In this document: positions 1 through 41,524 of the stretch, piece after piece
Layout: each line of letters begins with the position of its first letter
Numbering within the stretch: position 1 is the stretch's first letter
Source: Eubacteriales bacterium
Lineage (GTDB): Bacteria > Bacillota > Clostridia > Oscillospirales > CAG-272
Length of the DNA stretch: 41,524 bases
Assembly: GCA_045602305.1 (NCBI GenBank)
Contig: JAZSBJ010000040.1
Coordinates: 1-41,524 of the forward strand
Reading direction: 5' to 3'
Position numbers and translations under genes: made by a program
Notes under the pieces: generated by a model
Told to the model about the DNA's origin: nothing
Seen by the model: the letters and a program-made list of their open reading frames with translations, nothing else
Database searches by the model: none

Positions 1-976
1 CATCCTTATCTATAATATAAGTGTTTCCACCATTTACAGCGTCGTCTTGTTGCCAAATTATAGTATCGTTCACATCGCCAGTTGGTGGAGAGTATGTTTT
101 ACCTTGTAATGAAGTGTAATAGTTGTTTGCAAAGATGTTAGATCCCAAATTATCGCTTGAAGTTTCGCCTTCAAGTTTACCCATACAAACAGGCAAGCCG
201 ATGGAAGGCGAATAGCCGTCGATTTTTGCCGAAAGGTTGAGCTGAACGATGTCGTTCTTGCCGATGGTCTTGTAGGTGGAACGGCTGATGGCGTGGCGGG
301 TAGAAGCCTCGCTGAATACGTACATAGGAAGACCCTCGTACTCTGCGCCCTCCTCATAGATCACGCGCTGTGCAACGCCGACCATCTGAAGCTCGGTAAC
401 GCCGGGGCGGAGCTCCTTGATCACGGCATCGGTTGCCTTCTCGATGATGCGGAAGCCTTCCTTCAGGCAAGCGATCTCGTTCTCGGACTTGATCTTGCGG
501 AGTGCGACCATAATCTCGGGGCAGAAAACGATCTCTGCTTCGGGATATGCGTTCTTAAGGCCCTCGTAAACGGGCAGGGTGCACTCAACGTAGCTACCGA
601 TACCGATGCGGATCTTCTTGCCGGTAACACCGATTGCCTTGAAGGCATCGTTGAAGGTGTCGGGCTTCAGCTCAGGGTATGCGGGGTCAGCGGACTCGCG
701 GTATTCAAGAAGGACAAAGAGCTTATCCATCTTACCGTAGTCCTTTGCGAAGATCGCGGACTCGGGGCCAACCAGCTGGCACGCATCGCCATTTGCGGAG
801 ATGGCAACGCCTGCGCGCTCAAATACGGGCCAGAAGCCGGAGAAGTATCTTGCGTTTGCATAGTCGCTCTCGGTGGAGCAAACGATCATAACGTCAAGGT
901 TCTTTTCGCGGAGGAGAGCAGCGGCGCGCTGTACTCTCTCTTGGTACTCGGATGCGGGAATGCAAATTCTGCTCAT
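1..976 (-). CDS. M24-family metallopeptidase (Xaa-Pro aminopeptidase/creatinase-like), 5' portion; the ORF runs off the left edge and its distal ~60 codons are AT-rich and unrelated
   Basis: ATG at 976 follows AAGGAG (ttaacaaaggagatttgttATG). My translation reads MSRICIPASEYQERVQRAAALLREKNLDVMIVCST..., i.e. a creatinase/prolidase N-domain followed by the start of the pita-bread domain (IKSENEIACLKEGFRIIEKATDAV...IDGYSPSIGLPVCMGK). The frame stays open to base 1. It is absent from the ORF track because there is no stop in the window. Confidence 0.7.
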   Translation of the reverse strand, partial: MSRICIPASEYQERVQRAAALLREKNLDVMIVCSTESDYANARYFSGFWPVFERAGVAISANGDACQLVGPESAIFAKDYGKMDKLFVLLEYRESADPAYPELKPDTFNDAFKAIGVTGKKIRIGIGSYVECTLPVYEGLKNAYPEAEIVFCPEIMVALRKIKSENEIACLKEGFRIIEKATDAVIKELRPGVTELQMVGVAQRVIYEEGAEYEGLPMYVFSEASTRHAISRSTYKTIGKNDIVQLNLSAKIDGYSPSIGLPVCMGKLEGETSSDNLGSNIFANNYYTSLQGKTYSPPTGDVNDTIIWQQDDAVNGGNTYIIDKD

Positions 977-1087
977 AACAAATCTCCTTTGTTAAATATT
1001 TTATTACCATATTCTATTATACAAGCCTTTTTGTTTTTTGTATTTGCATAATCGTCAATTTTTTTTGCACTTTCGTAAAAAAATTTA

Positions 1088-1116
1088 TTGACAGAGAGGG
1101 CGGACGGGTGTATAAT
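1088..1116 (+). promoter_or_regulatory. Sigma-A type promoter, exact TTGACA-N17-TATAAT
   Basis: TTGACA at 1088-1093, a 17-nt spacer, and TATAAT at 1111-1116. The ATG at 1123 lies 7 nt after the -10 element. Confidence 0.7.
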
Positions 1117-1122
1117 AGAGCT

Positions 1123-1995
1123 ATGGAATACGTAACGAAAAAGCTAAACGACACATTATCCGTGACGGGGATCGTCAATCTGCATTTTTTTACCTTTGGC
1201 AACGACTTTACAACGGTGGGAGAAGGGCATCCGTTTTACGAGCTGATCTACGTCAACACGGGCAAGCTCCGCATTTCCTCCGAGGGATATACGGGTGTGC
1301 TTGAAAAAAATCAGATGATCATTCACCGCCCGAACGAGGAGCACGCCCTCGGCTGTATTGAGGGGACGGAGCCGTCCGTCATCATCATTGGGTTTGAATG
1401 TACGTCGTCCCTCATAGACACGCTTTGTGCGTCCCCCTTGCATTTGGGGGATGCCGCCATCAAGCGGCTTGCCGAGATCGTCAAGGAAGGGCGAAACGTT
1501 TTCAAGCCCCCCTACGACACCCCCGTTTACGATATGAAGAAAAAGAAGCACCAGCCCTTCGGTGCGGAGCAGATGCTGCGCCTTTCGATGGAGAGCTTTC
1601 TTTTGCTTCTCCTTCGCGAATACCGCACGGCGGAGGGGGCGGAGGAGATCAAGGAAACGCCCGCCGCCATTCACGAGGTGGTGGCGTACGTGGATGCGAA
1701 CTACCTTGAAAGAATGACCATCGACGAGCTTGCCTTTCTCTTTAAGACCAACCGCGCGACCCTCTGCCGTGAGTTTAAGAGAGAAACGGGCAAAACGCTC
1801 GTCGCCTTCGTCAACGGCAAGAAGATCGAGAAGGCAAAGGAAAAGATCCTTTCGAGCGAAAAGACCTTTACCCAAATTGCCGAGGAAATGAATTTTGAGA
1901 GCATCCACTATTTTACGCGATTTTTTAAGAAGATGACGGGGGAGAGCCCCAAGGATTTCCGCCAAAGATACAAGGCGACACAAACAAAGGAGTAA
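1123..1995 (+). CDS. AraC-family transcriptional regulator (cupin sensor domain plus HTH_18)
   Basis: The C-terminus has the AraC signature: MTIDELAFLFKTNRATLCREFKRETGKTL...IAEEMNFESIHYFTRFFKKMTGESPKDFR. I chose the ATG at 1123 (MEYVTKK) rather than the GTG at 1108, because 1108-1116 overlaps the -10 box. Confidence 0.85.
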   Translation: MEYVTKKLNDTLSVTGIVNLHFFTFGNDFTTVGEGHPFYELIYVNTGKLRISSEGYTGVLEKNQMIIHRPNEEHALGCIEGTEPSVIIIGFECTSSLIDTLCASPLHLGDAAIKRLAEIVKEGRNVFKPPYDTPVYDMKKKKHQPFGAEQMLRLSMESFLLLLLREYRTAEGAEEIKETPAAIHEVVAYVDANYLERMTIDELAFLFKTNRATLCREFKRETGKTLVAFVNGKKIEKAKEKILSSEKTFTQIAEEMNFESIHYFTRFFKKMTGESPKDFRQRYKATQTKE

Positions 1996-1999
1996 CGCT

Positions 2000-3916
2000 A
2001 TGCTAAAGCCTATGACACGCGTTGTGCATTTTGATTTTCACACGATGCCAAAGATCGACGATTTCGGCGAGCGCTTCGATGCAGAGGCATTTGCCGAGCG
2101 CCTGAAAGACGCGCACGTTTCGTATATCAATATGTTTGCCAGATGCAATATCGGCTTTTCCTACTACAACACCAAGGTGGGCTTTCCCTATGCGGGAATG
2201 AAGGGGGATATGCTTGCAGACACGGTGCGCGAGTGCCACGCGCGCGGCATCGGTGTCATCGGGTATATTCACGTGGGGCTCCACCACGAGCTGCTCCGCC
2301 TGCGCCCCGAGTGTGCGCGCGTGGAGAAAGACGGCACGGTGTATAACTTTGACCTCGGTCCCAACTGGTTCCGCCAGCCCTGCTTCTTTGGACCGTACGC
2401 CGAGCATCTTTTGGAAGAGGTCAAGGAAGTGCTTGCGCTTGGTGTGGACGGACTGTTCCTTGACGGGGCGGCACCCCACGACTGCACCTGCCCCTATTGC
2501 TACGCGGCAATGAAGGACGAGGGGCTTGACACCGAGAGCGATGCGGATATTCACGCCTTTGCCGAGCGCGCCATCTACGCGCTCGCCGCGCGCATCCGCG
2601 CCATCGTTCCTGCGGACAAGTATCTTTATTTCAAGGGGCTTCCGCTTGAGAAAACGACCCATCTCAACACCCACGGAGAGATTGCCTGCCTTGCGTCCAA
2701 TATGGGCTACGATCTCTTTCCCGCACAGGCGGCAAAGGCGCGCCCCCTCTATCGCGGCAGGCTCTATATGAACGGGCGCTTTGGCTACGATTGGGGCGAT
2801 TTTGGGGGCTACAAGGGGCGTGCATCGGTCGAAAACGACTTTTTCGAGGCGCTGATGAACGGCTTCTCGACCACCCTCGGCGACCATTTGCACCCTGCGG
2901 AGATCTGCGAGGGTGCGATCTATGAGGACATCGCGAAAATCTACGGCGAGATGGAGAAGATCGAGCCAAAGACGGCGGGTGCCGACTACCTTGCCGAGAT
3001 CGCCGTGCTTTCCGCAGACGGCGAGGCGGGTCCTTCGCACGAGGGATGCGCGCGTATCCTTTCGGAGTTAAAATACACCTACAACATTCTTTCGACGGAC
3101 GCCGACTTTTCGGGCTATCCCCTCGTCATTCTTCCCGACGGTATTTTGGTGGACGCGGCGCTCCGCGCGCGCCTTGACGCCTACCTCGCGGCAGGGGGCA
3201 GGGTGCTTTCGTCGGGTGTGTCGGGCTTGACACCCGCGAAGGATGGCTTCGCGCATCCCGCTTGGGAATTTACCGACGCGGGCGACGACCCCATCGAGGT
3301 GTCCTATTACAAGATGGAAAGCACCCCCCCAGAGCTTGCCGATATGCGCTATGAGGCGTACGAAAGGAGCCGCCTTGTCACGCCCAAGACGGGAGCACGG
3401 GTGCTTGCGTCGCACATCACGACCTACTTTAACCGCGAATACGACGGGGAGCATTTCTACTTCTACACGCCCCCAAAAAACGAAACGGGGTATGCGGCGG
3501 CACTCTTGAACCAAAAGGGAAGCGTTGGGCATATCGCTTTCCCCATCTTCCGCGCCTTCCGTAAGACCTTCTCCCGCGCGCACCGCGCGCTTGTGGGCGA
3601 GATGCTCTCGCTCCTTTTGCCGAAGAAGCTTATTCGCGCCGAGGGCTTGCCCCTCACGTCGCGCGCGACACTTCTTTCGGGCGACGGGTATCGACTTCTC
3701 TGCATCAAGGTCACCTATCCCGAAAACAGAGGCGAGGGGGGAAGCGTTGAGGAGCATACCACGCTCCCTGCGGGCAGAGCGATCGCCGTTCTCGGCGAAT
3801 ATAAAAAGGCGACCGTGCTATACACGGGGGAAGCGCTTCCCGTCGCCCTTTGCGACGGGTACACAAGGATAACGCTCCCCGAAATCGTGGGCTACGCCAT
3901 AGTTTGCCTTGAATAA
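2000..3916 (+). CDS. Putative glycoside hydrolase, GHL6-like TIM barrel plus GH42M-like (beta-galactosidase trimerisation-type) domain
   Basis: 638 aa. The N-terminus reads VVHFDFHTMPKIDDFG...YINMFARCNIGFSYYNTKVG...CHARGIGVIGYIHVG. There is a Cys cluster, HDCTCPYC. The middle domain reads AEIAVLSADG...YPLVILPDGILVD...LAAGGRVLSSG. The AAGGAG RBS lies inside the end of the araC-type gene. Confidence 0.6.
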   Translation: MLKPMTRVVHFDFHTMPKIDDFGERFDAEAFAERLKDAHVSYINMFARCNIGFSYYNTKVGFPYAGMKGDMLADTVRECHARGIGVIGYIHVGLHHELLRLRPECARVEKDGTVYNFDLGPNWFRQPCFFGPYAEHLLEEVKEVLALGVDGLFLDGAAPHDCTCPYCYAAMKDEGLDTESDADIHAFAERAIYALAARIRAIVPADKYLYFKGLPLEKTTHLNTHGEIACLASNMGYDLFPAQAAKARPLYRGRLYMNGRFGYDWGDFGGYKGRASVENDFFEALMNGFSTTLGDHLHPAEICEGAIYEDIAKIYGEMEKIEPKTAGADYLAEIAVLSADGEAGPSHEGCARILSELKYTYNILSTDADFSGYPLVILPDGILVDAALRARLDAYLAAGGRVLSSGVSGLTPAKDGFAHPAWEFTDAGDDPIEVSYYKMESTPPELADMRYEAYERSRLVTPKTGARVLASHITTYFNREYDGEHFYFYTPPKNETGYAAALLNQKGSVGHIAFPIFRAFRKTFSRAHRALVGEMLSLLLPKKLIRAEGLPLTSRATLLSGDGYRLLCIKVTYPENRGEGGSVEEHTTLPAGRAIAVLGEYKKATVLYTGEALPVALCDGYTRITLPEIVGYAIVCLE

Positions 3917-3933
3917 GCAAATATTTATTTACA

Positions 3934-3968
3934 AAAAGAGCTTTTCTCGTGAGAGAAAAGCTCTTTTC
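3934..3968. terminator. Bidirectional intrinsic terminator between convergent genes
   Basis: The stem is GAGCTTTTCTC (3938-3948) paired with GAGAAAAGCTC (3953-3963), with loop GTGA. It is flanked by an A-run on the left and a T-run on the right. Confidence 0.8.
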
Positions 3969-3969
3969 C

Positions 3970-4506
3970 TTATGCGGTGGCGTTGAGGCGGCACAGAAGC
4001 CTTGTAAGGGGAAAGATGAAAAAACCAAAGACAAAATTCCCCAAAGCGTGAATAAGGTCAAAGGAAAACCCTGCGACGATCCACGCGAGCATCCCCGCAA
4101 AATCAAGCCCAAACATCAACGCCTGCACGGGGGCATAGAGGGTGCCGAAGGCAAGCCCGTGCAAGACGGTCACCGCGTGTACGAGGACCAAGCGCAGGGG
4201 CAAGGGCAGGCGTTTGGGGATGAGCATTACAGCCCCCCAAAGCAGTGTCCAAATGTAAAGATAGGGAAGCCACCAAAGCCCAAAGCCGCTGAAAAGTCCG
4301 ATAAGGACGGCGTAGACGTAAATGGGAAAGAGGGCTTTTACGCCGTAGGTGAGGGTGAAGGCGGCAATCAAAAGACCGAGAAGATGGATGTTTGGTAGCG
4401 CTTCCATCAAAAGGTCGGATACGGTCATCAGTGCGCCGAGCATCGAAAAGATGACGAGCTCGCGCACCGAAAGTCCTTTACGATGCGCGCGTGTAGACGA
4501 ACTCAT
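3970..4506 (-). CDS. Small polytopic membrane protein, ECF-transporter S-component-like (putative vitamin/corrinoid uptake)
   Basis: About 178 aa with 5-6 hydrophobic helices (LVIFSMLGALMTVSDLLMEALPNIHLLGLLIAAFTLTYG...). I took the start at the ATG at 4506 (MSSSTRAHRKGLSV). It overlaps the end of the upstream DUF4430 gene, which suggests translational coupling. Confidence 0.55.
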   Translation of the reverse strand: MSSSTRAHRKGLSVRELVIFSMLGALMTVSDLLMEALPNIHLLGLLIAAFTLTYGVKALFPIYVYAVLIGLFSGFGLWWLPYLYIWTLLWGAVMLIPKRLPLPLRLVLVHAVTVLHGLAFGTLYAPVQALMFGLDFAGMLAWIVAGFSFDLIHALGNFVFGFFIFPLTRLLCRLNATA

Positions 4507-4966
4507 ATGCGCCGTCGCCTGTGATGGGGGTGGTATCAATGCCCGTCATCATATATTCACCGTTCTGATAGAACGCCCAATATGCGCCGTCGAGTGTCCA
4601 ATCGGCACGCACACCGTTGAGGTGGGACATCATATACCCGGCAGATTGCTGCTCACCGTCGATCAGGTTGTGCTCGGCGAGTGCGTCCTTGACGGTTGCG
4701 GCGTTCGTTTTGATGGTGAAGACGATGCTCTTGTTTTCCATCTCCATAGTGACGGTGAGGGTGTAGTCGCCTTCGCCGAAGCTCTTGCTTTCCTTGTAGG
4801 TTGCACTGTCCCAAAGGGAGGGGGTGGCTTCTCCGCCGTTGCCGCCGTCATTGGAGGCACCGCCGTCGTTCGTGCCGCCCGCGGGGGTGTCGTTGCACGC
4901 CGCAAGGCAGAAGACGATCATAAGAAGTGCGAGTGCGAGGGAAAGAATGCGAATCGTTGCTTTCAT
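4478..4966 (-). CDS. DUF4430-domain lipoprotein (transcobalamin-like fold family)
   Basis: It has a signal peptide and lipobox (MKATIRILSLALALLMIVFCLAAC) followed by a low-complexity G/N/D linker. The C-terminal domain reads VKDALAEHNLIDGEQQSAGYMMSHLNGVRADWTLDGAYWAFYQNGEYMMTGID. The RBS is AAAGGAG. Confidence 0.7.
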   Translation of the reverse strand: MKATIRILSLALALLMIVFCLAACNDTPAGGTNDGGASNDGGNGGEATPSLWDSATYKESKSFGEGDYTLTVTMEMENKSIVFTIKTNAATVKDALAEHNLIDGEQQSAGYMMSHLNGVRADWTLDGAYWAFYQNGEYMMTGIDTTPITGDGAYEFVYTRAS

Positions 4967-4999
4967 TGTAAAAATCTCCTTTTTAATTTTTCAAAAAGG

Positions 5000-5260
5000 A
5001 CAAAAGAAAAAGCACCCCTTCCTTGGGGTGCGACGAAAAAGGGAGCCCTCTATTCTCCCTTTTCCCGCATCTCCCTCTTTTGCCCAAGGAGTCTTCTTCG
5101 GGCGCCGTGTAGCAAGCATTCCGACTGACGGGCGTGCGCCCGATCACGGCAATGGCTGTTGTCGCGGATCTTCCCCGCGTTTCCTTACCCCCGTACCCAA
5201 AAGGGCACGACAACGGAGCAAACGCTCCGTCCCACGGCGTTTTATTCTTTTTGCGACATT
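5000..5260 (-). promoter_or_regulatory. Riboswitch-like 5' leader with a terminator/antiterminator expression platform (class unresolved; cobalamin-type suspected)
   Basis: This is a ~260-nt untranslated leader. Its intrinsic terminator is GCACCCC-AAGGAA-GGGGTGC plus a U-run (5000-5031), about 30 nt before the start codon. The upstream segment TCCTTGGG (5083-5090) is complementary to CCCAAGGA within the terminator. Nested helices include ACGGAGC/GCTCCGT, CGCGG-GGAAGAT-CCGCG and GCCGTG...CACGGC. Confidence 0.55.
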
Positions 5261-5289
5261 ATTATACAATATTTTTGCCCCGCTGTCAA
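5261..5289 (-). promoter_or_regulatory. Sigma-A type promoter, exact TTGACA-N17-TATAAT
   Basis: On the minus strand, TTGACA is at 5289-5284, the spacer is 17 nt, and TATAAT is at 5266-5261. Confidence 0.7.
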
Positions 5290-5306
5290 GGACGGCGGGG
5301 CAGTTT

Positions 5307-7139
5307 TTATTTGAATTGCGAATTGTAGAGGGTGGCGTAGAAGCCGTCTTTTTTGAGAAGCTCGGTATGGGTGCCCGATTCGGTGATCTGCCCGTCGCGC
5401 AAGACGAGGATGAGGTCCGCGTTCTCAATGGTAGAGAGGCGGTGCGCGACGACGAAGCAGGTGCGCTCACGCATTAAGTCGTCCATTGCCGCCGCGATCT
5501 TTTTCTCGGTGCGGGAGTCGACGTTACTCGTCGCCTCGTCGAGGATGAGCATCGGGGCGTCCGAGAGCATCGCGCGGGCAATGGTGATGAGCTGTCTTTG
5601 CCCCTTGGAGATGCCCTCGCCGTCATCCGTGATGACGGTGTCGTAGCCGTCGGGAAGTCCCTCGATAAAGCGGTCGATGCGCGCGCGCCGCGCCGCTTCC
5701 TTGACTTCCTCGCGCGTGGCGCTCTCCTTGCCGTAGACGATGTTGTCGTACACACTTCCGTAGAAAAGCCAAGTGTCTTGAAGCACCATCGTAAAGGCGC
5801 GTCTTAGGCTCTCACGCGTGATCTTTTTTATGGGGTGTCCGTCGATGCGGATCTCGCCCGAATCTACGTCATAGAAGCGCATAAGCAGATTGATGACGGT
5901 GGTTTTGCCTGCGCCCGTCGGACCGACGATGGCGACCGTATCCCCCGCCTTGACCTTGAGGGAGAAGTTCCGCAAAACGGGCTTTTCGGGGAGATAGGAG
6001 AAGCATACGTTCTCAAACTCCACGTCCCCGCGCACGCCGTCAAGCAGGACGGCGTCCTCGGCATCCTTGGGCTCGACGGGCTCGTCCAACACGCGGAACA
6101 CGCGCTCCGCCGCCGAGAAGGCGGATTGAAACTCGTGAAGAATGTTGGCAAACTCGTTGATGGGACCCGAAAACTTGCGCGAATATTGCACGAACTGCGC
6201 CACCCCGCCGAGCGAGATGAAGAAGAGCGTGCCTGCCGCCACGGTGCCGTTTTGCGAGAACATATAAAGAATGCCGCCGAGAACGGTGATAAGGGCGATA
6301 GAGAGGTTGTTGATGAAGTTGATGGACGGACCGAGCACGCCGCCGTAGTATTCGGCACGGAAGGTGGCGTCCATCGCCTTTTCGTTGTGGCGGTTGAAAT
6401 CGCCCGCAAAGGTCTTTTCTCTGCCGTAGGTGCGAATGGTGTGCTGTCCCGAAAGCATCTCCTCGGCATAGCCGTTGAGCTGACCGAGGCGCATCGAGCG
6501 CTCCTTAAACATTGGGCGCACTTTTTTCGCACGGTAGCGCGTGAAGAATACGGCAATGGGCACGGTGATGACGAAAATGAGCATCATCGGCTTTGAGATG
6601 CGGAGCATAAAGATGGCGGAGCCGATGACGGTATAAAGGCTCGTCATCACCTGCACGAGGTCGTGCGAGAGCGTAGAGTTGATGGTATCAATGTCGTAGG
6701 ACATACGGCTGACGATATCGCCCACGGCGTTTTTATCAAAGAACGGAATGGGCAATTTCGAGAGCTTTGTAAAGAGTTCTTTACGCATCGTGCGAATGAT
6801 GCGTTGGCTGATCTTCACCATCAAGAGGGCAAGCAAATAGGAGAGAATAGCGGCGATCACGTAGCAAAGGAGCATACGGGTAACGCTTTGCCATACGGTG
6901 GGAAAGTCCACGCCCCCTTCGGCAACGATCGCGTCGATGGCGGTGCCGGAGTAGAGAGGACCCAAAAGAGAAAGCTGATTGGAGAGGAGCGTCAAAAGCA
7001 CGGCGACGAGGAAAAGACGCCACTCGTGCAAGACGTATTTGGAAAGACGCTTAAAGATGCCCTTGTAGTCCTTTTTGGTTTCGGGCTCGGGAATGCGTCC
7101 GATCCCGCGGGGAGCAAATCCTCTATTCAAAGAGCGCAC
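5307..7139 (-). CDS. ABC exporter subunit (TMD-NBD half transporter) with consensus Walker B and H-loop but a degenerate signature motif
   Basis: Walker A is GPTGAGKTT, the signature is ISKGQ (not LSGGQ), Walker B is LILDEATSNVD, and the H-loop is VVAHRLSTI. The maximal ORF reaches 7217 but would overlap the upstream gene by 95 nt. A GTG at 7139 or a TTG at 7130, both after a G-rich SD, are more likely starts. Confidence 0.85.
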   Translation of the reverse strand: MRSLNRGFAPRGIGRIPEPETKKDYKGIFKRLSKYVLHEWRLFLVAVLLTLLSNQLSLLGPLYSGTAIDAIVAEGGVDFPTVWQSVTRMLLCYVIAAILSYLLALLMVKISQRIIRTMRKELFTKLSKLPIPFFDKNAVGDIVSRMSYDIDTINSTLSHDLVQVMTSLYTVIGSAIFMLRISKPMMLIFVITVPIAVFFTRYRAKKVRPMFKERSMRLGQLNGYAEEMLSGQHTIRTYGREKTFAGDFNRHNEKAMDATFRAEYYGGVLGPSINFINNLSIALITVLGGILYMFSQNGTVAAGTLFFISLGGVAQFVQYSRKFSGPINEFANILHEFQSAFSAAERVFRVLDEPVEPKDAEDAVLLDGVRGDVEFENVCFSYLPEKPVLRNFSLKVKAGDTVAIVGPTGAGKTTVINLLMRFYDVDSGEIRIDGHPIKKITRESLRRAFTMVLQDTWLFYGSVYDNIVYGKESATREEVKEAARRARIDRFIEGLPDGYDTVITDDGEGISKGQRQLITIARAMLSDAPMLILDEATSNVDSRTEKKIAAAMDDLMRERTCFVVAHRLSTIENADLILVLRDGQITESGTHTELLKKDGFYATLYNSQFK

Positions 7140-8841
7140 CCCCCATCTGCGAATCGCTGATCTCACGGTAGACGGGACAGCTTTCCAGCAGCTGTGCGTG
7201 GGTACCGTATCCCACACAGCGTCCCTCGTCTAGGACCAAGATGCGGTCGCACCCCATCACCGAGCTTGCGCGTTGCGCGACTGTGATGGTCGTAACCGTA
7301 TCGCCAAGCTCGCGCAAGGCGGCGCGCAGGGCGGCATCCGTCTTGTAGTCGAGCGCGGACGAGGCGTCGTCAAGAATAAGAAGATCGGGTGTCCCCGCAA
7401 CGGCGCGCGCAATGAGAAGGCGCTGCCTTTGCCCGCCCGAAAGGTTGGTGCCGCCCGTGGCAAGCACCGTATCAAGACCGTTGGGCAGGGCGAGAACGAA
7501 CTCCTCTGCTTGCGCGATGCGAAGGGCTTTTAGCACCTCGTCACGCGAGATGTCGCGTCCGAAGCGGACGTTTTCTTCCACCGAAACGGCGTAGAGAAAA
7601 TCCTTTTGATGGGCAACGCCCACGTATTCGGCAATCTCCTCGCGCGTGTAGGCGCGAATGCTTTTTCCACGGAAGAGGATCTCTCCCGCGTTTGCATCGT
7701 AAAAGCGCAAAAGGAGCTTGATGAGGGTGCTTTTGCCGCTTCCCGTACCGCCGATGATGCCAAAGGACGAGCCGTAGGGAATGGAGATGGATATGTCCTC
7801 AAGGTCTTTCTTTCTGCCTGCGTAGCTGAAGGTGACGCCGCGGAAGGTGATAAAGTCCTCGGTGTTCCCGTCTTCCTCACACTTCTCGGGCAGAATGACG
7901 GCGGGCGCCTCTAAAACCTCGCACAGACGCCGCGCGGACGCGGTGCATTTGCTGAACATTACGAACATACGGGATACCGCCATAAGCGCCATCGAGATGA
8001 GGGTGAAATACTGCATAAACGCGACCACCGTTTCGGCGTCCGACGTTCCCTCGGAAACGCGTAGGGCGGCGAGGGCAGTGACGGCGGCAATGCCGCAGTT
8101 CATAAAGAGGTTCATCACGGGATGGGTGCTTCCCATAATAAAGCTTGCTGTTTGCTCGTGATTTGACAACTGAAAGTTAGCGTTTTCAAATCTTTCTTGC
8201 TCGTGCGACTCCTTGGAGAGAGCCTTGATCACGCGAATGCCCACGTAGTCCTCACGCAAAACGCGCACGAGTCCGTCCACCGACGACTGCACGCGGCTGT
8301 AAAGGCGGATACCGAGGCGGGAGAGGGTGTACACGGTAACAAAGATAAGGGGCATTACGGCAAGCATCACGAGGGCGAGGGTAGAATCCATCAAAAGGGT
8401 GATCACAACGCCGCCAAGCAGAAGAATGGGGGCGCGGATGCCCATACGCTGGATCATCATAACGAAGTTGTGCACGTGGTAGGTGTCGGTGGTGATACGG
8501 GATTCAAGCGAGGGAATGGTAAAGGCGTCGGTCTGCGCGGTATCCAGCGTGAGCGTTCGGTAAAAAAGGTCGCGGCGAAGCGTTTCGGAAAACCTTTTGC
8601 CGACGGTTGCCGCCATACGGTTGGCGATGATGTTAAAGGCACAGGCGAGAATGGCGAAAAGGAGCATCAGTGCGCCCCAAAGAAGCACCTCGCGAACGTT
8701 CTCGCTTTTGATGACCGTTTTTAGGATATGCGTCAAGACCACGGGCAAGAGAAGCTCGGCTAGTGTACCGAGTACCTTGATAAGGAAGCCCGCCGCCATA
8801 CGGTAGCGAAACGGGAAGAGATAGGAAAAAACGCGCTTCAT
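7123..8841 (-). CDS. ABC exporter subunit (TMD-NBD half transporter) with degenerate Walker B and H-loop
   Basis: Walker A is GGTGSGKST, the signature is LSGGQRQR, Walker B is LLILDDASSALD (catalytic Glu replaced by Asp), and the H-loop is TVAQRASS (His replaced by Gln). The N-terminal half has six hydrophobic helices. Confidence 0.9.
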   Translation of the reverse strand: MKRVFSYLFPFRYRMAAGFLIKVLGTLAELLLPVVLTHILKTVIKSENVREVLLWGALMLLFAILACAFNIIANRMAATVGKRFSETLRRDLFYRTLTLDTAQTDAFTIPSLESRITTDTYHVHNFVMMIQRMGIRAPILLLGGVVITLLMDSTLALVMLAVMPLIFVTVYTLSRLGIRLYSRVQSSVDGLVRVLREDYVGIRVIKALSKESHEQERFENANFQLSNHEQTASFIMGSTHPVMNLFMNCGIAAVTALAALRVSEGTSDAETVVAFMQYFTLISMALMAVSRMFVMFSKCTASARRLCEVLEAPAVILPEKCEEDGNTEDFITFRGVTFSYAGRKKDLEDISISIPYGSSFGIIGGTGSGKSTLIKLLLRFYDANAGEILFRGKSIRAYTREEIAEYVGVAHQKDFLYAVSVEENVRFGRDISRDEVLKALRIAQAEEFVLALPNGLDTVLATGGTNLSGGQRQRLLIARAVAGTPDLLILDDASSALDYKTDAALRAALRELGDTVTTITVAQRASSVMGCDRILVLDEGRCVGYGTHAQLLESCPVYREISDSQMGGALFE

Positions 8842-8869
8842 ACCGTGATCCTTTCATAGATTTTTGGGA

Positions 8870-9661
8870 TTATTTTTCGGGGGAAACAAGCTCATCCCGC
8901 ACAGCGGCGAATACTTTGTCCGCAACGGTGGGGAGCTTTGCGGATGCCTCATACAAGCGCCTTATTTCCGCGTTCGAGAGGTGGGGGCGGTTTTCCATCA
9001 TTCTTTTTATGGTCAAAAGAGGACGGGTTGCCGCGTCCAAGGCGTTCTCCACTGCCTCACACCCAATGTAAGCATAGCCGTAGGGGTGGTAGTCGTGGGC
9101 GGTGTAAATGGCTTCAACGTCCATCCCTCGGAGTTTTTCCACTGCCGAGAAATGGGCGCGCGGCAGGGTGATGTTTGCTCCCCATTCTCCGGAGCCGAAA
9201 ATACCGTAGAGCTGGAGAGCATCTCCCGAAAGCAGAGTCTTGGTTCTTTTGTCGTAGAGCGCCATACAGTCGGGCGTGTGCCCCGGGACGGTGACGGCGA
9301 GCAGATGGGGAGAAAGCACTTCCATATCCTCGGGAAAGAGGAAGCGGGCGTGCGGATGCTCCTCTTTCAGCTCCTCGTCGCGCGCGACTACCGTAGCATT
9401 CGGGTAAAGCGCGAGCAGCCGTGCAAGCCCGTGCGCGTGGTCCTTGTGGTTGTGGGAGATGAATATCAATTTAAGGTTTTCGGGGGTCACGTCGATGCTG
9501 TGCAAAAAGGGAAGAATGTACATATCGACGTCGATGGCGCCGCTTGCCGTGTCAAAAAGCAGGTATCCCTCATCCAGCGCAACGGCGTACACCGTCGTGT
9601 AGATGTCGGCGTAGGGAATGACGCATCTTGTGATGCTTTCGGTGATCTTTTCAATTTTCAT
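8870..9661 (-). CDS. MBL-fold metallo-hydrolase
   Basis: It carries the HxHxDH motif (ISHNHKDHAHG) and downstream His/Asp ligands (VPGHTPD, SGD, AHD). The start is the ATG at 9661 (MKIEKITES) after GGGAG. The longer ORF in the track, reaching 10099, would run into glnA. Confidence 0.85.
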   Translation of the reverse strand: MKIEKITESITRCVIPYADIYTTVYAVALDEGYLLFDTASGAIDVDMYILPFLHSIDVTPENLKLIFISHNHKDHAHGLARLLALYPNATVVARDEELKEEHPHARFLFPEDMEVLSPHLLAVTVPGHTPDCMALYDKRTKTLLSGDALQLYGIFGSGEWGANITLPRAHFSAVEKLRGMDVEAIYTAHDYHPYGYAYIGCEAVENALDAATRPLLTIKRMMENRPHLSNAEIRRLYEASAKLPTVADKVFAAVRDELVSPEK

Positions 9662-9685
9662 AGCAATGCTCCCGCCGCAAAGACG

Positions 9686-9712
9686 GCGAAAAGGGGGACG
9701 GTGTCCCCCTTC
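9686..9712 (-). terminator. Intrinsic terminator after glnA
   Basis: On the minus strand the hairpin is GGGGGACACCGTCCCCC, followed by TTTTC. Confidence 0.65.
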
Positions 9713-9719
9713 TTTTTGG

Positions 9720-11144
9720 TTAAAGGTTGTAATACTTCTCGAATTCCACAGGGTGGGGAATGTTTGCGATCTCACGACACTCGGCACGCTTTGCCTTGAT
9801 GAAATTCTCAAGGAGAATTTCGGGGAATACGCCGCCTGCGGTGAGGTAGTCGTGGTCGGCTTCGAGGGCGTCGAGCGCTTCCTCAAGCGAGGTGGGAAGC
9901 CCTTTGAGCTTTTTCTTTTCTTCTTCGGGGAGATTGTAGAGGTTAAAGTCGTAGGGACCCCAGCCGTTTGCCTTGGGATCGATCTTATTCTTGACACCGT
10001 CAAGACCTGCCATAAGAATGGCGGCATAGCAGAAGTAGGGGTTGCAGGTCGCGTCGGGATTGCGGAGCTCAAAGCGGCGCTCACAAGGCTCCTTGGCATA
10101 TGCGGGAATGCGGATCACGGCAGAACGGTTCGAGGTTGCGTAACCAACGGTAACGGGTGCCTCAAAGCCGGGAATCAGACGCTTGAAGGAGTTGGTCGAG
10201 GGGTTGGTGATGGCGCAGAGCGAGCCGATGTGCTTGAGAAGACCGCCGATAAAGTAGTGTGCGGTTTCGCTTAAGTGCGAGTAGCCGCCCTCATCCGAGA
10301 AGACGGGCTCGCCGTCCTTTAAGAGGAGCATATGTACGTGCCTACCGCTTCCCGCCTCGCCGTAGATGGGCTTGGGCATCAGGGTCGCGCTCTTGCCGTA
10401 TTTCGCGGCGGTGTTCTTGATGATATACTTGATCATCATCGTGGCGTCCGCCATCTTGGACATTTCACCGAGCTTGGGCTCGATCTCAAACTGTCCCGAT
10501 GCGGCGACCTCGGGGTGATGGTACTTGACGGGAATGCCCGCCTCCTCCATCAAAAGACACATTTCACTGCGGCACTCGTAGGAGGTATCGTAGGGCTTGG
10601 CAATGTGGTACGCCTTTTGCTTGGGTACGATCACACCCTTGCCCTCGGAGTCGCTGTTCCAATAGGATTGCTTTGCGTCGACGGAGAAGGCAACCGTGTC
10701 CGACGCCACCTTCCACGCGACGTCGTCAAAGAGATAAAATTCAAACTCGGGGAGAATGAGCATCGTATCGGCAATGCCCGATTCGCGCATATACGCCTCT
10801 GCCGCCTTGACGATGTTGCGGGGGTATTGCGCCAAGGGACGGTTGGCGGGGGTGTCGATGATCATAGCGTTGCCACTCATCGTGAGCGTGGGGATCTCGC
10901 AGAAGGGGTCGATCATTGCGGTGGCGGGGTCGGGAATAAAGACCATATCGCTCTTTTCTACGACGGCATAGCCGTAGTTGGAAGCGTCAAAGCCGATGCC
11001 GCTTTTCATCGTTTCCTCGGAAAAGCTGTAGGCGGGGATGGTCACGTGACGGAACTGACCGTGGATGTCCACCATCTTGAAATCCACCATCTTAATGTCC
11101 TTTTCCTTGATGAGGTCGATAATTGCTTGGATCTTCTCGTTCAT
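9720..11144 (-). CDS. glnA: Glutamine synthetase, type I
   Basis: 474 aa. The N-terminal beta-grasp region reads VDFKMVDIHGQFRHVTIP. The catalytic region reads KYHHPEVAASGQFEI, PKPIYGEAGSGRHVHM, NSFKRLIPGFEAP and ATSNRSAVIRIP. Confidence 0.9.
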   Translation of the reverse strand: MNEKIQAIIDLIKEKDIKMVDFKMVDIHGQFRHVTIPAYSFSEETMKSGIGFDASNYGYAVVEKSDMVFIPDPATAMIDPFCEIPTLTMSGNAMIIDTPANRPLAQYPRNIVKAAEAYMRESGIADTMLILPEFEFYLFDDVAWKVASDTVAFSVDAKQSYWNSDSEGKGVIVPKQKAYHIAKPYDTSYECRSEMCLLMEEAGIPVKYHHPEVAASGQFEIEPKLGEMSKMADATMMIKYIIKNTAAKYGKSATLMPKPIYGEAGSGRHVHMLLLKDGEPVFSDEGGYSHLSETAHYFIGGLLKHIGSLCAITNPSTNSFKRLIPGFEAPVTVGYATSNRSAVIRIPAYAKEPCERRFELRNPDATCNPYFCYAAILMAGLDGVKNKIDPKANGWGPYDFNLYNLPEEEKKKLKGLPTSLEEALDALEADHDYLTAGGVFPEILLENFIKAKRAECREIANIPHPVEFEKYYNL

Positions 11145-11180
11145 AGGGTTCTCCTTCGCATATTTTAATGTAACAAGATT

Positions 11181-11209
11181 ATTGTATCACAAAACGGGGA
11201 GCCTGTCAA
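11181..11209 (-). promoter_or_regulatory. Sigma-A type promoter (TTGACA-N17-TACAAT) for glnA
   Basis: On the minus strand, TTGACA is at 11209-11204, the spacer is 17 nt, and TACAAT is at 11186-11181. The leader to the RBS GAAGGAG is short. Confidence 0.65.
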
Positions 11210-11225
11210 TAAATGTCATACGGAT

Positions 11226-12104
11226 TTATTCGCTTTTTTCGCGTCTTTTTGCTTCCTCGTCCGTTTGCATATTTTTTCGGTAGCGAAGCAGAGGACGGGT
11301 GCGCTCGTGCATACGCAAGCGATAGGCGCCGCGATAACAAAGCTGCTTTGCTACGAGAAACAAGGCAAGCAAACTGTGGCTTTGGATGGTGTAATACAGC
11401 GTACGGCTCTCTCCGTTGATGCATAGGGTGCGCGCTTCCACTGCCTTTAAGCGCAAAAGACCGTCTAAAACCGCATTAAGGCGGTCGTCCTCAATGGAGC
11501 AAGCACGCCTTAGGACCTCTCCCTCGAAGAGATATCCGGGATTTTGCTCTAACAGGTAAAAGAGCGCACGGAGCGTGTCTTCTTCCGAGAGCAAAGAAAA
11601 AATCTCCTTGAGTGCGTCCGCATCCTCTAAGAAATGCCCGAAGCCGTCCTCGGGCTCGGGAAAGAGAGAGAAAAAGGGCTCCTTTCCGTCCGAGATGAGG
11701 GTAAAGCCGTGATCCCCGAGAAAATACGAGGCACGCTCGCGCTTTTCCTTCTCCTTTGGGAGATAGGGTTGGTCGTCCGTGCCGTCAAGAACAAGCCCGC
11801 GTTGGATCTGCCAGCAAAGCGCTAGTGCTAGGGCAATGCGCTCTTCGGCGGGTGCGCTTGCAAGCAGGCGTCCGATCCTTTGCGAAACGTCCGCCGTCGA
11901 AACGCCCGCGCTATCAAAGAGGGTATCCAGCGAAACGCCGAGCGCTTCGGCAAGCGGCAAGAGCAAGGCGGCGTCGGGGTAGGTATCGCTGGTTTCCCAT
12001 TTGGAAACGGCTTGTGCGGAAACGCCGAGCAGGGATGCAAGTGCCTCTTGCGTAAAGCCTTTTTCCAAGCGATGCTTTTTGATAATTTTGGATAGAGGCG
12101 TCAT
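11226..12104 (-). CDS. XRE-family HTH regulator with ~220-aa uncharacterised C-terminal region (paralog B)
   Basis: The N-terminal HTH_3 domain reads IKKHRLEKGFTQEALASLLGVSAQAVSKWETSDTYPDAALLLPLAEALGVSLDTLF. The start lies 1 nt after the stop of the upstream paralog. Confidence 0.8.
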   Translation of the reverse strand: MTPLSKIIKKHRLEKGFTQEALASLLGVSAQAVSKWETSDTYPDAALLLPLAEALGVSLDTLFDSAGVSTADVSQRIGRLLASAPAEERIALALALCWQIQRGLVLDGTDDQPYLPKEKEKRERASYFLGDHGFTLISDGKEPFFSLFPEPEDGFGHFLEDADALKEIFSLLSEEDTLRALFYLLEQNPGYLFEGEVLRRACSIEDDRLNAVLDGLLRLKAVEARTLCINGESRTLYYTIQSHSLLALFLVAKQLCYRGAYRLRMHERTRPLLRYRKNMQTDEEAKRREKSE

Positions 12105-12105
12105 A

Positions 12106-12954
12106 TCATTCGGCTCCTATCATTTTACAGCTAGCGTTATAGCTATGCTCGTAGGCGCCCTTTTCGCACATTTTCTCGTAGGCAAGCGTGAGAATGGAAA
12201 GGATCACACCGTCACCGCGGCACTCGTAGACCTTGATCTCCCCCTCTTTTAAATGGGCGGGAGCAGCGTGGCAGATGCCAATTTCGCAAAGCGCGTCGAG
12301 CAGACGCTCGGTTTTGGAAAGCGACAAGTTCATTTTCTCCGAAGCGTAGCTTGCCGTAAAGCTCTCGGAGATGGCGGACGTGTGGATATGGTAGAGCAAG
12401 GAGAGGGCATCCGTATCCGACAAAAAGGAAAAGAGGAATGCCATTTGGTTCTGCTTTTGTGCGTCCTTTAACCAAGAAAAGTTCGCTTCGTTAGAGAGAA
12501 GCGTCACCGAAACGTTGGCTTCTGCGTGGGAAGTGCTAAAGGCAAAAAGGTCGGGTCGGGCGATGCGCGTTTTAAAAAACTGCGTGTACGTCTTGGGGTA
12601 GACGGCGGTTGTTTCTCCCCCTTGCGGGATGGCACCGTGTGTGGCGGGGGCGGCGTATCTTGCAATGTCAAACGCCTTTAAGATGGCTTCCTCACGGCTA
12701 AGTCCGCGAAGCGCCTGACTGAGTGCTTCCTTCGTGCTTTGTTGCTCTTCTTCCGTAAGACCGAGCAGGGTGTCTGCGGTGACACCGAAATACTCCGAAA
12801 GAGCAACGAGCATAGAAAGGTCGGGCTCGGACGCGCCCTTTTCCCATTTGGATACCGTTTTATTGGAAACGGATAGATATAGCGCCACGTCCTTTTGTGT
12901 TACGCCCTTTTTTTCTCTGAGTCGTTTTAAGGTATCTGCGAGATTATATGTCAT
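12106..12954 (-). CDS. XRE-family HTH regulator with ~215-aa uncharacterised C-terminal region (paralog A)
   Basis: The start is the ATG at 12954 (MTYNLADTLKRLREKKGVTQKDVALYLSVSNKTVSKWEKGASEPDLSMLVALSEYFGVTADTLLG) after AAGGAG. The upstream part of the track ORF, to 13179, overlaps GH43 and the promoter. Confidence 0.8.
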   Translation of the reverse strand: MTYNLADTLKRLREKKGVTQKDVALYLSVSNKTVSKWEKGASEPDLSMLVALSEYFGVTADTLLGLTEEEQQSTKEALSQALRGLSREEAILKAFDIARYAAPATHGAIPQGGETTAVYPKTYTQFFKTRIARPDLFAFSTSHAEANVSVTLLSNEANFSWLKDAQKQNQMAFLFSFLSDTDALSLLYHIHTSAISESFTASYASEKMNLSLSKTERLLDALCEIGICHAAPAHLKEGEIKVYECRGDGVILSILTLAYEKMCEKGAYEHSYNASCKMIGAE

Positions 12955-12993
12955 CACGGGGGCTCCTTTCGGGAGAATACATTGCTTATATGT

Positions 12994-13022
12994 ATTATAC
13001 ACGAAACCTGCGCTAGAGTCAA
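12994..13022 (-). promoter_or_regulatory. Sigma-A type promoter (TTGACT-N17-TATAAT) for the XRE pair
   Basis: On the minus strand, TTGACT is at 13022-13017, the spacer is 17 nt, and TATAAT is at 12999-12994. Confidence 0.6.
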
Positions 13023-13057
13023 GAGCCCGATTCTTTATAAAATCTCTCTTTTCGAGA

Positions 13058-13093
13058 ACAAAAACTCCCGTTGCGTTTTGCAACGGGAGTTTT
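13058..13093. terminator. Intrinsic terminator after the GH43 gene
   Basis: The stem is CTCCCGTTGC (13065-13074) paired with GCAACGGGAG (13080-13089). It is flanked by an A-run and a T-run. Confidence 0.75.
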
Positions 13094-13105
13094 GAAAGAA
13101 GTCGC

Positions 13106-14029
13106 TTAAATATGGTCCTTATATCTTTCGGCGGTGATGTGTCCGTCCTTGACCGAAAGACGGCAGATGCGCGCGTCACGCGCCTCGATCAGTCCGTTTT
13201 CGCGGTAGGCGTAGTCGCGTGCGTGGTAAATGGCGTAATACACGCCCTCGTGCTTGATCACGCTGTGATGCCCCGTGCCTTCCTCGTATTCGTTCTTGAT
13301 CAGGACGGGGGCGAAGCGGTCGCCGTTTGTGTGCTTGACAAAGTCGACCTTGGTGAGATCTTCCTCGTCGCTCTTGGCGACGGCGTAGCCCACGTGGTAG
13401 GTTTCGTCTTGGAAGCAGCCGCCGCTATACATTAAGTACTGATATTCTCCCTCACGGAAATAAAAGGGGCCTTCGATGGTGTGCCATTTGTTGTCCTCGC
13501 GGTACGAGGGCGTAAAGATCTCCTCGTCAAAGGTGGGCGTGATCAGCTCGCGCGGCGTGTTTGCGGGGGTGTAGGGATCGAGGAAGCGGTCCACGAACAC
13601 GCGTGTGCCGATCCTTTCGCCCACCGTGCTGTTTTCGGCGTAAAAGAGGAAGAGCCCCGCCTCGGTCTTTACCATATGGGGGTCGATGGAGAAGCGGTCG
13701 TAGAGCATTTTCTCGTCGGTAAAGGGACCGAGAGGGGAAGTTGCCCGTGCCACGTGCATATGCTCAAACTTATCGCCCTTGACGCAGGAAACGTACATAT
13801 AATAGATGCCGTCGAGCTTAATGACGGCGGGCGCCCAATAGTCGGTCGCGCCCTGAAAGGCAGTGACGGCGCCCTCATAGCGATAGGGACCCGTGAGCGC
13901 GTCCGCGCTGTACGCCTCTACGCCGTTGGGCTCGTCGTTGTTGGTCACGTAAATGTAGAATTTATCCCCGTCCTTAAAGATAAAAGGGTCGGGCTGGTAT
14001 TTTTCCGTTCTATCAAAGGTGAGCTTCAT
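13106..14029 (-). CDS. Glycoside hydrolase family 43 (beta-xylosidase/alpha-L-arabinofuranosidase-like five-bladed propeller)
   Basis: The start is the ATG at 14029 after AAGGAG. The sequence begins MKLTFDRTEKYQPDPFIFKDGDKFYIYVT...DYWAPAVIKLDGIYYMYVS. The GH43 catalytic Asp and Glu contexts are present (PDPFI, TIEGPF). Confidence 0.8.
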   Translation of the reverse strand: MKLTFDRTEKYQPDPFIFKDGDKFYIYVTNNDEPNGVEAYSADALTGPYRYEGAVTAFQGATDYWAPAVIKLDGIYYMYVSCVKGDKFEHMHVARATSPLGPFTDEKMLYDRFSIDPHMVKTEAGLFLFYAENSTVGERIGTRVFVDRFLDPYTPANTPRELITPTFDEEIFTPSYREDNKWHTIEGPFYFREGEYQYLMYSGGCFQDETYHVGYAVAKSDEEDLTKVDFVKHTNGDRFAPVLIKNEYEEGTGHHSVIKHEGVYYAIYHARDYAYRENGLIEARDARICRLSVKDGHITAERYKDHI

Positions 14030-14055
14030 AAAAATCTCCTTGGTTCTTTTGAAAA

Positions 14056-14084
14056 AGTATACCACAAAACGCTTGCTTTGTCAA
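14056..14084 (-). promoter_or_regulatory. Sigma-A type promoter (TTGACA-N17-TATACT with a TG extension) for GH43
   Basis: On the minus strand, TTGACA is at 14084-14079, the spacer is 17 nt and ends in TGG, and TATACT is at 14061-14056. Confidence 0.6.
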
Positions 14085-14093
14085 CGAAAAGGC

Positions 14094-14122
14094 AAGAAAA
14101 AAAGAGCCCCGATCGGGGCTCT
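14094..14122 (-). terminator. Intrinsic terminator after rubrerythrin
   Basis: The palindrome AGAGCCCCGATCGGGGCTCT (14103-14122) is followed on the minus strand by a T-run. Confidence 0.85.
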
Positions 14123-14130
14123 TTTGAAAA

Positions 14131-14808
14131 TCAATAATTCTCTGCGTGGATCTCGAAATAGCTCTGAGGATGTGCGCAGGTGGGGCAGAGCTCGGGTGCG
14201 GCGGTGCCGACCACAAGGTGTCCGCAGTTGCGGCACTCCCAAACCTTGACCTCGCTCTTGGCAAAGACCTCGGCAAGCTCAATGTTCTTAAGCAGGGCGC
14301 GGTATCTTTCCTCGTGGTGCTTTTCGATGGCGGCAACCAGGCGGAACTTTGCGGCGAGGTCGTGGAATCCCTCTTCCTCAGCCGTCTTGGCAAAGCCGTC
14401 GTACATATCCGTCCACTCGAAGTTTTCGCCCTCTGCGGCGTGGAGCAGGTTCTCGGCGGTGTCACCGATGCCCGCAAGCTCCTTGAACCACAGCTTAGCG
14501 TGCTCCTTCTCGTTGTCGGCGGTCTTGAGGAAGAGAGCAGCGATCTGCTCAAAGCCCTGCTTCTTGGCAACCGACGCAAAGTAGGTGTACTTGTTTCTTG
14601 CCTGCGATTCGCCTGCAAAGGCGGCTTCCAGGTTCTTCTCGGTCTTGGTGCCCGTGTACTTGGTCTTGGGCGCGGGCTTCGCTTCCTCAGCGGGGGGCGT
14701 GATGTCCTCGAGCTTGTCGCCCTTAACGCCGCAGATGGGGCATACGGGCTCAACGCCGTCCTCTACCTCGAATACAGCACGGCAAACCTTGCATTTGAAT
14801 TTTTTCAT
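14131..14808 (-). CDS. rbr: Rubrerythrin with an additional N-terminal rubredoxin-like domain
   Basis: The N-terminus has CKVC...CPIC. A Pro/Ala/Lys linker follows. The diiron four-helix bundle motifs are [24 protein letters not shown] and IEKHHEERY. The C-terminus has CRNC...CPTC. Confidence 0.9.
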
Positions 14809-14888
14809 TGTGAAATCTCCTTTTCTTTTTATCTACATTTTTATTATATGGAAATTTTAAGAAAAAAACCGTGACAAAATCACATAAA

Positions 14889-16073
14889 TTAAAATTTACG
14901 CCAAACCATCTTGTTGACAACACCCGTGTAAGACTGAATGATCTTAACCACCTTGGTCGAAACGTTTTCTTCTACGTAGGTGGGGACGGGGATGCCGTGG
15001 TCGCCCTCACTGTTCATTGAAACGGCGGTGCCGACTGCCTGCAAAAGGCTGTTTTCGTCAATACCGGCGAGGATGAAGCAAGCCTTGTCAAGCGCCTCGG
15101 GGCGCTCGGTCGAGGTGCGGATGCAAACGGCGGGGAAGGGGTGTCCGACCGAGGTGAAGAAGGAGCTTTCCTCGGGGAGCGTACCGCTGTCCGAAATGAC
15201 GGCAAAAGCGTTCATTTGTAAACAGTTGTAGTCGTGGAAGCCAAGCGGCTCGTGCTGAATGACGCGGGAATCGAGCTTGAAGCCACTCTTTGCAAGACGG
15301 TTGCGGCTGCGCGGATGGCAGGAGTAAAGAATGGGCATATCGTACTTTTGTGCGATTTTGTTGATGGCGGTGAAAAGGCTCATAAAGTTCTTTTCGGTAT
15401 CGATGTTTTCTTCTCTGTGTGCCGAAAGAAGAATGTACTTGCCCTTCTCGAGCCCAAGACGCGCGTGAATATCGCTCGCCTCGATCTCGGCGAGGTTTTC
15501 GTGAAGCACCTCTGCCATCGGCGAGCCCGTCACGTAGGTGCGCTCCTTGGGGAGTCCGCACTCGTGCAGGTATCTGCGTGCGTGCTCGGAGTAGGCAAGG
15601 TTTACGTCCGAGATAATGTCAACGATACGGCGGTTGGTTTCCTCGGGCAGGCACTCATCCTTGCAACGGTTGCCAGCTTCCATATGGAAGATGGGAATGT
15701 GCAGTCGCTTGGCGGCGATCGCAGAGAGGCAGGAGTTGGTGTCGCCGAGCACGAGAAGCGCGTCGGGCTTGATCTGGTTCATCAGCTTAAAGGAGCAGTT
15801 GATGATGTTGCCAACGGTAGCACCCAGGTCGTCGCCCACGGCGTCCATATATACCTCGGGGGCTGCGAGCTTTAAGTCGCGGAAGAAGACGCCGTTTAAG
15901 TTGTAGTCGTAGTTTTGTCCCGTGTGGGCAAGAATGCAGTCAAAATATTTGCGGCACTTGTTGATGACGGCGGCAAGACGGATGATCTCGGGACGCGTAC
16001 CCACGATGATCAAGAGCTTAAGTCTTCCGTCGTTTTGAAAGGAAATATCGCTGTAATCAAGTTTGATGTCCAT
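14889..16073 (-). CDS. fnlC: UDP-2-acetamido-2,6-dideoxy-L-talose 2-epimerase / non-hydrolysing UDP-GlcNAc 2-epimerase family (FnlC/Cap5G/WbjD type)
   Basis: The sequence reads LKLLIIVGTRPEIIRLAAVI...HTGQNYDYNLNGVFF...DTNSCLSAIAAKRLHIPIFHMEAGNR. It is the last gene of an fnlA-fnlB-fnlC order. Confidence 0.8.
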   Translation of the reverse strand: MDIKLDYSDISFQNDGRLKLLIIVGTRPEIIRLAAVINKCRKYFDCILAHTGQNYDYNLNGVFFRDLKLAAPEVYMDAVGDDLGATVGNIINCSFKLMNQIKPDALLVLGDTNSCLSAIAAKRLHIPIFHMEAGNRCKDECLPEETNRRIVDIISDVNLAYSEHARRYLHECGLPKERTYVTGSPMAEVLHENLAEIEASDIHARLGLEKGKYILLSAHREENIDTEKNFMSLFTAINKIAQKYDMPILYSCHPRSRNRLAKSGFKLDSRVIQHEPLGFHDYNCLQMNAFAVISDSGTLPEESSFFTSVGHPFPAVCIRTSTERPEALDKACFILAGIDENSLLQAVGTAVSMNSEGDHGIPVPTYVEENVSTKVVKIIQSYTGVVNKMVWRKF

Positions 16074-16107
16074 AATAGCAGCCTTTGTTATTTTCTAAAA
16101 ATCTTTT

Positions 16108-17304
16108 TTATACCACTTCAAAAAAAGTGTCGGGGTGATTTGGGTCGAACTGCTCGTTCGCCCACATCACCGTAACGAGATTTTCGGTGTCTGAGAGGTT
16201 GATGATGTTGTGTGTGTAGCCGGGGAGCATATGGATGGCGCGGATTTCATCGCCTGAAACCTCAAAATTCAAGACCTCGTCCGTGCCGAGCTTTCGCTGT
16301 TGGATAAGTCCCTTACCGCTGACGACGATGAAGAATTCCCACTTGGTATGATGCCAATGCTGTCCCTTGGTGATGCCGGGCTTCGAGATGTTCACGGAGA
16401 ACTGTCCGCACTTTTCGGTGCGAAGCAGCTCGGTAAAGGAGCCACGCGCGTCCACGTTCATCTTTAGGGGGAAGGACGCCTTTTCCTTGGGCAGATAGGA
16501 AAGATAGGTGGAGTATAGCTTTTTTGCAAAGCTGCCGTTAGGAATCTCGGGCATCAAAAGCGTTTGGGGCTGTCCTTTAAAGGATTCGAGCAGAGAAACG
16601 ATCTCGCCGAGCGTGACCTTGTGCGTTACGGGTGCGGCACAGTATTTGCCGCCGTCACAAAGGACGGTGTCTGTGCCGTCAAAGGTGCAACGGTGCTCAC
16701 GCCCCTCAAGGGCGCATAGCATCTCATCGACAAGATCGTCGATGTAAAGAAGCTCGAGGCGCACAGACGGGTCGTTTACCGTGTAGGGCAGGTCGCAGGC
16801 AAAGGCGTTGCAAAAGGTCGCCACTGCCGAGTTGTAGTTGGGGCGGCACCATTTGCCGAAGAGGTTGGGGAAGCGGTAAACAAGCACACGGGCTCCCGTT
16901 TCTTCGGCGTAGGAGAACATAAGCTCCTCACCTGCCTTTTTGCTTCTGCCGTACTCGCTGTCGTAGCGTCCGATGCAGGTCGCTTGGATGGACGAGGAGA
17001 TCATTACGGGGCAGGTGTTTTTGTGCTTTTTGAGGGTGTCAAGGAGCGTGGAAGCAAAGCCAAAGTTGCCCGCCATAAACTCCTCAGTCGATTTTGGGCG
17101 GTTGACGCCCGCAAGGTTGAATACGAAGTCGCATTCGGCGCACGCCTCGTCAAGGAGAGAGGCGGGGGAGTCGATGTCGTATAAATAGAGCTTTTCCACC
17201 GAGAGGGCGGGGTGTGTTCTATCCTTGCCGTCCCGCACACACTCAAGCGCCGCTGCGAGGTTCTTTCCAACGAATCCCGCGGCACCCGTAATCAAAATCT
17301 TCAT
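16108..17304 (-). CDS. fnlB: Two-domain SDR plus cupin reductase/epimerase (FnlB/CapF/WbjC type)
   Basis: The N-terminal Rossmann motif is MKILITGAAGFVGKNL. The C-terminal cupin region reads ARGSFTELL...GITKGQHWHHTKWEFFIVVSG. Its start overlaps the fnlA stop in TAATG. Confidence 0.8.
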   Translation of the reverse strand: MKILITGAAGFVGKNLAAALECVRDGKDRTHPALSVEKLYLYDIDSPASLLDEACAECDFVFNLAGVNRPKSTEEFMAGNFGFASTLLDTLKKHKNTCPVMISSSIQATCIGRYDSEYGRSKKAGEELMFSYAEETGARVLVYRFPNLFGKWCRPNYNSAVATFCNAFACDLPYTVNDPSVRLELLYIDDLVDEMLCALEGREHRCTFDGTDTVLCDGGKYCAAPVTHKVTLGEIVSLLESFKGQPQTLLMPEIPNGSFAKKLYSTYLSYLPKEKASFPLKMNVDARGSFTELLRTEKCGQFSVNISKPGITKGQHWHHTKWEFFIVVSGKGLIQQRKLGTDEVLNFEVSGDEIRAIHMLPGYTHNIINLSDTENLVTVMWANEQFDPNHPDTFFEVV

Positions 17305-18353
17305 TACAGTCTTCCGTCCTTTGCGAGCTCTTCTTGGATATACGCAAGAGAAGCGATCTTTGCTTTGGTTTCTTCTACGCTGAGAAGCTTCGTGTTGTTG
17401 GAGTTGAACTCGGTCAAGGTGTTGCGCTCTGCGTCGCCCTTGTTAAAGTACTTGTCGTAGTTGAGTCCGCGCTTGTCGCAGGGCACACGGTAGAAGTTGC
17501 CCATATCGATGGCGTTTGCACATTCCTCGTTGGTGAGCAGGGTTTCGTACATCTTCTCGCCGTGGCGAATGCCGATGACCTTGATTGCGTTCTTGTCGCC
17601 GCCAAACAGCTCACAAACCGCCTCAGCCTGCGTTTGAATGGTGCAAGCGGGTGCCTTCTGTACGAGGATATCACCGCTTTCGCCGTGCTCAAAGGCGAAG
17701 AGCACGAGGTCAACTGCCTCGTCAAGCGACATAATGAAGCGCGTCATCGTGCCGTCGGTGATGGTGATGGGGTTGCCGCTTCTGATCTGCTCAATCCAAA
17801 GCGGAATGACAGAGCCGCGCGAGCACATTACGTTGCCGTAACGGGTGCAGCAGATCTTAGTCTTTTCGGGGGATACGGTGCGGGATTTGGCGACGATGAC
17901 CTTTTCCATCATTGCCTTGGACGTACCCATTGCGTTGACGGGATATGCCGCCTTATCGGTCGAGAGGCAAACGACGTTCTTAACGCCCGCTTCGATCGCG
18001 GCGGTCAAAACGTTCTCGGTGCCGAGCACGTTGGTCTTGACCGCCTCAATGGGGAAAAATTCGCACGAGGGTACCTGCTTGTGCGCTGCCGCGTGGAAGA
18101 TGTAGTCTACACCGTGCATCGCGTTCTTCACCGAAGCGAGATCGCGCACGTCGCCGATGTAAAACTTGATCTTTTCCGCCACCTCGGGCATTTTTGCCTG
18201 AAATTCGTGACGCATATCGTCCTGCTTCTTCTCATCGCGCGAGAAGATGCGGATCTCCCCGATATCGGTACGCAAGAAGCGGTTGAGCACCGCATTTCCA
18301 AAGCTACCGGTACCGCCGGTGATCAGTAGAGTTTTTCCAGTAAACAAAGACAT
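17304..18353 (-). CDS. fnlA: UDP-GlcNAc 4,6-dehydratase/5-epimerase (FnlA/CapE/WbjB type)
   Basis: The start is the ATG at 18353 after GGGAGG. The sequence reads MSLFTGKTLLITGGTGSFGNAVLNRFL...IRIFSRDEKKQDDM, which is typical of the CapE/FnlA/PseB clade. Confidence 0.85.
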   Translation of the reverse strand: MSLFTGKTLLITGGTGSFGNAVLNRFLRTDIGEIRIFSRDEKKQDDMRHEFQAKMPEVAEKIKFYIGDVRDLASVKNAMHGVDYIFHAAAHKQVPSCEFFPIEAVKTNVLGTENVLTAAIEAGVKNVVCLSTDKAAYPVNAMGTSKAMMEKVIVAKSRTVSPEKTKICCTRYGNVMCSRGSVIPLWIEQIRSGNPITITDGTMTRFIMSLDEAVDLVLFAFEHGESGDILVQKAPACTIQTQAEAVCELFGGDKNAIKVIGIRHGEKMYETLLTNEECANAIDMGNFYRVPCDKRGLNYDKYFNKGDAERNTLTEFNSNNTKLLSVEETKAKIASLAYIQEELAKDGRL

Positions 18354-18371
18354 ATGGTTGCCTCCCAAATA

Positions 18372-18399
18372 ATTATCGAAATCTTTTTAGTTTTTTCAA
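18372..18399 (-). promoter_or_regulatory. Possible internal promoter ahead of fnlABC (TTGAAA-N16-GATAAT)
   Basis: On the minus strand, TTGAAA is at 18399-18394, the spacer is 16 nt, and GATAAT is at 18377-18372. It lies in the 63-bp gap upstream of fnlA. Confidence 0.35.
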
Positions 18400-18416
18400 A
18401 TGAATAGAAACGCTGT

Positions 18417-19133
18417 TTACACAAGGCGTGCGACAGCCGCAACGACCTTGGCAAGATCCTCGGGATTGTCAATCTCGGTGCAAAGACGATCCTTTACATC
18501 GAGAATGTGGATGGGACACGTGTCCGTGATCTCGTTGAGTGCGACCTCGGCGTAGACGCCCGTCTTTCCCGCCTCGCAAAAGTCAATGATATGGTCAAGC
18601 CAGGTATTCCACTCGGCCTTGTTGAGCTTGTAGAGCGCTTGGGCTTCCATTGCGTTCTCAAAAAACTCAACGCCAACCTTTTTAACCATACCGTCAATGA
18701 CGACTGCCTTGAAGTCCTTTTCGGGCAGGGGAAGGGTCGACGAAACCTTCATACAGCTGTGGGGAAAGCGGAGTGCATCTTCCAGCACCGAGGCTTCAAA
18801 GACGAGGTCGCCGTGCAAAAGAAGGATGTCCTCATCCTTTAACACCTCGCGCGCGCAGTAGATGGAGTAGATATAGTTGGTTTTATCGTAAATGGGATTT
18901 TTTACGAAGGTAAAGTGAATGGGGAGCGCGAGAGAATGGCAGTAGTCAACGAGGATCTCGTCAAAATATCCCGTTGTCATTACCACCTCGCGAATGCCCG
19001 CCTCAGAGAGAAGGCGAAGCTGACGGGAAAGAATGGAGTCGGTAGCGGAAACGTCGGTCATACATTTGGGATGCTCACTCGTTAGGACACCCATACGGCG
19101 TCCGAGTCCCGAGTTTAAAATTAAAGCTTTCAT
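18417..19133 (-). CDS. LicC-like nucleotidyltransferase (phospho-alcohol or phosphonate cytidylyltransferase family)
   Basis: The N-terminal NTP-binding loop is MKALILNSGLGRRMG. The overall layout resembles LicC (YSIY, LLLHGDLVF, C-terminal EIDNPEDL). Length is 238 aa. Confidence 0.6.
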   Translation of the reverse strand: MKALILNSGLGRRMGVLTSEHPKCMTDVSATDSILSRQLRLLSEAGIREVVMTTGYFDEILVDYCHSLALPIHFTFVKNPIYDKTNYIYSIYCAREVLKDEDILLLHGDLVFEASVLEDALRFPHSCMKVSSTLPLPEKDFKAVVIDGMVKKVGVEFFENAMEAQALYKLNKAEWNTWLDHIIDFCEAGKTGVYAEVALNEITDTCPIHILDVKDRLCTEIDNPEDLAKVVAAVARLV

Positions 19134-19155
19134 TGCTTGTCCTCCACGGTGAACC

Positions 19156-20325
19156 TTATTTTTTCTGTAATAGCTTCATACGAATTCTACCCATCTTGCG
19201 ACGCACGACAGCAGCTAGTCTTTCGCTTTTGCTTTCTTGTCGCCAGATGCGGTCCTTTTCGGCACGAAGTGCCGCGAGCGCTTCTTGGGCACGCTCCCAA
19301 TCGGGATAGTAATATACTTGATCCAGAGGAGTCTTCACCTTTCGGTCGACATCCGTTACCGTTTTGCTTACGATGTTGCAGTTTTCATTCGGGTCGAAGC
19401 TTAAATCATACAGCTCTTCTGTTTTAGATTCTTTGTTATATATGTATTTGAAGTTTTCGCGAATGATGGCGAGCTTGCGGTGAAGCTGCTTGTAATATGC
19501 ACAGTCTGCAAAGACAAATTCATCCTTGGGGATCTTCTCCTGCAAGACGTCATAAATGTGTATGTTGGATAAAGGTGTATCGCAAATGTCAAGCCCGTCT
19601 ATTCTTGGGGCGATTAGGGGGATATTGATGGCGGGCTCATATACGTCGAAGCCGTAGCAGATCTTGTTTTTGATCCCGTTCATATTTCCGTGATCGGCGG
19701 AGATGAAGATGGCGTCGTCTGAAAAATGTTCTCTTACGTGACCGATCACGCGGTCAAACAGATCCATATCACTGCCGTAGCAGTTTCTTCCCAAAAGGAC
19801 GTGAGGCAAATGAATCCAGAGAAATAGCTTTCCGTCTGTGCTGTTTGCGACGGATTCGATAGATTCCTTGATGGATGCTACGGTTTTATCGGCTAGCACG
19901 TCATCGATTGGAATATCTCCCGCATACATATGGTGCGCGCCGACGGTTTGATTGATGTTGATAAGATTGAATTTTGTGTTTTTGCCATAGCACTGAGAAT
20001 AGGTTTTCGCCATCTTTATCCATTTTTCATCCCAAATGATCTGGCAATCGTATCCTTGCTCGTAGAGCTGATCGAAAACTGTGTTTTCCATCTCTTTTTC
20101 TATGGCAACGTAGCGTTCGTTTTCGGTTTCATAAGAATTTTTTTGCGTGAACATACCGATGAAGGACATTGCCGTTGAGGGGGCGCAGGTGTAAAATCTG
20201 TTAAAAACGGTGCCCTTGCTTGCAAGCTCGGATAAGTTTGGCATAATATTTGCCTTGTTACCGTATATCGGCAAATAACTTTTACAAAGCGCGTCCTTGG
20301 TAAGCAAAACGATTCTGTCTTTCAT
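19156..20325 (-). CDS. Soluble alkaline-phosphatase-superfamily (sulfatase-fold) protein, not a canonical sulfatase
   Basis: The start is the ATG at 20325 after AAGGAG (MKDRIVLLTKDAL...). The nucleophile region CAPSTAMSF lacks the Arg of the CxPxR motif. The distal metal site FISADHGN is present. No N-terminal TM segment or signal peptide is visible. Confidence 0.6.
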   Translation of the reverse strand: MKDRIVLLTKDALCKSYLPIYGNKANIMPNLSELASKGTVFNRFYTCAPSTAMSFIGMFTQKNSYETENERYVAIEKEMENTVFDQLYEQGYDCQIIWDEKWIKMAKTYSQCYGKNTKFNLININQTVGAHHMYAGDIPIDDVLADKTVASIKESIESVANSTDGKLFLWIHLPHVLLGRNCYGSDMDLFDRVIGHVREHFSDDAIFISADHGNMNGIKNKICYGFDVYEPAINIPLIAPRIDGLDICDTPLSNIHIYDVLQEKIPKDEFVFADCAYYKQLHRKLAIIRENFKYIYNKESKTEELYDLSFDPNENCNIVSKTVTDVDRKVKTPLDQVYYYPDWERAQEALAALRAEKDRIWRQESKSERLAAVVRRKMGRIRMKLLQKK

Positions 20326-20401
20326 AGGTTTGACTCCTTTTTGATACGCAATCGTCCGATTGCACATTTCAGTTTGAAAATTACAGCTTTATCTGCCCTT
20401 A

Positions 20402-21919
20402 TTATGCTTTACCCTGCGGTTTCTTTTTGAAAAACTTTTTACCCACGATCGTTTTAAGCTCGCTGCGATAGCCGATGAGCGATACGCAAACGAGGATGAC
20501 GAGGGTGATACCGAACACGGCAAAGCCGTTCAATGCCCAATGGAAATAACCGTTGATTGCCTCAAGCGGCAAAAGAAGGTTGGAAAGCAAGACAACCCCA
20601 AGGCAGGGGACGAAAAATAGAACGACAGTTTTCCCAAAGCGTCTGAGCGGACGGTTTAGGATGTTTTTTCTGAGATAAATGACCTGTGCGATCAAGCGGT
20701 AAACTATGGCGATAAGAAAGCTGAGCGCAACGCCTGCAAGGTCGAATTTGTGAACGAGAATGAGAGAAAGGACGATGTTGATGCTCACCTCGATATAGGC
20801 ATATTTTGCGGTCTGCTTAAAATGCCCCGCCGCGTATGTCGCATTGATATAGGGCTCGCGGAAGCAGTATAGCATTTCTGCAGTCATAAGAAGGATGCCG
20901 AATAGAGGTTGAATATAGTTGGCGTCCGTGACATTCGCCGTGTACACCTTTATGAAGGGGACGACGAGGACGATGCCGCACGAGAACAAGAGAACAGAGA
21001 GAAACGCCATACCGAACTCGTAAAGATTGAACGCCCTGTTGGCTTCCTTGATATCGTCCTTCGCCAAGACGCTGCCAAAGGAAGGGAGAAGCGTAGAAGC
21101 AATCGAAACGGCAAAGTTACGAATGGAGTTGGCGACCATAAGGTAGACCGAAAAAACGGATACCATAGCGAGCGTTGAAAAGACGGTGAGTACGATGACG
21201 CTGATGTTTTTATTGATAAAGTGCGCCAAGGTGTGCCCAAAGCCCGACCAGCGTTGATTTAACGCATCGGTGTCGCGCGGGATCTTCTTGTCGAGCTTAA
21301 AGCGCTTTCGCGTATAAAGCGAGAATGCGACGGGCTGCAGGAAAAGAACGGTGGCACTCAGCGCCTTCATAATGATTAAGTCGGGGAAAATGCGGGAGAA
21401 TACGATAACGAGCACCATATTGAGCAGCATAACGCCGGCTTTTGTCAAGGAAAGGAAGTAATGGTTTTGAGATGCGCGGATCAAGACTTGGTGCGTTAAG
21501 GAGAAGAAATATTGCGTAAAAAGATTGGTCGCAAGAACCAAGACAAGCACTAAAATATAGGGATAAGAGAAGGTGGACTTTACGACCAAGGGATAAACGA
21601 GAGCCAAAACGGCGGCGTAAACGATATAGATAAGCCCGATCTGCTTGAAAAAGCGTTGTGTTGCATTAAAAATCGCGCTGATCTTTTCTTGGTTGTTTTC
21701 GCGTAACGGCTTGTATAAAGAAGCCATAACGACGCTGCTTAAGCCACCCTCAAGCAGCGAAATATAGCTCAAGCACTGGTTGATCGAGGTGGCAAGTCCG
21801 TTTGCCTCGGAGCCGAGAACGGAAATGAAAATTTTTGGGACGATCAGTCCGTTGAGTATCGCAACCAGCTCTAAAAGAGAGGTTGCGAGCAGATTTCTTC
21901 GAATAATTTTTTTGCTCAT
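20402..21919 (-). CDS. wzx: Wzx-type oligosaccharide flippase (MOP superfamily)
   Basis: About 505 aa and highly hydrophobic, with roughly 12-14 helices. The N-terminus reads KKIIRRNLLATSLLELVAILNGLIVPKIFISVLGSEANGL. I prefer the ATG at 21919, because the ATG at 21931 abuts the SD. Confidence 0.8.
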   Translation of the reverse strand: MSKKIIRRNLLATSLLELVAILNGLIVPKIFISVLGSEANGLATSINQCLSYISLLEGGLSSVVMASLYKPLRENNQEKISAIFNATQRFFKQIGLIYIVYAAVLALVYPLVVKSTFSYPYILVLVLVLATNLFTQYFFSLTHQVLIRASQNHYFLSLTKAGVMLLNMVLVIVFSRIFPDLIIMKALSATVLFLQPVAFSLYTRKRFKLDKKIPRDTDALNQRWSGFGHTLAHFINKNISVIVLTVFSTLAMVSVFSVYLMVANSIRNFAVSIASTLLPSFGSVLAKDDIKEANRAFNLYEFGMAFLSVLLFSCGIVLVVPFIKVYTANVTDANYIQPLFGILLMTAEMLYCFREPYINATYAAGHFKQTAKYAYIEVSINIVLSLILVHKFDLAGVALSFLIAIVYRLIAQVIYLRKNILNRPLRRFGKTVVLFFVPCLGVVLLSNLLLPLEAINGYFHWALNGFAVFGITLVILVCVSLIGYRSELKTIVGKKFFKKKPQGKA

Positions 21920-21961
21920 ATCGTGGAGCATCTCCTTGCTTTAGACGGAATGTGCGGCAAA

Positions 21962-22939
21962 TCAACCGACGAATACGCCGAATTTTCTTGCGAGTCTTAT
22001 GGTGGGGCGTTCAATATGCAAAAGAATTGCCCAACACAAGAGGCGGTATGTTTTCTTTAAACGTTTTTCCTTCAAGATAGCCTTTTTGTTTTTTCGAATC
22101 TCTTGATTGACCGTTTGGCGCTCGCTAATCTTGCCTTTTGTGACGGCAATGCGAGAGGCAAGCACCAGAAGATTCTTGTAGTAGAGAAAATCGGCATCCT
22201 TTGCAAGCGCGGGGAACTGTACAAGGCATCGGTCGCGCACATCTTTAAAGTTGTAATAAAGTCCCATCGTTTTGGGGGCAAAGGCAGATTTTGACGTGCT
22301 TCCCGCACGTTGAAAATAGTAATAAAAGGGCTTTGCACAATGCACGACGCTTTCGGCCCTGGTCAGTGCATCGAATACGAAGGGAACGTCCTCGCAGATG
22401 TACCCGAGAGGGTACCGCACGTCCTTCAAAACCTCTCGCTTGAACAGTTTGTCGCAAGAGGAAGAGTCGATGGCACGGTAGGTGAGGAATCGCTTGACCG
22501 CTTCCTCGGTATTCATTACGGTTTCTTCGTCTAAGTGAAAGCTCTGAGATTCGATGGCGGTATCGCCTTTCACGGTGAATCTCCCGCACACGGCAATGTC
22601 GCAACCGTTTCTTTGCAAGGCGGACAAAAGCACCTCGTACATATTGGGAGCGATCCAGTCATCGCTGTCGACAAAACCGATATAATCTCCTTTTGCCATA
22701 GAGATGCCGCGATTTCTTGCGCTGGCTTGTCCCCCATTCGGCTGGTGAACGACGACAATGCGAGAGTCCTTGGCACCGTATGCGTCGCAAAGATTTCCCG
22801 ACGCGTCCGTAGATCCATCGTTGATTAAAAGAATCTCAAGATTTTCGTGGGTTTGGGAAAGGATGGAACGGATACATTTTTCAAAATACGGCTCAACGTT
22901 GTAGACGGGAACGATTATGCTGATCAGGGGCAGGTTCAT
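21962..22939 (-). CDS. Glycosyltransferase family 2
   Basis: The sequence reads ISIIVPVYNVEPYFEKCIRSILSQT...LLINDGSTD...NGGQASARNRGI...YIGFVDSDDW. Confidence 0.9.
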   Translation of the reverse strand: MNLPLISIIVPVYNVEPYFEKCIRSILSQTHENLEILLINDGSTDASGNLCDAYGAKDSRIVVVHQPNGGQASARNRGISMAKGDYIGFVDSDDWIAPNMYEVLLSALQRNGCDIAVCGRFTVKGDTAIESQSFHLDEETVMNTEEAVKRFLTYRAIDSSSCDKLFKREVLKDVRYPLGYICEDVPFVFDALTRAESVVHCAKPFYYYFQRAGSTSKSAFAPKTMGLYYNFKDVRDRCLVQFPALAKDADFLYYKNLLVLASRIAVTKGKISERQTVNQEIRKNKKAILKEKRLKKTYRLLCWAILLHIERPTIRLARKFGVFVG

Positions 22940-24125
22940 CGTTTTTTCCTTCTTTCTTATCCTCTGTTTTGCTGTCTAATAGCGCTTTTCCGCAAAAGAT
23001 CGCCAAAAGAAAATACAGGGTGTAGTCTAAGGCTCCGGTGATGAGGGATGCTTCCATCGTCATATGCAAAAGTCCGGCAATGAAGCAGGCGAAGGGGACG
23101 CAAGACAAACGTTTTTCTTTGTTTTCATTCAAAAGCATACGGCCTGTGCTAATCAAGCCGATGAGGAAAAACACGGCGGTCGGCAATGAAAAATCCCAAG
23201 CAATATCAAGCATTGTATTATGGGCGCCGAGTTCTTCGCTCAGACTGTGTGCGATGGTTTGCCCTATCTTCATTGAAAAGGGCTCGTTCAAAACGGTTTC
23301 TACGACCGTCGGCCAAATTTTTTCTCGTCCCGTCCAAGCGGAAGATCCCATAAACGTGAAGTCAACGCCGAGCTTTTCGACAAGCCAAGTTACGATAAAC
23401 GGCAGGATGGCGAAAAGAAGCATAGCCACGGAAAAAACAGCCTTTTTCCAGCGGGGAAGGAGAAAGAGCAACAGGCAAAGCCCCATACAAAGGATGCAAG
23501 CGGAAAAGGCAGTACGGCTACCCGTACGGAACGCTCCGTAAAGAAGACCGATGGAAAGCACCCACCAAAAGACATTTTTCTTTTTTTCAATGCACAAGAA
23601 CGAGAAAATGCCCAGGAAAACGGACATATAAAGAAGACCGCTTTGGTTCTCGTTTTGCGTGTAAAGCAAGAGCATTCCGTCGCGATAGCTGGACGGAATA
23701 AATGCAAAGACCACAAGAAGCGCCGCGACAGCCGTTAGTAAATAAAAGAAGACTTTTGCATCCTTAGATACGGGGCGTATGGCGCGGCTTGAGAAGAGAA
23801 GCGGGAACGCGAGCAAGAAGGTGATGGACGATTCAAGCTGCGATCTGTATACAAGCAAGAGCTTGAGAGCGATCCAAATGAAGAGAAGTAAAAATGCAAG
23901 GAAAAGCAAAAACGAAAAGGATGTTTGCTTTAGTTGCAGCTTTTGGAGAATGCAGTATGCCAAGAACAGAAATACAAAAACGTATAAGAACTTAAAAAGG
24001 GTTGACGCGATGGAAGAAAATCCCAATAATTGGAAAATATGCCGAACGCAAAGCAAAACGGCAATCAGGAAAAAGACCGGATTGCTTTTCTCGGTGTTCT
24101 TTTGTGATTGAAGCGATTTTGGCAT
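22893..24125 (-). CDS. wzy: Wzy-type polymerase / O-antigen ligase-like membrane protein
   Basis: 410 aa with about 10-11 hydrophobic helices and one larger loop (GSSAWTGREKIWPTVVE). It sits between glycosyltransferases. Its 3' end overlaps the GT2 start by 47 nt. Confidence 0.7.
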   Translation of the reverse strand: MPKSLQSQKNTEKSNPVFFLIAVLLCVRHIFQLLGFSSIASTLFKFLYVFVFLFLAYCILQKLQLKQTSFSFLLFLAFLLLFIWIALKLLLVYRSQLESSITFLLAFPLLFSSRAIRPVSKDAKVFFYLLTAVAALLVVFAFIPSSYRDGMLLLYTQNENQSGLLYMSVFLGIFSFLCIEKKKNVFWWVLSIGLLYGAFRTGSRTAFSACILCMGLCLLLFLLPRWKKAVFSVAMLLFAILPFIVTWLVEKLGVDFTFMGSSAWTGREKIWPTVVETVLNEPFSMKIGQTIAHSLSEELGAHNTMLDIAWDFSLPTAVFFLIGLISTGRMLLNENKEKRLSCVPFACFIAGLLHMTMEASLITGALDYTLYFLLAIFCGKALLDSKTEDKKEGKNDEPAPDQHNRSRLQR

Positions 24126-24216
24126 TTTGACTGTAAACTCCTATGCTTGGCCAGAATTGGGATGCTCCTACCGAGAAACGGAAGCGGAGCTTTGAAGGCG
24201 AAAGGAACCCTTTCCT

Positions 24217-25371
24217 TTAGGTGTTCTTTTGATACAGGGCGATATACTGATCTAGCATTTTTGCTTTGGAAAAATCGGCGTGCGCGATTTGGGCACCGTC
24301 AAGACGCGCCTTTACGGCGTTGAGGTCCCCTTGCGCTACGACGTTTTCTTTTGGCACGCTTTCGGGACTGCCGCCCGTGTTATACGTAATAACGGGCGTG
24401 CCGCACGCCTGTGCCTCGAGATTTACGGTGGGATAGTTGTCGTTGTAGGTGAGATTTAAAAACACGTCTGCGGCGGTGTAAATTTCCGCAAGCTCTGCCG
24501 TGTTGTTCGTTCTGGTGATTCCCAAAATCTTAGGCGGAAGCTCTGCTTTTTGTTTTTCTGTCAACCCGACAAGAACGATTTTGTACGAATCATCAAGCAT
24601 CTCGGCGAGCCGGACGAAATCGTAGAGGCCCTTGCTTCGGCTCCACGCGCTTGCTACTCCCAAAATGATTTTTTTGTTCTCAAGGGCGTGCCTTTGACGA
24701 AAATCTCCCGAGGTGGGCTTAAAGATCGAAGTGTCGATCCCGTTATTGATGATCTCAACGGGGAATTTTTCGAGAAACGATTGGCGCACAAGGTCTGCCA
24801 GCCAAAGAGAGGGCGTTACAACCGTTGCGTTTTCAAGAGAGGTAAACATTTTCTTCTTGACTTGAAAATTGTGCTTGCTCCGATCAACGATGCTCTTAGG
24901 ATAAGCGGCGTGCTTGTGACAGTTGTAGCACCCCTCTTTCCATTTGTCGCATCCAATAAGATTGCAACAGTGCCCGGTAAATGCCCAGCAGTCGTGAAGG
25001 GTCCAAACGACGGGCTTTTTTGAAGCCTTAAGATAGTCGAACAGGGGACGGAGATGAAGATAATAGCCGTGTAGATTGTGCAGATGGATAATGTCGGGGT
25101 CGTATGCCTTGACCCACCGGATAAACTTTTCGGTTGCACGACCGCTTCCAAAGCCTGAAGCATCCCAAAGACGAGCCTTCAGCCCGTGAAGCTTTACAGA
25201 AAGGGACGATCCGATACGGATGGCACGGACGGCGTGCTTGGGGGGCACGGATTCTCTGCCAAAGGCAATTTTGCATTCGTGTCCCAACGCCTCAAGCGAT
25301 TCGGCAAGATCGGTGCATATTCTTCCCGTGCTGCGAATGCCGCACACGGAGTTTATCATCAATATCCTCAT
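24217..25371 (-). CDS. Glycosyltransferase family 4 (Cys-rich HDCW..TGHC..C..C..C subtype)
   Basis: The sequence includes MRILMINSVCG, IIHLHNLHGYY, WTLHDCWAFTGHCCNLIGCDKWKEGCYNCHKH and, in the C-terminal GT-B half, NLEAQACGTPVI. Confidence 0.8.
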   Translation of the reverse strand: MRILMINSVCGIRSTGRICTDLAESLEALGHECKIAFGRESVPPKHAVRAIRIGSSLSVKLHGLKARLWDASGFGSGRATEKFIRWVKAYDPDIIHLHNLHGYYLHLRPLFDYLKASKKPVVWTLHDCWAFTGHCCNLIGCDKWKEGCYNCHKHAAYPKSIVDRSKHNFQVKKKMFTSLENATVVTPSLWLADLVRQSFLEKFPVEIINNGIDTSIFKPTSGDFRQRHALENKKIILGVASAWSRSKGLYDFVRLAEMLDDSYKIVLVGLTEKQKAELPPKILGITRTNNTAELAEIYTAADVFLNLTYNDNYPTVNLEAQACGTPVITYNTGGSPESVPKENVVAQGDLNAVKARLDGAQIAHADFSKAKMLDQYIALYQKNT

Positions 25372-25380
25372 TGACGCTCC

Positions 25381-26580
25381 TTATTGCATAATTATTTTAT
25401 ATGCCTTTTCGACCGTGTAGTTTTCGTGGAGATAGCGGATGCCTGCCTCACGCATCGCGTCGGCGTCGGCGGCGAGGGCTTGTGCAACGCAAGAGGAGAA
25501 AGCGGTGACGTCGTTCGACTCGCAAGAGAAGCCGAAGCCGCCGTCCTCAATAACCTGCCCGACGTCGGTGTTCGGGTCGGTTGCAGCAAGCACGGGAAGC
25601 CCTGCTTGAATATAGGAGAGAAGTCTTGACGGGAAGTTCGGGATGGTAAAGCGGTGGTCAAGGAAGATCATACCGATGTCGCACGCGGCGACCATCTTGT
25701 CGTAATCCGCCTTGGGCAGGCGCTTAAGGAGCTTTGCGTTCGTAAATTTTTCAGCGTCAAAGAATGCGGCGAGCTTTGCGTACTCCGTGCCGTCGCCAAC
25801 GACGAGAAAATACGCGTCAGCGTTGTTCTTTTCTGCCTTCAAGCACTCCATAAGAAAGGGAATGCCCTGCGGGCGACCGAGGTTGCCGCCGTATACGAAC
25901 ACCTTTTTGTCAAGGGGAATGCCGTATTTTTCGCGCAGAGCGACACGCTCTGCGGCTGTTACGCGCATATCCTGCGGCTCAATGGCGTTGGGGCAGATTT
26001 CGACCTTTGCACGATCCACCTCGGGATTGTGCTTCAGCACATAATCCACGTTCGCCTGTGACATACAGCCGATGCGGTCGGAGATGGCGTAGAGCTTCTT
26101 TTCCTTCTTGCGGAAATACTTGTAAAGAATGCCCTTAACGCCCGATTTCGACATCATACCGATGTCAACCGCGTTTTGCGGGAAAATGTCCTTTAAGAGC
26201 AGATAGGTCCTTGCCCCATCGCGCTTTTTGACGAATTTTACGGTGTCATAATGCGTGATGGGGGGCGTGGGATAGAGGACGAGATCAAATTTCACGTCCC
26301 CGAAATGCTTTTTGATCGCCTTGATATAAAGACGGGGAAGCATCACGGTGGTGATGCCCTTTTGAATGGGGTTCGCCTTTTTGTTTTTGCCGATCTTTAC
26401 GCGCAAAACGTGATAACCGTCCTCGTTTGTGAGGTTGGTTTCTGCATTTGCCGCTTTTTCAAGACCGCATACGATATAAATGTTGTGCCCGTTTCTCTTG
26501 AACTCGTGTAAAAGGTCGAGCGAAATGGAGTGCGCGCTCGCGTGAGAGATCGCACTGATGGAAGCATACAAGATGTTCAT
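25381..26580 (-). CDS. Glycosyltransferase family 4, WbuB-like (often an L-FucNAc/6-deoxy-HexNAc transferase)
   Basis: The start is the ATG at 26580 (MNILYASISAISHASAHSISLDLLHEF...). The region YPTPPITHYDTVKFVKKRDGARTYLLLKDIFPQNAVDIG is typical of WbuB-type enzymes found with fnlABC. Confidence 0.7.
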   Translation of the reverse strand: MNILYASISAISHASAHSISLDLLHEFKRNGHNIYIVCGLEKAANAETNLTNEDGYHVLRVKIGKNKKANPIQKGITTVMLPRLYIKAIKKHFGDVKFDLVLYPTPPITHYDTVKFVKKRDGARTYLLLKDIFPQNAVDIGMMSKSGVKGILYKYFRKKEKKLYAISDRIGCMSQANVDYVLKHNPEVDRAKVEICPNAIEPQDMRVTAAERVALREKYGIPLDKKVFVYGGNLGRPQGIPFLMECLKAEKNNADAYFLVVGDGTEYAKLAAFFDAEKFTNAKLLKRLPKADYDKMVAACDIGMIFLDHRFTIPNFPSRLLSYIQAGLPVLAATDPNTDVGQVIEDGGFGFSCESNDVTAFSSCVAQALAADADAMREAGIRYLHENYTVEKAYKIIMQ

Positions 26581-26590
26581 AACGTGTCCT

Positions 26591-27829
26591 TTATGCGTCG
26601 TATTTTTCAATCAAGTCGTGGCGAATGAGGTCCTTGCCGTCCGTACTGATGGCGCGGATGCGCGCGTTTGCCTCGGCGTGCTTGCGGTGCATTTCTTCTT
26701 CGGTGTCGGCAACGACTCTGAAGCAGGCGGCGCGGTCACCGCTGCCGTTGATGGTGCCGAATTTTGCACCCTTTTGCTTGTAAAGAATGGGATCGGTGAT
26801 TACACCCTCGGCGAAAAGCTCGTCAAAGCCTTCAAAATGATCAAGCTCGCCCGGATGACAATAGATATGCTCAACCACTTCGACGGGCTTGAAGGGCTCG
26901 GGCACCGCGTCGGCAACGTGGGGCGTTTCGCCGAGCGTTAGGTCGACGACCGCTTTGATGACGTCAAAGCCCGAAAGCTTCTTGGTAGAGATAAAGGTGA
27001 TACCGCCGCCGCTTCTCGCACAAAACTCGACAACGTTGATCTTTTTTCCGTCGTGGAGAAGCTGGACGATCATAGGGCTGTTTTTCAGTCCGAAGCCTGT
27101 GGCGATCTTTTGCACCGCATCGGCAATCTGTGCCTTGATATCATCGGATGCACACGAGGGCATACGAACGCGGTTGATAATGAATTTTCCGTCTTCCCCG
27201 ATCTTGTAAAGGTCGAACAGGGCAAGCACGTACGCTTTTCCGTTTTCAACATAACCGCTGACGGAGATCTCTTCGCCCTCGAAGAATTCTTCGATAATGG
27301 CGGTCTTGGAACGGCTGATGCGGACGGCGTTTTCGAATGCCGCCTTCGCTTCTTCAAGGCTCGTGACCTTGGCAACGCCGCGAGAAGAATATGCGTCGAC
27401 GGGCTTTACGATCAGCGGATAAGAAAGGTGCTTGATCGCGTTCTCGTCGAAGGCTTCGAGAATTACGAATTTCGTGGTGGGAACGCCGTTGTCCAAGAAA
27501 ATCTTTTTCATAAGAGATTTTTTCGAGGCGTTCTCGGCAATTTTTGCGTCGATATACCAAGGAAGCCCAAGCTCCTCAGCAACGATCGCGACGACCTCAA
27601 GCGCTTGGTCGGCGCAGGCCGTGATCAGAAAATCGACCTTTTCTTCGATAGCGAGTGCCTTGATAGCGGGGATGTCAAAAACCGACACCTTGCAGAACTT
27701 GTCCGCCAGGGGGCGGGCAACAACATTTTCGTTGGCATCCGCGAGGATGGTGTACACCCCGCGACGCTTTAATTCCTTGACAAGCGCGGCCTGCGGCACA
27801 CCGCCGCAAAGGACAAGACCTTTTTTCAT
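26591..27829 (-). CDS. ATP-grasp domain ligase (substrates unknown)
   Basis: It has a pre-ATP-grasp Rossmann-like N-terminus (MKKGLVLCGGVPQAALVKELKRRG) followed by KKSLMKKIFLDNGVPTTKF...YPLIVKPVDAYSSRGV...IIEEFFEGEEISVSG...VEFCARSGGG. The RBS is AAGGAG. Confidence 0.8.
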   Translation of the reverse strand: MKKGLVLCGGVPQAALVKELKRRGVYTILADANENVVARPLADKFCKVSVFDIPAIKALAIEEKVDFLITACADQALEVVAIVAEELGLPWYIDAKIAENASKKSLMKKIFLDNGVPTTKFVILEAFDENAIKHLSYPLIVKPVDAYSSRGVAKVTSLEEAKAAFENAVRISRSKTAIIEEFFEGEEISVSGYVENGKAYVLALFDLYKIGEDGKFIINRVRMPSCASDDIKAQIADAVQKIATGFGLKNSPMIVQLLHDGKKINVVEFCARSGGGITFISTKKLSGFDVIKAVVDLTLGETPHVADAVPEPFKPVEVVEHIYCHPGELDHFEGFDELFAEGVITDPILYKQKGAKFGTINGSGDRAACFRVVADTEEEMHRKHAEANARIRAISTDGKDLIRHDLIEKYDA

Positions 27830-27846
27830 AACAATATCTCCTTGGA

Positions 27847-28527
27847 TTATTTTCCGATGGGCTCTTTTTCGGCTTCCTGTTCCTGCTCTGCGGGCGGAAC
27901 GATGGGCGTGGGCGGGTTGCCGTTAAGCGCGTCGTTTTTGGTGAAGGCGACGCCGTCCTGCTTAAAGACGACGGCGACCGTCTTAAAGAAAATTTTAATG
28001 TCGAACCAAAGGCTGAATTTTTCAATGTATTCGACGTCGTATTCGATCTTTTCTGTCCAAGTAAGGTCGTTTCTTCCGTTGACCTGTGCCCAGCCCGTGA
28101 TGCCGGGACGCATATTGTGGCGCGTCTTTTGTCTTTCGTTGTAGCGCTCCACCTGGTAGGGAAGCGTGGGACGAGGACCGACGAAGCTCATAGAGCCGCT
28201 GAGAATGTTAAAGAGCTGCATCAGCTCGTCAAGGCTGGTTTTGCGTAGGAAGGCGCCAACCTTGGTGATGCGCTTTTGGGATTCAAGGGGATTGCCGTTT
28301 TCGTCGTAGCTCTCCTCGGGAATTCGCATCGTGCGGAATTTGTAGATCTTGAAGATCTTTCCGTTCTTACCGACGCGCTCCTGCGTGAATACGGCAGGAC
28401 CCTTAGACGTCAGCTTGATCACGATCGGGATCACGATCAAAACGGGGATCGCGATGAGGAAAAGAATGGCAAGAAGGGAAACGGTGATGTCAAACGCGCG
28501 TTTGATGAAAAGTTGAATTGCTCTCAT
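27847..28527 (-). CDS. Initiating phosphoglycosyl transferase, small monotopic PglC/EpsL/WcfS type
   Basis: The sequence reads [16 protein letters not shown]...[25 protein letters not shown]...[22 protein letters not shown]...[13 protein letters not shown]. An unusual ~35-aa Pro/Glu-rich C-terminal tail follows. Confidence 0.9.
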
Positions 28528-28551
28528 AAGTACTTTCTCGCTTTCTGTGGA

Positions 28552-29811
28552 TCAGCGAAAGCAGCTCTTGACGATCTCGATGATCGCGGCTTGCTCGGCT
28601 TCGGTCATTTTGTTGTCGGACGGCAGGCAGAGCCCGCGTGCGAAGATGTCGGCGCCGACGTCGGCGCATCCGCCAGCGATGTAGGCGTTCGTGCGGCAGC
28701 GGCCCGTGCCCTCGCGGGTGACGAACTCGTGCATACGGTACATCGGCTGCATATGCATCGGCTTCCAAATGGGTCTGCCCTCGGCGTTGTGCGCGGCAAG
28801 CGCCTCAAGGATCTCGGTGGGGCAGGATGTTCCGGGCTCGGAGATGTAGAGCGCTTCCGAATCGCCGCGGACTTGACGGCACATAGCGTCCTTGTCAATG
28901 ATGAGGCAGGAGAGCCAGAAGTTCGGCTCGGTGCCCTCGGTGATGGGGTTCATTGTGACGGGAAGGTCGCGGAAGCCCTCGCGGTATCTTTCGTAGACCG
29001 CTTTCTTTCCCGCGATATGCTCGGCAAGGTGGGGGTACTGACCGCGAACGACGCCTGCGATGACGTTGCTCATACGGTAGTTGTAGCCGACTTCCTCGTG
29101 CTGATACCAAGGCGCATTCTCGCGGCTTTGCGTCGACCACTTGCGTACCTTGTTTGCCGTTTCGAGGTCGTTTGTGAGGAAGCATCCGCCCGCGGACCCC
29201 GTGATGATCTTGTTGCCGTTGTAGCTGACGGCAGAATAGTCGCCAAAGGAGCCGCATTGACGCCCGTCGATGGTAGCGCCCATCGCTTCGGCGGCGTCCT
29301 CAATAAGAAGCGCGCCGTGCTTTTCGCAGATGGCTTTGATCTCGTCCATTCTGCCGGGGAAGCCGTAGAGCTCTGCGGAAACGACGAGCTTTACCTCGGG
29401 ATACATCTCGAACGCCTTTTCGAGCGCGACGGGATCCATATTCCAAGAGCTTTCCTCGGTGTCGATAAAGACGGGAATTCCGCCCTCGTAAACGACGGGA
29501 TTCAGGGTGGCGTCAAAGGTCATATCCGAGCAAAATACGCGCTTGCCCTCAAGCGCCCCGTGGCTGATGGCGGGCTTGCCGTACAGCCTTTCCCCCGCGT
29601 GCTTTACCGCAAGGTGAAGTGCGGCGGTGCAGCAGGAAAGCCCTACCGCGTAACGCATTCCTGCGCTTTTGGCGGCGATGCGCTCCACCTCGTTGATGTT
29701 TTCGCCGACGGTGGACATCCAGTTGGTTTCATACGCCTCTTGGACGTACTTGATCTCGTCCCCGTGCATCGTGGGGGTGGCGAGCCAGACCTTTTTTTCA
29801 AAGCGTTCCAT
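28552..29811 (-). CDS. DegT/DnrJ/EryC1-family PLP-dependent sugar aminotransferase (PglE/EpsN-like)
   Basis: The ATG is at 29811 (MERFEKKVWLATPTMHGDEIKYVQEAYETNWMSTVGENI...). An internal SYNGNKIITG provides the PLP Lys context. It is the first gene after the operon promoter. Confidence 0.85.
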   Translation of the reverse strand: MERFEKKVWLATPTMHGDEIKYVQEAYETNWMSTVGENINEVERIAAKSAGMRYAVGLSCCTAALHLAVKHAGERLYGKPAISHGALEGKRVFCSDMTFDATLNPVVYEGGIPVFIDTEESSWNMDPVALEKAFEMYPEVKLVVSAELYGFPGRMDEIKAICEKHGALLIEDAAEAMGATIDGRQCGSFGDYSAVSYNGNKIITGSAGGCFLTNDLETANKVRKWSTQSRENAPWYQHEEVGYNYRMSNVIAGVVRGQYPHLAEHIAGKKAVYERYREGFRDLPVTMNPITEGTEPNFWLSCLIIDKDAMCRQVRGDSEALYISEPGTSCPTEILEALAAHNAEGRPIWKPMHMQPMYRMHEFVTREGTGRCRTNAYIAGGCADVGADIFARGLCLPSDNKMTEAEQAAIIEIVKSCFR

Positions 29812-29849
29812 AGACAAAGACCTCGTCTTTTTTTACTTTTATCTATGCT

Positions 29850-29878
29850 ATTATAATATAAATATATAAGAATGTCAA
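29850..29878 (-). promoter_or_regulatory. Sigma-A type promoter, exact TTGACA-N17-TATAAT, at the head of the polysaccharide operon
   Basis: On the minus strand, TTGACA is at 29878-29873, the spacer is 17 nt and AT-rich, and TATAAT is at 29855-29850. Confidence 0.7.
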
Positions 29879-29930
29879 GACTTTTGTGCAAAAAGCGATT
29901 ATTTGGAAAAAAGCGAAAACCGTACGGCAA

Positions 29931-29959
29931 CGAAAAAGCCCGTTCCAAAGGGAACGGGC
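29931..29959 (-). terminator. Intrinsic terminator after the aldo/keto reductase gene
   Basis: The stem is GCCCGTTCC (29938-29946) paired with GGAACGGGC (29951-29959), followed on the minus strand by TTTTT. Confidence 0.85.
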
Positions 29960-29973
29960 GGGTGCTATAAGCG

Positions 29974-31098
29974 TTATTCGAGGGCTTTGGAAAAATCGGC
30001 GAAGATCTCGGAGATCTTGATGCCCTGCGGGCATTTTTCTTCGCAGGCGCGGCAGCCGATACAAGAGGTAGGGAGCCCCTCTTCGCCGTATTTTTTGACG
30101 AGGCGGGCGCGTTCGGGGGCTGTACCTGTAAGACAGGTGTTGTTGTACACGGAGAGAAGCCGCGGAATAGAAAGCGCCGCGGGACAAACGCTCATACAGT
30201 ATTTACACTCGGTGCAAGCGAGCGTTTTCTTGGCGAGCAGGCGCTCGGCGATGGCAAAGAGCGCTGCCCTTTCCGTTTCGTTTAAGGGCTTTCTCTCGGC
30301 AAAGGTACGGGCGTTGTCCTCCACGATCTCCTCGGTCGTCATACCCGAAAGCACCACGGTGACCTCGGGGATGGATTGTAAGAAGCGAAAACTCCACGCG
30401 CCGATGCTCTCGTCGGGGCGGAGCGCCTTTAAGAGCGCCTCATCCTCGGGCGAGAGGGAAGCGAGCCTACCACCGCGCAAGGGCTCCATTACCCAAATGG
30501 GAAGCCCCTCACGGCGTAAAATGTCCACCTTTTCCTTCGCCTCTTGGAGCGTCCAATCCAGCCAGTTGAGCTGCATTTGGCAAAAGTCGAACATAGGACG
30601 GTAGGCGGCGAGAAATTTTTCTAAGGTGGGGTTGGAGGCGTGCGTGGAAAAGCCGAAATAGCGGAAGCGCCCCTGCTTTTTTTGCTCGGCGAGAAATTCG
30701 GGAATACGGAGCGCGGGGTCGGTAAAGACGGGGTAGGTCATATCGCTTAGGTTGTGAATGAGATAAAAGTCAAAGTAGTCGACGCCCGTTTTCTCAAACT
30801 GCTTTTCAAAGAGCGCGCGCATTCCCGCTTCGCCCTCGAAATCGTACCAAGGCATTTTCGTGGCGAGATAGTAGCTCTCGCGCGGGTAGCGGGAGAGGAT
30901 CTTGCCGACCGCTTCCTCGGAAAGCCCGTTGTGGTAGAACCACGCGGTGTCAAAGTAGTTGACGCCGCGCTCGATGCAAAGGTCGAAAAGGCGGGTGGTC
31001 GCCGCCATATCCACGCTTCCGTCGGGGTGGGTGGGGAAGCGCATTCCGCCCATACCGAGCATAGAAAGGGACAACCCTTTGAAATCGTTGTATATCAT
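29974..31098 (-). CDS. Aldo/keto reductase with a C-terminal 4Fe-4S ferredoxin-type domain
   Basis: The AKR N-terminus reads LGMGGMRFP...GVNYFDTAWFYHNGLSEEAVGK. The C-terminal Cys clusters are CTECKYCMSVCP and CIGCRACEEKCP. Confidence 0.85.
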   Translation of the reverse strand: MIYNDFKGLSLSMLGMGGMRFPTHPDGSVDMAATTRLFDLCIERGVNYFDTAWFYHNGLSEEAVGKILSRYPRESYYLATKMPWYDFEGEAGMRALFEKQFEKTGVDYFDFYLIHNLSDMTYPVFTDPALRIPEFLAEQKKQGRFRYFGFSTHASNPTLEKFLAAYRPMFDFCQMQLNWLDWTLQEAKEKVDILRREGLPIWVMEPLRGGRLASLSPEDEALLKALRPDESIGAWSFRFLQSIPEVTVVLSGMTTEEIVEDNARTFAERKPLNETERAALFAIAERLLAKKTLACTECKYCMSVCPAALSIPRLLSVYNNTCLTGTAPERARLVKKYGEEGLPTSCIGCRACEEKCPQGIKISEIFADFSKALE

Positions 31099-31137
31099 CG
31101 AACCTCTCCTTTTTGTATCAAGAAGTTTGCAAAAATA

Positions 31138-31614
31138 TCAATCTTTGTCAAGTATGGTTTCCATTCCGATCTTTTGCGGACGGAGCCCGAGCTTCTCGTA
31201 GAAGCGGATGGCACCCTCGTTGCACGCCCAAACGTTGAGGGTGAGATTATAGCATCCCTCGCTTTTTGCAAAGGCAAGCACGAAGTCGTAAAGTGCGCGC
31301 CCTACGCCTGTGCCGCGGGTGCTTTCGTCGACGCAAAGGTCGTCGATGTACAGCGTTTTGACATCGGTGAGAATGTTGTCGTTTTCGTGCCGGATAAAGA
31401 CGCAAAAGGCATAGCCCAAAATGTTGTCCCCGTCCTCGGCTACGAAAACGGGACGGCGATCGTCCGCAAGAATGGCAAGAAGCTCCCCGTCGGTATACTT
31501 TTTGGCGCCCGCCTTAAAGATGTCGGGGCGTCCTGCGTTGTGCACGTTTAATACCTGACAAAGCAGGCGGTTTAAATGGGGTAGATCGCGGCTTTCCGCG
31601 CGTCGAATGGTCAT
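31138..31614 (-). CDS. GNAT-family N-acetyltransferase
   Basis: 158 aa. The acetyl-CoA loop reads LCVDESTRGTGVGRALYDFV, with a C-terminal NEGAIRFYEKLG. Confidence 0.85.
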   Translation of the reverse strand: MTIRRAESRDLPHLNRLLCQVLNVHNAGRPDIFKAGAKKYTDGELLAILADDRRPVFVAEDGDNILGYAFCVFIRHENDNILTDVKTLYIDDLCVDESTRGTGVGRALYDFVLAFAKSEGCYNLTLNVWACNEGAIRFYEKLGLRPQKIGMETILDKD

Positions 31615-31627
31615 TTGGATACCTCTT

Positions 31628-32455
31628 TTATTTTAAAATATTGTCTACAATATACCGCATTGCGTGCTCGTCGTTCGAGCATACGGTGCGGTGCGCGGCA
31701 CGCTTTGCCTCGTCCACGGCGTTTCCCATTGCAAGGGCAAGCCCCGCGTGGGCAAAGTTGTCGAGGTCGTTGAGATTGTCGCCCACGGCGACGGTTTGGG
31801 CGCGGTCAGCGCCGAGAAGAGAAGCCAAGCGGTCAAGGGCGTTTCCCTTTCCTGCCTCTTTATTAAAAATTTCAATGTTGGTCGGCTCGGTGGCGGCGAC
31901 GCCAAAGGCACCGTCCGCACGGAAGCGGTCGCGGCACGCCGCAAGCTCCCCGTCAGATTTGAAAAACACGGCGACCATTTCGATGGCGTCAAGCCCATAG
32001 CAAAATTCCTTGAAATTTTCCACGGGAATGGCAAGCTCGTACATCGCTTTGCGAAAGGATGGCGGCACGCGGTGCGCGATATATGCGTCCTCGTTGTGCT
32101 TTTCCGCGTCAACGTAGACGTTGCCCGCGTAGTGCAAGAGAAGGTGCGTTTCGTATGCGAACATATAGTCGAGCGCGCGTCGTGCGTCATCGCCCGTCAT
32201 ACAGCGCGCGTCAAGGGGCATTTTTTTCTTCGTGTCGTAAATCACCGCACCGTCCGAGCAAATGAGGTACCGTGCGTCGGGGATGGCGCGCACGCAGGGA
32301 GGAAGCTCCCCGAGCGCTCTTCCCGAGGAGGGTACGAAAAACACGCCCATTTCCGTCATTTCGTGGATGGCGGCAAGGTTCTCTTCGCTCACGGTGCCTT
32401 GGCTGTTTAAGAGCGTGCCGTCAAGATCGGTTGCAATAATTTTATAACGAGGCAT
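31628..32455 (-). CDS. Cof-type HAD-IIB phosphatase
   Basis: Motif I is IIATDLDGTLL, motif II is PSSGR, and motifs III/IV are GKGNAL...AVGDNLNDL. Confidence 0.85.
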   Translation of the reverse strand: MPRYKIIATDLDGTLLNSQGTVSEENLAAIHEMTEMGVFFVPSSGRALGELPPCVRAIPDARYLICSDGAVIYDTKKKMPLDARCMTGDDARRALDYMFAYETHLLLHYAGNVYVDAEKHNEDAYIAHRVPPSFRKAMYELAIPVENFKEFCYGLDAIEMVAVFFKSDGELAACRDRFRADGAFGVAATEPTNIEIFNKEAGKGNALDRLASLLGADRAQTVAVGDNLNDLDNFAHAGLALAMGNAVDEAKRAAHRTVCSNDEHAMRYIVDNILK

Positions 32456-33143
32456 CCGGATTGCTCCTTTTTACTTTTAGTGAAAGTTTTTGCACTGCAC
32501 CCACCAATTGCCCCGAGAGCACAACGGTGAGAAGGGAATAAAGGATCCTTTGCAGGGGGATGTAGATGAGGGAGAGCGCAAGCACCGAAAGGTCGGTGAC
32601 GAGATACACCCATTGTATCGGGATATGCAAAAGACGGGAAAGGGACATCGCGAGCGCATCGTCTCCCGACGGCGCACCGCCGATCCGTACGCAAATGCCG
32701 CAGGAGATACCCACGAAAAGAGCACCGACGAGCGATGCGAGCAGCGGATATTCTCCAATGGTGGGGAAGAGGGGCGGGAACTGCTCGAAAATTGCATAGG
32801 ATAGGGAAAAGCCTGCGGTCGTGACGGCGGAATACACGACGAAGGTCCGCCCAAGCACGCGAAAGCCGAGAAGGTAACAAAGAAGATTGAGGACCGTTGT
32901 ACTGATGGCGGGGGATATGTGTAAGACCTTGTCAAAGAAGAGAGAGAGCCCCAAAATGCCGCCCTCGGTCACAGCGGACTGTGCGTGAATATGATACAGC
33001 CCAAAGGCGAGAAGCACGCTTGCCAAGAAGCCAAGCACACATTTTTTCCAAGAAATGTCCCGAAAAAGGACCCGAAACACGAAAAACACGACCTTTCCAT
33101 TTGTTCTACCTTGTATTATACAACAGCCAAAGCAAAAAGTCAA
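32442..33143 (-). CDS. YitT/YczE-like integral membrane protein (no DUF2179 tail)
   Basis: It has hydrophobic helices and the GGAPSGDDALAMSL motif. The start is uncertain. The 3' end overlaps the HAD gene start by 14 nt. Confidence 0.55.
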   Translation of the reverse strand: MTFCFGCCIIQGRTNGKVVFFVFRVLFRDISWKKCVLGFLASVLLAFGLYHIHAQSAVTEGGILGLSLFFDKVLHISPAISTTVLNLLCYLLGFRVLGRTFVVYSAVTTAGFSLSYAIFEQFPPLFPTIGEYPLLASLVGALFVGISCGICVRIGGAPSGDDALAMSLSRLLHIPIQWVYLVTDLSVLALSLIYIPLQRILYSLLTVVLSGQLVGAVQKLSLKVKRSNPDASL

Positions 33144-33165
33144 ATGCTTTTGGAAAGAAAAAAGG

Positions 33166-33194
33166 TTGACAAAAGGGCGGGCTTATGTTATAAA
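33166..33194 (+). promoter_or_regulatory. Sigma-A type promoter (TTGACA-N17-TATAAA)
   Basis: TTGACA is at 33166-33171, the spacer is 17 nt, and TATAAA is at 33189-33194. Confidence 0.6.
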
Positions 33195-33226
33195 TGAATA
33201 AGGAAAAAAGACGGTGAGGTAACGAC

Positions 33227-34060
33227 GTGAAAAGGATAGAAGATCAGCAAATGGATGAAGAGCGCGCCCTCTACGGCGAGCGCTCGATCTCTGTTTTCGG
33301 ATGCCGCTTTGAGGGACCTGCCGACGGCGAGAGTGCCTTTAAGGAGTGCAAGGATGTTTTGGCAGAGGAATGCTATTTTAATTTGAGATATCCCTTTTGG
33401 CACGATGTGCGCGTTACACTTTCGGACTCCGAAATGACAGAAGGCTGCCGTGCGGCGTTTTGGTACTCGCGCGGGATCACGGTGGAAAGAACAAAAATGC
33501 ACGGCGACAAGGCGATGCGGGAATGCAAGGGCGTAGCACTCTGTGACTGCGACGTCGTTTCCTCTGAATTCGGCTGGTCGGTTCAGGGCTTTTCGATGGA
33601 AAACACGCGCGCCGAGGGAGAGTATTTTCTTCTCCGCAGCGAGCGCATCCGCATCAAAAACCTCACCTTTTGGGGCAAATATTCCTTTCAGTACATAAAA
33701 AACGCCGTAATCGAGCGTTCGACGCTTGACACCAAGGACGCCTTTTGGCACGCGGAAAACGTCACGGTCCGCGACAGCGTTTTTCGCGGGGAGTACCTCG
33801 GCTGGTATTCCAAGAATCTCACACTCATTCGCTGTAAGATCATCGGCACACAGCCCTTATGCTATTGCCGTGGGCTTCGGCTTGTGGACTGCGAGATGGA
33901 AAACACCGATCTTTCCTTTGAGAAGTCCTCGGTGAAGGCACGCGTCACGACACCCGTTTTGAGTATTAAAAATCCTTTGCGCGGCAAGATCCAAGCGCCC
34001 GCCGTCGGCGAGATCGTTCGCGACGCACCTTGGGCGAAGGGCAAGGTCGTCATTCGGTGA
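33227..34060 (+). CDS. DUF3737-family protein (predicted right-handed beta-helix)
   Basis: The sequence reads EERALYGERSISVFGCRFEGPADGESAFKECKDV...YFNLRYPFWHDVRV...AFWYSRGITV. Repeated ~22-aa beta-helix-like turns follow. The start is a GTG after GGTGAGG. Confidence 0.65.
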   Translation: MKRIEDQQMDEERALYGERSISVFGCRFEGPADGESAFKECKDVLAEECYFNLRYPFWHDVRVTLSDSEMTEGCRAAFWYSRGITVERTKMHGDKAMRECKGVALCDCDVVSSEFGWSVQGFSMENTRAEGEYFLLRSERIRIKNLTFWGKYSFQYIKNAVIERSTLDTKDAFWHAENVTVRDSVFRGEYLGWYSKNLTLIRCKIIGTQPLCYCRGLRLVDCEMENTDLSFEKSSVKARVTTPVLSIKNPLRGKIQAPAVGEIVRDAPWAKGKVVIR

Positions 34061-34180
34061 AAGGCAAAGACCGACGGAACAGTGCTATACTTCAAACTTC
34101 AAGAATGCGGTATATCTCCAAAGAGGTATGCCGTATTTTTGTATTTGTGAGAAAATTTGACAAGGCTAGGGAACATAAAG

Positions 34181-34208
34181 AAAAGGCTCTTTATATAAAG
34201 AGCCTTTT
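34181..34208. terminator. Bidirectional intrinsic terminator
   Basis: This is a perfect palindrome, AAAAGGCTCTTTA..TAAAGAGCCTTTT, between convergent genes. Confidence 0.8.
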
Positions 34209-34246
34209 CGCGATCTGCATACGAACGCTTTTTGATAAACTTGGAT

Positions 34247-35251
34247 TTATCGTTTATTCTTTTTGTAAAGTCTAAAAACACCGACTCCAAGAAAAAGAAC
34301 GCTTATGAACAAAAGCGATACTAAAGATATGAAATGCACGTTTCCATTTGAATATTGCTGCCAATCGCTAAAATTCACCTGATAGGAGCTATTATTTGTA
34401 CCAAACAATTTATCCGCAACGCAATTCGTGAAATAATACACAACCGCGCTGAATGTAATGCAAATGCCCGTTTTGAGAAAAGCATCCAAGCGAAGCGCAC
34501 AAATGACGGTGCAAACCATCGCGGGAAGGAAGGCATAGCACGCAATCCATATTGCGGGTGCGACGCTAAAGGGATTCCAAATGCGAATGTTCAGCAGCAG
34601 TAAAATCGTCAAAACCCAAGCCGCGGCAAACGAGATTATAAACTTGTAGTGGGATATTTTTGTCCGCGATAAAAGGATAGGGACGAAGACGACCTCATAC
34701 CCGATCAAAACACCGATGCAAGCCGTTAAAAACCAAGAGGATCCATTCGTATATACTGCACAGGCAAGTAAAAGCAGACAAATTGAAAGATACGTCGAAA
34801 CAGAAAAAGCAAGCAGCTTTTTGGAGTTGAAAAAGAAGGTAAAGGTTGGGACAAAGGAGTATGCACAAATCAGCGCGGTTAATACGATAAAGAACCAAGA
34901 GAGCGTGTGATTCACAGCAAGGTTGCAAATAAAACAAGTTAAGAGTGCGACCGCATATGATATGGTCGGAACCCAAAACCAAGTGCTTCGGATCATACGG
35001 AACTTCTGCGCCTCTTGCTTCATCTTCCTTGTGTCCGTGTCGGTTGAAGCAGTAATCAATTCGTGTTCGCTTATTTCAAGCACACGGCAAATATCAGAAA
35101 TCAAGGTGATGTCGGGATAGGACACGCCGCGCTCCCATTTGCTCACTGCACCCTCGGTAACAAACAGCAGCTCTGCCAAATCTTTTTGCGAATAGTTTTT
35201 TTCGGTTCGTTTGGTTCTTATGAATGAACCGAACGGTTTTTTACCTGTCAA
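34247..35251 (-). CDS. Membrane-tethered XRE-family HTH regulator (N-terminal HTH_3 plus ~8 TM helices)
   Basis: The HTH reads IRTKRTEKNYSQKDLAELLFVTEGAVSKWERGVSYPDITLISDICRVLEISEHELI. About 8 hydrophobic segments follow. The start is a TTG, 6 nt after GGAGGTGA. GC is visibly lower than in the flanks. Confidence 0.75.
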   Translation of the reverse strand: MTGKKPFGSFIRTKRTEKNYSQKDLAELLFVTEGAVSKWERGVSYPDITLISDICRVLEISEHELITASTDTDTRKMKQEAQKFRMIRSTWFWVPTISYAVALLTCFICNLAVNHTLSWFFIVLTALICAYSFVPTFTFFFNSKKLLAFSVSTYLSICLLLLACAVYTNGSSWFLTACIGVLIGYEVVFVPILLSRTKISHYKFIISFAAAWVLTILLLLNIRIWNPFSVAPAIWIACYAFLPAMVCTVICALRLDAFLKTGICITFSAVVYYFTNCVADKLFGTNNSSYQVNFSDWQQYSNGNVHFISLVSLLFISVLFLGVGVFRLYKKNKR

Positions 35252-35272
35252 ATTTGCTCACCTCCGCCCGCT

Positions 35273-35301
35273 ATTATACAGAACCCCGTATTTTCTGTCA
35301 A
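35273..35301 (-). promoter_or_regulatory. Sigma-A type promoter, exact TTGACA-N17-TATAAT
   Basis: On the minus strand, TTGACA is at 35301-35296, the spacer is 17 nt, and TATAAT is at 35278-35273. Confidence 0.7.
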
Positions 35302-35397
35302 TGGACTGTTAAGCCACCCCGGGGGTAGCGTCAATTTTTTGTTTCTCCCGTCGGTAGGTTATAGGGGGAACCTTGCAGCGCTTTTACAAAAGCGGCG

Positions 35398-36111
35398 TTA
35401 TTCTGCCGCCTTTTGGGCGGTGGGAGAAACGAGAACCGCGGTCGCGTCCTCTTTTCGGCAAAGCGTGTGGAGCATTCTTTTGCCGAGCTTGTAGCCCTCA
35501 AAGAGGAAAACGCTTTTCGCGGCGTTGTGTAAAACCAGCTTGCGAATGGCGGTCTGGCGCAGATCAAAGTCGGAGATGACGCCCGTTTTTTCATCGTATG
35601 CCGCCGTGGTGAAAAAGGCAATGTCAACGTTAAAGGCACGCACGCTCTCCTCGGCAAGTGAGCCGACAAGACACATATCCTGCTCGTAATATTCGCCGCC
35701 GATCAGCACGCAGGGGATGTGCGCCTCTGCCGCGGAAAGAAGCGTTTTGACCGAGTTTGTTACGAGGGTGATGCCCTTGTGGCGTGCAATGTGAGAAAGC
35801 AGATACCCGCAGGTGGATGAGCTGTCTAAAAACACGGTAAGCCCATCGGCAAGGAAACGGGCGGCGCGGCTTGCGAGCTCCTTTTTTTCCTCGGTGTTCA
35901 TAAAATAGCGCTCCGAAACGGGCATCTCGCCGTCACGCGCCTTTAGGACGGCACCGCCGCGGTAGCGCTTGCAGTACCCACCCTTTTCCATCTCTGCAAG
36001 GTCGCGGCGCACTGTCATCTCGGACACGTAGAGCGTGCGCGCAAGGTCGGCAACGGACACGCGCCCCTTCTCGTAAAGGCGCTTTAAAATATCCTTTTGG
36101 CGTTCTTCCAT
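35398..36111 (-). CDS. DeoR-family transcriptional regulator
   Basis: The start is the ATG at 36111. The sequence begins MEERQKDILKRLYEKGRVSVADLARTLYVSEMTVRRDLAEMEKGG, followed by a DeoR C-terminal sugar-phosphate sensor domain. Confidence 0.85.
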   Translation of the reverse strand: MEERQKDILKRLYEKGRVSVADLARTLYVSEMTVRRDLAEMEKGGYCKRYRGGAVLKARDGEMPVSERYFMNTEEKKELASRAARFLADGLTVFLDSSSTCGYLLSHIARHKGITLVTNSVKTLLSAAEAHIPCVLIGGEYYEQDMCLVGSLAEESVRAFNVDIAFFTTAAYDEKTGVISDFDLRQTAIRKLVLHNAAKSVFLFEGYKLGKRMLHTLCRKEDATAVLVSPTAQKAAE

Positions 36112-36166
36112 CGTTTTGTTCCTTTTGTTCGAAAAAAAGTTTATTTTCACACATTACGAACAAGCA

Positions 36167-36195
36167 TTGATTTCGAAATGTTCATACGCTATAAT
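36167..36195 (+). promoter_or_regulatory. Sigma-A type promoter (TTGATT-N17-TATAAT) for the aldolase/dehydrogenase pair
   Basis: TTGATT is at 36167-36172, the spacer is 17 nt and contains TTCGAA, and TATAAT is at 36190-36195. Confidence 0.6.
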
Positions 36196-36258
36196 TATAT
36201 CAGCAAATAAAAGGAATGTCAATATCCCTAAAAAAAGAAACTTTCGGAGGATAAAACT

Positions 36259-37128
36259 ATGCTCGTATCTATGAAGGAAATGCTTGCCGACGCAAAGGCA
36301 AAGCACTATGCGATCCCCGCGTTTGACGTCAGCAACTATGAAATGATGCGCGCCGTGCTCGAAACCTGTGAGGAAGAGCGCTCGCCCGCTTTGCTTATGG
36401 GTCTTGGTGTTGACCTCGGCGGACGCGGACTCCCTCTCATCACCTCGATGGTAAAGGCGGCGTCCGATTTCTATTCCGTGCCCGTGTGCTTCCACCTCGA
36501 CCACGCAACCGATTACGACTTTATCAAGGCTGCCCTTGATGCGGGCTTTTCCTCGGTAATGTTTGACGGCTCGGTGCTTCCCTTTGAAGAAAACGCAGAA
36601 AAGACAAGAGAAGTTGTCAAACTCGCACATTCCTACGGCGCAACTGTGGAAGCAGAGCTTGGTCACGTAGGCAATGCAATGGTTGGCAACGAGAACGATT
36701 CCGTGAAAAACGAGGATCCCGAGGACACCCTGACCGTTCCCGAAGAGGTCGTCCGCTTCCGCGAGATCACTGACGTGGATGCCTTGGCGATCGCCATTGG
36801 TACGGCGCACGGCGTATATCTTAAGACCCCCACGCTCCGCATTGACCGCCTTGACGAAATCACGGCAGTGTCCGACCTTCCCCTTGTGCTTCACGGCGGA
36901 AGCGGCACGCCCGACGAGCAGATGCAAGCCGCCATCGCGCACGGCATCACCAAGATCAACATCTTCTCGGACGTGGTCGGCGCACTCAACCTCGGTCTTA
37001 AAAACAAGCTCAACGCGATCGAAAACCCCTCGACCTGGCCCGCATTCGTGTTTGAAGAGGCGAGAGAGCGTATGAAGGCGGCTGTCCGCGAGAAGATCCG
37101 CGTGTTCGGAAGCGCAGGACGCGTATAA
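36259..37128 (+). CDS. Class II ketose-bisphosphate aldolase (tagatose-/fructose-1,6-bisphosphate aldolase family, GatY/KbaY-like)
   Basis: The sequence reads YAIPAFDVSNYEMM...VCFHLDHATD...VMFDGS...VEAELGHVG...AIAIGTAHG...LVLHGGSG. Confidence 0.85.
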   Translation: MLVSMKEMLADAKAKHYAIPAFDVSNYEMMRAVLETCEEERSPALLMGLGVDLGGRGLPLITSMVKAASDFYSVPVCFHLDHATDYDFIKAALDAGFSSVMFDGSVLPFEENAEKTREVVKLAHSYGATVEAELGHVGNAMVGNENDSVKNEDPEDTLTVPEEVVRFREITDVDALAIAIGTAHGVYLKTPTLRIDRLDEITAVSDLPLVLHGGSGTPDEQMQAAIAHGITKINIFSDVVGALNLGLKNKLNAIENPSTWPAFVFEEARERMKAAVREKIRVFGSAGRV

Positions 37129-37141
37129 GAGGTGATTTGAA

Positions 37142-38380
37142 ATGAAAACGAAAGCAGTACGTCTGTACGGCGAAAACGATATCCGTCTTGAGGAGTTCGA
37201 GCTTCCCGCAATGAAGGAGGGAGAGATCCTCGTTAAGATGATCTCGGACAGCGTTTGTATGTCCACCTATAAAACGGTCAAGCAGGGCGCGCGCCATCTT
37301 CGCGTGCCCAACGACGTTGCTGAGCATCCCACCATCATCGGGCACGAGTTCTGTGCCGAGATCGTTGCGGTGGGGGATAGATGGAAGAACGACTACAAGG
37401 TGGGCGACAAGGTCATCTGTCCCCCCGTTCTTTCCTATCTCGGCGGTTACGAAACCATCGGCTATACCTTTGGCGAGATCGGTGGCGTTTCCACCTACTC
37501 GCTCGTGTACGAGCATATTATCGAAAACGGCTTCTTACAGAAGTTTACGGGCGACGCCTTCTTCAAGGGCTCGCTCATTGAGCCCGCCTCTTGCGTGCTT
37601 CGCGGCTACAAGGCAAGCATCCACCTGCCCGACGGGGATCACCCCCATATGAACATCAAGGAGGGCGGCGCCGTTGCCATTCTTGCGGGCTGTGGACCTA
37701 TGGGTCTTGTTGCGATTGACATCGCTCTCCACGGCGATGTAAAGCCCGCCGTCGTGGTTGTTACCGACCTTGACGAAGCGCGCCTTTCCCGTGCCGCCGA
37801 GATCTACCCGCCCGAAGCGGCGGCAAAGGACGGCATTCGCCTCGTGTTCAGCACGGCGACGGACAAGGAAACGCTCCTTGCCATCAACGGCGGCAAGGGA
37901 TATGACGACGTTTTCGTGTATGCGCCCGTTCCCGCCGTCGTAACGCTGGGCGACAGCCTGCTTGGCTTTGACGGCTGCTTAAACTTCTTTGCAGGTCCTA
38001 CGGACAAGGCGTTCTCCGCGCCCGTCAACTTCTATGATGTGCATTATCAGCAGCACCACTATGCAGGCACGAGTGGCTCGACGCCCGACGATATGAAGGA
38101 CATCGTACGCCTTATCGGGGAAGGACGCATTGACCCCGCCCCGATGGTCACCCACATTGGCGGTATGGATGCGGTCATCGAAACGACCAAGAATCTCCCC
38201 TCGATCCCCGGCGGCAAAAAGCTCATCTACACCCACATTGAGCTTCCCTTAACCGCCCTTGCCGATTTTGCCGAGCTCGGCAAAACGGACGCCCGCTTTG
38301 CTACGCTTGACGCGCTCGTCAAAGAGGCAAACGGACTTTGGTGCGGGAAGGCAGAGGAATATTTGCTTAAGAATTTCTAA
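37142..38380 (+). CDS. Zn-dependent medium-chain dehydrogenase, L-sorbose-1-phosphate reductase (SorE)-like
   Basis: 412 aa. The sequence begins MKTKAVRLYGENDIRLEEFELP...DSVCMSTYK...PTIIGHEFCAEIVAVG. The Rossmann motif is LAGCGPMGL. Confidence 0.7.
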   Translation: MKTKAVRLYGENDIRLEEFELPAMKEGEILVKMISDSVCMSTYKTVKQGARHLRVPNDVAEHPTIIGHEFCAEIVAVGDRWKNDYKVGDKVICPPVLSYLGGYETIGYTFGEIGGVSTYSLVYEHIIENGFLQKFTGDAFFKGSLIEPASCVLRGYKASIHLPDGDHPHMNIKEGGAVAILAGCGPMGLVAIDIALHGDVKPAVVVVTDLDEARLSRAAEIYPPEAAAKDGIRLVFSTATDKETLLAINGGKGYDDVFVYAPVPAVVTLGDSLLGFDGCLNFFAGPTDKAFSAPVNFYDVHYQQHHYAGTSGSTPDDMKDIVRLIGEGRIDPAPMVTHIGGMDAVIETTKNLPSIPGGKKLIYTHIELPLTALADFAELGKTDARFATLDALVKEANGLWCGKAEEYLLKNF

Positions 38381-38386
38381 AAGAAA

Positions 38387-38418
38387 GAACCCGATTCTCG
38401 AGAATCGGGTTCTTTTTT
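38387..38418. terminator. Bidirectional intrinsic terminator
   Basis: The hairpin is GAACCCGATTC-TCGA-GAATCGGGTTC followed by TTTTTT, between convergent genes. Confidence 0.85.
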
Positions 38419-39238
38419 AACCGTTGATCTTATTTCGGTATTCGCTCGGCGACGAGGCGGTGTGCTTTTTAAAGATACGGCTGAAGTAGTAGGGGTTGGC
38501 GTAGCCGACCGCCGCGCCCACCTCGGCGATGGGAAGTGAGGAATATTCGAGCAGCTCCTTGGCTCTTTGGATACGCACCTCGGTGAGGTATGCGACGGGG
38601 CTTTTGCCGATAATTTCGTGAAAAAGGTGCGTAAAGCGGCTCTCGCTGAGGTGGCAGAGCTTGGCAAAGGCGGCGACGGTAAGATCGTCGGCAAGAGAGG
38701 TCTGCATATGGCGGCAAACGCGCAAGATTTTCTCGGTGGATGCGGCGCTCGTTTCGTCTGCGGAGAGGGTGATCCTGCGGAGAAGCAAGGAAAGAATGGA
38801 AAGAAGATATCCGCGCGACACCTCGTGGGAATAGGGAAGTGCGAGGGTATATTCCTTTTCGAGCTTTCGCCAAAGCTCCTCAAGCGTTTCGCTTTTCCCG
38901 ACGAAGAAAACGCGCCTTTCCCCTCGCTCGATCTCCCCAAAAAGCTCCTTGGGAAGCTCGCCCGAAAAATGCAAATAGAGGGACGTAGACCTCACGGCGG
39001 CGGAGAAGCGGTACTCCTGCCTCTCTCCGGGGAAAAAGAATATGGCGTGTCCTGCAGGGACGGCGACCTCATCACCGCCAAGCGTCACGAAGCAGACGCC
39101 TTGGGTGATGTAGAGGATGTGATAATCCCGTCTGCCTTGGGGACGGCAGGCGCCGATGTCCTCAAAAAGATGCTCACAGCCACAGCTGTTGAGATGAATA
39201 TATTCGGTGGAAACGGCTTCGGTGCTTCTTTTTGCCAT
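38417..39238 (-). CDS. AraC-family transcriptional regulator
   Basis: The start is the ATG at 39238 after GAGGGAG. It has a cupin N-domain and a C-terminal LTVAAFAKLCHLSESRFTHLFHEIIGKSPVAYL...AVGYANPYYFSRIFKKHT. Confidence 0.85.
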   Translation of the reverse strand: MAKRSTEAVSTEYIHLNSCGCEHLFEDIGACRPQGRRDYHILYITQGVCFVTLGGDEVAVPAGHAIFFFPGERQEYRFSAAVRSTSLYLHFSGELPKELFGEIERGERRVFFVGKSETLEELWRKLEKEYTLALPYSHEVSRGYLLSILSLLLRRITLSADETSAASTEKILRVCRHMQTSLADDLTVAAFAKLCHLSESRFTHLFHEIIGKSPVAYLTEVRIQRAKELLEYSSLPIAEVGAAVGYANPYYFSRIFKKHTASSPSEYRNKING

Positions 39239-39399
39239 CTTTTCTCCCTCGCGTTTTCTTTTGGGATAGTATAGCATTTTTTCTCCGCCTTGTCAATAGC
39301 AGAAAAGTGCAAATTTGGAGCAGAAAATACTATGGGCGCACGGAAAGGGGAGTGTTATACTAGAAAAGAAGAAATTATATTATCTAGGAGGATACGCAA

Positions 39400-40257
39400 A
39401 TGCAAGTACAACCCTACAATCTGATTGCCCCCGAGAAGCTCGGCGAAGGCTCCGAGATCAAGCTCGAGGTCTCCCAAGCAGAGATCGACATTTATTGGAA
39501 GGTCGCGATGGAAGTCCTCGCGATCATCGAGGAAAACAACCGCCGTGGCGAGCCCACCGTTATGGTCGTGCCCTACGGTCCTCTCGGTCCCTACTTCCGC
39601 CTTTCCTACCTCGTCAACAAGCATCGCATCTCTCTCAAGAACTGTGTCTTTATCAATATGGACGAGTATCTTGAGGACGATAAGACCTACATCGACAAGA
39701 ACGATCCTCTCTCCTTCCGCGGCGGTATGGATCGCATCTTCTATTCGCAGGTGGACGAGGAGCTGAACGTGCTTCCCGAAAACCGCATCTTCCCCGAGCC
39801 CGGCAACGAAAAGAAGGTAATGGAGATCATTGAGAAGTACGGCAAGCTCGACCTCGTGTTCGGCGGTGTCGGCATCAACGGACACTATGCCTTCAACGAG
39901 CCGCCGGAGCCCGGTGAGGTCGTTTCTCCCGAGGAGTTCGCCGCACGCGAAACGCGTGTGCTTAAGATCTCCCGCGAAACGCGCACCATCAACGCGTATA
40001 TGAACTGCGGCGCAGACCTTAACGCCATTCCCGAGTACTGCATCACCGTCGGTATGAAGGAGATGATGATGGCAAAGCGCGTGATTATGATTATGCCTCG
40101 CGACTGGAACGCAGGTGCGCTCCGCAAGATCTTGCACGGCGAGATCACTGCGTCCGTTCCCTGTTCGCTCTTCCGTCGTCACCCCAATGCCACCATCTAC
40201 ACTCTGCCCGAGGCAACCAAGTGCCCCATTCCCGAGATCCGCGTATACAACAAGTAA
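39400..40257 (+). CDS. Glucosamine-6-phosphate deaminase/isomerase-family protein (NagB/AgaI-like, long form)
   Basis: The sequence includes VFINMDEY and DLVFGGVGINGHYAFNEP. At 285 aa it is longer than typical NagB. The RBS is AGGAGGA. Confidence 0.7.
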   Translation: MQVQPYNLIAPEKLGEGSEIKLEVSQAEIDIYWKVAMEVLAIIEENNRRGEPTVMVVPYGPLGPYFRLSYLVNKHRISLKNCVFINMDEYLEDDKTYIDKNDPLSFRGGMDRIFYSQVDEELNVLPENRIFPEPGNEKKVMEIIEKYGKLDLVFGGVGINGHYAFNEPPEPGEVVSPEEFAARETRVLKISRETRTINAYMNCGADLNAIPEYCITVGMKEMMMAKRVIMIMPRDWNAGALRKILHGEITASVPCSLFRRHPNATIYTLPEATKCPIPEIRVYNK

Positions 40258-40263
40258 TCGCCT

Positions 40264-41436
40264 ATGAACATTAAAAATGTAAGGCTTGTTTTACAAAACG
40301 GGGTCACAGAGCCCACCGATGTGCGCATTGAGGACGGCGTGATCGCTGAATACGGCAAGGCGCTTGATGCAGACTGTGCCCGCTGTGCCATCGACGGCGG
40401 GGGCGGGTATTTGTTCCCCGGCTTTATCGACGTGCACGTGCACGGCGGCGGCGGTGCGGACTTTATGGATGGAACGCCCTGTGCGTTTGAAACGGCGGTC
40501 CGCGCCCATCTTGCACGAGGCACGACCACCCTCGTGCCCACAGCGCTCACGGCAACCAATGAGGAGCTTGTCGCCTTCCTTCGCGCGTATCGCGCCTTTA
40601 AGGAGCGCTCTCCCTATGCTTCTTGCGCTTCGGGCGTGCACCTCGAGGGACCCTACTTCTCAAACGCTACGGCAAAATCCAAGGGCGCGCAAAAGGCGGA
40701 TGTCATCCGCCCCATCGACTTCGCCGAGGTCGATGCGCTTCTTGCGCTTGCGGATGGGGACATCATCCGTTGGGATGCCGCCCCTGAGCTGGATGGCGCC
40801 GAGGCGTTTGCCAAAATGCTGACCGAAAAAGGAATTCTTGTCGCGGTCGCGCACTCGCGTGCCACCGCCGAGGAAACCGAAAAGGGATATGCCGCGGGCT
40901 TCTCCCACGTGACCCACTTTTACAACGCCTGCACCGCCTACGAAAAGCGCGATCAGGTGGTAACGGCTGGCACGGTGGAAGCCACCTATCTCAACGATAA
41001 CGTCACGGTCGAGCTGATCGCAGACGGCTGTCACGCGCCGCGCGCGTGTATGCTTCTTGCCTTAAAGATCAAGGGGGAAGACAAGGTCATCGCCATCACG
41101 GACGCGATGCGTATCGCCGCGACCGACCTGCAAACGGGCAAGCTCGGCGGCAGTGAACGCGGCACGGACGTCATCGTCGAGGACGGTGTTGCTAAGCTCC
41201 CCGATCGCTCCAGCTTCGCGGGAAGCATCGCGACCACCGACCGCGCGCTCCGCGTGCTTTGCGTGGATTACGGCATCTCTCCCACAGTAGCAGCAAAGAT
41301 GCTATCCACAAACCCCGCACGCCACATCAAGAGAGAGGACATCGGCTCCATTGCCGTAGGCAAAAAAGCCGACCTCGTCCTTGCGGACGAAAATTTCCGC
41401 GTACGCACGGTGTTCAAAAACGGAAAGCCTGTGTAA
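40264..41436 (+). CDS. nagA: N-acetylhexosamine-6-phosphate deacetylase (NagA/AgaA family amidohydrolase)
   Basis: The sequence includes LFPGFIDVHVHGGGGADFMDG, HLEGPYFS, VAVAHSRAT, HFYNA and ITDAM. Confidence 0.85.
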   Translation: MNIKNVRLVLQNGVTEPTDVRIEDGVIAEYGKALDADCARCAIDGGGGYLFPGFIDVHVHGGGGADFMDGTPCAFETAVRAHLARGTTTLVPTALTATNEELVAFLRAYRAFKERSPYASCASGVHLEGPYFSNATAKSKGAQKADVIRPIDFAEVDALLALADGDIIRWDAAPELDGAEAFAKMLTEKGILVAVAHSRATAEETEKGYAAGFSHVTHFYNACTAYEKRDQVVTAGTVEATYLNDNVTVELIADGCHAPRACMLLALKIKGEDKVIAITDAMRIAATDLQTGKLGGSERGTDVIVEDGVAKLPDRSSFAGSIATTDRALRVLCVDYGISPTVAAKMLSTNPARHIKREDIGSIAVGKKADLVLADENFRVRTVFKNGKPV

Positions 41437-41443
41437 AAAATCC

Positions 41444-41465
41444 GCCTGCTCCTTTTGGAGCAGGC
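41444..41465 (-). terminator. Hairpin with a U-run only on the minus strand (candidate terminator for leftward transcription from beyond the right edge)
   Basis: The hairpin is GCCTGCTCC-TTTT-GGAGCAGGC. The minus-strand 3' flank is GGATTTTTT. Confidence 0.45.
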
Positions 41466-41475
41466 GAAAGAAAAA

Positions 41476-41502
41476 AGACACCCGAACGGGTGTCTTTTTT
41501 TA
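41476..41502. terminator. Intrinsic terminator after nagA (bidirectional)
   Basis: The hairpin is AGACACCC-GAAC-GGGTGTCT followed by TTTTTTT, with an A-rich 5' flank. Confidence 0.85.
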
Positions 41503-41504
41503 TT

Positions 41505-41524
41505 TGGTTGCGGAGGCAGGATTT
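41505..41524 (-). tRNA. Probable 3' end of a tRNA gene truncated by the window edge
   Basis: The reverse complement reads AAATCCTGCCTCCGCAACCA. That fits the T-loop tail (..AAAT), a T-stem 3' strand CCTGC, an acceptor 3' strand CTCCGCA, discriminator A and an encoded CCA. Only 20 nt are visible. Confidence 0.4.

What the first reader, a model, noticed from the sequence alone, without database searches (positions are those of the whole stretch)
18417..20325. LicC-like nucleotidyltransferase paired with a soluble sulfatase-fold protein that cannot be a sulfatase: candidate phospho-substituent decoration module
The 238-aa protein has the LicC/PntC layout, i.e. cytidylyltransferases that activate phosphocholine, aminoethylphosphonate and similar compounds. 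The genes that normally accompany LicC are all absent: kinase LicA, transporter LicB, LicD-type transferase and PEP mutase. Its immediate partner, 22 bp upstream, is a 389-aa alkaline-phosphatase-superfamily protein without a signal peptide or TM anchor. Its nucleophile motif reads CAPST instead of CxPxR, so formylglycine maturation and sulfate-ester hydrolysis are unlikely. The distal metal site (ADHGN) is retained. Membrane-bound members of this fold (LtaS, EptA, GacH) transfer phospho-alcohol groups onto glycans. A cytoplasmic member acting on a CDP-activated donor or on the lipid-linked repeat unit would be an undescribed variant. Both genes sit between wzx and fnlA, at the border of the low-GC core.
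Basis: partly seen in the sequence, partly recalled or inferred. Interest (0 to 1): 0.65.

Follow-up and report, generated by a model that had tools for sequence, protein, structure and literature searches.

The report
Cytidylyltransferase plus sulfatase-fold candidate phospho-group transferase
Two adjacent genes in a gut bacterium's surface-sugar locus probably attach a small phosphorus-containing group to the polysaccharide, and the attaching enzyme appears to be an uncharacterised soluble relative of sulfatases standing where the usual LicD enzyme normally sits.

Summary
Both genes are real and intact. The nucleotidyltransferase (NT) is 18417-19133(-), 238 aa. The sulfatase-fold protein (SU) is 19156-20325(-), 389 aa. 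Each has its own ribosome-binding site.

NT belongs structurally to the LicC/PntC/IPCT group. It is 68% identical to the N-terminal domain of about 670-aa NT + cytidylyltransferase + PEP mutase proteins. Those proteins head hydroxyethylphosphonate-type operons (Fe-ADH, phosphonopyruvate decarboxylase) in gut and rumen glycan loci.

The window has no PEP mutase, decarboxylase, LicA, LicD or TagD.

SU belongs to a compact family of about 400-aa proteins with an S1-sulfatase fold and no membrane segment. That Cys occurs in only 2 of 89 relatives. The sulfatase nucleophile aligns with the Thr (Ser/Thr in all 89), and Met and Tyr/Phe replace the Pro and Arg of CxPxR. SU is therefore not a formylglycine sulfatase.

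In 13 of 33 loci the gene right after SU is a cytidylyltransferase, of three unrelated types. One locus has SU-NT-SU-TagD in tandem. A syntenic relative has LicD exactly where the window has SU.

Best reading (about 0.5, untested): SU transfers the cytidylyl-activated phospho or phosphono group onto the lipid-linked repeat unit. The group's identity is unresolved.

The parts
19156..20325 (-). SU: 389-aa soluble sulfatase-fold protein, the candidate phospho(no)-group transferase. The longest ORF extends to 20367, but the start is at 20325.
   Evidence: Pfam Sulfatase 1.5e-16. AF2 model pLDDT 95.7. Foldseek top 50 are all S1 sulfatases. The family has at least 750 members of 385-415 aa. No membrane segment.
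20334..20338 (-). AGGAG ribosome-binding site, 8 nt before the SU start codon at 20325
   Evidence: Sequence read directly. Homologues begin at MKD....
20164..20184 (-). APSTAMS, the active-site loop of SU (residues 48-54). Thr51 (20173-20175) aligns with the Cys/Ser nucleophile of sulfatases. Met53 replaces Pro, and Phe55, just after the loop, replaces Arg.
   Evidence: phmmer and profile alignments to 3ed4, 7oz8, 7stt and 7pth. Column counts over 89 sequences.
20185..20187 (-). It is not conserved in the family.
   Evidence: The column reads A77, V5, C2, S2, T2 in 89 sequences.
19684..19698 (-). ADHGN, the distal metal-site motif of SU (Asp211 and His212 invariant). It pairs with the invariant Lys10-Asp11 at 20293-20298.
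18417..19133 (-). NT: 238-aa stand-alone cytidylyltransferase of the LicC/PntC/IPCT fold
   Evidence: PDB phmmer best hit LicC 1jyk, 8.6e-8. Foldseek: LicC TM 0.80, PntC TM 0.82, IPCT. 68% identical to the N-terminal domain of NT-CT-Ppm proteins.
19141..19145 (-). GGAGG ribosome-binding site, 7 nt before the NT start codon
19089..19118 (-). LNSGLGRRMG, the nucleotide-binding G-x-G-x-R loop of NT
   Evidence: Invariant in 29 relatives. Aligned with the same loop of LicC and PntC.
18813..18815 (-). His107 of NT. It is invariant in the clade and sits where the alignment places Glu104 of T. denticola PntC, the residue that contacts the substrate amine (Asp105 is its counterpart in LicC, per PMC6697681).
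   Evidence: Alignment to 6pd1. Residue roles from PMC6697681. Invariance.
18456..18479 (-). TEIDNPED, the acidic metal-binding motif near the C-terminus of NT
   Evidence: Aligned with teidspadl of the T. maritima enzyme 4jd0. E220 and D222 are invariant.
20402..21931 (-). Wzx-like multi-pass membrane protein (509 aa) immediately upstream. Presumed flippase of the finished repeat unit.
   Evidence: No Pfam hit. 33% identical over 94-98% of its length to 508-516-aa neighbours of SU in L020 and L007, with weaker matches to the flippase-like cluster next to SU in other loci.
14889..18353 (-). fnlA (17304-18353), fnlB/wbcJ-like (16108-17304) and fnlC/wecB-like (14889-16073): a UDP-L-FucNAc-type sugar pathway, downstream in the same operon
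   Evidence: NCBIfam FnlA 5.6e-155, WbcJ-type reductase 1.8e-98, WecB 6e-63. GGGAGG lies before ATG 18353.

Best explanation
The two genes form a 'activate, then transfer' module inside a Wzx/Wzy-type polysaccharide locus.

NT takes CTP and a small phosphate monoester or phosphonate and makes the CDP- or CMP-linked donor. This step is inferred from homology.

SU is a cytoplasmic enzyme, probably held at the membrane surface by its basic amphipathic C-terminal helices. I propose that its Ser/Thr51 attacks the donor's distal phosphorus, with help from the metal bound by Asp11, Asp211 and His212. CMP leaves and a covalent phospho(no)-enzyme forms. SU then passes the group to a sugar hydroxyl of the undecaprenyl-diphosphate-linked repeat unit, before Wzx flips that unit. 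This step is inferred from gene context and from the chemistry of the alkaline-phosphatase superfamily.

In this reading SU does the job that LicD or TagF-like enzymes do in related loci.

The transferred group is not settled. 2-Hydroxyethylphosphonate or a close analogue is the leading candidate, because this NT clade is mostly fused to PEP mutase. The window encodes no phosphonate synthesis, however. The substrate would have to come from elsewhere in the genome or the gut, or else it is an ordinary phosphorylated metabolite.
For: NT:
- Its fold and sequence are closest to LicC, PntC and IPCT.
- It is 68% identical to the first domain of tri-domain NT-CT-Ppm proteins. In a representative of these (L003) the Ppm domain scores above the TIGR02320 cutoff and the Ppd encoded nearby scores above the TIGR03297 cutoff.

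SU is not a sulfatase:
- Ser/Thr sits at the nucleophile position. The Pro and Arg of CxPxR are replaced by an invariant Met and by Tyr/Phe. The metal ligands are kept.

SU is cytoplasmic:
- It has no hydrophobic segment, and its last 30 residues carry a net charge of +9.

Gene context:
- In 13 of 33 SU loci the next gene carries a cytidylyltransferase domain (binomial 4e-7). The types are LicC-like NT-CT-Ppm, LicC-LicA and TagD-like.
- L038 has SU-NT-SU-TagD in tandem. Its TagD scores above the NCBIfam cutoff.
- Window and L035 are 82.5% identical in DNA from fnlC through NT. The match ends exactly at the NT start codon. Upstream lies SU in the window and LicD in L035.
- In an unbiased set of NT-seeded loci, the only recurrent families in the slot upstream of NT are LicD (11), SU (3) and TagF-like (3). 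LicD and TagF-like are known CDP-alcohol phosphotransferase families.
- Six HEP-operon loci with at least 4 kb of flank on each side have SU and no LicD.
- The window has no LicD or TagF-like gene, which leaves SU as the only candidate transferase.
- In a neighbour-joining tree of SU proteins, partner type clusters by clade.
Against: - There are no biochemical data for any family member, and no paper in the searched library describes the family.
- Sequence and fold place SU with hydrolytic S1 sulfatases and phosphonate monoester hydrolases, not with known transferases.
- About 10 of 34 SU loci show no cytidylyltransferase within 10 kb, so a nucleotide-linked donor is not proven.
- 13 of 31 well-covered HEP loci have neither LicD nor SU. 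'SU is the only transferase left' is therefore a weak argument.
- SU and LicD co-occur in several loci (L001, L009, L011, L038).
- The window encodes no route to any dedicated NT substrate.
- All known transferases of this superfamily (LtaS, EptA, GacH, BcsG) are membrane-anchored, act outside the cytoplasm and use lipid donors (my own knowledge).
Confidence: 0.5

Rival explanations
1. SU is a hydrolase in the same pathway: a phosphodiesterase, phosphatase or phosphonate-monoester hydrolase. It would trim or edit a phosphorylated intermediate or the cytidylyl donor, in the way FomD hydrolyses a CMP-phosphonate. An unidentified enzyme would do the actual transfer.
For: All close structural and sequence relatives are hydrolases: S1 sulfatases, and PMH 4upk at 9e-6. 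13 of 31 well-covered HEP loci lack both LicD and SU, so other transferases must exist. SU co-occurs with LicD in L001, L009, L011 and L038.
Against: Hydrolysing a donor made by the adjacent gene would be futile. Such a role does not explain why SU replaces LicD at an identical position. It also does not explain the two SU genes each paired with its own cytidylyltransferase in L038. The window would be left with an activated donor and no transferase.
Confidence: 0.2
2. SU is a transferase but works independently of NT. It would take phosphoglycerol or phosphoethanolamine from inner-leaflet phospholipids, as LtaS, EptA and GacH do outside the cell. Its adjacency to cytidylyltransferases would only reflect shared residence in glycan loci.
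For: About 10 of 34 SU loci have no cytidylyltransferase within 10 kb. The basic amphipathic C-terminus suggests binding to the membrane surface. There is a weak NCBIfam match to phosphoethanolamine transferase, E 0.0016.
Against: Immediate adjacency to cytidylyltransferases is about five times the background rate. The tandem SU-NT-SU-TagD arrangement and the clustering of partner type in the SU tree point to a functional link. No LtaS or EptA appeared among the listed fold or profile hits (top 50 and top 60).
Confidence: 0.15
3. SU makes the substrate of NT rather than using its product. It would act as a phosphomutase or phosphotransferase that generates the phosphate monoester.
For: The window lacks any kinase or mutase for an NT substrate. 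Some LicD-bearing relatives carry a kinase-like gene that SU loci lack: L035 (APH, weak) and L122 (Choline_kinase, weak). Phosphomutases exist in the superfamily (my own knowledge).
Against: In at least 13 loci SU sits beside a complete Ppm-Ppd-Fe-ADH route that already supplies the phosphonate. In L038 an SU is paired with TagD, whose substrate, glycerol-3-phosphate, is a housekeeping metabolite. This role would also leave no transferase in the window.
Confidence: 0.07
4. The pair is a decaying remnant of a phosphonate operon, tri-domain to NT+CT to NT only, and no longer functions.
For: The nearest SU relative (L001) has NT+CT without Ppm, and the window has NT only. No substrate pathway lies in the window.
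Against: Both ORFs are intact, have good ribosome-binding sites and keep every invariant family residue. Stand-alone NTs of 237-242 aa at 70-88% identity are abundant. The SU-NT pair recurs in L001 and L038, and near-identical copies occur in several gut metagenomes.
Confidence: 0.05
5. SU is a genuine sulfatase acting on a sulfated glycan.
For: Pfam Sulfatase hit and S1-sulfatase fold.
Against: SU has no C/S-x-P/A-x-R motif. Met and Tyr/Phe replace the Pro and Arg needed for formylglycine formation in all 89 relatives. It is cytoplasmic and lies in a biosynthetic, not a degradative, locus.
Confidence: 0.02

Closest known systems
LicC / PntC / IPCT cytidylyltransferases (PF12804; PDB 1JYK, 6PD1, 4JD0, 2XME)
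   Same: Same fold (TM 0.77-0.82). NT has the same G-x-G-x-R loop and C-terminal acidic metal motif. It is of similar size to LicC and IPCT (PntC is solved as a larger fusion) and lies in a glycan locus. Its relatives are fused to PEP mutase, as described for PntC in PMC6697681.
   Different: Only 18-21% identical to the solved enzymes. An invariant His stands where PntC and LicC have the Glu/Asp that contacts the substrate amine, so the substrate is probably neither AEP nor phosphocholine. In its usual tri-domain form it sits beside a second, Fom1/TagD-type cytidylyltransferase domain. In the window no licA, licB, licD or ppm accompanies it.
LicD and TagF-like (Glyphos_transf) CDP-alcohol phosphotransferases
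   Same: Same genomic slot directly upstream of this NT clade, and the same inferred job: moving the activated phospho-group onto the glycan. SU and LicD are exchanged between otherwise syntenic alleles.
   Different: No sequence or fold relationship. SU would act through a covalent Ser/Thr-phospho(no) intermediate on a metal site. This is functional analogy, not family membership.
S1 formylglycine sulfatases and phosphonate monoester hydrolases (PF00884)
   Same: Closest relatives by profile (choline sulfatase 4.5e-15) and by fold (TM 0.6-0.7). SU has the same N-terminal Asp, the DHG metal motif and the C-terminal subdomain.
   Different: The nucleophile is Ser/Thr in an S-[ST]-A-M-S-[YF] loop, without the Pro and Arg needed for formylglycine. 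The first Asp of the 'DD' pair is Lys. SU has no signal peptide, is about 100 residues shorter, and lies in a biosynthetic glycan locus.
LtaS / EptA / MCR-1 / GacH / BcsG phospho-alcohol transferases
   Same: Same superfamily. These enzymes have a Thr (or Ser) nucleophile with an Asp/His metal site and transfer glycerol-phosphate or phosphoethanolamine onto glycans through a covalent intermediate. This is the mechanism proposed for SU.
   Different: Those enzymes have N-terminal membrane domains, act outside the cytoplasm and use phospholipid donors. SU is soluble and cytoplasmic, is linked to cytidylyltransferases, and these enzymes were not among the listed fold or profile hits (top 50 and top 60).
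Fom1-type cytidylyltransferase-PEP mutase fusions and hydroxyethylphosphonate pathways
   Same: Relatives of NT are fused to a PF01467 domain plus Ppm, followed by Fe-ADH and Ppd. This is the enzyme set that makes and cytidylylates 2-hydroxyethylphosphonate.
   Different: Here the context is a cell-surface glycan, not an antibiotic cluster. An extra LicC-like domain is present. The window keeps only that extra domain.

Membership tests
LicC/PntC-type cytidylyltransferase (NT) | Rossmann-like nucleotidyltransferase fold closest to LicC, PntC and IPCT | tested here: met
   Foldseek: 1jyk E 1e-15, TM 0.80; 6pd1 TM 0.82; 4jd0; 2xme. phmmer best PDB hit is LicC.
LicC/PntC-type cytidylyltransferase (NT) | N-terminal G-x-G-x-R nucleotide loop and C-terminal E-x-D metal motif | tested here: met
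   LNSGLGRRMG and TEIDNPED are present and invariant.
LicC (phosphocholine-specific) | Acidic residue contacting the quaternary or primary amine (LicC D105, PntC E104) | tested here: not met
   The alignment to 6pd1 puts an invariant His107 at the position of PntC E104, whose counterpart in LicC is D105 per PMC6697681.
LicC (lic1 pathway) | Companion licA kinase, licB transporter and licD transferase | tested here: not met
   No LicD or LicC-LicA homologue in the window by tblastn, and no such Pfam domains in the locus genes.
PntC (phosphonate-specific) | Fusion to, or close linkage with, PEP mutase and the Ppd pathway | tested here: inconclusive
   Not met in the window. Met in most relatives at 63-75% identity. 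Stand-alone forms occur both with and without Ppm nearby.
LicC/PntC-type cytidylyltransferase (NT) | CTP-dependent cytidylylation of a phosphate monoester or phosphonate | not testable with these tools
   Needs an enzyme assay.
S1 formylglycine sulfatase (SU) | Sulfatase fold with C-terminal subdomain | tested here: met
   Foldseek top 50 are all S1 sulfatases, E down to 3e-18. Profile against PDB gives 4.5e-15.
S1 formylglycine sulfatase (SU) | C/S-x-P/A-x-R maturation motif at the nucleophile | tested here: not met
   The aligned residues are [ST]-A-M-S-[YF] in the 89 relatives.
S1 formylglycine sulfatase (SU) | Metal ligands: N-terminal Asp-Asp and distal Asp-His/Asn | tested here: inconclusive
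   Asp11, Asp211 and His212 are invariant, but the first Asp is an invariant Lys10. The model coordinates could not be inspected.
S1 formylglycine sulfatase (SU) | Sulfate-ester hydrolysis | not testable with these tools
   Needs an assay.
LtaS/EptA-type phospho-alcohol transferase (SU) | Thr/Ser nucleophile with Asp/His metal site | tested here: met
   Residue 51 is S55/T34, S50 is invariant, and D211-H212 are invariant.
LtaS/EptA-type phospho-alcohol transferase (SU) | N-terminal multi-pass membrane domain with an extracytoplasmic catalytic domain | tested here: not met
   Highest hydropathy 0.87 and no signal peptide. All full-length family members are 385-440 aa.
LtaS/EptA-type phospho-alcohol transferase (SU) | Closest sequence or fold relatives are LtaS, EptA or MCR | tested here: not met
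   None among the 60 listed profile hits or the 50 listed Foldseek hits. Only a weak NCBIfam hit, E 0.0016.
Functional class: CDP/CMP-donor phosphotransferase (like LicD or TagF) | Conserved linkage to a cytidylyltransferase gene, and positional exchange with LicD or TagF-like genes | tested here: met
   13 of 33 with a cytidylyltransferase immediately downstream, p 4e-7. L038 tandem pairs. SU-LicD swap at the NT start. Slot census.
Functional class: CDP/CMP-donor phosphotransferase (like LicD or TagF) | Transfer of the phospho(no)-group from a cytidylyl donor to a glycan acceptor | not testable with these tools
   Needs in vitro reconstitution or genetics together with 31P-NMR.

The most novel reading that the evidence does not exclude
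The SU family supplies the missing transferase step of bacterial phosphonate tailoring. In this reading SU is a cytoplasmic sulfatase-fold enzyme that takes CMP-hydroxyethylphosphonate, or in sister clades CDP-glycerol, CDP-choline or similar donors. It forms a covalent phosphonyl-Ser/Thr intermediate and installs the group on lipid-linked glycan repeat units. It would be the first nucleotide-donor transferase in the sulfatase fold and a non-homologous replacement for LicD.
Probability: 0.3. Interest if true: 0.8.

Novelty: new variant of a known kind. Interest (0 to 1): 0.62.

Why it matters
Phospho- and phosphono-substituents such as phosphocholine, glycerol phosphate, AEP and HEP on surface glycans shape immune recognition and phage or host interactions.

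The step that moves activated phosphonates onto glycans has not been worked out. PMC6697681 calls the steps after Ppm 'enigmatic'.

A compact, easily expressed family of soluble 400-aa proteins, sitting next to the activating enzymes, is a directly testable candidate for that step.

If confirmed, three things would follow:
- The alkaline-phosphatase/sulfatase superfamily would gain a cytoplasmic transferase chemistry that uses nucleotide donors.
- Hundreds of genes now labelled 'sulfatase-like hydrolase/transferase' in gut and rumen genomes could be re-annotated.
- Glycoengineers would have a new tool for adding phosphonate or phosphodiester groups to sugars.

The results also show that hydroxyethylphosphonate-type operons are common in gut and rumen glycan loci.

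Tried and rejected
- Cys of CAPST as nucleophile: rejected, because it is not conserved and the alignments place the nucleophile four residues later.
- SU as an LtaS/EptA homologue: rejected. Fold and profile searches return only S1 sulfatases and PMHs.
- Hidden Ppm, Ppd, Fe-ADH, LicD, LicA, IspD or TagD in the window: none found by tblastn.
- A remnant of the CT or Ppm domain after the NT stop: there is no room (48 bp before the fnlA ORF) and no similarity. NT ends at the domain boundary, as in the stand-alone form in L033.
- AEP as the phosphonate in related operons: unlikely. Those operons carry Fe-ADH rather than an AEP transaminase.
- A third recurrent transferase family in HEP loci that lack both LicD and SU: BLAST clustering found none. 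Pfam showed TagF-like proteins in some loci and a sulfotransferase-like protein in two.
- Fused SU proteins (Rosetta-stone evidence): none among the 1.84 billion representatives. All full-length members are 385-440 aa.
- Literature searches for any characterised member or for 'sulfatase + cytidylyltransferase/phosphonate': only a passing mention of sulfatases in Selenomonas phosphonate clusters. PMC3870699 is not held in the library.
- RNA evidence: only DNA runs from gut metagenomes hold the sequence.


Full report
**1. What is in the sequence**

On the minus strand a 238-aa ORF (18417-19133) follows a sulfatase-fold ORF by 22 bp. The longest reading of the sulfatase-fold ORF starts at 20367. 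An AGGAG box sits 8 nt before the ATG at 20325, and all homologues begin at the corresponding MKD. The protein is therefore 389 aa, 19156-20325. GGAGG precedes the start of the 238-aa gene.

The pair lies in a Wzx/Wzy-type glycan locus on the same strand:

| Coordinates | Gene |
|---|---|
| 28552-29817 | DegT aminotransferase |
| 27847-28527 | Initiating Bac_transf |
| 26591-27829 | ATP-grasp ligase |
| 24217-26610 | Two GT1/GT4 glycosyltransferases |
| 22893-24125 | Wzy-like |
| 21962-22939 | GT2 |
| 20402-21931 | 509-aa Wzx-like membrane protein |
| 19156-20325 | SU |
| 18417-19133 | NT |
| 14889-18353 | fnlA, fnlB-like, fnlC-like |
| 14131-14808 | Rubrerythrin (outside the locus) |

GC drops to 0.45-0.48 over 19-25 kb. 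The DNA is found in gut metagenomes, including goat gut.

**2. The nucleotidyltransferase (NT)**

Pfam gives only the generic NTP_transf_3 and NTP_transferase domains. The best solved relatives by sequence are:
- LicC (1jyk, 8.6e-8);
- a T. maritima inositol-1-phosphate cytidylyltransferase (4jd0);
- the PntC-AEPT fusion (6pd1);
- archaeal IPCT.

An AlphaFold model (pLDDT 90) matches LicC (TM 0.80), PntC (TM 0.82) and IPCT ahead of the sugar-1-phosphate enzymes.

The new information comes from relatives. NT is 68% identical to the N-terminal domain of ~669-aa proteins built from three domains:
- LicC-like NT (PF12804);
- CTP_transf_like (PF01467);
- PEP mutase.

In the L003 representative the mutase domain passes the TIGR02320 cutoff. 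The operon continues with an Fe-dependent alcohol dehydrogenase and a phosphonopyruvate decarboxylase that passes TIGR03297. No AEP transaminase is adjacent. This is the enzyme set for 2-hydroxyethylphosphonate (HEP). The PF01467-Ppm arrangement is the one known from Fom1, which cytidylylates HEP (PMC6697681). Triple fusions were counted there as 2.8% of all Ppm proteins, but their function was not studied.

The window's NT ends exactly at the domain boundary, as does a stand-alone copy in L033. Stand-alone forms of 237-242 aa at 70-88% identity are numerous, and ~377-aa NT+CT forms also occur.

Where the alignment places Glu104 of T. denticola PntC, which contacts the substrate amine (its LicC counterpart is Asp105, per PMC6697681), this clade has an invariant His107. 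This argues against AEP or phosphocholine. It is compatible with a hydroxyl-bearing or anionic substrate, but it does not identify the substrate.

**3. The sulfatase-fold protein (SU)**

Pfam Sulfatase matches the N-terminal half (1.5e-16). The family is discrete:
- At least 750 proteins of 385-415 aa were found in the word-indexed search. Where they carry a source name, it is only 'sulfatase-like hydrolase/transferase'.
- Only 80 representatives score E ≤ 1e-30 among 1.84 billion proteins, and scores then fall to those of generic sulfatases. There are no fused forms.

The AlphaFold model is confident (pLDDT 95.7). Its 50 best PDB neighbours are all S1 sulfatases, with choline sulfatase at TM 0.70. 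A family profile finds only S1 sulfatases and phosphonate monoester hydrolases among its 60 listed PDB hits. No LtaS or EptA appears there.

Four independent sulfatase alignments (3ed4, 7oz8, 7stt and the C54S choline sulfatase 7pth) put the nucleophile on Thr51, the last residue of 'CAPST'. Column counts over 89 relatives are:

| Position | Residues found | Note |
|---|---|---|
| 47 (the window's Cys) | A77, V5, C2, S2, T2 | Not conserved |
| 50 | Ser in all 89 | Invariant |
| 51 | S55 / T34 | Aligns with the sulfatase nucleophile |
| 53 | Met in all 89 | Sulfatases have Pro here |
| 55 | Y55 / F32 | Sulfatases have Arg here |

Lys10-Asp11, His172, His175, Asp211-His212-Gly-Asn and Lys221 are invariant or nearly so.

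The enzyme therefore keeps a metal-assisted Ser/Thr nucleophile site, typical of phosphoryl-transfer members of the superfamily. It cannot be matured to formylglycine.

SU has no hydrophobic segment (highest 19-residue hydropathy 0.87). It ends in two amphipathic helices, and its last 30 residues carry a net charge of +9. This suggests a cytoplasmic protein that docks on the membrane surface.

**4. Gene context of the SU family**

A scan of species-representative genomes returned 34 loci. Most are Clostridia, with some Bacteroidaceae, Prevotellaceae, Sphaerochaetaceae, Victivallaceae and Bacilli. All lie in glycan loci.

In 13 of 33 loci the gene directly downstream of SU carries a cytidylyltransferase domain:

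| Downstream gene | Loci |
|---|---|
| NT-CT-Ppm | 8 |
| NT-CT | 1 (L001) |
| CT-Ppm | 1 (L022) |
| LicC-LicA fusion | 1 (L016) |
| TagD-like CT | 2 (L008, L028) |

Against a background of 7.6% cytidylyltransferase-bearing genes in these same loci, the binomial probability is 4e-7. The loci share ancestry, so this figure overstates independence.

Further loci have such a gene one to four genes away. About ten show none within 10 kb. In a neighbour-joining tree of SU proteins, the type of partner clusters by clade.

L038 is the most telling locus. Its order is GT1, SU (389), NT (241), SU (401), TagD (136), fnlA. That TagD scores above the TIGR01518 cutoff. The locus thus holds two SU genes, each followed by its own cytidylyltransferase.

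**5. The LicD swap**

L035 carries an NT 87% identical to the window's and has the same right flank. BLASTN gives one continuous 82.5% match from window 14889 to 19133 (fnlC, fnlB, fnlA, NT). The match stops exactly at the NT start codon. Upstream, L035 has a 272-aa LicD where the window has SU.

Among 80 metagenome loci seeded with NT, not with SU, the families that recur in the slot directly upstream of NT are:
- LicD, 11 loci;
- SU, 3 loci;
- TagF-like Glyphos_transf, 3 loci.

Almost everything else in that slot is a singleton, apart from a few small clusters of two or three.

LicD and TagF-like enzymes are the established transferases for CDP-activated phospho-alcohols. SU therefore occupies the 'transferase' position.

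Six HEP-operon loci with at least 4 kb on each side have SU and no LicD. Sixteen have LicD and no SU. A few have both. Thirteen have neither. The last figure shows that the census of transferases is incomplete, and it weakens any argument by elimination.

**6. Mechanism proposed**

What is shown:
- Two intact, co-oriented genes.
- NT has the LicC/PntC fold.
- SU has a sulfatase fold with a Ser/Thr nucleophile and no formylglycine motif.
- SU lacks export signals.
- SU is linked to cytidylyltransferases at well above the background rate.
- SU and LicD exchange positions between syntenic alleles.

What is inferred:
- NT makes a CDP- or CMP-linked donor.
- SU attacks the donor's distal phosphorus with Ser/Thr51, or with the invariant Ser50. 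CMP leaves, and a covalent phospho(no)-enzyme forms.
- SU passes the group to a hydroxyl of the Und-PP-linked repeat unit before Wzx export.

The chemistry parallels LtaS, EptA and GacH. The donor and the cell compartment differ.

The identity of the group is open:
- HEP or an analogue is favoured by the Ppm fusions of this NT clade.
- The window, L035, L038, L121 and L122 have no Ppm within reach.
- In Fom1 it is the PF01467 domain, not a LicC-like one, that handles HEP.
- NT may therefore activate a different phosphorylated compound that the cell already has.

**7. Rivals**

- A hydrolytic role fits SU's ancestry and the loci that also carry LicD. It makes little sense next to the gene that builds the donor.
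- A lipid-donor transferase role fits the loci without a cytidylyltransferase. It does not explain the adjacency statistics or L038.
- A substrate-making role conflicts with loci that already encode complete HEP synthesis.
- Decay conflicts with the intact, conserved sequences and the abundance of stand-alone NT.
- True sulfatase activity is excluded by the missing maturation motif.

**8. Novelty**

The module type, cytidylyl activation followed by phosphotransfer, is known. The partner is not. I found no paper that characterises this family. The only related remark concerns 'multiple sulfatases' in Selenomonas phosphonate clusters (PMC8942020).

I class the finding as a new variant of a known kind. 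There is a realistic chance (about 0.3) that it is the missing phosphonyl-transferase step of phosphonoglycan synthesis.

Noticed in passing
L003 11244-15499; also L010, L014, L026 and most of L039-L118: Operons of a tri-domain NT(PF12804)-CT(PF01467)-PEP mutase protein plus Fe-ADH plus phosphonopyruvate decarboxylase, with no AEP transaminase beside them. This hydroxyethylphosphonate-type pathway is very common in gut and rumen glycan loci. Why two cytidylyltransferase domains are needed is unexplained.
   Followed up: partly
L038 8820-12344: Tandem SU(389)-NT(241)-SU(401)-TagD(136) directly upstream of fnlA: two sulfatase-fold paralogues, each followed by a different cytidylyltransferase.
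   Followed up: partly
L119 8544-9581 and L097 3593-4654: A 345-353-aa protein occupies the slot upstream of NT in two HEP loci. The L119 copy gives a weak Sulfotransfer_1 match. It may be a further analogous group transferase.
   Followed up: no
L049 5443-6618, L062 5729-6988, L101 1139-2353: TagF-like CDP-glycerol glycerophosphotransferase homologues sit directly upstream of the NT-CT-Ppm gene, which hints at polymer-type (teichoic-acid-like) use of the activated phosphonate.
   Followed up: partly
L059 7001-9286, L067 7001-9286, L046 2124-4421, L053 701-2278; L058 6587-13085: Other fusion variants: NT+CT+Fe-ADH in one ~761-aa protein, and a locus (L058) with two PEP mutase copies plus an extra 298-aa NT.
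   Followed up: no
window 26591-27829: An ATP-grasp ligase (L-amino-acid-ligase-like C-terminus) lies inside the glycan locus next to the initiating transferase. It might amidate a uronic acid or add an amino acid to the glycan.
   Followed up: no
window 18351-18368: The longest fnlA ORF starts at TTG 18368. A GGGAGG box followed by ATG 18353 indicates the shorter start.
   Followed up: yes
window 20185-20187: SU of the window has Cys47 where 77 of 89 relatives have Ala, four residues before the aligned nucleophile. Its significance is unknown.
   Followed up: partly
window 22893-22939: The Wzy-like ORF and the GT2 ORF overlap by 47 bp as called. The GT2 start may lie further downstream.
   Followed up: no
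window 29974-31098: An aldo/keto reductase fused to a 4Fe-4S dicluster domain lies just outside the glycan locus. Its relation to the locus is unknown.
   Followed up: no
L035 2298-3269 and L122 686-1750: LicD-bearing loci with a stand-alone NT and no Ppm carry a kinase-like gene (weak APH or Choline_kinase hits). The SU-bearing window lacks such a gene. This may bear on what NT's substrate is.
   Followed up: no

Follow-up and report, generated by a model that had tools for sequence, protein, structure and literature searches.

The closest described system is the Pat/Pyl pathway of Bacillus cereus, which makes UDP-FucNAc-4N-(2)-oxoglutarate with the help of an ATP-grasp ligase (Hwang et al. 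2014, PMC4271244). By published descriptions of that pathway, a DegT-type aminotransferase makes a UDP-4-amino-4,6-dideoxy-HexNAc, the ATP-grasp enzyme ligates a carboxylic acid to the 4-amine at the expense of ATP, and the genes for both enzymes share one operon with a gene for a small phosphoglycosyl transferase (PGT). ATP-grasp genes are also seen near PGTs in published genome-neighborhood diagrams of a PGT cluster (PMC11626204). The concept of such a ligation is therefore not new, since Pyl established it in 2014, and on the showing of these two sources an earlier, sequence-only reading of the DNA analyzed here was mistaken in holding the chemistry to be undescribed. Apart from Pyl, our literature search found no case of an ATP-grasp enzyme producing an aminoacylated 4-amino sugar.

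Canonical diNAcBac modules (PglF/CapD, PglE/EpsN, PglD/EpsM, PglC/EpsL) instead acylate the amino sugar from a CoA thioester, using an acetyltransferase with PglD_N and Hexapep domains. AAT-type modules retain a free 4-amine and need no acetyltransferase. Several other groups of ATP-grasp proteins invite comparison. L-amino acid ligases and PurT couple a small carboxylate to an amine, which in PurT is carried on a ribonucleotide. The capsule amidoligase Cj1438 of Campylobacter jejuni, whose gene belongs to a surface-polysaccharide locus, also links an amide to a sugar, but does so by activating the glucuronate carboxylate of the glycan. Finally, ATP-grasp proteins of the “Sugar-transfer associated” (PF14397) and TupA-like (PF14305) families lie beside sugar transferases in polysaccharide loci.

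The glycan operon and its initiating module

The window, by which we mean the whole analyzed stretch of 41,524 nucleotides from an uncultured gut Clostridia bacterium, contains a surface-polysaccharide operon on the minus strand together with surrounding genes. This 13-gene Wzx/Wzy operon runs from 29817 to 14889 (Table 1). The terminator-like hairpin in front of it directly follows the stop of an aldo/keto reductase gene at 29974 and, judged by its sequence, would close an upstream transcription unit (HAD, GNAT, aldo/keto reductase), while the promoter-like site lies 33 bp upstream of the aminotransferase start; the true start of this gene is probably the ATG at 29811. As the sequence-only reading had described and the ORF coordinates and Pfam matches bear out, the operon opens, in the 5' to 3' direction, with a DegT aminotransferase, a PglC-type PGT and a 412-aa ATP-grasp protein, with 17 bp separating the end of the PGT gene (stop at 27847) from the beginning of the ATP-grasp gene at 27829. 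The ATP-grasp gene is separated from both neighbors by 10–17 bp within one promoter-to-terminator unit, and the operon has no intergenic space big enough for an additional gene.

Table 1. Features of the glycan operon and its upstream boundary
Feature	Position	Strand	Basis
Terminator-like hairpin	29938..29959	-	9-pair stem, 7 GC pairs, then T-run
Promoter-like site of the glycan operon	29850..29878	-	TTGACA-17-TATAAT, 12/12 matches
DegT/PglE/LegC-type sugar 4-aminotransferase, 421 aa	28552..29817	-	PF01041, 230 bits
Small monotopic PglC-type PGT, 226 aa	27847..28527	-	PF02397 (Bac_transf), 230 bits, residues 9-189
Predicted ATP-grasp carboxylate-amine ligase, 412 aa	26591..27829	-	ATP-grasp_4, 60 bits
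GT4 glycosyltransferase (GT4a)	25381..26610	-	Glycos_transf_1 + Glyco_transf_4
Second GT4 glycosyltransferase	24217..25371	-	Pfam profile match
Wzy-type polymerase	22893..24125	-	PF04932, 34 bits
GT2 glycosyltransferase	21962..22939	-	PF00535, 146 bits
Multi-pass membrane protein, probably Wzx flippase	20402..21931	-	About 12 hydrophobic segments
Sulfatase-family (alkaline-phosphatase superfamily) protein	19156..20367	-	PF00884, 61 bits
Small nucleotidyltransferase (NTP_transf_3)	18417..19133	-	Pfam profile match
FnlA/CapE-type UDP-GlcNAc 4,6-dehydratase	17304..18368	-	Polysacc_synt_2, 359 bits
FnlB/WbcJ-type reductase	16108..17304	-	Pfam/NCBIfam profile matches
FnlC/WecB-type UDP-HexNAc 2-epimerase, last operon gene	14889..16073	-	wecB model, 213 bits (cut-off 210)

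The aminotransferase, which is 90% identical to its orthologue in a related locus (L045), scores 272 bits against the LegC-family model and 166 bits against the PseC model, both under the equivalog cut-offs. GT4a, whose true start is probably the ATG at 26580, is the probable second-sugar transferase. The putative flippase matches no Pfam or NCBIfam model, and L045 carries a Polysacc_synt flippase of equal length. The sulfatase-family protein possibly transfers a phospho-substituent. The window has no PglF/CapD-type retaining dehydratase; its sole 4,6-dehydratase is the FnlA-like enzyme (515 bits against the FnlA model, cut-off 730; 311 bits against the PseB model), which may supply the 4-keto sugar to the aminotransferase. 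A related locus (L049) repeats the combination of ATP-grasp module and FnlABC with no other dehydratase.

The module resembles the canonical one in that its aminotransferase and small PGT are homologous and likewise open a Wzx/Wzy operon, but it has an ATP-grasp gene in place of the acetyltransferase, so that activation of the acyl group would proceed through an acyl-phosphate. It shares its three gene types with the Pyl operon, from which it differs in that the ATP-grasp gene comes after the PGT and the only dehydratase is FnlA-like. The submitted window ORFs of at least 150 aa contain no Hexapep or PglD_N domain (Pfam), which upholds the earlier claim that the locus has no hexapeptide acetyltransferase. 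That reading had overlooked a GNAT acetyltransferase gene at 31138–31614, two genes upstream of the operon. The hairpin and the promoter stand between this gene and the operon, none of 44 related loci has a counterpart, and its best models, RimI and aminoglycoside-acetyltransferase, score far under their cut-offs; for its place outside the operon, its lack of conservation and these low scores we rejected it as the missing acetyltransferase.

Domains, residues and predicted fold of the ATP-grasp protein

The third protein of the module belongs to the ATP-grasp superfamily, with Pfam scores above cut-off (in brackets) for PF13535 (ATP-grasp_4; 60 bits [27]), PF07478 (Dala_Dala_lig_C; 46.6 [24]), PF01071 (GARS_A; 34.9 [27]) and PF02655 (ATP-grasp_3; 31.6 [23.2]). 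A weak LAL_C2 match of 28.4 bits falls just under its 29.4 cut-off, PF18603 is listed in precomputed annotations for most homologues, and neither PF14397 nor PF14305 is matched. Across 44 sequences, with identity down to 24%, four residues never vary: K142, E180, E268 and R272, respectively the central-domain Lys, the hinge Glu, the Mg-binding Glu and the catalytic Arg of the E-x-x-x-R motif. In the motif itself, E-F-C-A-R-S-G-G-G, Cys takes the position of an Asn found in many ATP-grasp enzymes and of Ser or Ala in PurT and PurK. From this conserved core and the predicted fold, the enzyme looks catalytically active.

Among solved structures, sequence comparison ranks 4dim and the L-amino acid ligase BL00235 highest. 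The AlphaFold model (pLDDT 91.5) gave Foldseek E values of 1e-24 to 1e-29 and TM scores of 0.69–0.85 to 4dim, 3vot, 4wd3 and 1kj8, including 0.81–0.85 to 3vot and 0.75–0.80 to PurT. The multi-domain architecture and the ATP/Mg-binding residues are those of the L-amino acid ligases (BL00235, 3vot; RizA, 4wd3; BacD/YwfE, 3vmm) and of PurT GAR transformylase (1kj8), with which the protein would also share the reaction type, joining a small carboxylate to an amine via an acyl-phosphate, although identity is only 16–20% in the fold alignments. No membrane segment is predicted, and the protein models as a soluble, L-amino-acid-ligase/PurT-like carboxylate-amine ligase. The profile and structure searches that the sequence-only reading had suggested returned L-amino acid ligase, PurT and Dala_Dala_lig_C matches, but neither the sequence search (E up to 1) nor the 50 best fold matches contained a solved structure named Cj1438.

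With L-amino acid ligases and PurT as its nearest solved structures, and a weak LAL_C2 match tending in the same direction, the protein might be an ordinary L-amino acid ligase or purine-pathway-like enzyme, encoded in the operon by coincidence and yielding a free dipeptide or a metabolite. We give this next to no credence. The surroundings are those of a glycan operon rather than of dipeptide or purine metabolism, the amine is presumably that of a nucleotide sugar, and the gene lies tightly spaced inside a single transcription unit. Moreover, its position between PGT and GT4 is kept in dozens of genomes from several families, and elsewhere it is fused to the PGT, a context that speaks against a free-dipeptide product.

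Acetyltransferase and ATP-grasp genes in related loci

The slot that the ATP-grasp gene occupies becomes apparent on comparison with Bacillus sp. N5-665 (L051), where the order is GalU, CapD, DegT, PGT, a 205-aa PglD_N+Hexapep acetyltransferase, GT4, FnlA, FnlB and FnlC. The GT4 of this locus is 53% identical to GT4a and its FnlA 68% identical to that of the window (50–68% across FnlABC), and the window carries the ATP-grasp gene between PGT and GT4a, that is, in the position of the L051 acetyltransferase. A PglD-type acetyltransferase likewise adjoins the PGT in B. thuringiensis (L052) and B. cereus (L057–L060) and is present in a further comparator (L063), whereas none of 50 loci with ATP-grasp relatives has one in the retrieved DNA. 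A 45–50%-identity subgroup (e.g., L028 and L029) has, in addition to the ATP-grasp gene, a hexapeptide transferase between aminotransferase and PGT; this protein has no PglD_N domain and may be an O-acetyltransferase. The B. cereus eps1 loci examined carry PglD acetyltransferases and either no ATP-grasp gene or, in one variant, a gene for a 300-aa TupA-like ATP-grasp protein with no detectable similarity to that of the window. The Bacillus ATP-grasp genes that tblastn located on plasmids all belong to natural-product clusters unrelated to this system, and searches seeded with the Enterococcus hirae ligase or a Bacillus PGT did not recover Pyl, to which the window protein is likened by description and superfamily membership, not by sequence.

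Because the ATP-grasp gene stands in the acetyltransferase slot of related operons, the glycan probably begins with a sugar that bears an acid or amino acid rather than acetate. We lean, somewhat beyond even confidence, toward the ATP-grasp protein being an active carboxylate-amine ligase that does the job of the PglD/EpsM-type acetyl-CoA N-acetyltransferase of canonical modules. The sequence-only reading had proposed as much, namely that the enzyme stands in for the N-acetyltransferase and acylates a 4-amino sugar. Bacillus slot synteny, mutual exclusion across the 50 loci, a PGT::ATP-grasp fusion and the lack of a UDP-sugar dehydrogenase support that proposal; against it count the close orthologue loci with no DegT gene nearby, the additional hexapeptide transferase of the L028/L029 subgroup and the lack of a PglF/CapD-type dehydratase in the window, and the absence of an acetyltransferase by itself demands no replacement, since AAT-type modules do without an acyltransferase.

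This last point also bears on whether the ligase might instead amidate the glycan itself, activating a carboxyl group (that of a uronic acid, pyruvate ketal or other acidic sugar) for attachment of an amine or amino acid in the manner of Cj1438 or TupA-like proteins, and leaving the 4-amine free in an AAT-type zwitterionic polysaccharide. Free-amine AAT modules normally have no acetyltransferase, ATP-grasp amidoligases of the Cj1438 kind occur in capsule loci, and some orthologous loci have no nearby aminotransferase (no DegT gene lies within 10 kb of the close orthologues in L048 and L050). We nevertheless consider it very unlikely, given that the gene sits in the acetyltransferase slot beside the initiating transferase rather than in a late-modification position and that the searches matched no structure named Cj1438. 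Nor did the DNA covered show a source of the acid: as the sequence-only reading had stated for the window, no UDPG_MGDP_dh (UDP-sugar dehydrogenase) domain occurs in its submitted ORFs of at least 150 aa, none was found in the retrieved DNA of 50 related loci (a Ugd seed has no tblastn hit in 51 loci), and the window has no pyruvyl transferase. A dehydrogenase gene may still lie elsewhere in the genome. It also has no second ligase of PF14397 or PF14305 type; PF14397 members lie between or beside PGT and ATP-grasp in L003, L007, L010, L048 and L050.

Neighborhood mining for aminotransferase-PGT-ATP-grasp triads, also suggested beforehand, confirmed the linkage. A PGT shares the ORF cluster of the ATP-grasp gene in 26 loci, mostly adjacent to it, with further cases found by tblastn, and GT4a orthologues (58–88% identical) lie directly downstream of the ATP-grasp gene in 19. 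Most related loci have a DegT aminotransferase, as in cultured E. hirae (CapD, DegT, oxidoreductase, PGT, ATP-grasp) and in Parabacteroides distasonis (ATP-grasp, PGT, ATP-grasp, DegT), although the PGT is the more constant neighbor. One protein (P0122) is a natural PGT::ATP-grasp fusion, with the PGT in residues 1 to ~205 and, in residues 216–617, an ATP-grasp domain 50% identical to the window protein; its two halves are joined by the segment equivalent to the C-terminal tail of the PGT. This Pro/Glu-rich tail had been called unusual, which it is not, as all orthologues have a similar polar tail of 20–30 aa.

The fusion, the linker-like character of the polar tail and the greater constancy of the PGT could also indicate that the same chemistry takes place later, with the ligase acylating the 4-amino sugar on undecaprenyl diphosphate at the membrane beside the PGT. 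We regard this timing as quite unlikely. A fusion fits substrate channeling to the PGT equally well, the ligase of the window is predicted to be soluble and free of membrane segments, and Pyl, the only characterized precedent, is reported to work on a UDP-sugar.

Proposed pathway and its meaning for the family

Under the preferred reading, acylation of the UDP-sugar ahead of the PGT, a dehydratase, either the FnlA-like enzyme of the operon or one encoded elsewhere, would provide a 4-keto sugar, which the DegT enzyme would turn into a UDP-4-amino sugar. The ATP-grasp enzyme would then phosphorylate a small carboxylate, an organic acid or amino acid, and attack of the sugar 4-amine, the presumed acceptor, on the acyl-phosphate would yield the 4-N-acyl sugar with ADP and Pi. 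The adjacent PGT would move the acylated sugar-1-phosphate to undecaprenyl phosphate, and the co-conserved GT4 would attach the next sugar, probably L-FucNAc from FnlABC, before completion of the unit, Wzx flipping and Wzy polymerization. A DctM-type carboxylate permease and a LysR regulator lie beside the PGT-ATP-grasp pair in many loci, the permeases hinting at a carboxylate substrate.

Gut Bacillota and Bacteroidota hold many members of this family, for which 403 clusters (50% identity) reach E below 1e-30, and there is a sister subfamily in Enterococcus faecium, E. durans, E. hirae and Parabacteroides. The ten cluster representatives looked up are metagenomic proteins only, and we found no characterized member. 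One could go further and picture the PGT-adjacent ATP-grasp gene as a swappable specificity cassette, whose alleles and stacks would each decorate the first repeat-unit sugar with another acid, amino acid or short peptide, so that gut Bacillota and Bacteroidota vary glycan charge and antigenicity with no change of glycosyltransferase, which would amount to widespread, unrecognized aminoacyl- or peptidyl-decorated polysaccharides. We put this forward as an unlikely extension. A sharp drop of DNA identity to about 70% in the ATP-grasp gene alone, between flanks 83–92% identical, tandem ligases around the PGT in some genomes (stacks of two or three), and acid transporters and acid-biosynthesis genes associated with related loci fit the idea but prove nothing.

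Acylation of the first sugar by the ligase is nonetheless a plausible prediction for this uncharacterized family, a variant of chemistry with biochemical precedent in B. cereus. If it is true, an amide-linked acid or amino acid on the first sugar gives each repeat unit a different charge and epitope at its reducing-end sugar. Once the acyl donors are named, substrates could be predicted for small PGTs as a whole class, a need explicitly stated in a 2024 PGT survey (PMC11626204), and surface chemistry new to gut commensals and opportunists would come to light.

The gene at the acetyltransferase position

A minus-strand operon of 13 genes runs from 29817 to 14889 and opens with a triad that encodes a DegT-family aminotransferase, a small PglC-type phosphoglycosyl transferase (PGT) and, after a gap of 17 bp, an ATP-grasp protein. 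Coordinates of the open reading frames (ORFs) and Pfam assignments agree with the position and order given in a sequence-only reading of this DNA, which had proposed that the ligase replaces the acetyltransferase of bacillosamine-type modules. For the aminotransferase the ORF finder picks a TTG at 29817 as start; the alignment of homologues begins with the ATG at position 29811. The first GT4 glycosyltransferase gene downstream (GT4a) probably starts at ATG 26580 (MNILYASIS...), which fits homologues starting MNVLF..., rather than at the TTG listed by the ORF finder (26610), so that about 10 bp would separate it from the stop of the ATP-grasp gene instead of a 20-bp overlap.

That the ATP-grasp gene occupies the acetyltransferase position is directly demonstrated by gene order in Bacillus sp. 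N5-665 (locus L051, a chromosome filed among plasmids), where GalU, a CapD-type dehydratase (603 aa), DegT, PGT, a PglD_N+Hexapep acetyltransferase (205 aa), a GT4, FnlA, FnlB and FnlC follow one another. The window shares this order, but its ATP-grasp gene stands where L051 has the acetyltransferase, and identities between the neighbors are 53% for the GT4 and GT4a, 68% for FnlA, 50% for FnlB and 51% for FnlC. The PglD-type enzyme also adjoins the PGT in a B. thuringiensis plasmid (L052) and in the B. cereus eps1 loci L057-L060 and L063. Unlike such canonical modules, the window has no hexapeptide or PglD_N protein among the submitted ORFs of at least 150 aa, as the sequence-only reading had held, and no PglD-type acetyltransferase was matched by tblastn in 50 loci encoding relatives of the ATP-grasp protein. 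Absence of this enzyme does not by itself call for a substitute, since the 4-amine stays free in AAT-type sugars. In a more distant subgroup with ATP-grasp proteins at 45-50% identity (for example L028 and L029), a hexapeptide transferase lies between aminotransferase and PGT, alongside the ATP-grasp gene; lacking PglD_N, it may be an O-acetyltransferase. No UDP-sugar dehydrogenase was found either, among the same window ORFs or by tblastn in the same 50 loci; we regard amidation of a glycan carboxylate by the ligase as quite unlikely.

Coordinates of features in the window and in comparison loci (L-numbers) from other genomes
Feature	Locus	Position	Strand	Basis or context
DegT-family aminotransferase	window	28552-29817	-	Pfam
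Bac_transf (PglC-type) PGT, 226 aa	window	27847-28527	-	Pfam
ATP-grasp protein, 412 aa	window	26591-27829	-	Pfam
Terminator-like hairpin	window	29959..29938	-	just upstream of aminotransferase
Perfect sigma-70 consensus promoter	window	29878..29850	-	just upstream of aminotransferase
Aldo/keto reductase and GNAT acetyltransferase	window	29974-31614		just upstream of operon
GNAT acetyltransferase	window	31138-31614		upstream of operon
Sulfatase-family protein (403 aa) and NTP_transf_3 nucleotidyltransferase (238 aa)	window	18417-20367		inside glycan operon
PF14397 ATP-grasp	L003; L007; L048; L050	889-2058; 4787-5968; 8033-9220; 8566-9735		
DctM-type permease	L046; L048; L049	11270-13981; 11294-14027; 7652-9299		also in L004-L006, L008, L010, L012, L037
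659-661 aa ATP-grasp protein	L006	1591-3570		directly after aminotransferase
Tandem ATP-grasp paralogues	L062 (NZ_OY725767.1)	7964-12213		both sides of PGT
Putative organic-acid pathway cassette	L028	7246-12900		directly 3' of ATP-grasp
ATPgrasp_TupA protein, 300 aa	L063	13175-14077		near flippase

Linkage to the PGT and spread of the family

The pairing of PGT and ATP-grasp gene recurs widely, with DegT usually nearby. In 44 genomes from Oscillospirales, Lachnospiraceae and further Clostridia, 26 loci have a PGT from one and the same ORF cluster next to the ATP-grasp gene, and tblastn adds a few more distant PGTs. Close orthologues (58-73% identity) hardly ever depart from the order PGT, ATP-grasp, GT4a, with the DegT gene directly upstream or 3.7 kb upstream; in two of these loci no DegT gene lies within 10 kb. 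Against this background, a role of the ligase on some unrelated free metabolite appears highly improbable. The two activities even occur as a natural fusion, the 621-aa protein P0122 from the representative search, in which the PGT spans residues 1 to about 205 and an ATP-grasp domain 50% identical to the window protein spans residues 216-617. Such a fusion would suit a ligase that acts after the PGT step, a timing that we consider unlikely; that it N-acylates a UDP-4-amino sugar before the PGT step is, in our judgment, somewhat probable. The linker of P0122 is equivalent to the tail of the stand-alone PGT, whose Pro/Glu-rich composition had been called unusual; every orthologue in fact ends with a polar K/E/T/P/Q-rich stretch of 20-30 aa after a conserved GIAFTK..DA motif.

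More distant relatives in cultured organisms show a similar arrangement. An Enterococcus hirae plasmid (strain FDAARGOS_1124, NZ_CP068121.1) carries Wzz, CpsD, CpsB, CapD, DegT, an oxidoreductase, PGT, ATP-grasp and glycosyltransferases, and its ATP-grasp protein, 27% identical to the window protein with the same domain set, belongs to a family with 5523 matches, E. faecium and E. durans among them. In Parabacteroides distasonis (strain TSDC17.2-1.1) the order is ATP-grasp, PGT, ATP-grasp, DegT. Several loci encode more than one ligase. Bacteroidales loci (L040-L043 and the P. distasonis locus L062) have two or three tandem ATP-grasp paralogues by DegT, in L062 on both sides of the PGT, a hint that more than one acyl or aminoacyl unit may be attached in successive steps. 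A PF14397 "sugar-transfer associated" ATP-grasp protein (about 390 aa), of which the window has none, lies between or beside PGT and ATP-grasp in several close orthologous loci. Directly after the aminotransferase, L004-L006, L012, L037 and L049 encode a 659-661 aa protein that begins with an ATP-grasp domain and whose C-terminal half (about 330 aa) matches no Pfam model; these loci thus have two different ATP-grasp ligases.

The ligase and its possible donors

The window protein passes four ATP-grasp Pfam models and, at 28.4 bits, falls just short of the 29.4-bit cut-off for LAL_C2, which in L-amino acid ligases forms the C-terminal domain. No curated NCBIfam equivalog fits the protein. An alignment of 44 sequences across both subfamilies shows Lys142, Glu180, Glu268 and Arg272 to be invariant, and the AlphaFold model built on it (pLDDT 91.5, pTM 0.88) best matches the uncharacterized structural-genomics entry 4dim, the L-amino acid ligases BL00235 (TM 0.81-0.85) and RizA, and PurT GAR transformylase. 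L-amino acid ligases and PurT phosphorylate a small carboxylate and hand the acyl group to an amine, which for PurT is carried by a ribonucleotide, a reasonable parallel to a nucleotide sugar.

The window encodes neither a transporter nor enzymes of acid biosynthesis, which suggests that the acyl donor is a common metabolite. Beside PGT-ATP-grasp pairs in other loci we observed a DctM-type permease of about 452 aa together with a small membrane protein (88-91 aa) and often a divergently transcribed LysR regulator; no periplasmic binding protein was seen beside these permeases, which may import the carboxylate to be ligated. Members of the 47-50% subgroup (L022, L024, L027-L030) carry a cassette encoding an MmgE/PrpD-like protein, an aldo/keto reductase, a fused TPP-dependent decarboxylase, a 300-aa protein that matches no Pfam model and a C-C bond lyase (PF15617); the set resembles a pathway that handles some unusual organic acid. 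Together, the DctM/LysR genes and this cassette hint at carboxylate use by the ATP-grasp family.

Comparison with the closest relative, L045 (GCA_054291565.1), sets the ligase apart from its neighbors. DNA identity is 83-92% over aminotransferase and PGT and 82-86% over GT4a, but drops to 66-74% exactly over the ATP-grasp gene (window 26600-27830, L045 2147-3379); from the second GT4 onward it is about 70%. Protein identities follow suit (aminotransferase 90%, PGT 97%, ATP-grasp 73%, GT4a 88%, second GT4 71%). Between conserved flanks, the ligase thus looks like a cassette that has diverged or been exchanged. This suggests that cassette exchange or diversifying change has affected only the ligase, and alleles with different donor specificities would be consistent with it.

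Operon context, proposed pathway and precedents

Downstream of the triad, the operon encodes two GT4 enzymes, a Wzy polymerase, a GT2, a probable Wzx (membrane protein, about 12 hydrophobic segments), a sulfatase-family protein, a small nucleotidyltransferase, and FnlA-, FnlB- and FnlC-like enzymes that would serve a UDP-L-FucNAc-type sugar. The sulfatase-family and NTP_transf_3 proteins may add a phospho-linked substituent; in L045 their place is taken by a pair of LicD genes and one for a pyruvyl transferase. The hairpin and promoter ahead of the aminotransferase make the upstream genes, for an aldo/keto reductase ending in a 4Fe-4S dicluster domain, a GNAT acetyltransferase and a HAD hydrolase, a separate transcription unit. 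No equivalent of the GNAT gene, which the sequence-only reading does not mention, occurs in 44 related loci.

We propose that DegT would yield a UDP-4-amino sugar, which the ATP-grasp enzyme would N-acylate by way of an acyl-phosphate, the donor being an acid or amino acid, and that the PGT would then put the acylated sugar on undecaprenyl phosphate. GT4a would add the next sugar, probably L-FucNAc, because its homologues accompany FnlABC in L049, L051 and L052, as it does itself in the window. As a possible source of the keto sugar the window has only an FnlA/CapE-like dehydratase; since L049 likewise combines an ATP-grasp module with such a dehydratase alone, it is plausible that one enzyme feeds both branches.

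The acylation chemistry of the sequence-only reading is therefore plausible and better grounded by slot synteny and PGT linkage, but its novelty does not hold: Hwang et al. (J Biol Chem 2014) characterized the aminotransferase Pat and the ATP-grasp ligase Pyl of B. cereus ATCC 14579, which make UDP-FucNAc-4N-(2)-oxoglutarate. A 2024 survey of monotopic PGTs (PMC11626204) reports ATP-grasp and sugar-modifying genes near PGTs of the B. cereus enzyme's sequence cluster and predicts that these PGTs take the acylated sugar. The B. cereus eps1 loci compared here contain the PglD acetyltransferase, and one variant (L063) also encodes an ATPgrasp_TupA protein, which shows no similarity to the window ligase (E = 2.2) and might be the published Pyl; if so, the window enzyme would have been recruited independently, out of the LAL/PurT branch. 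For a role like that of Cj1438, the Campylobacter jejuni capsule amidoligase, we found nothing in support. Pyl-type chemistry has been known since 2014. The window ligase belongs to a very common family that probably carries out this known kind of reaction, with an acid or amino acid as the putative donor.
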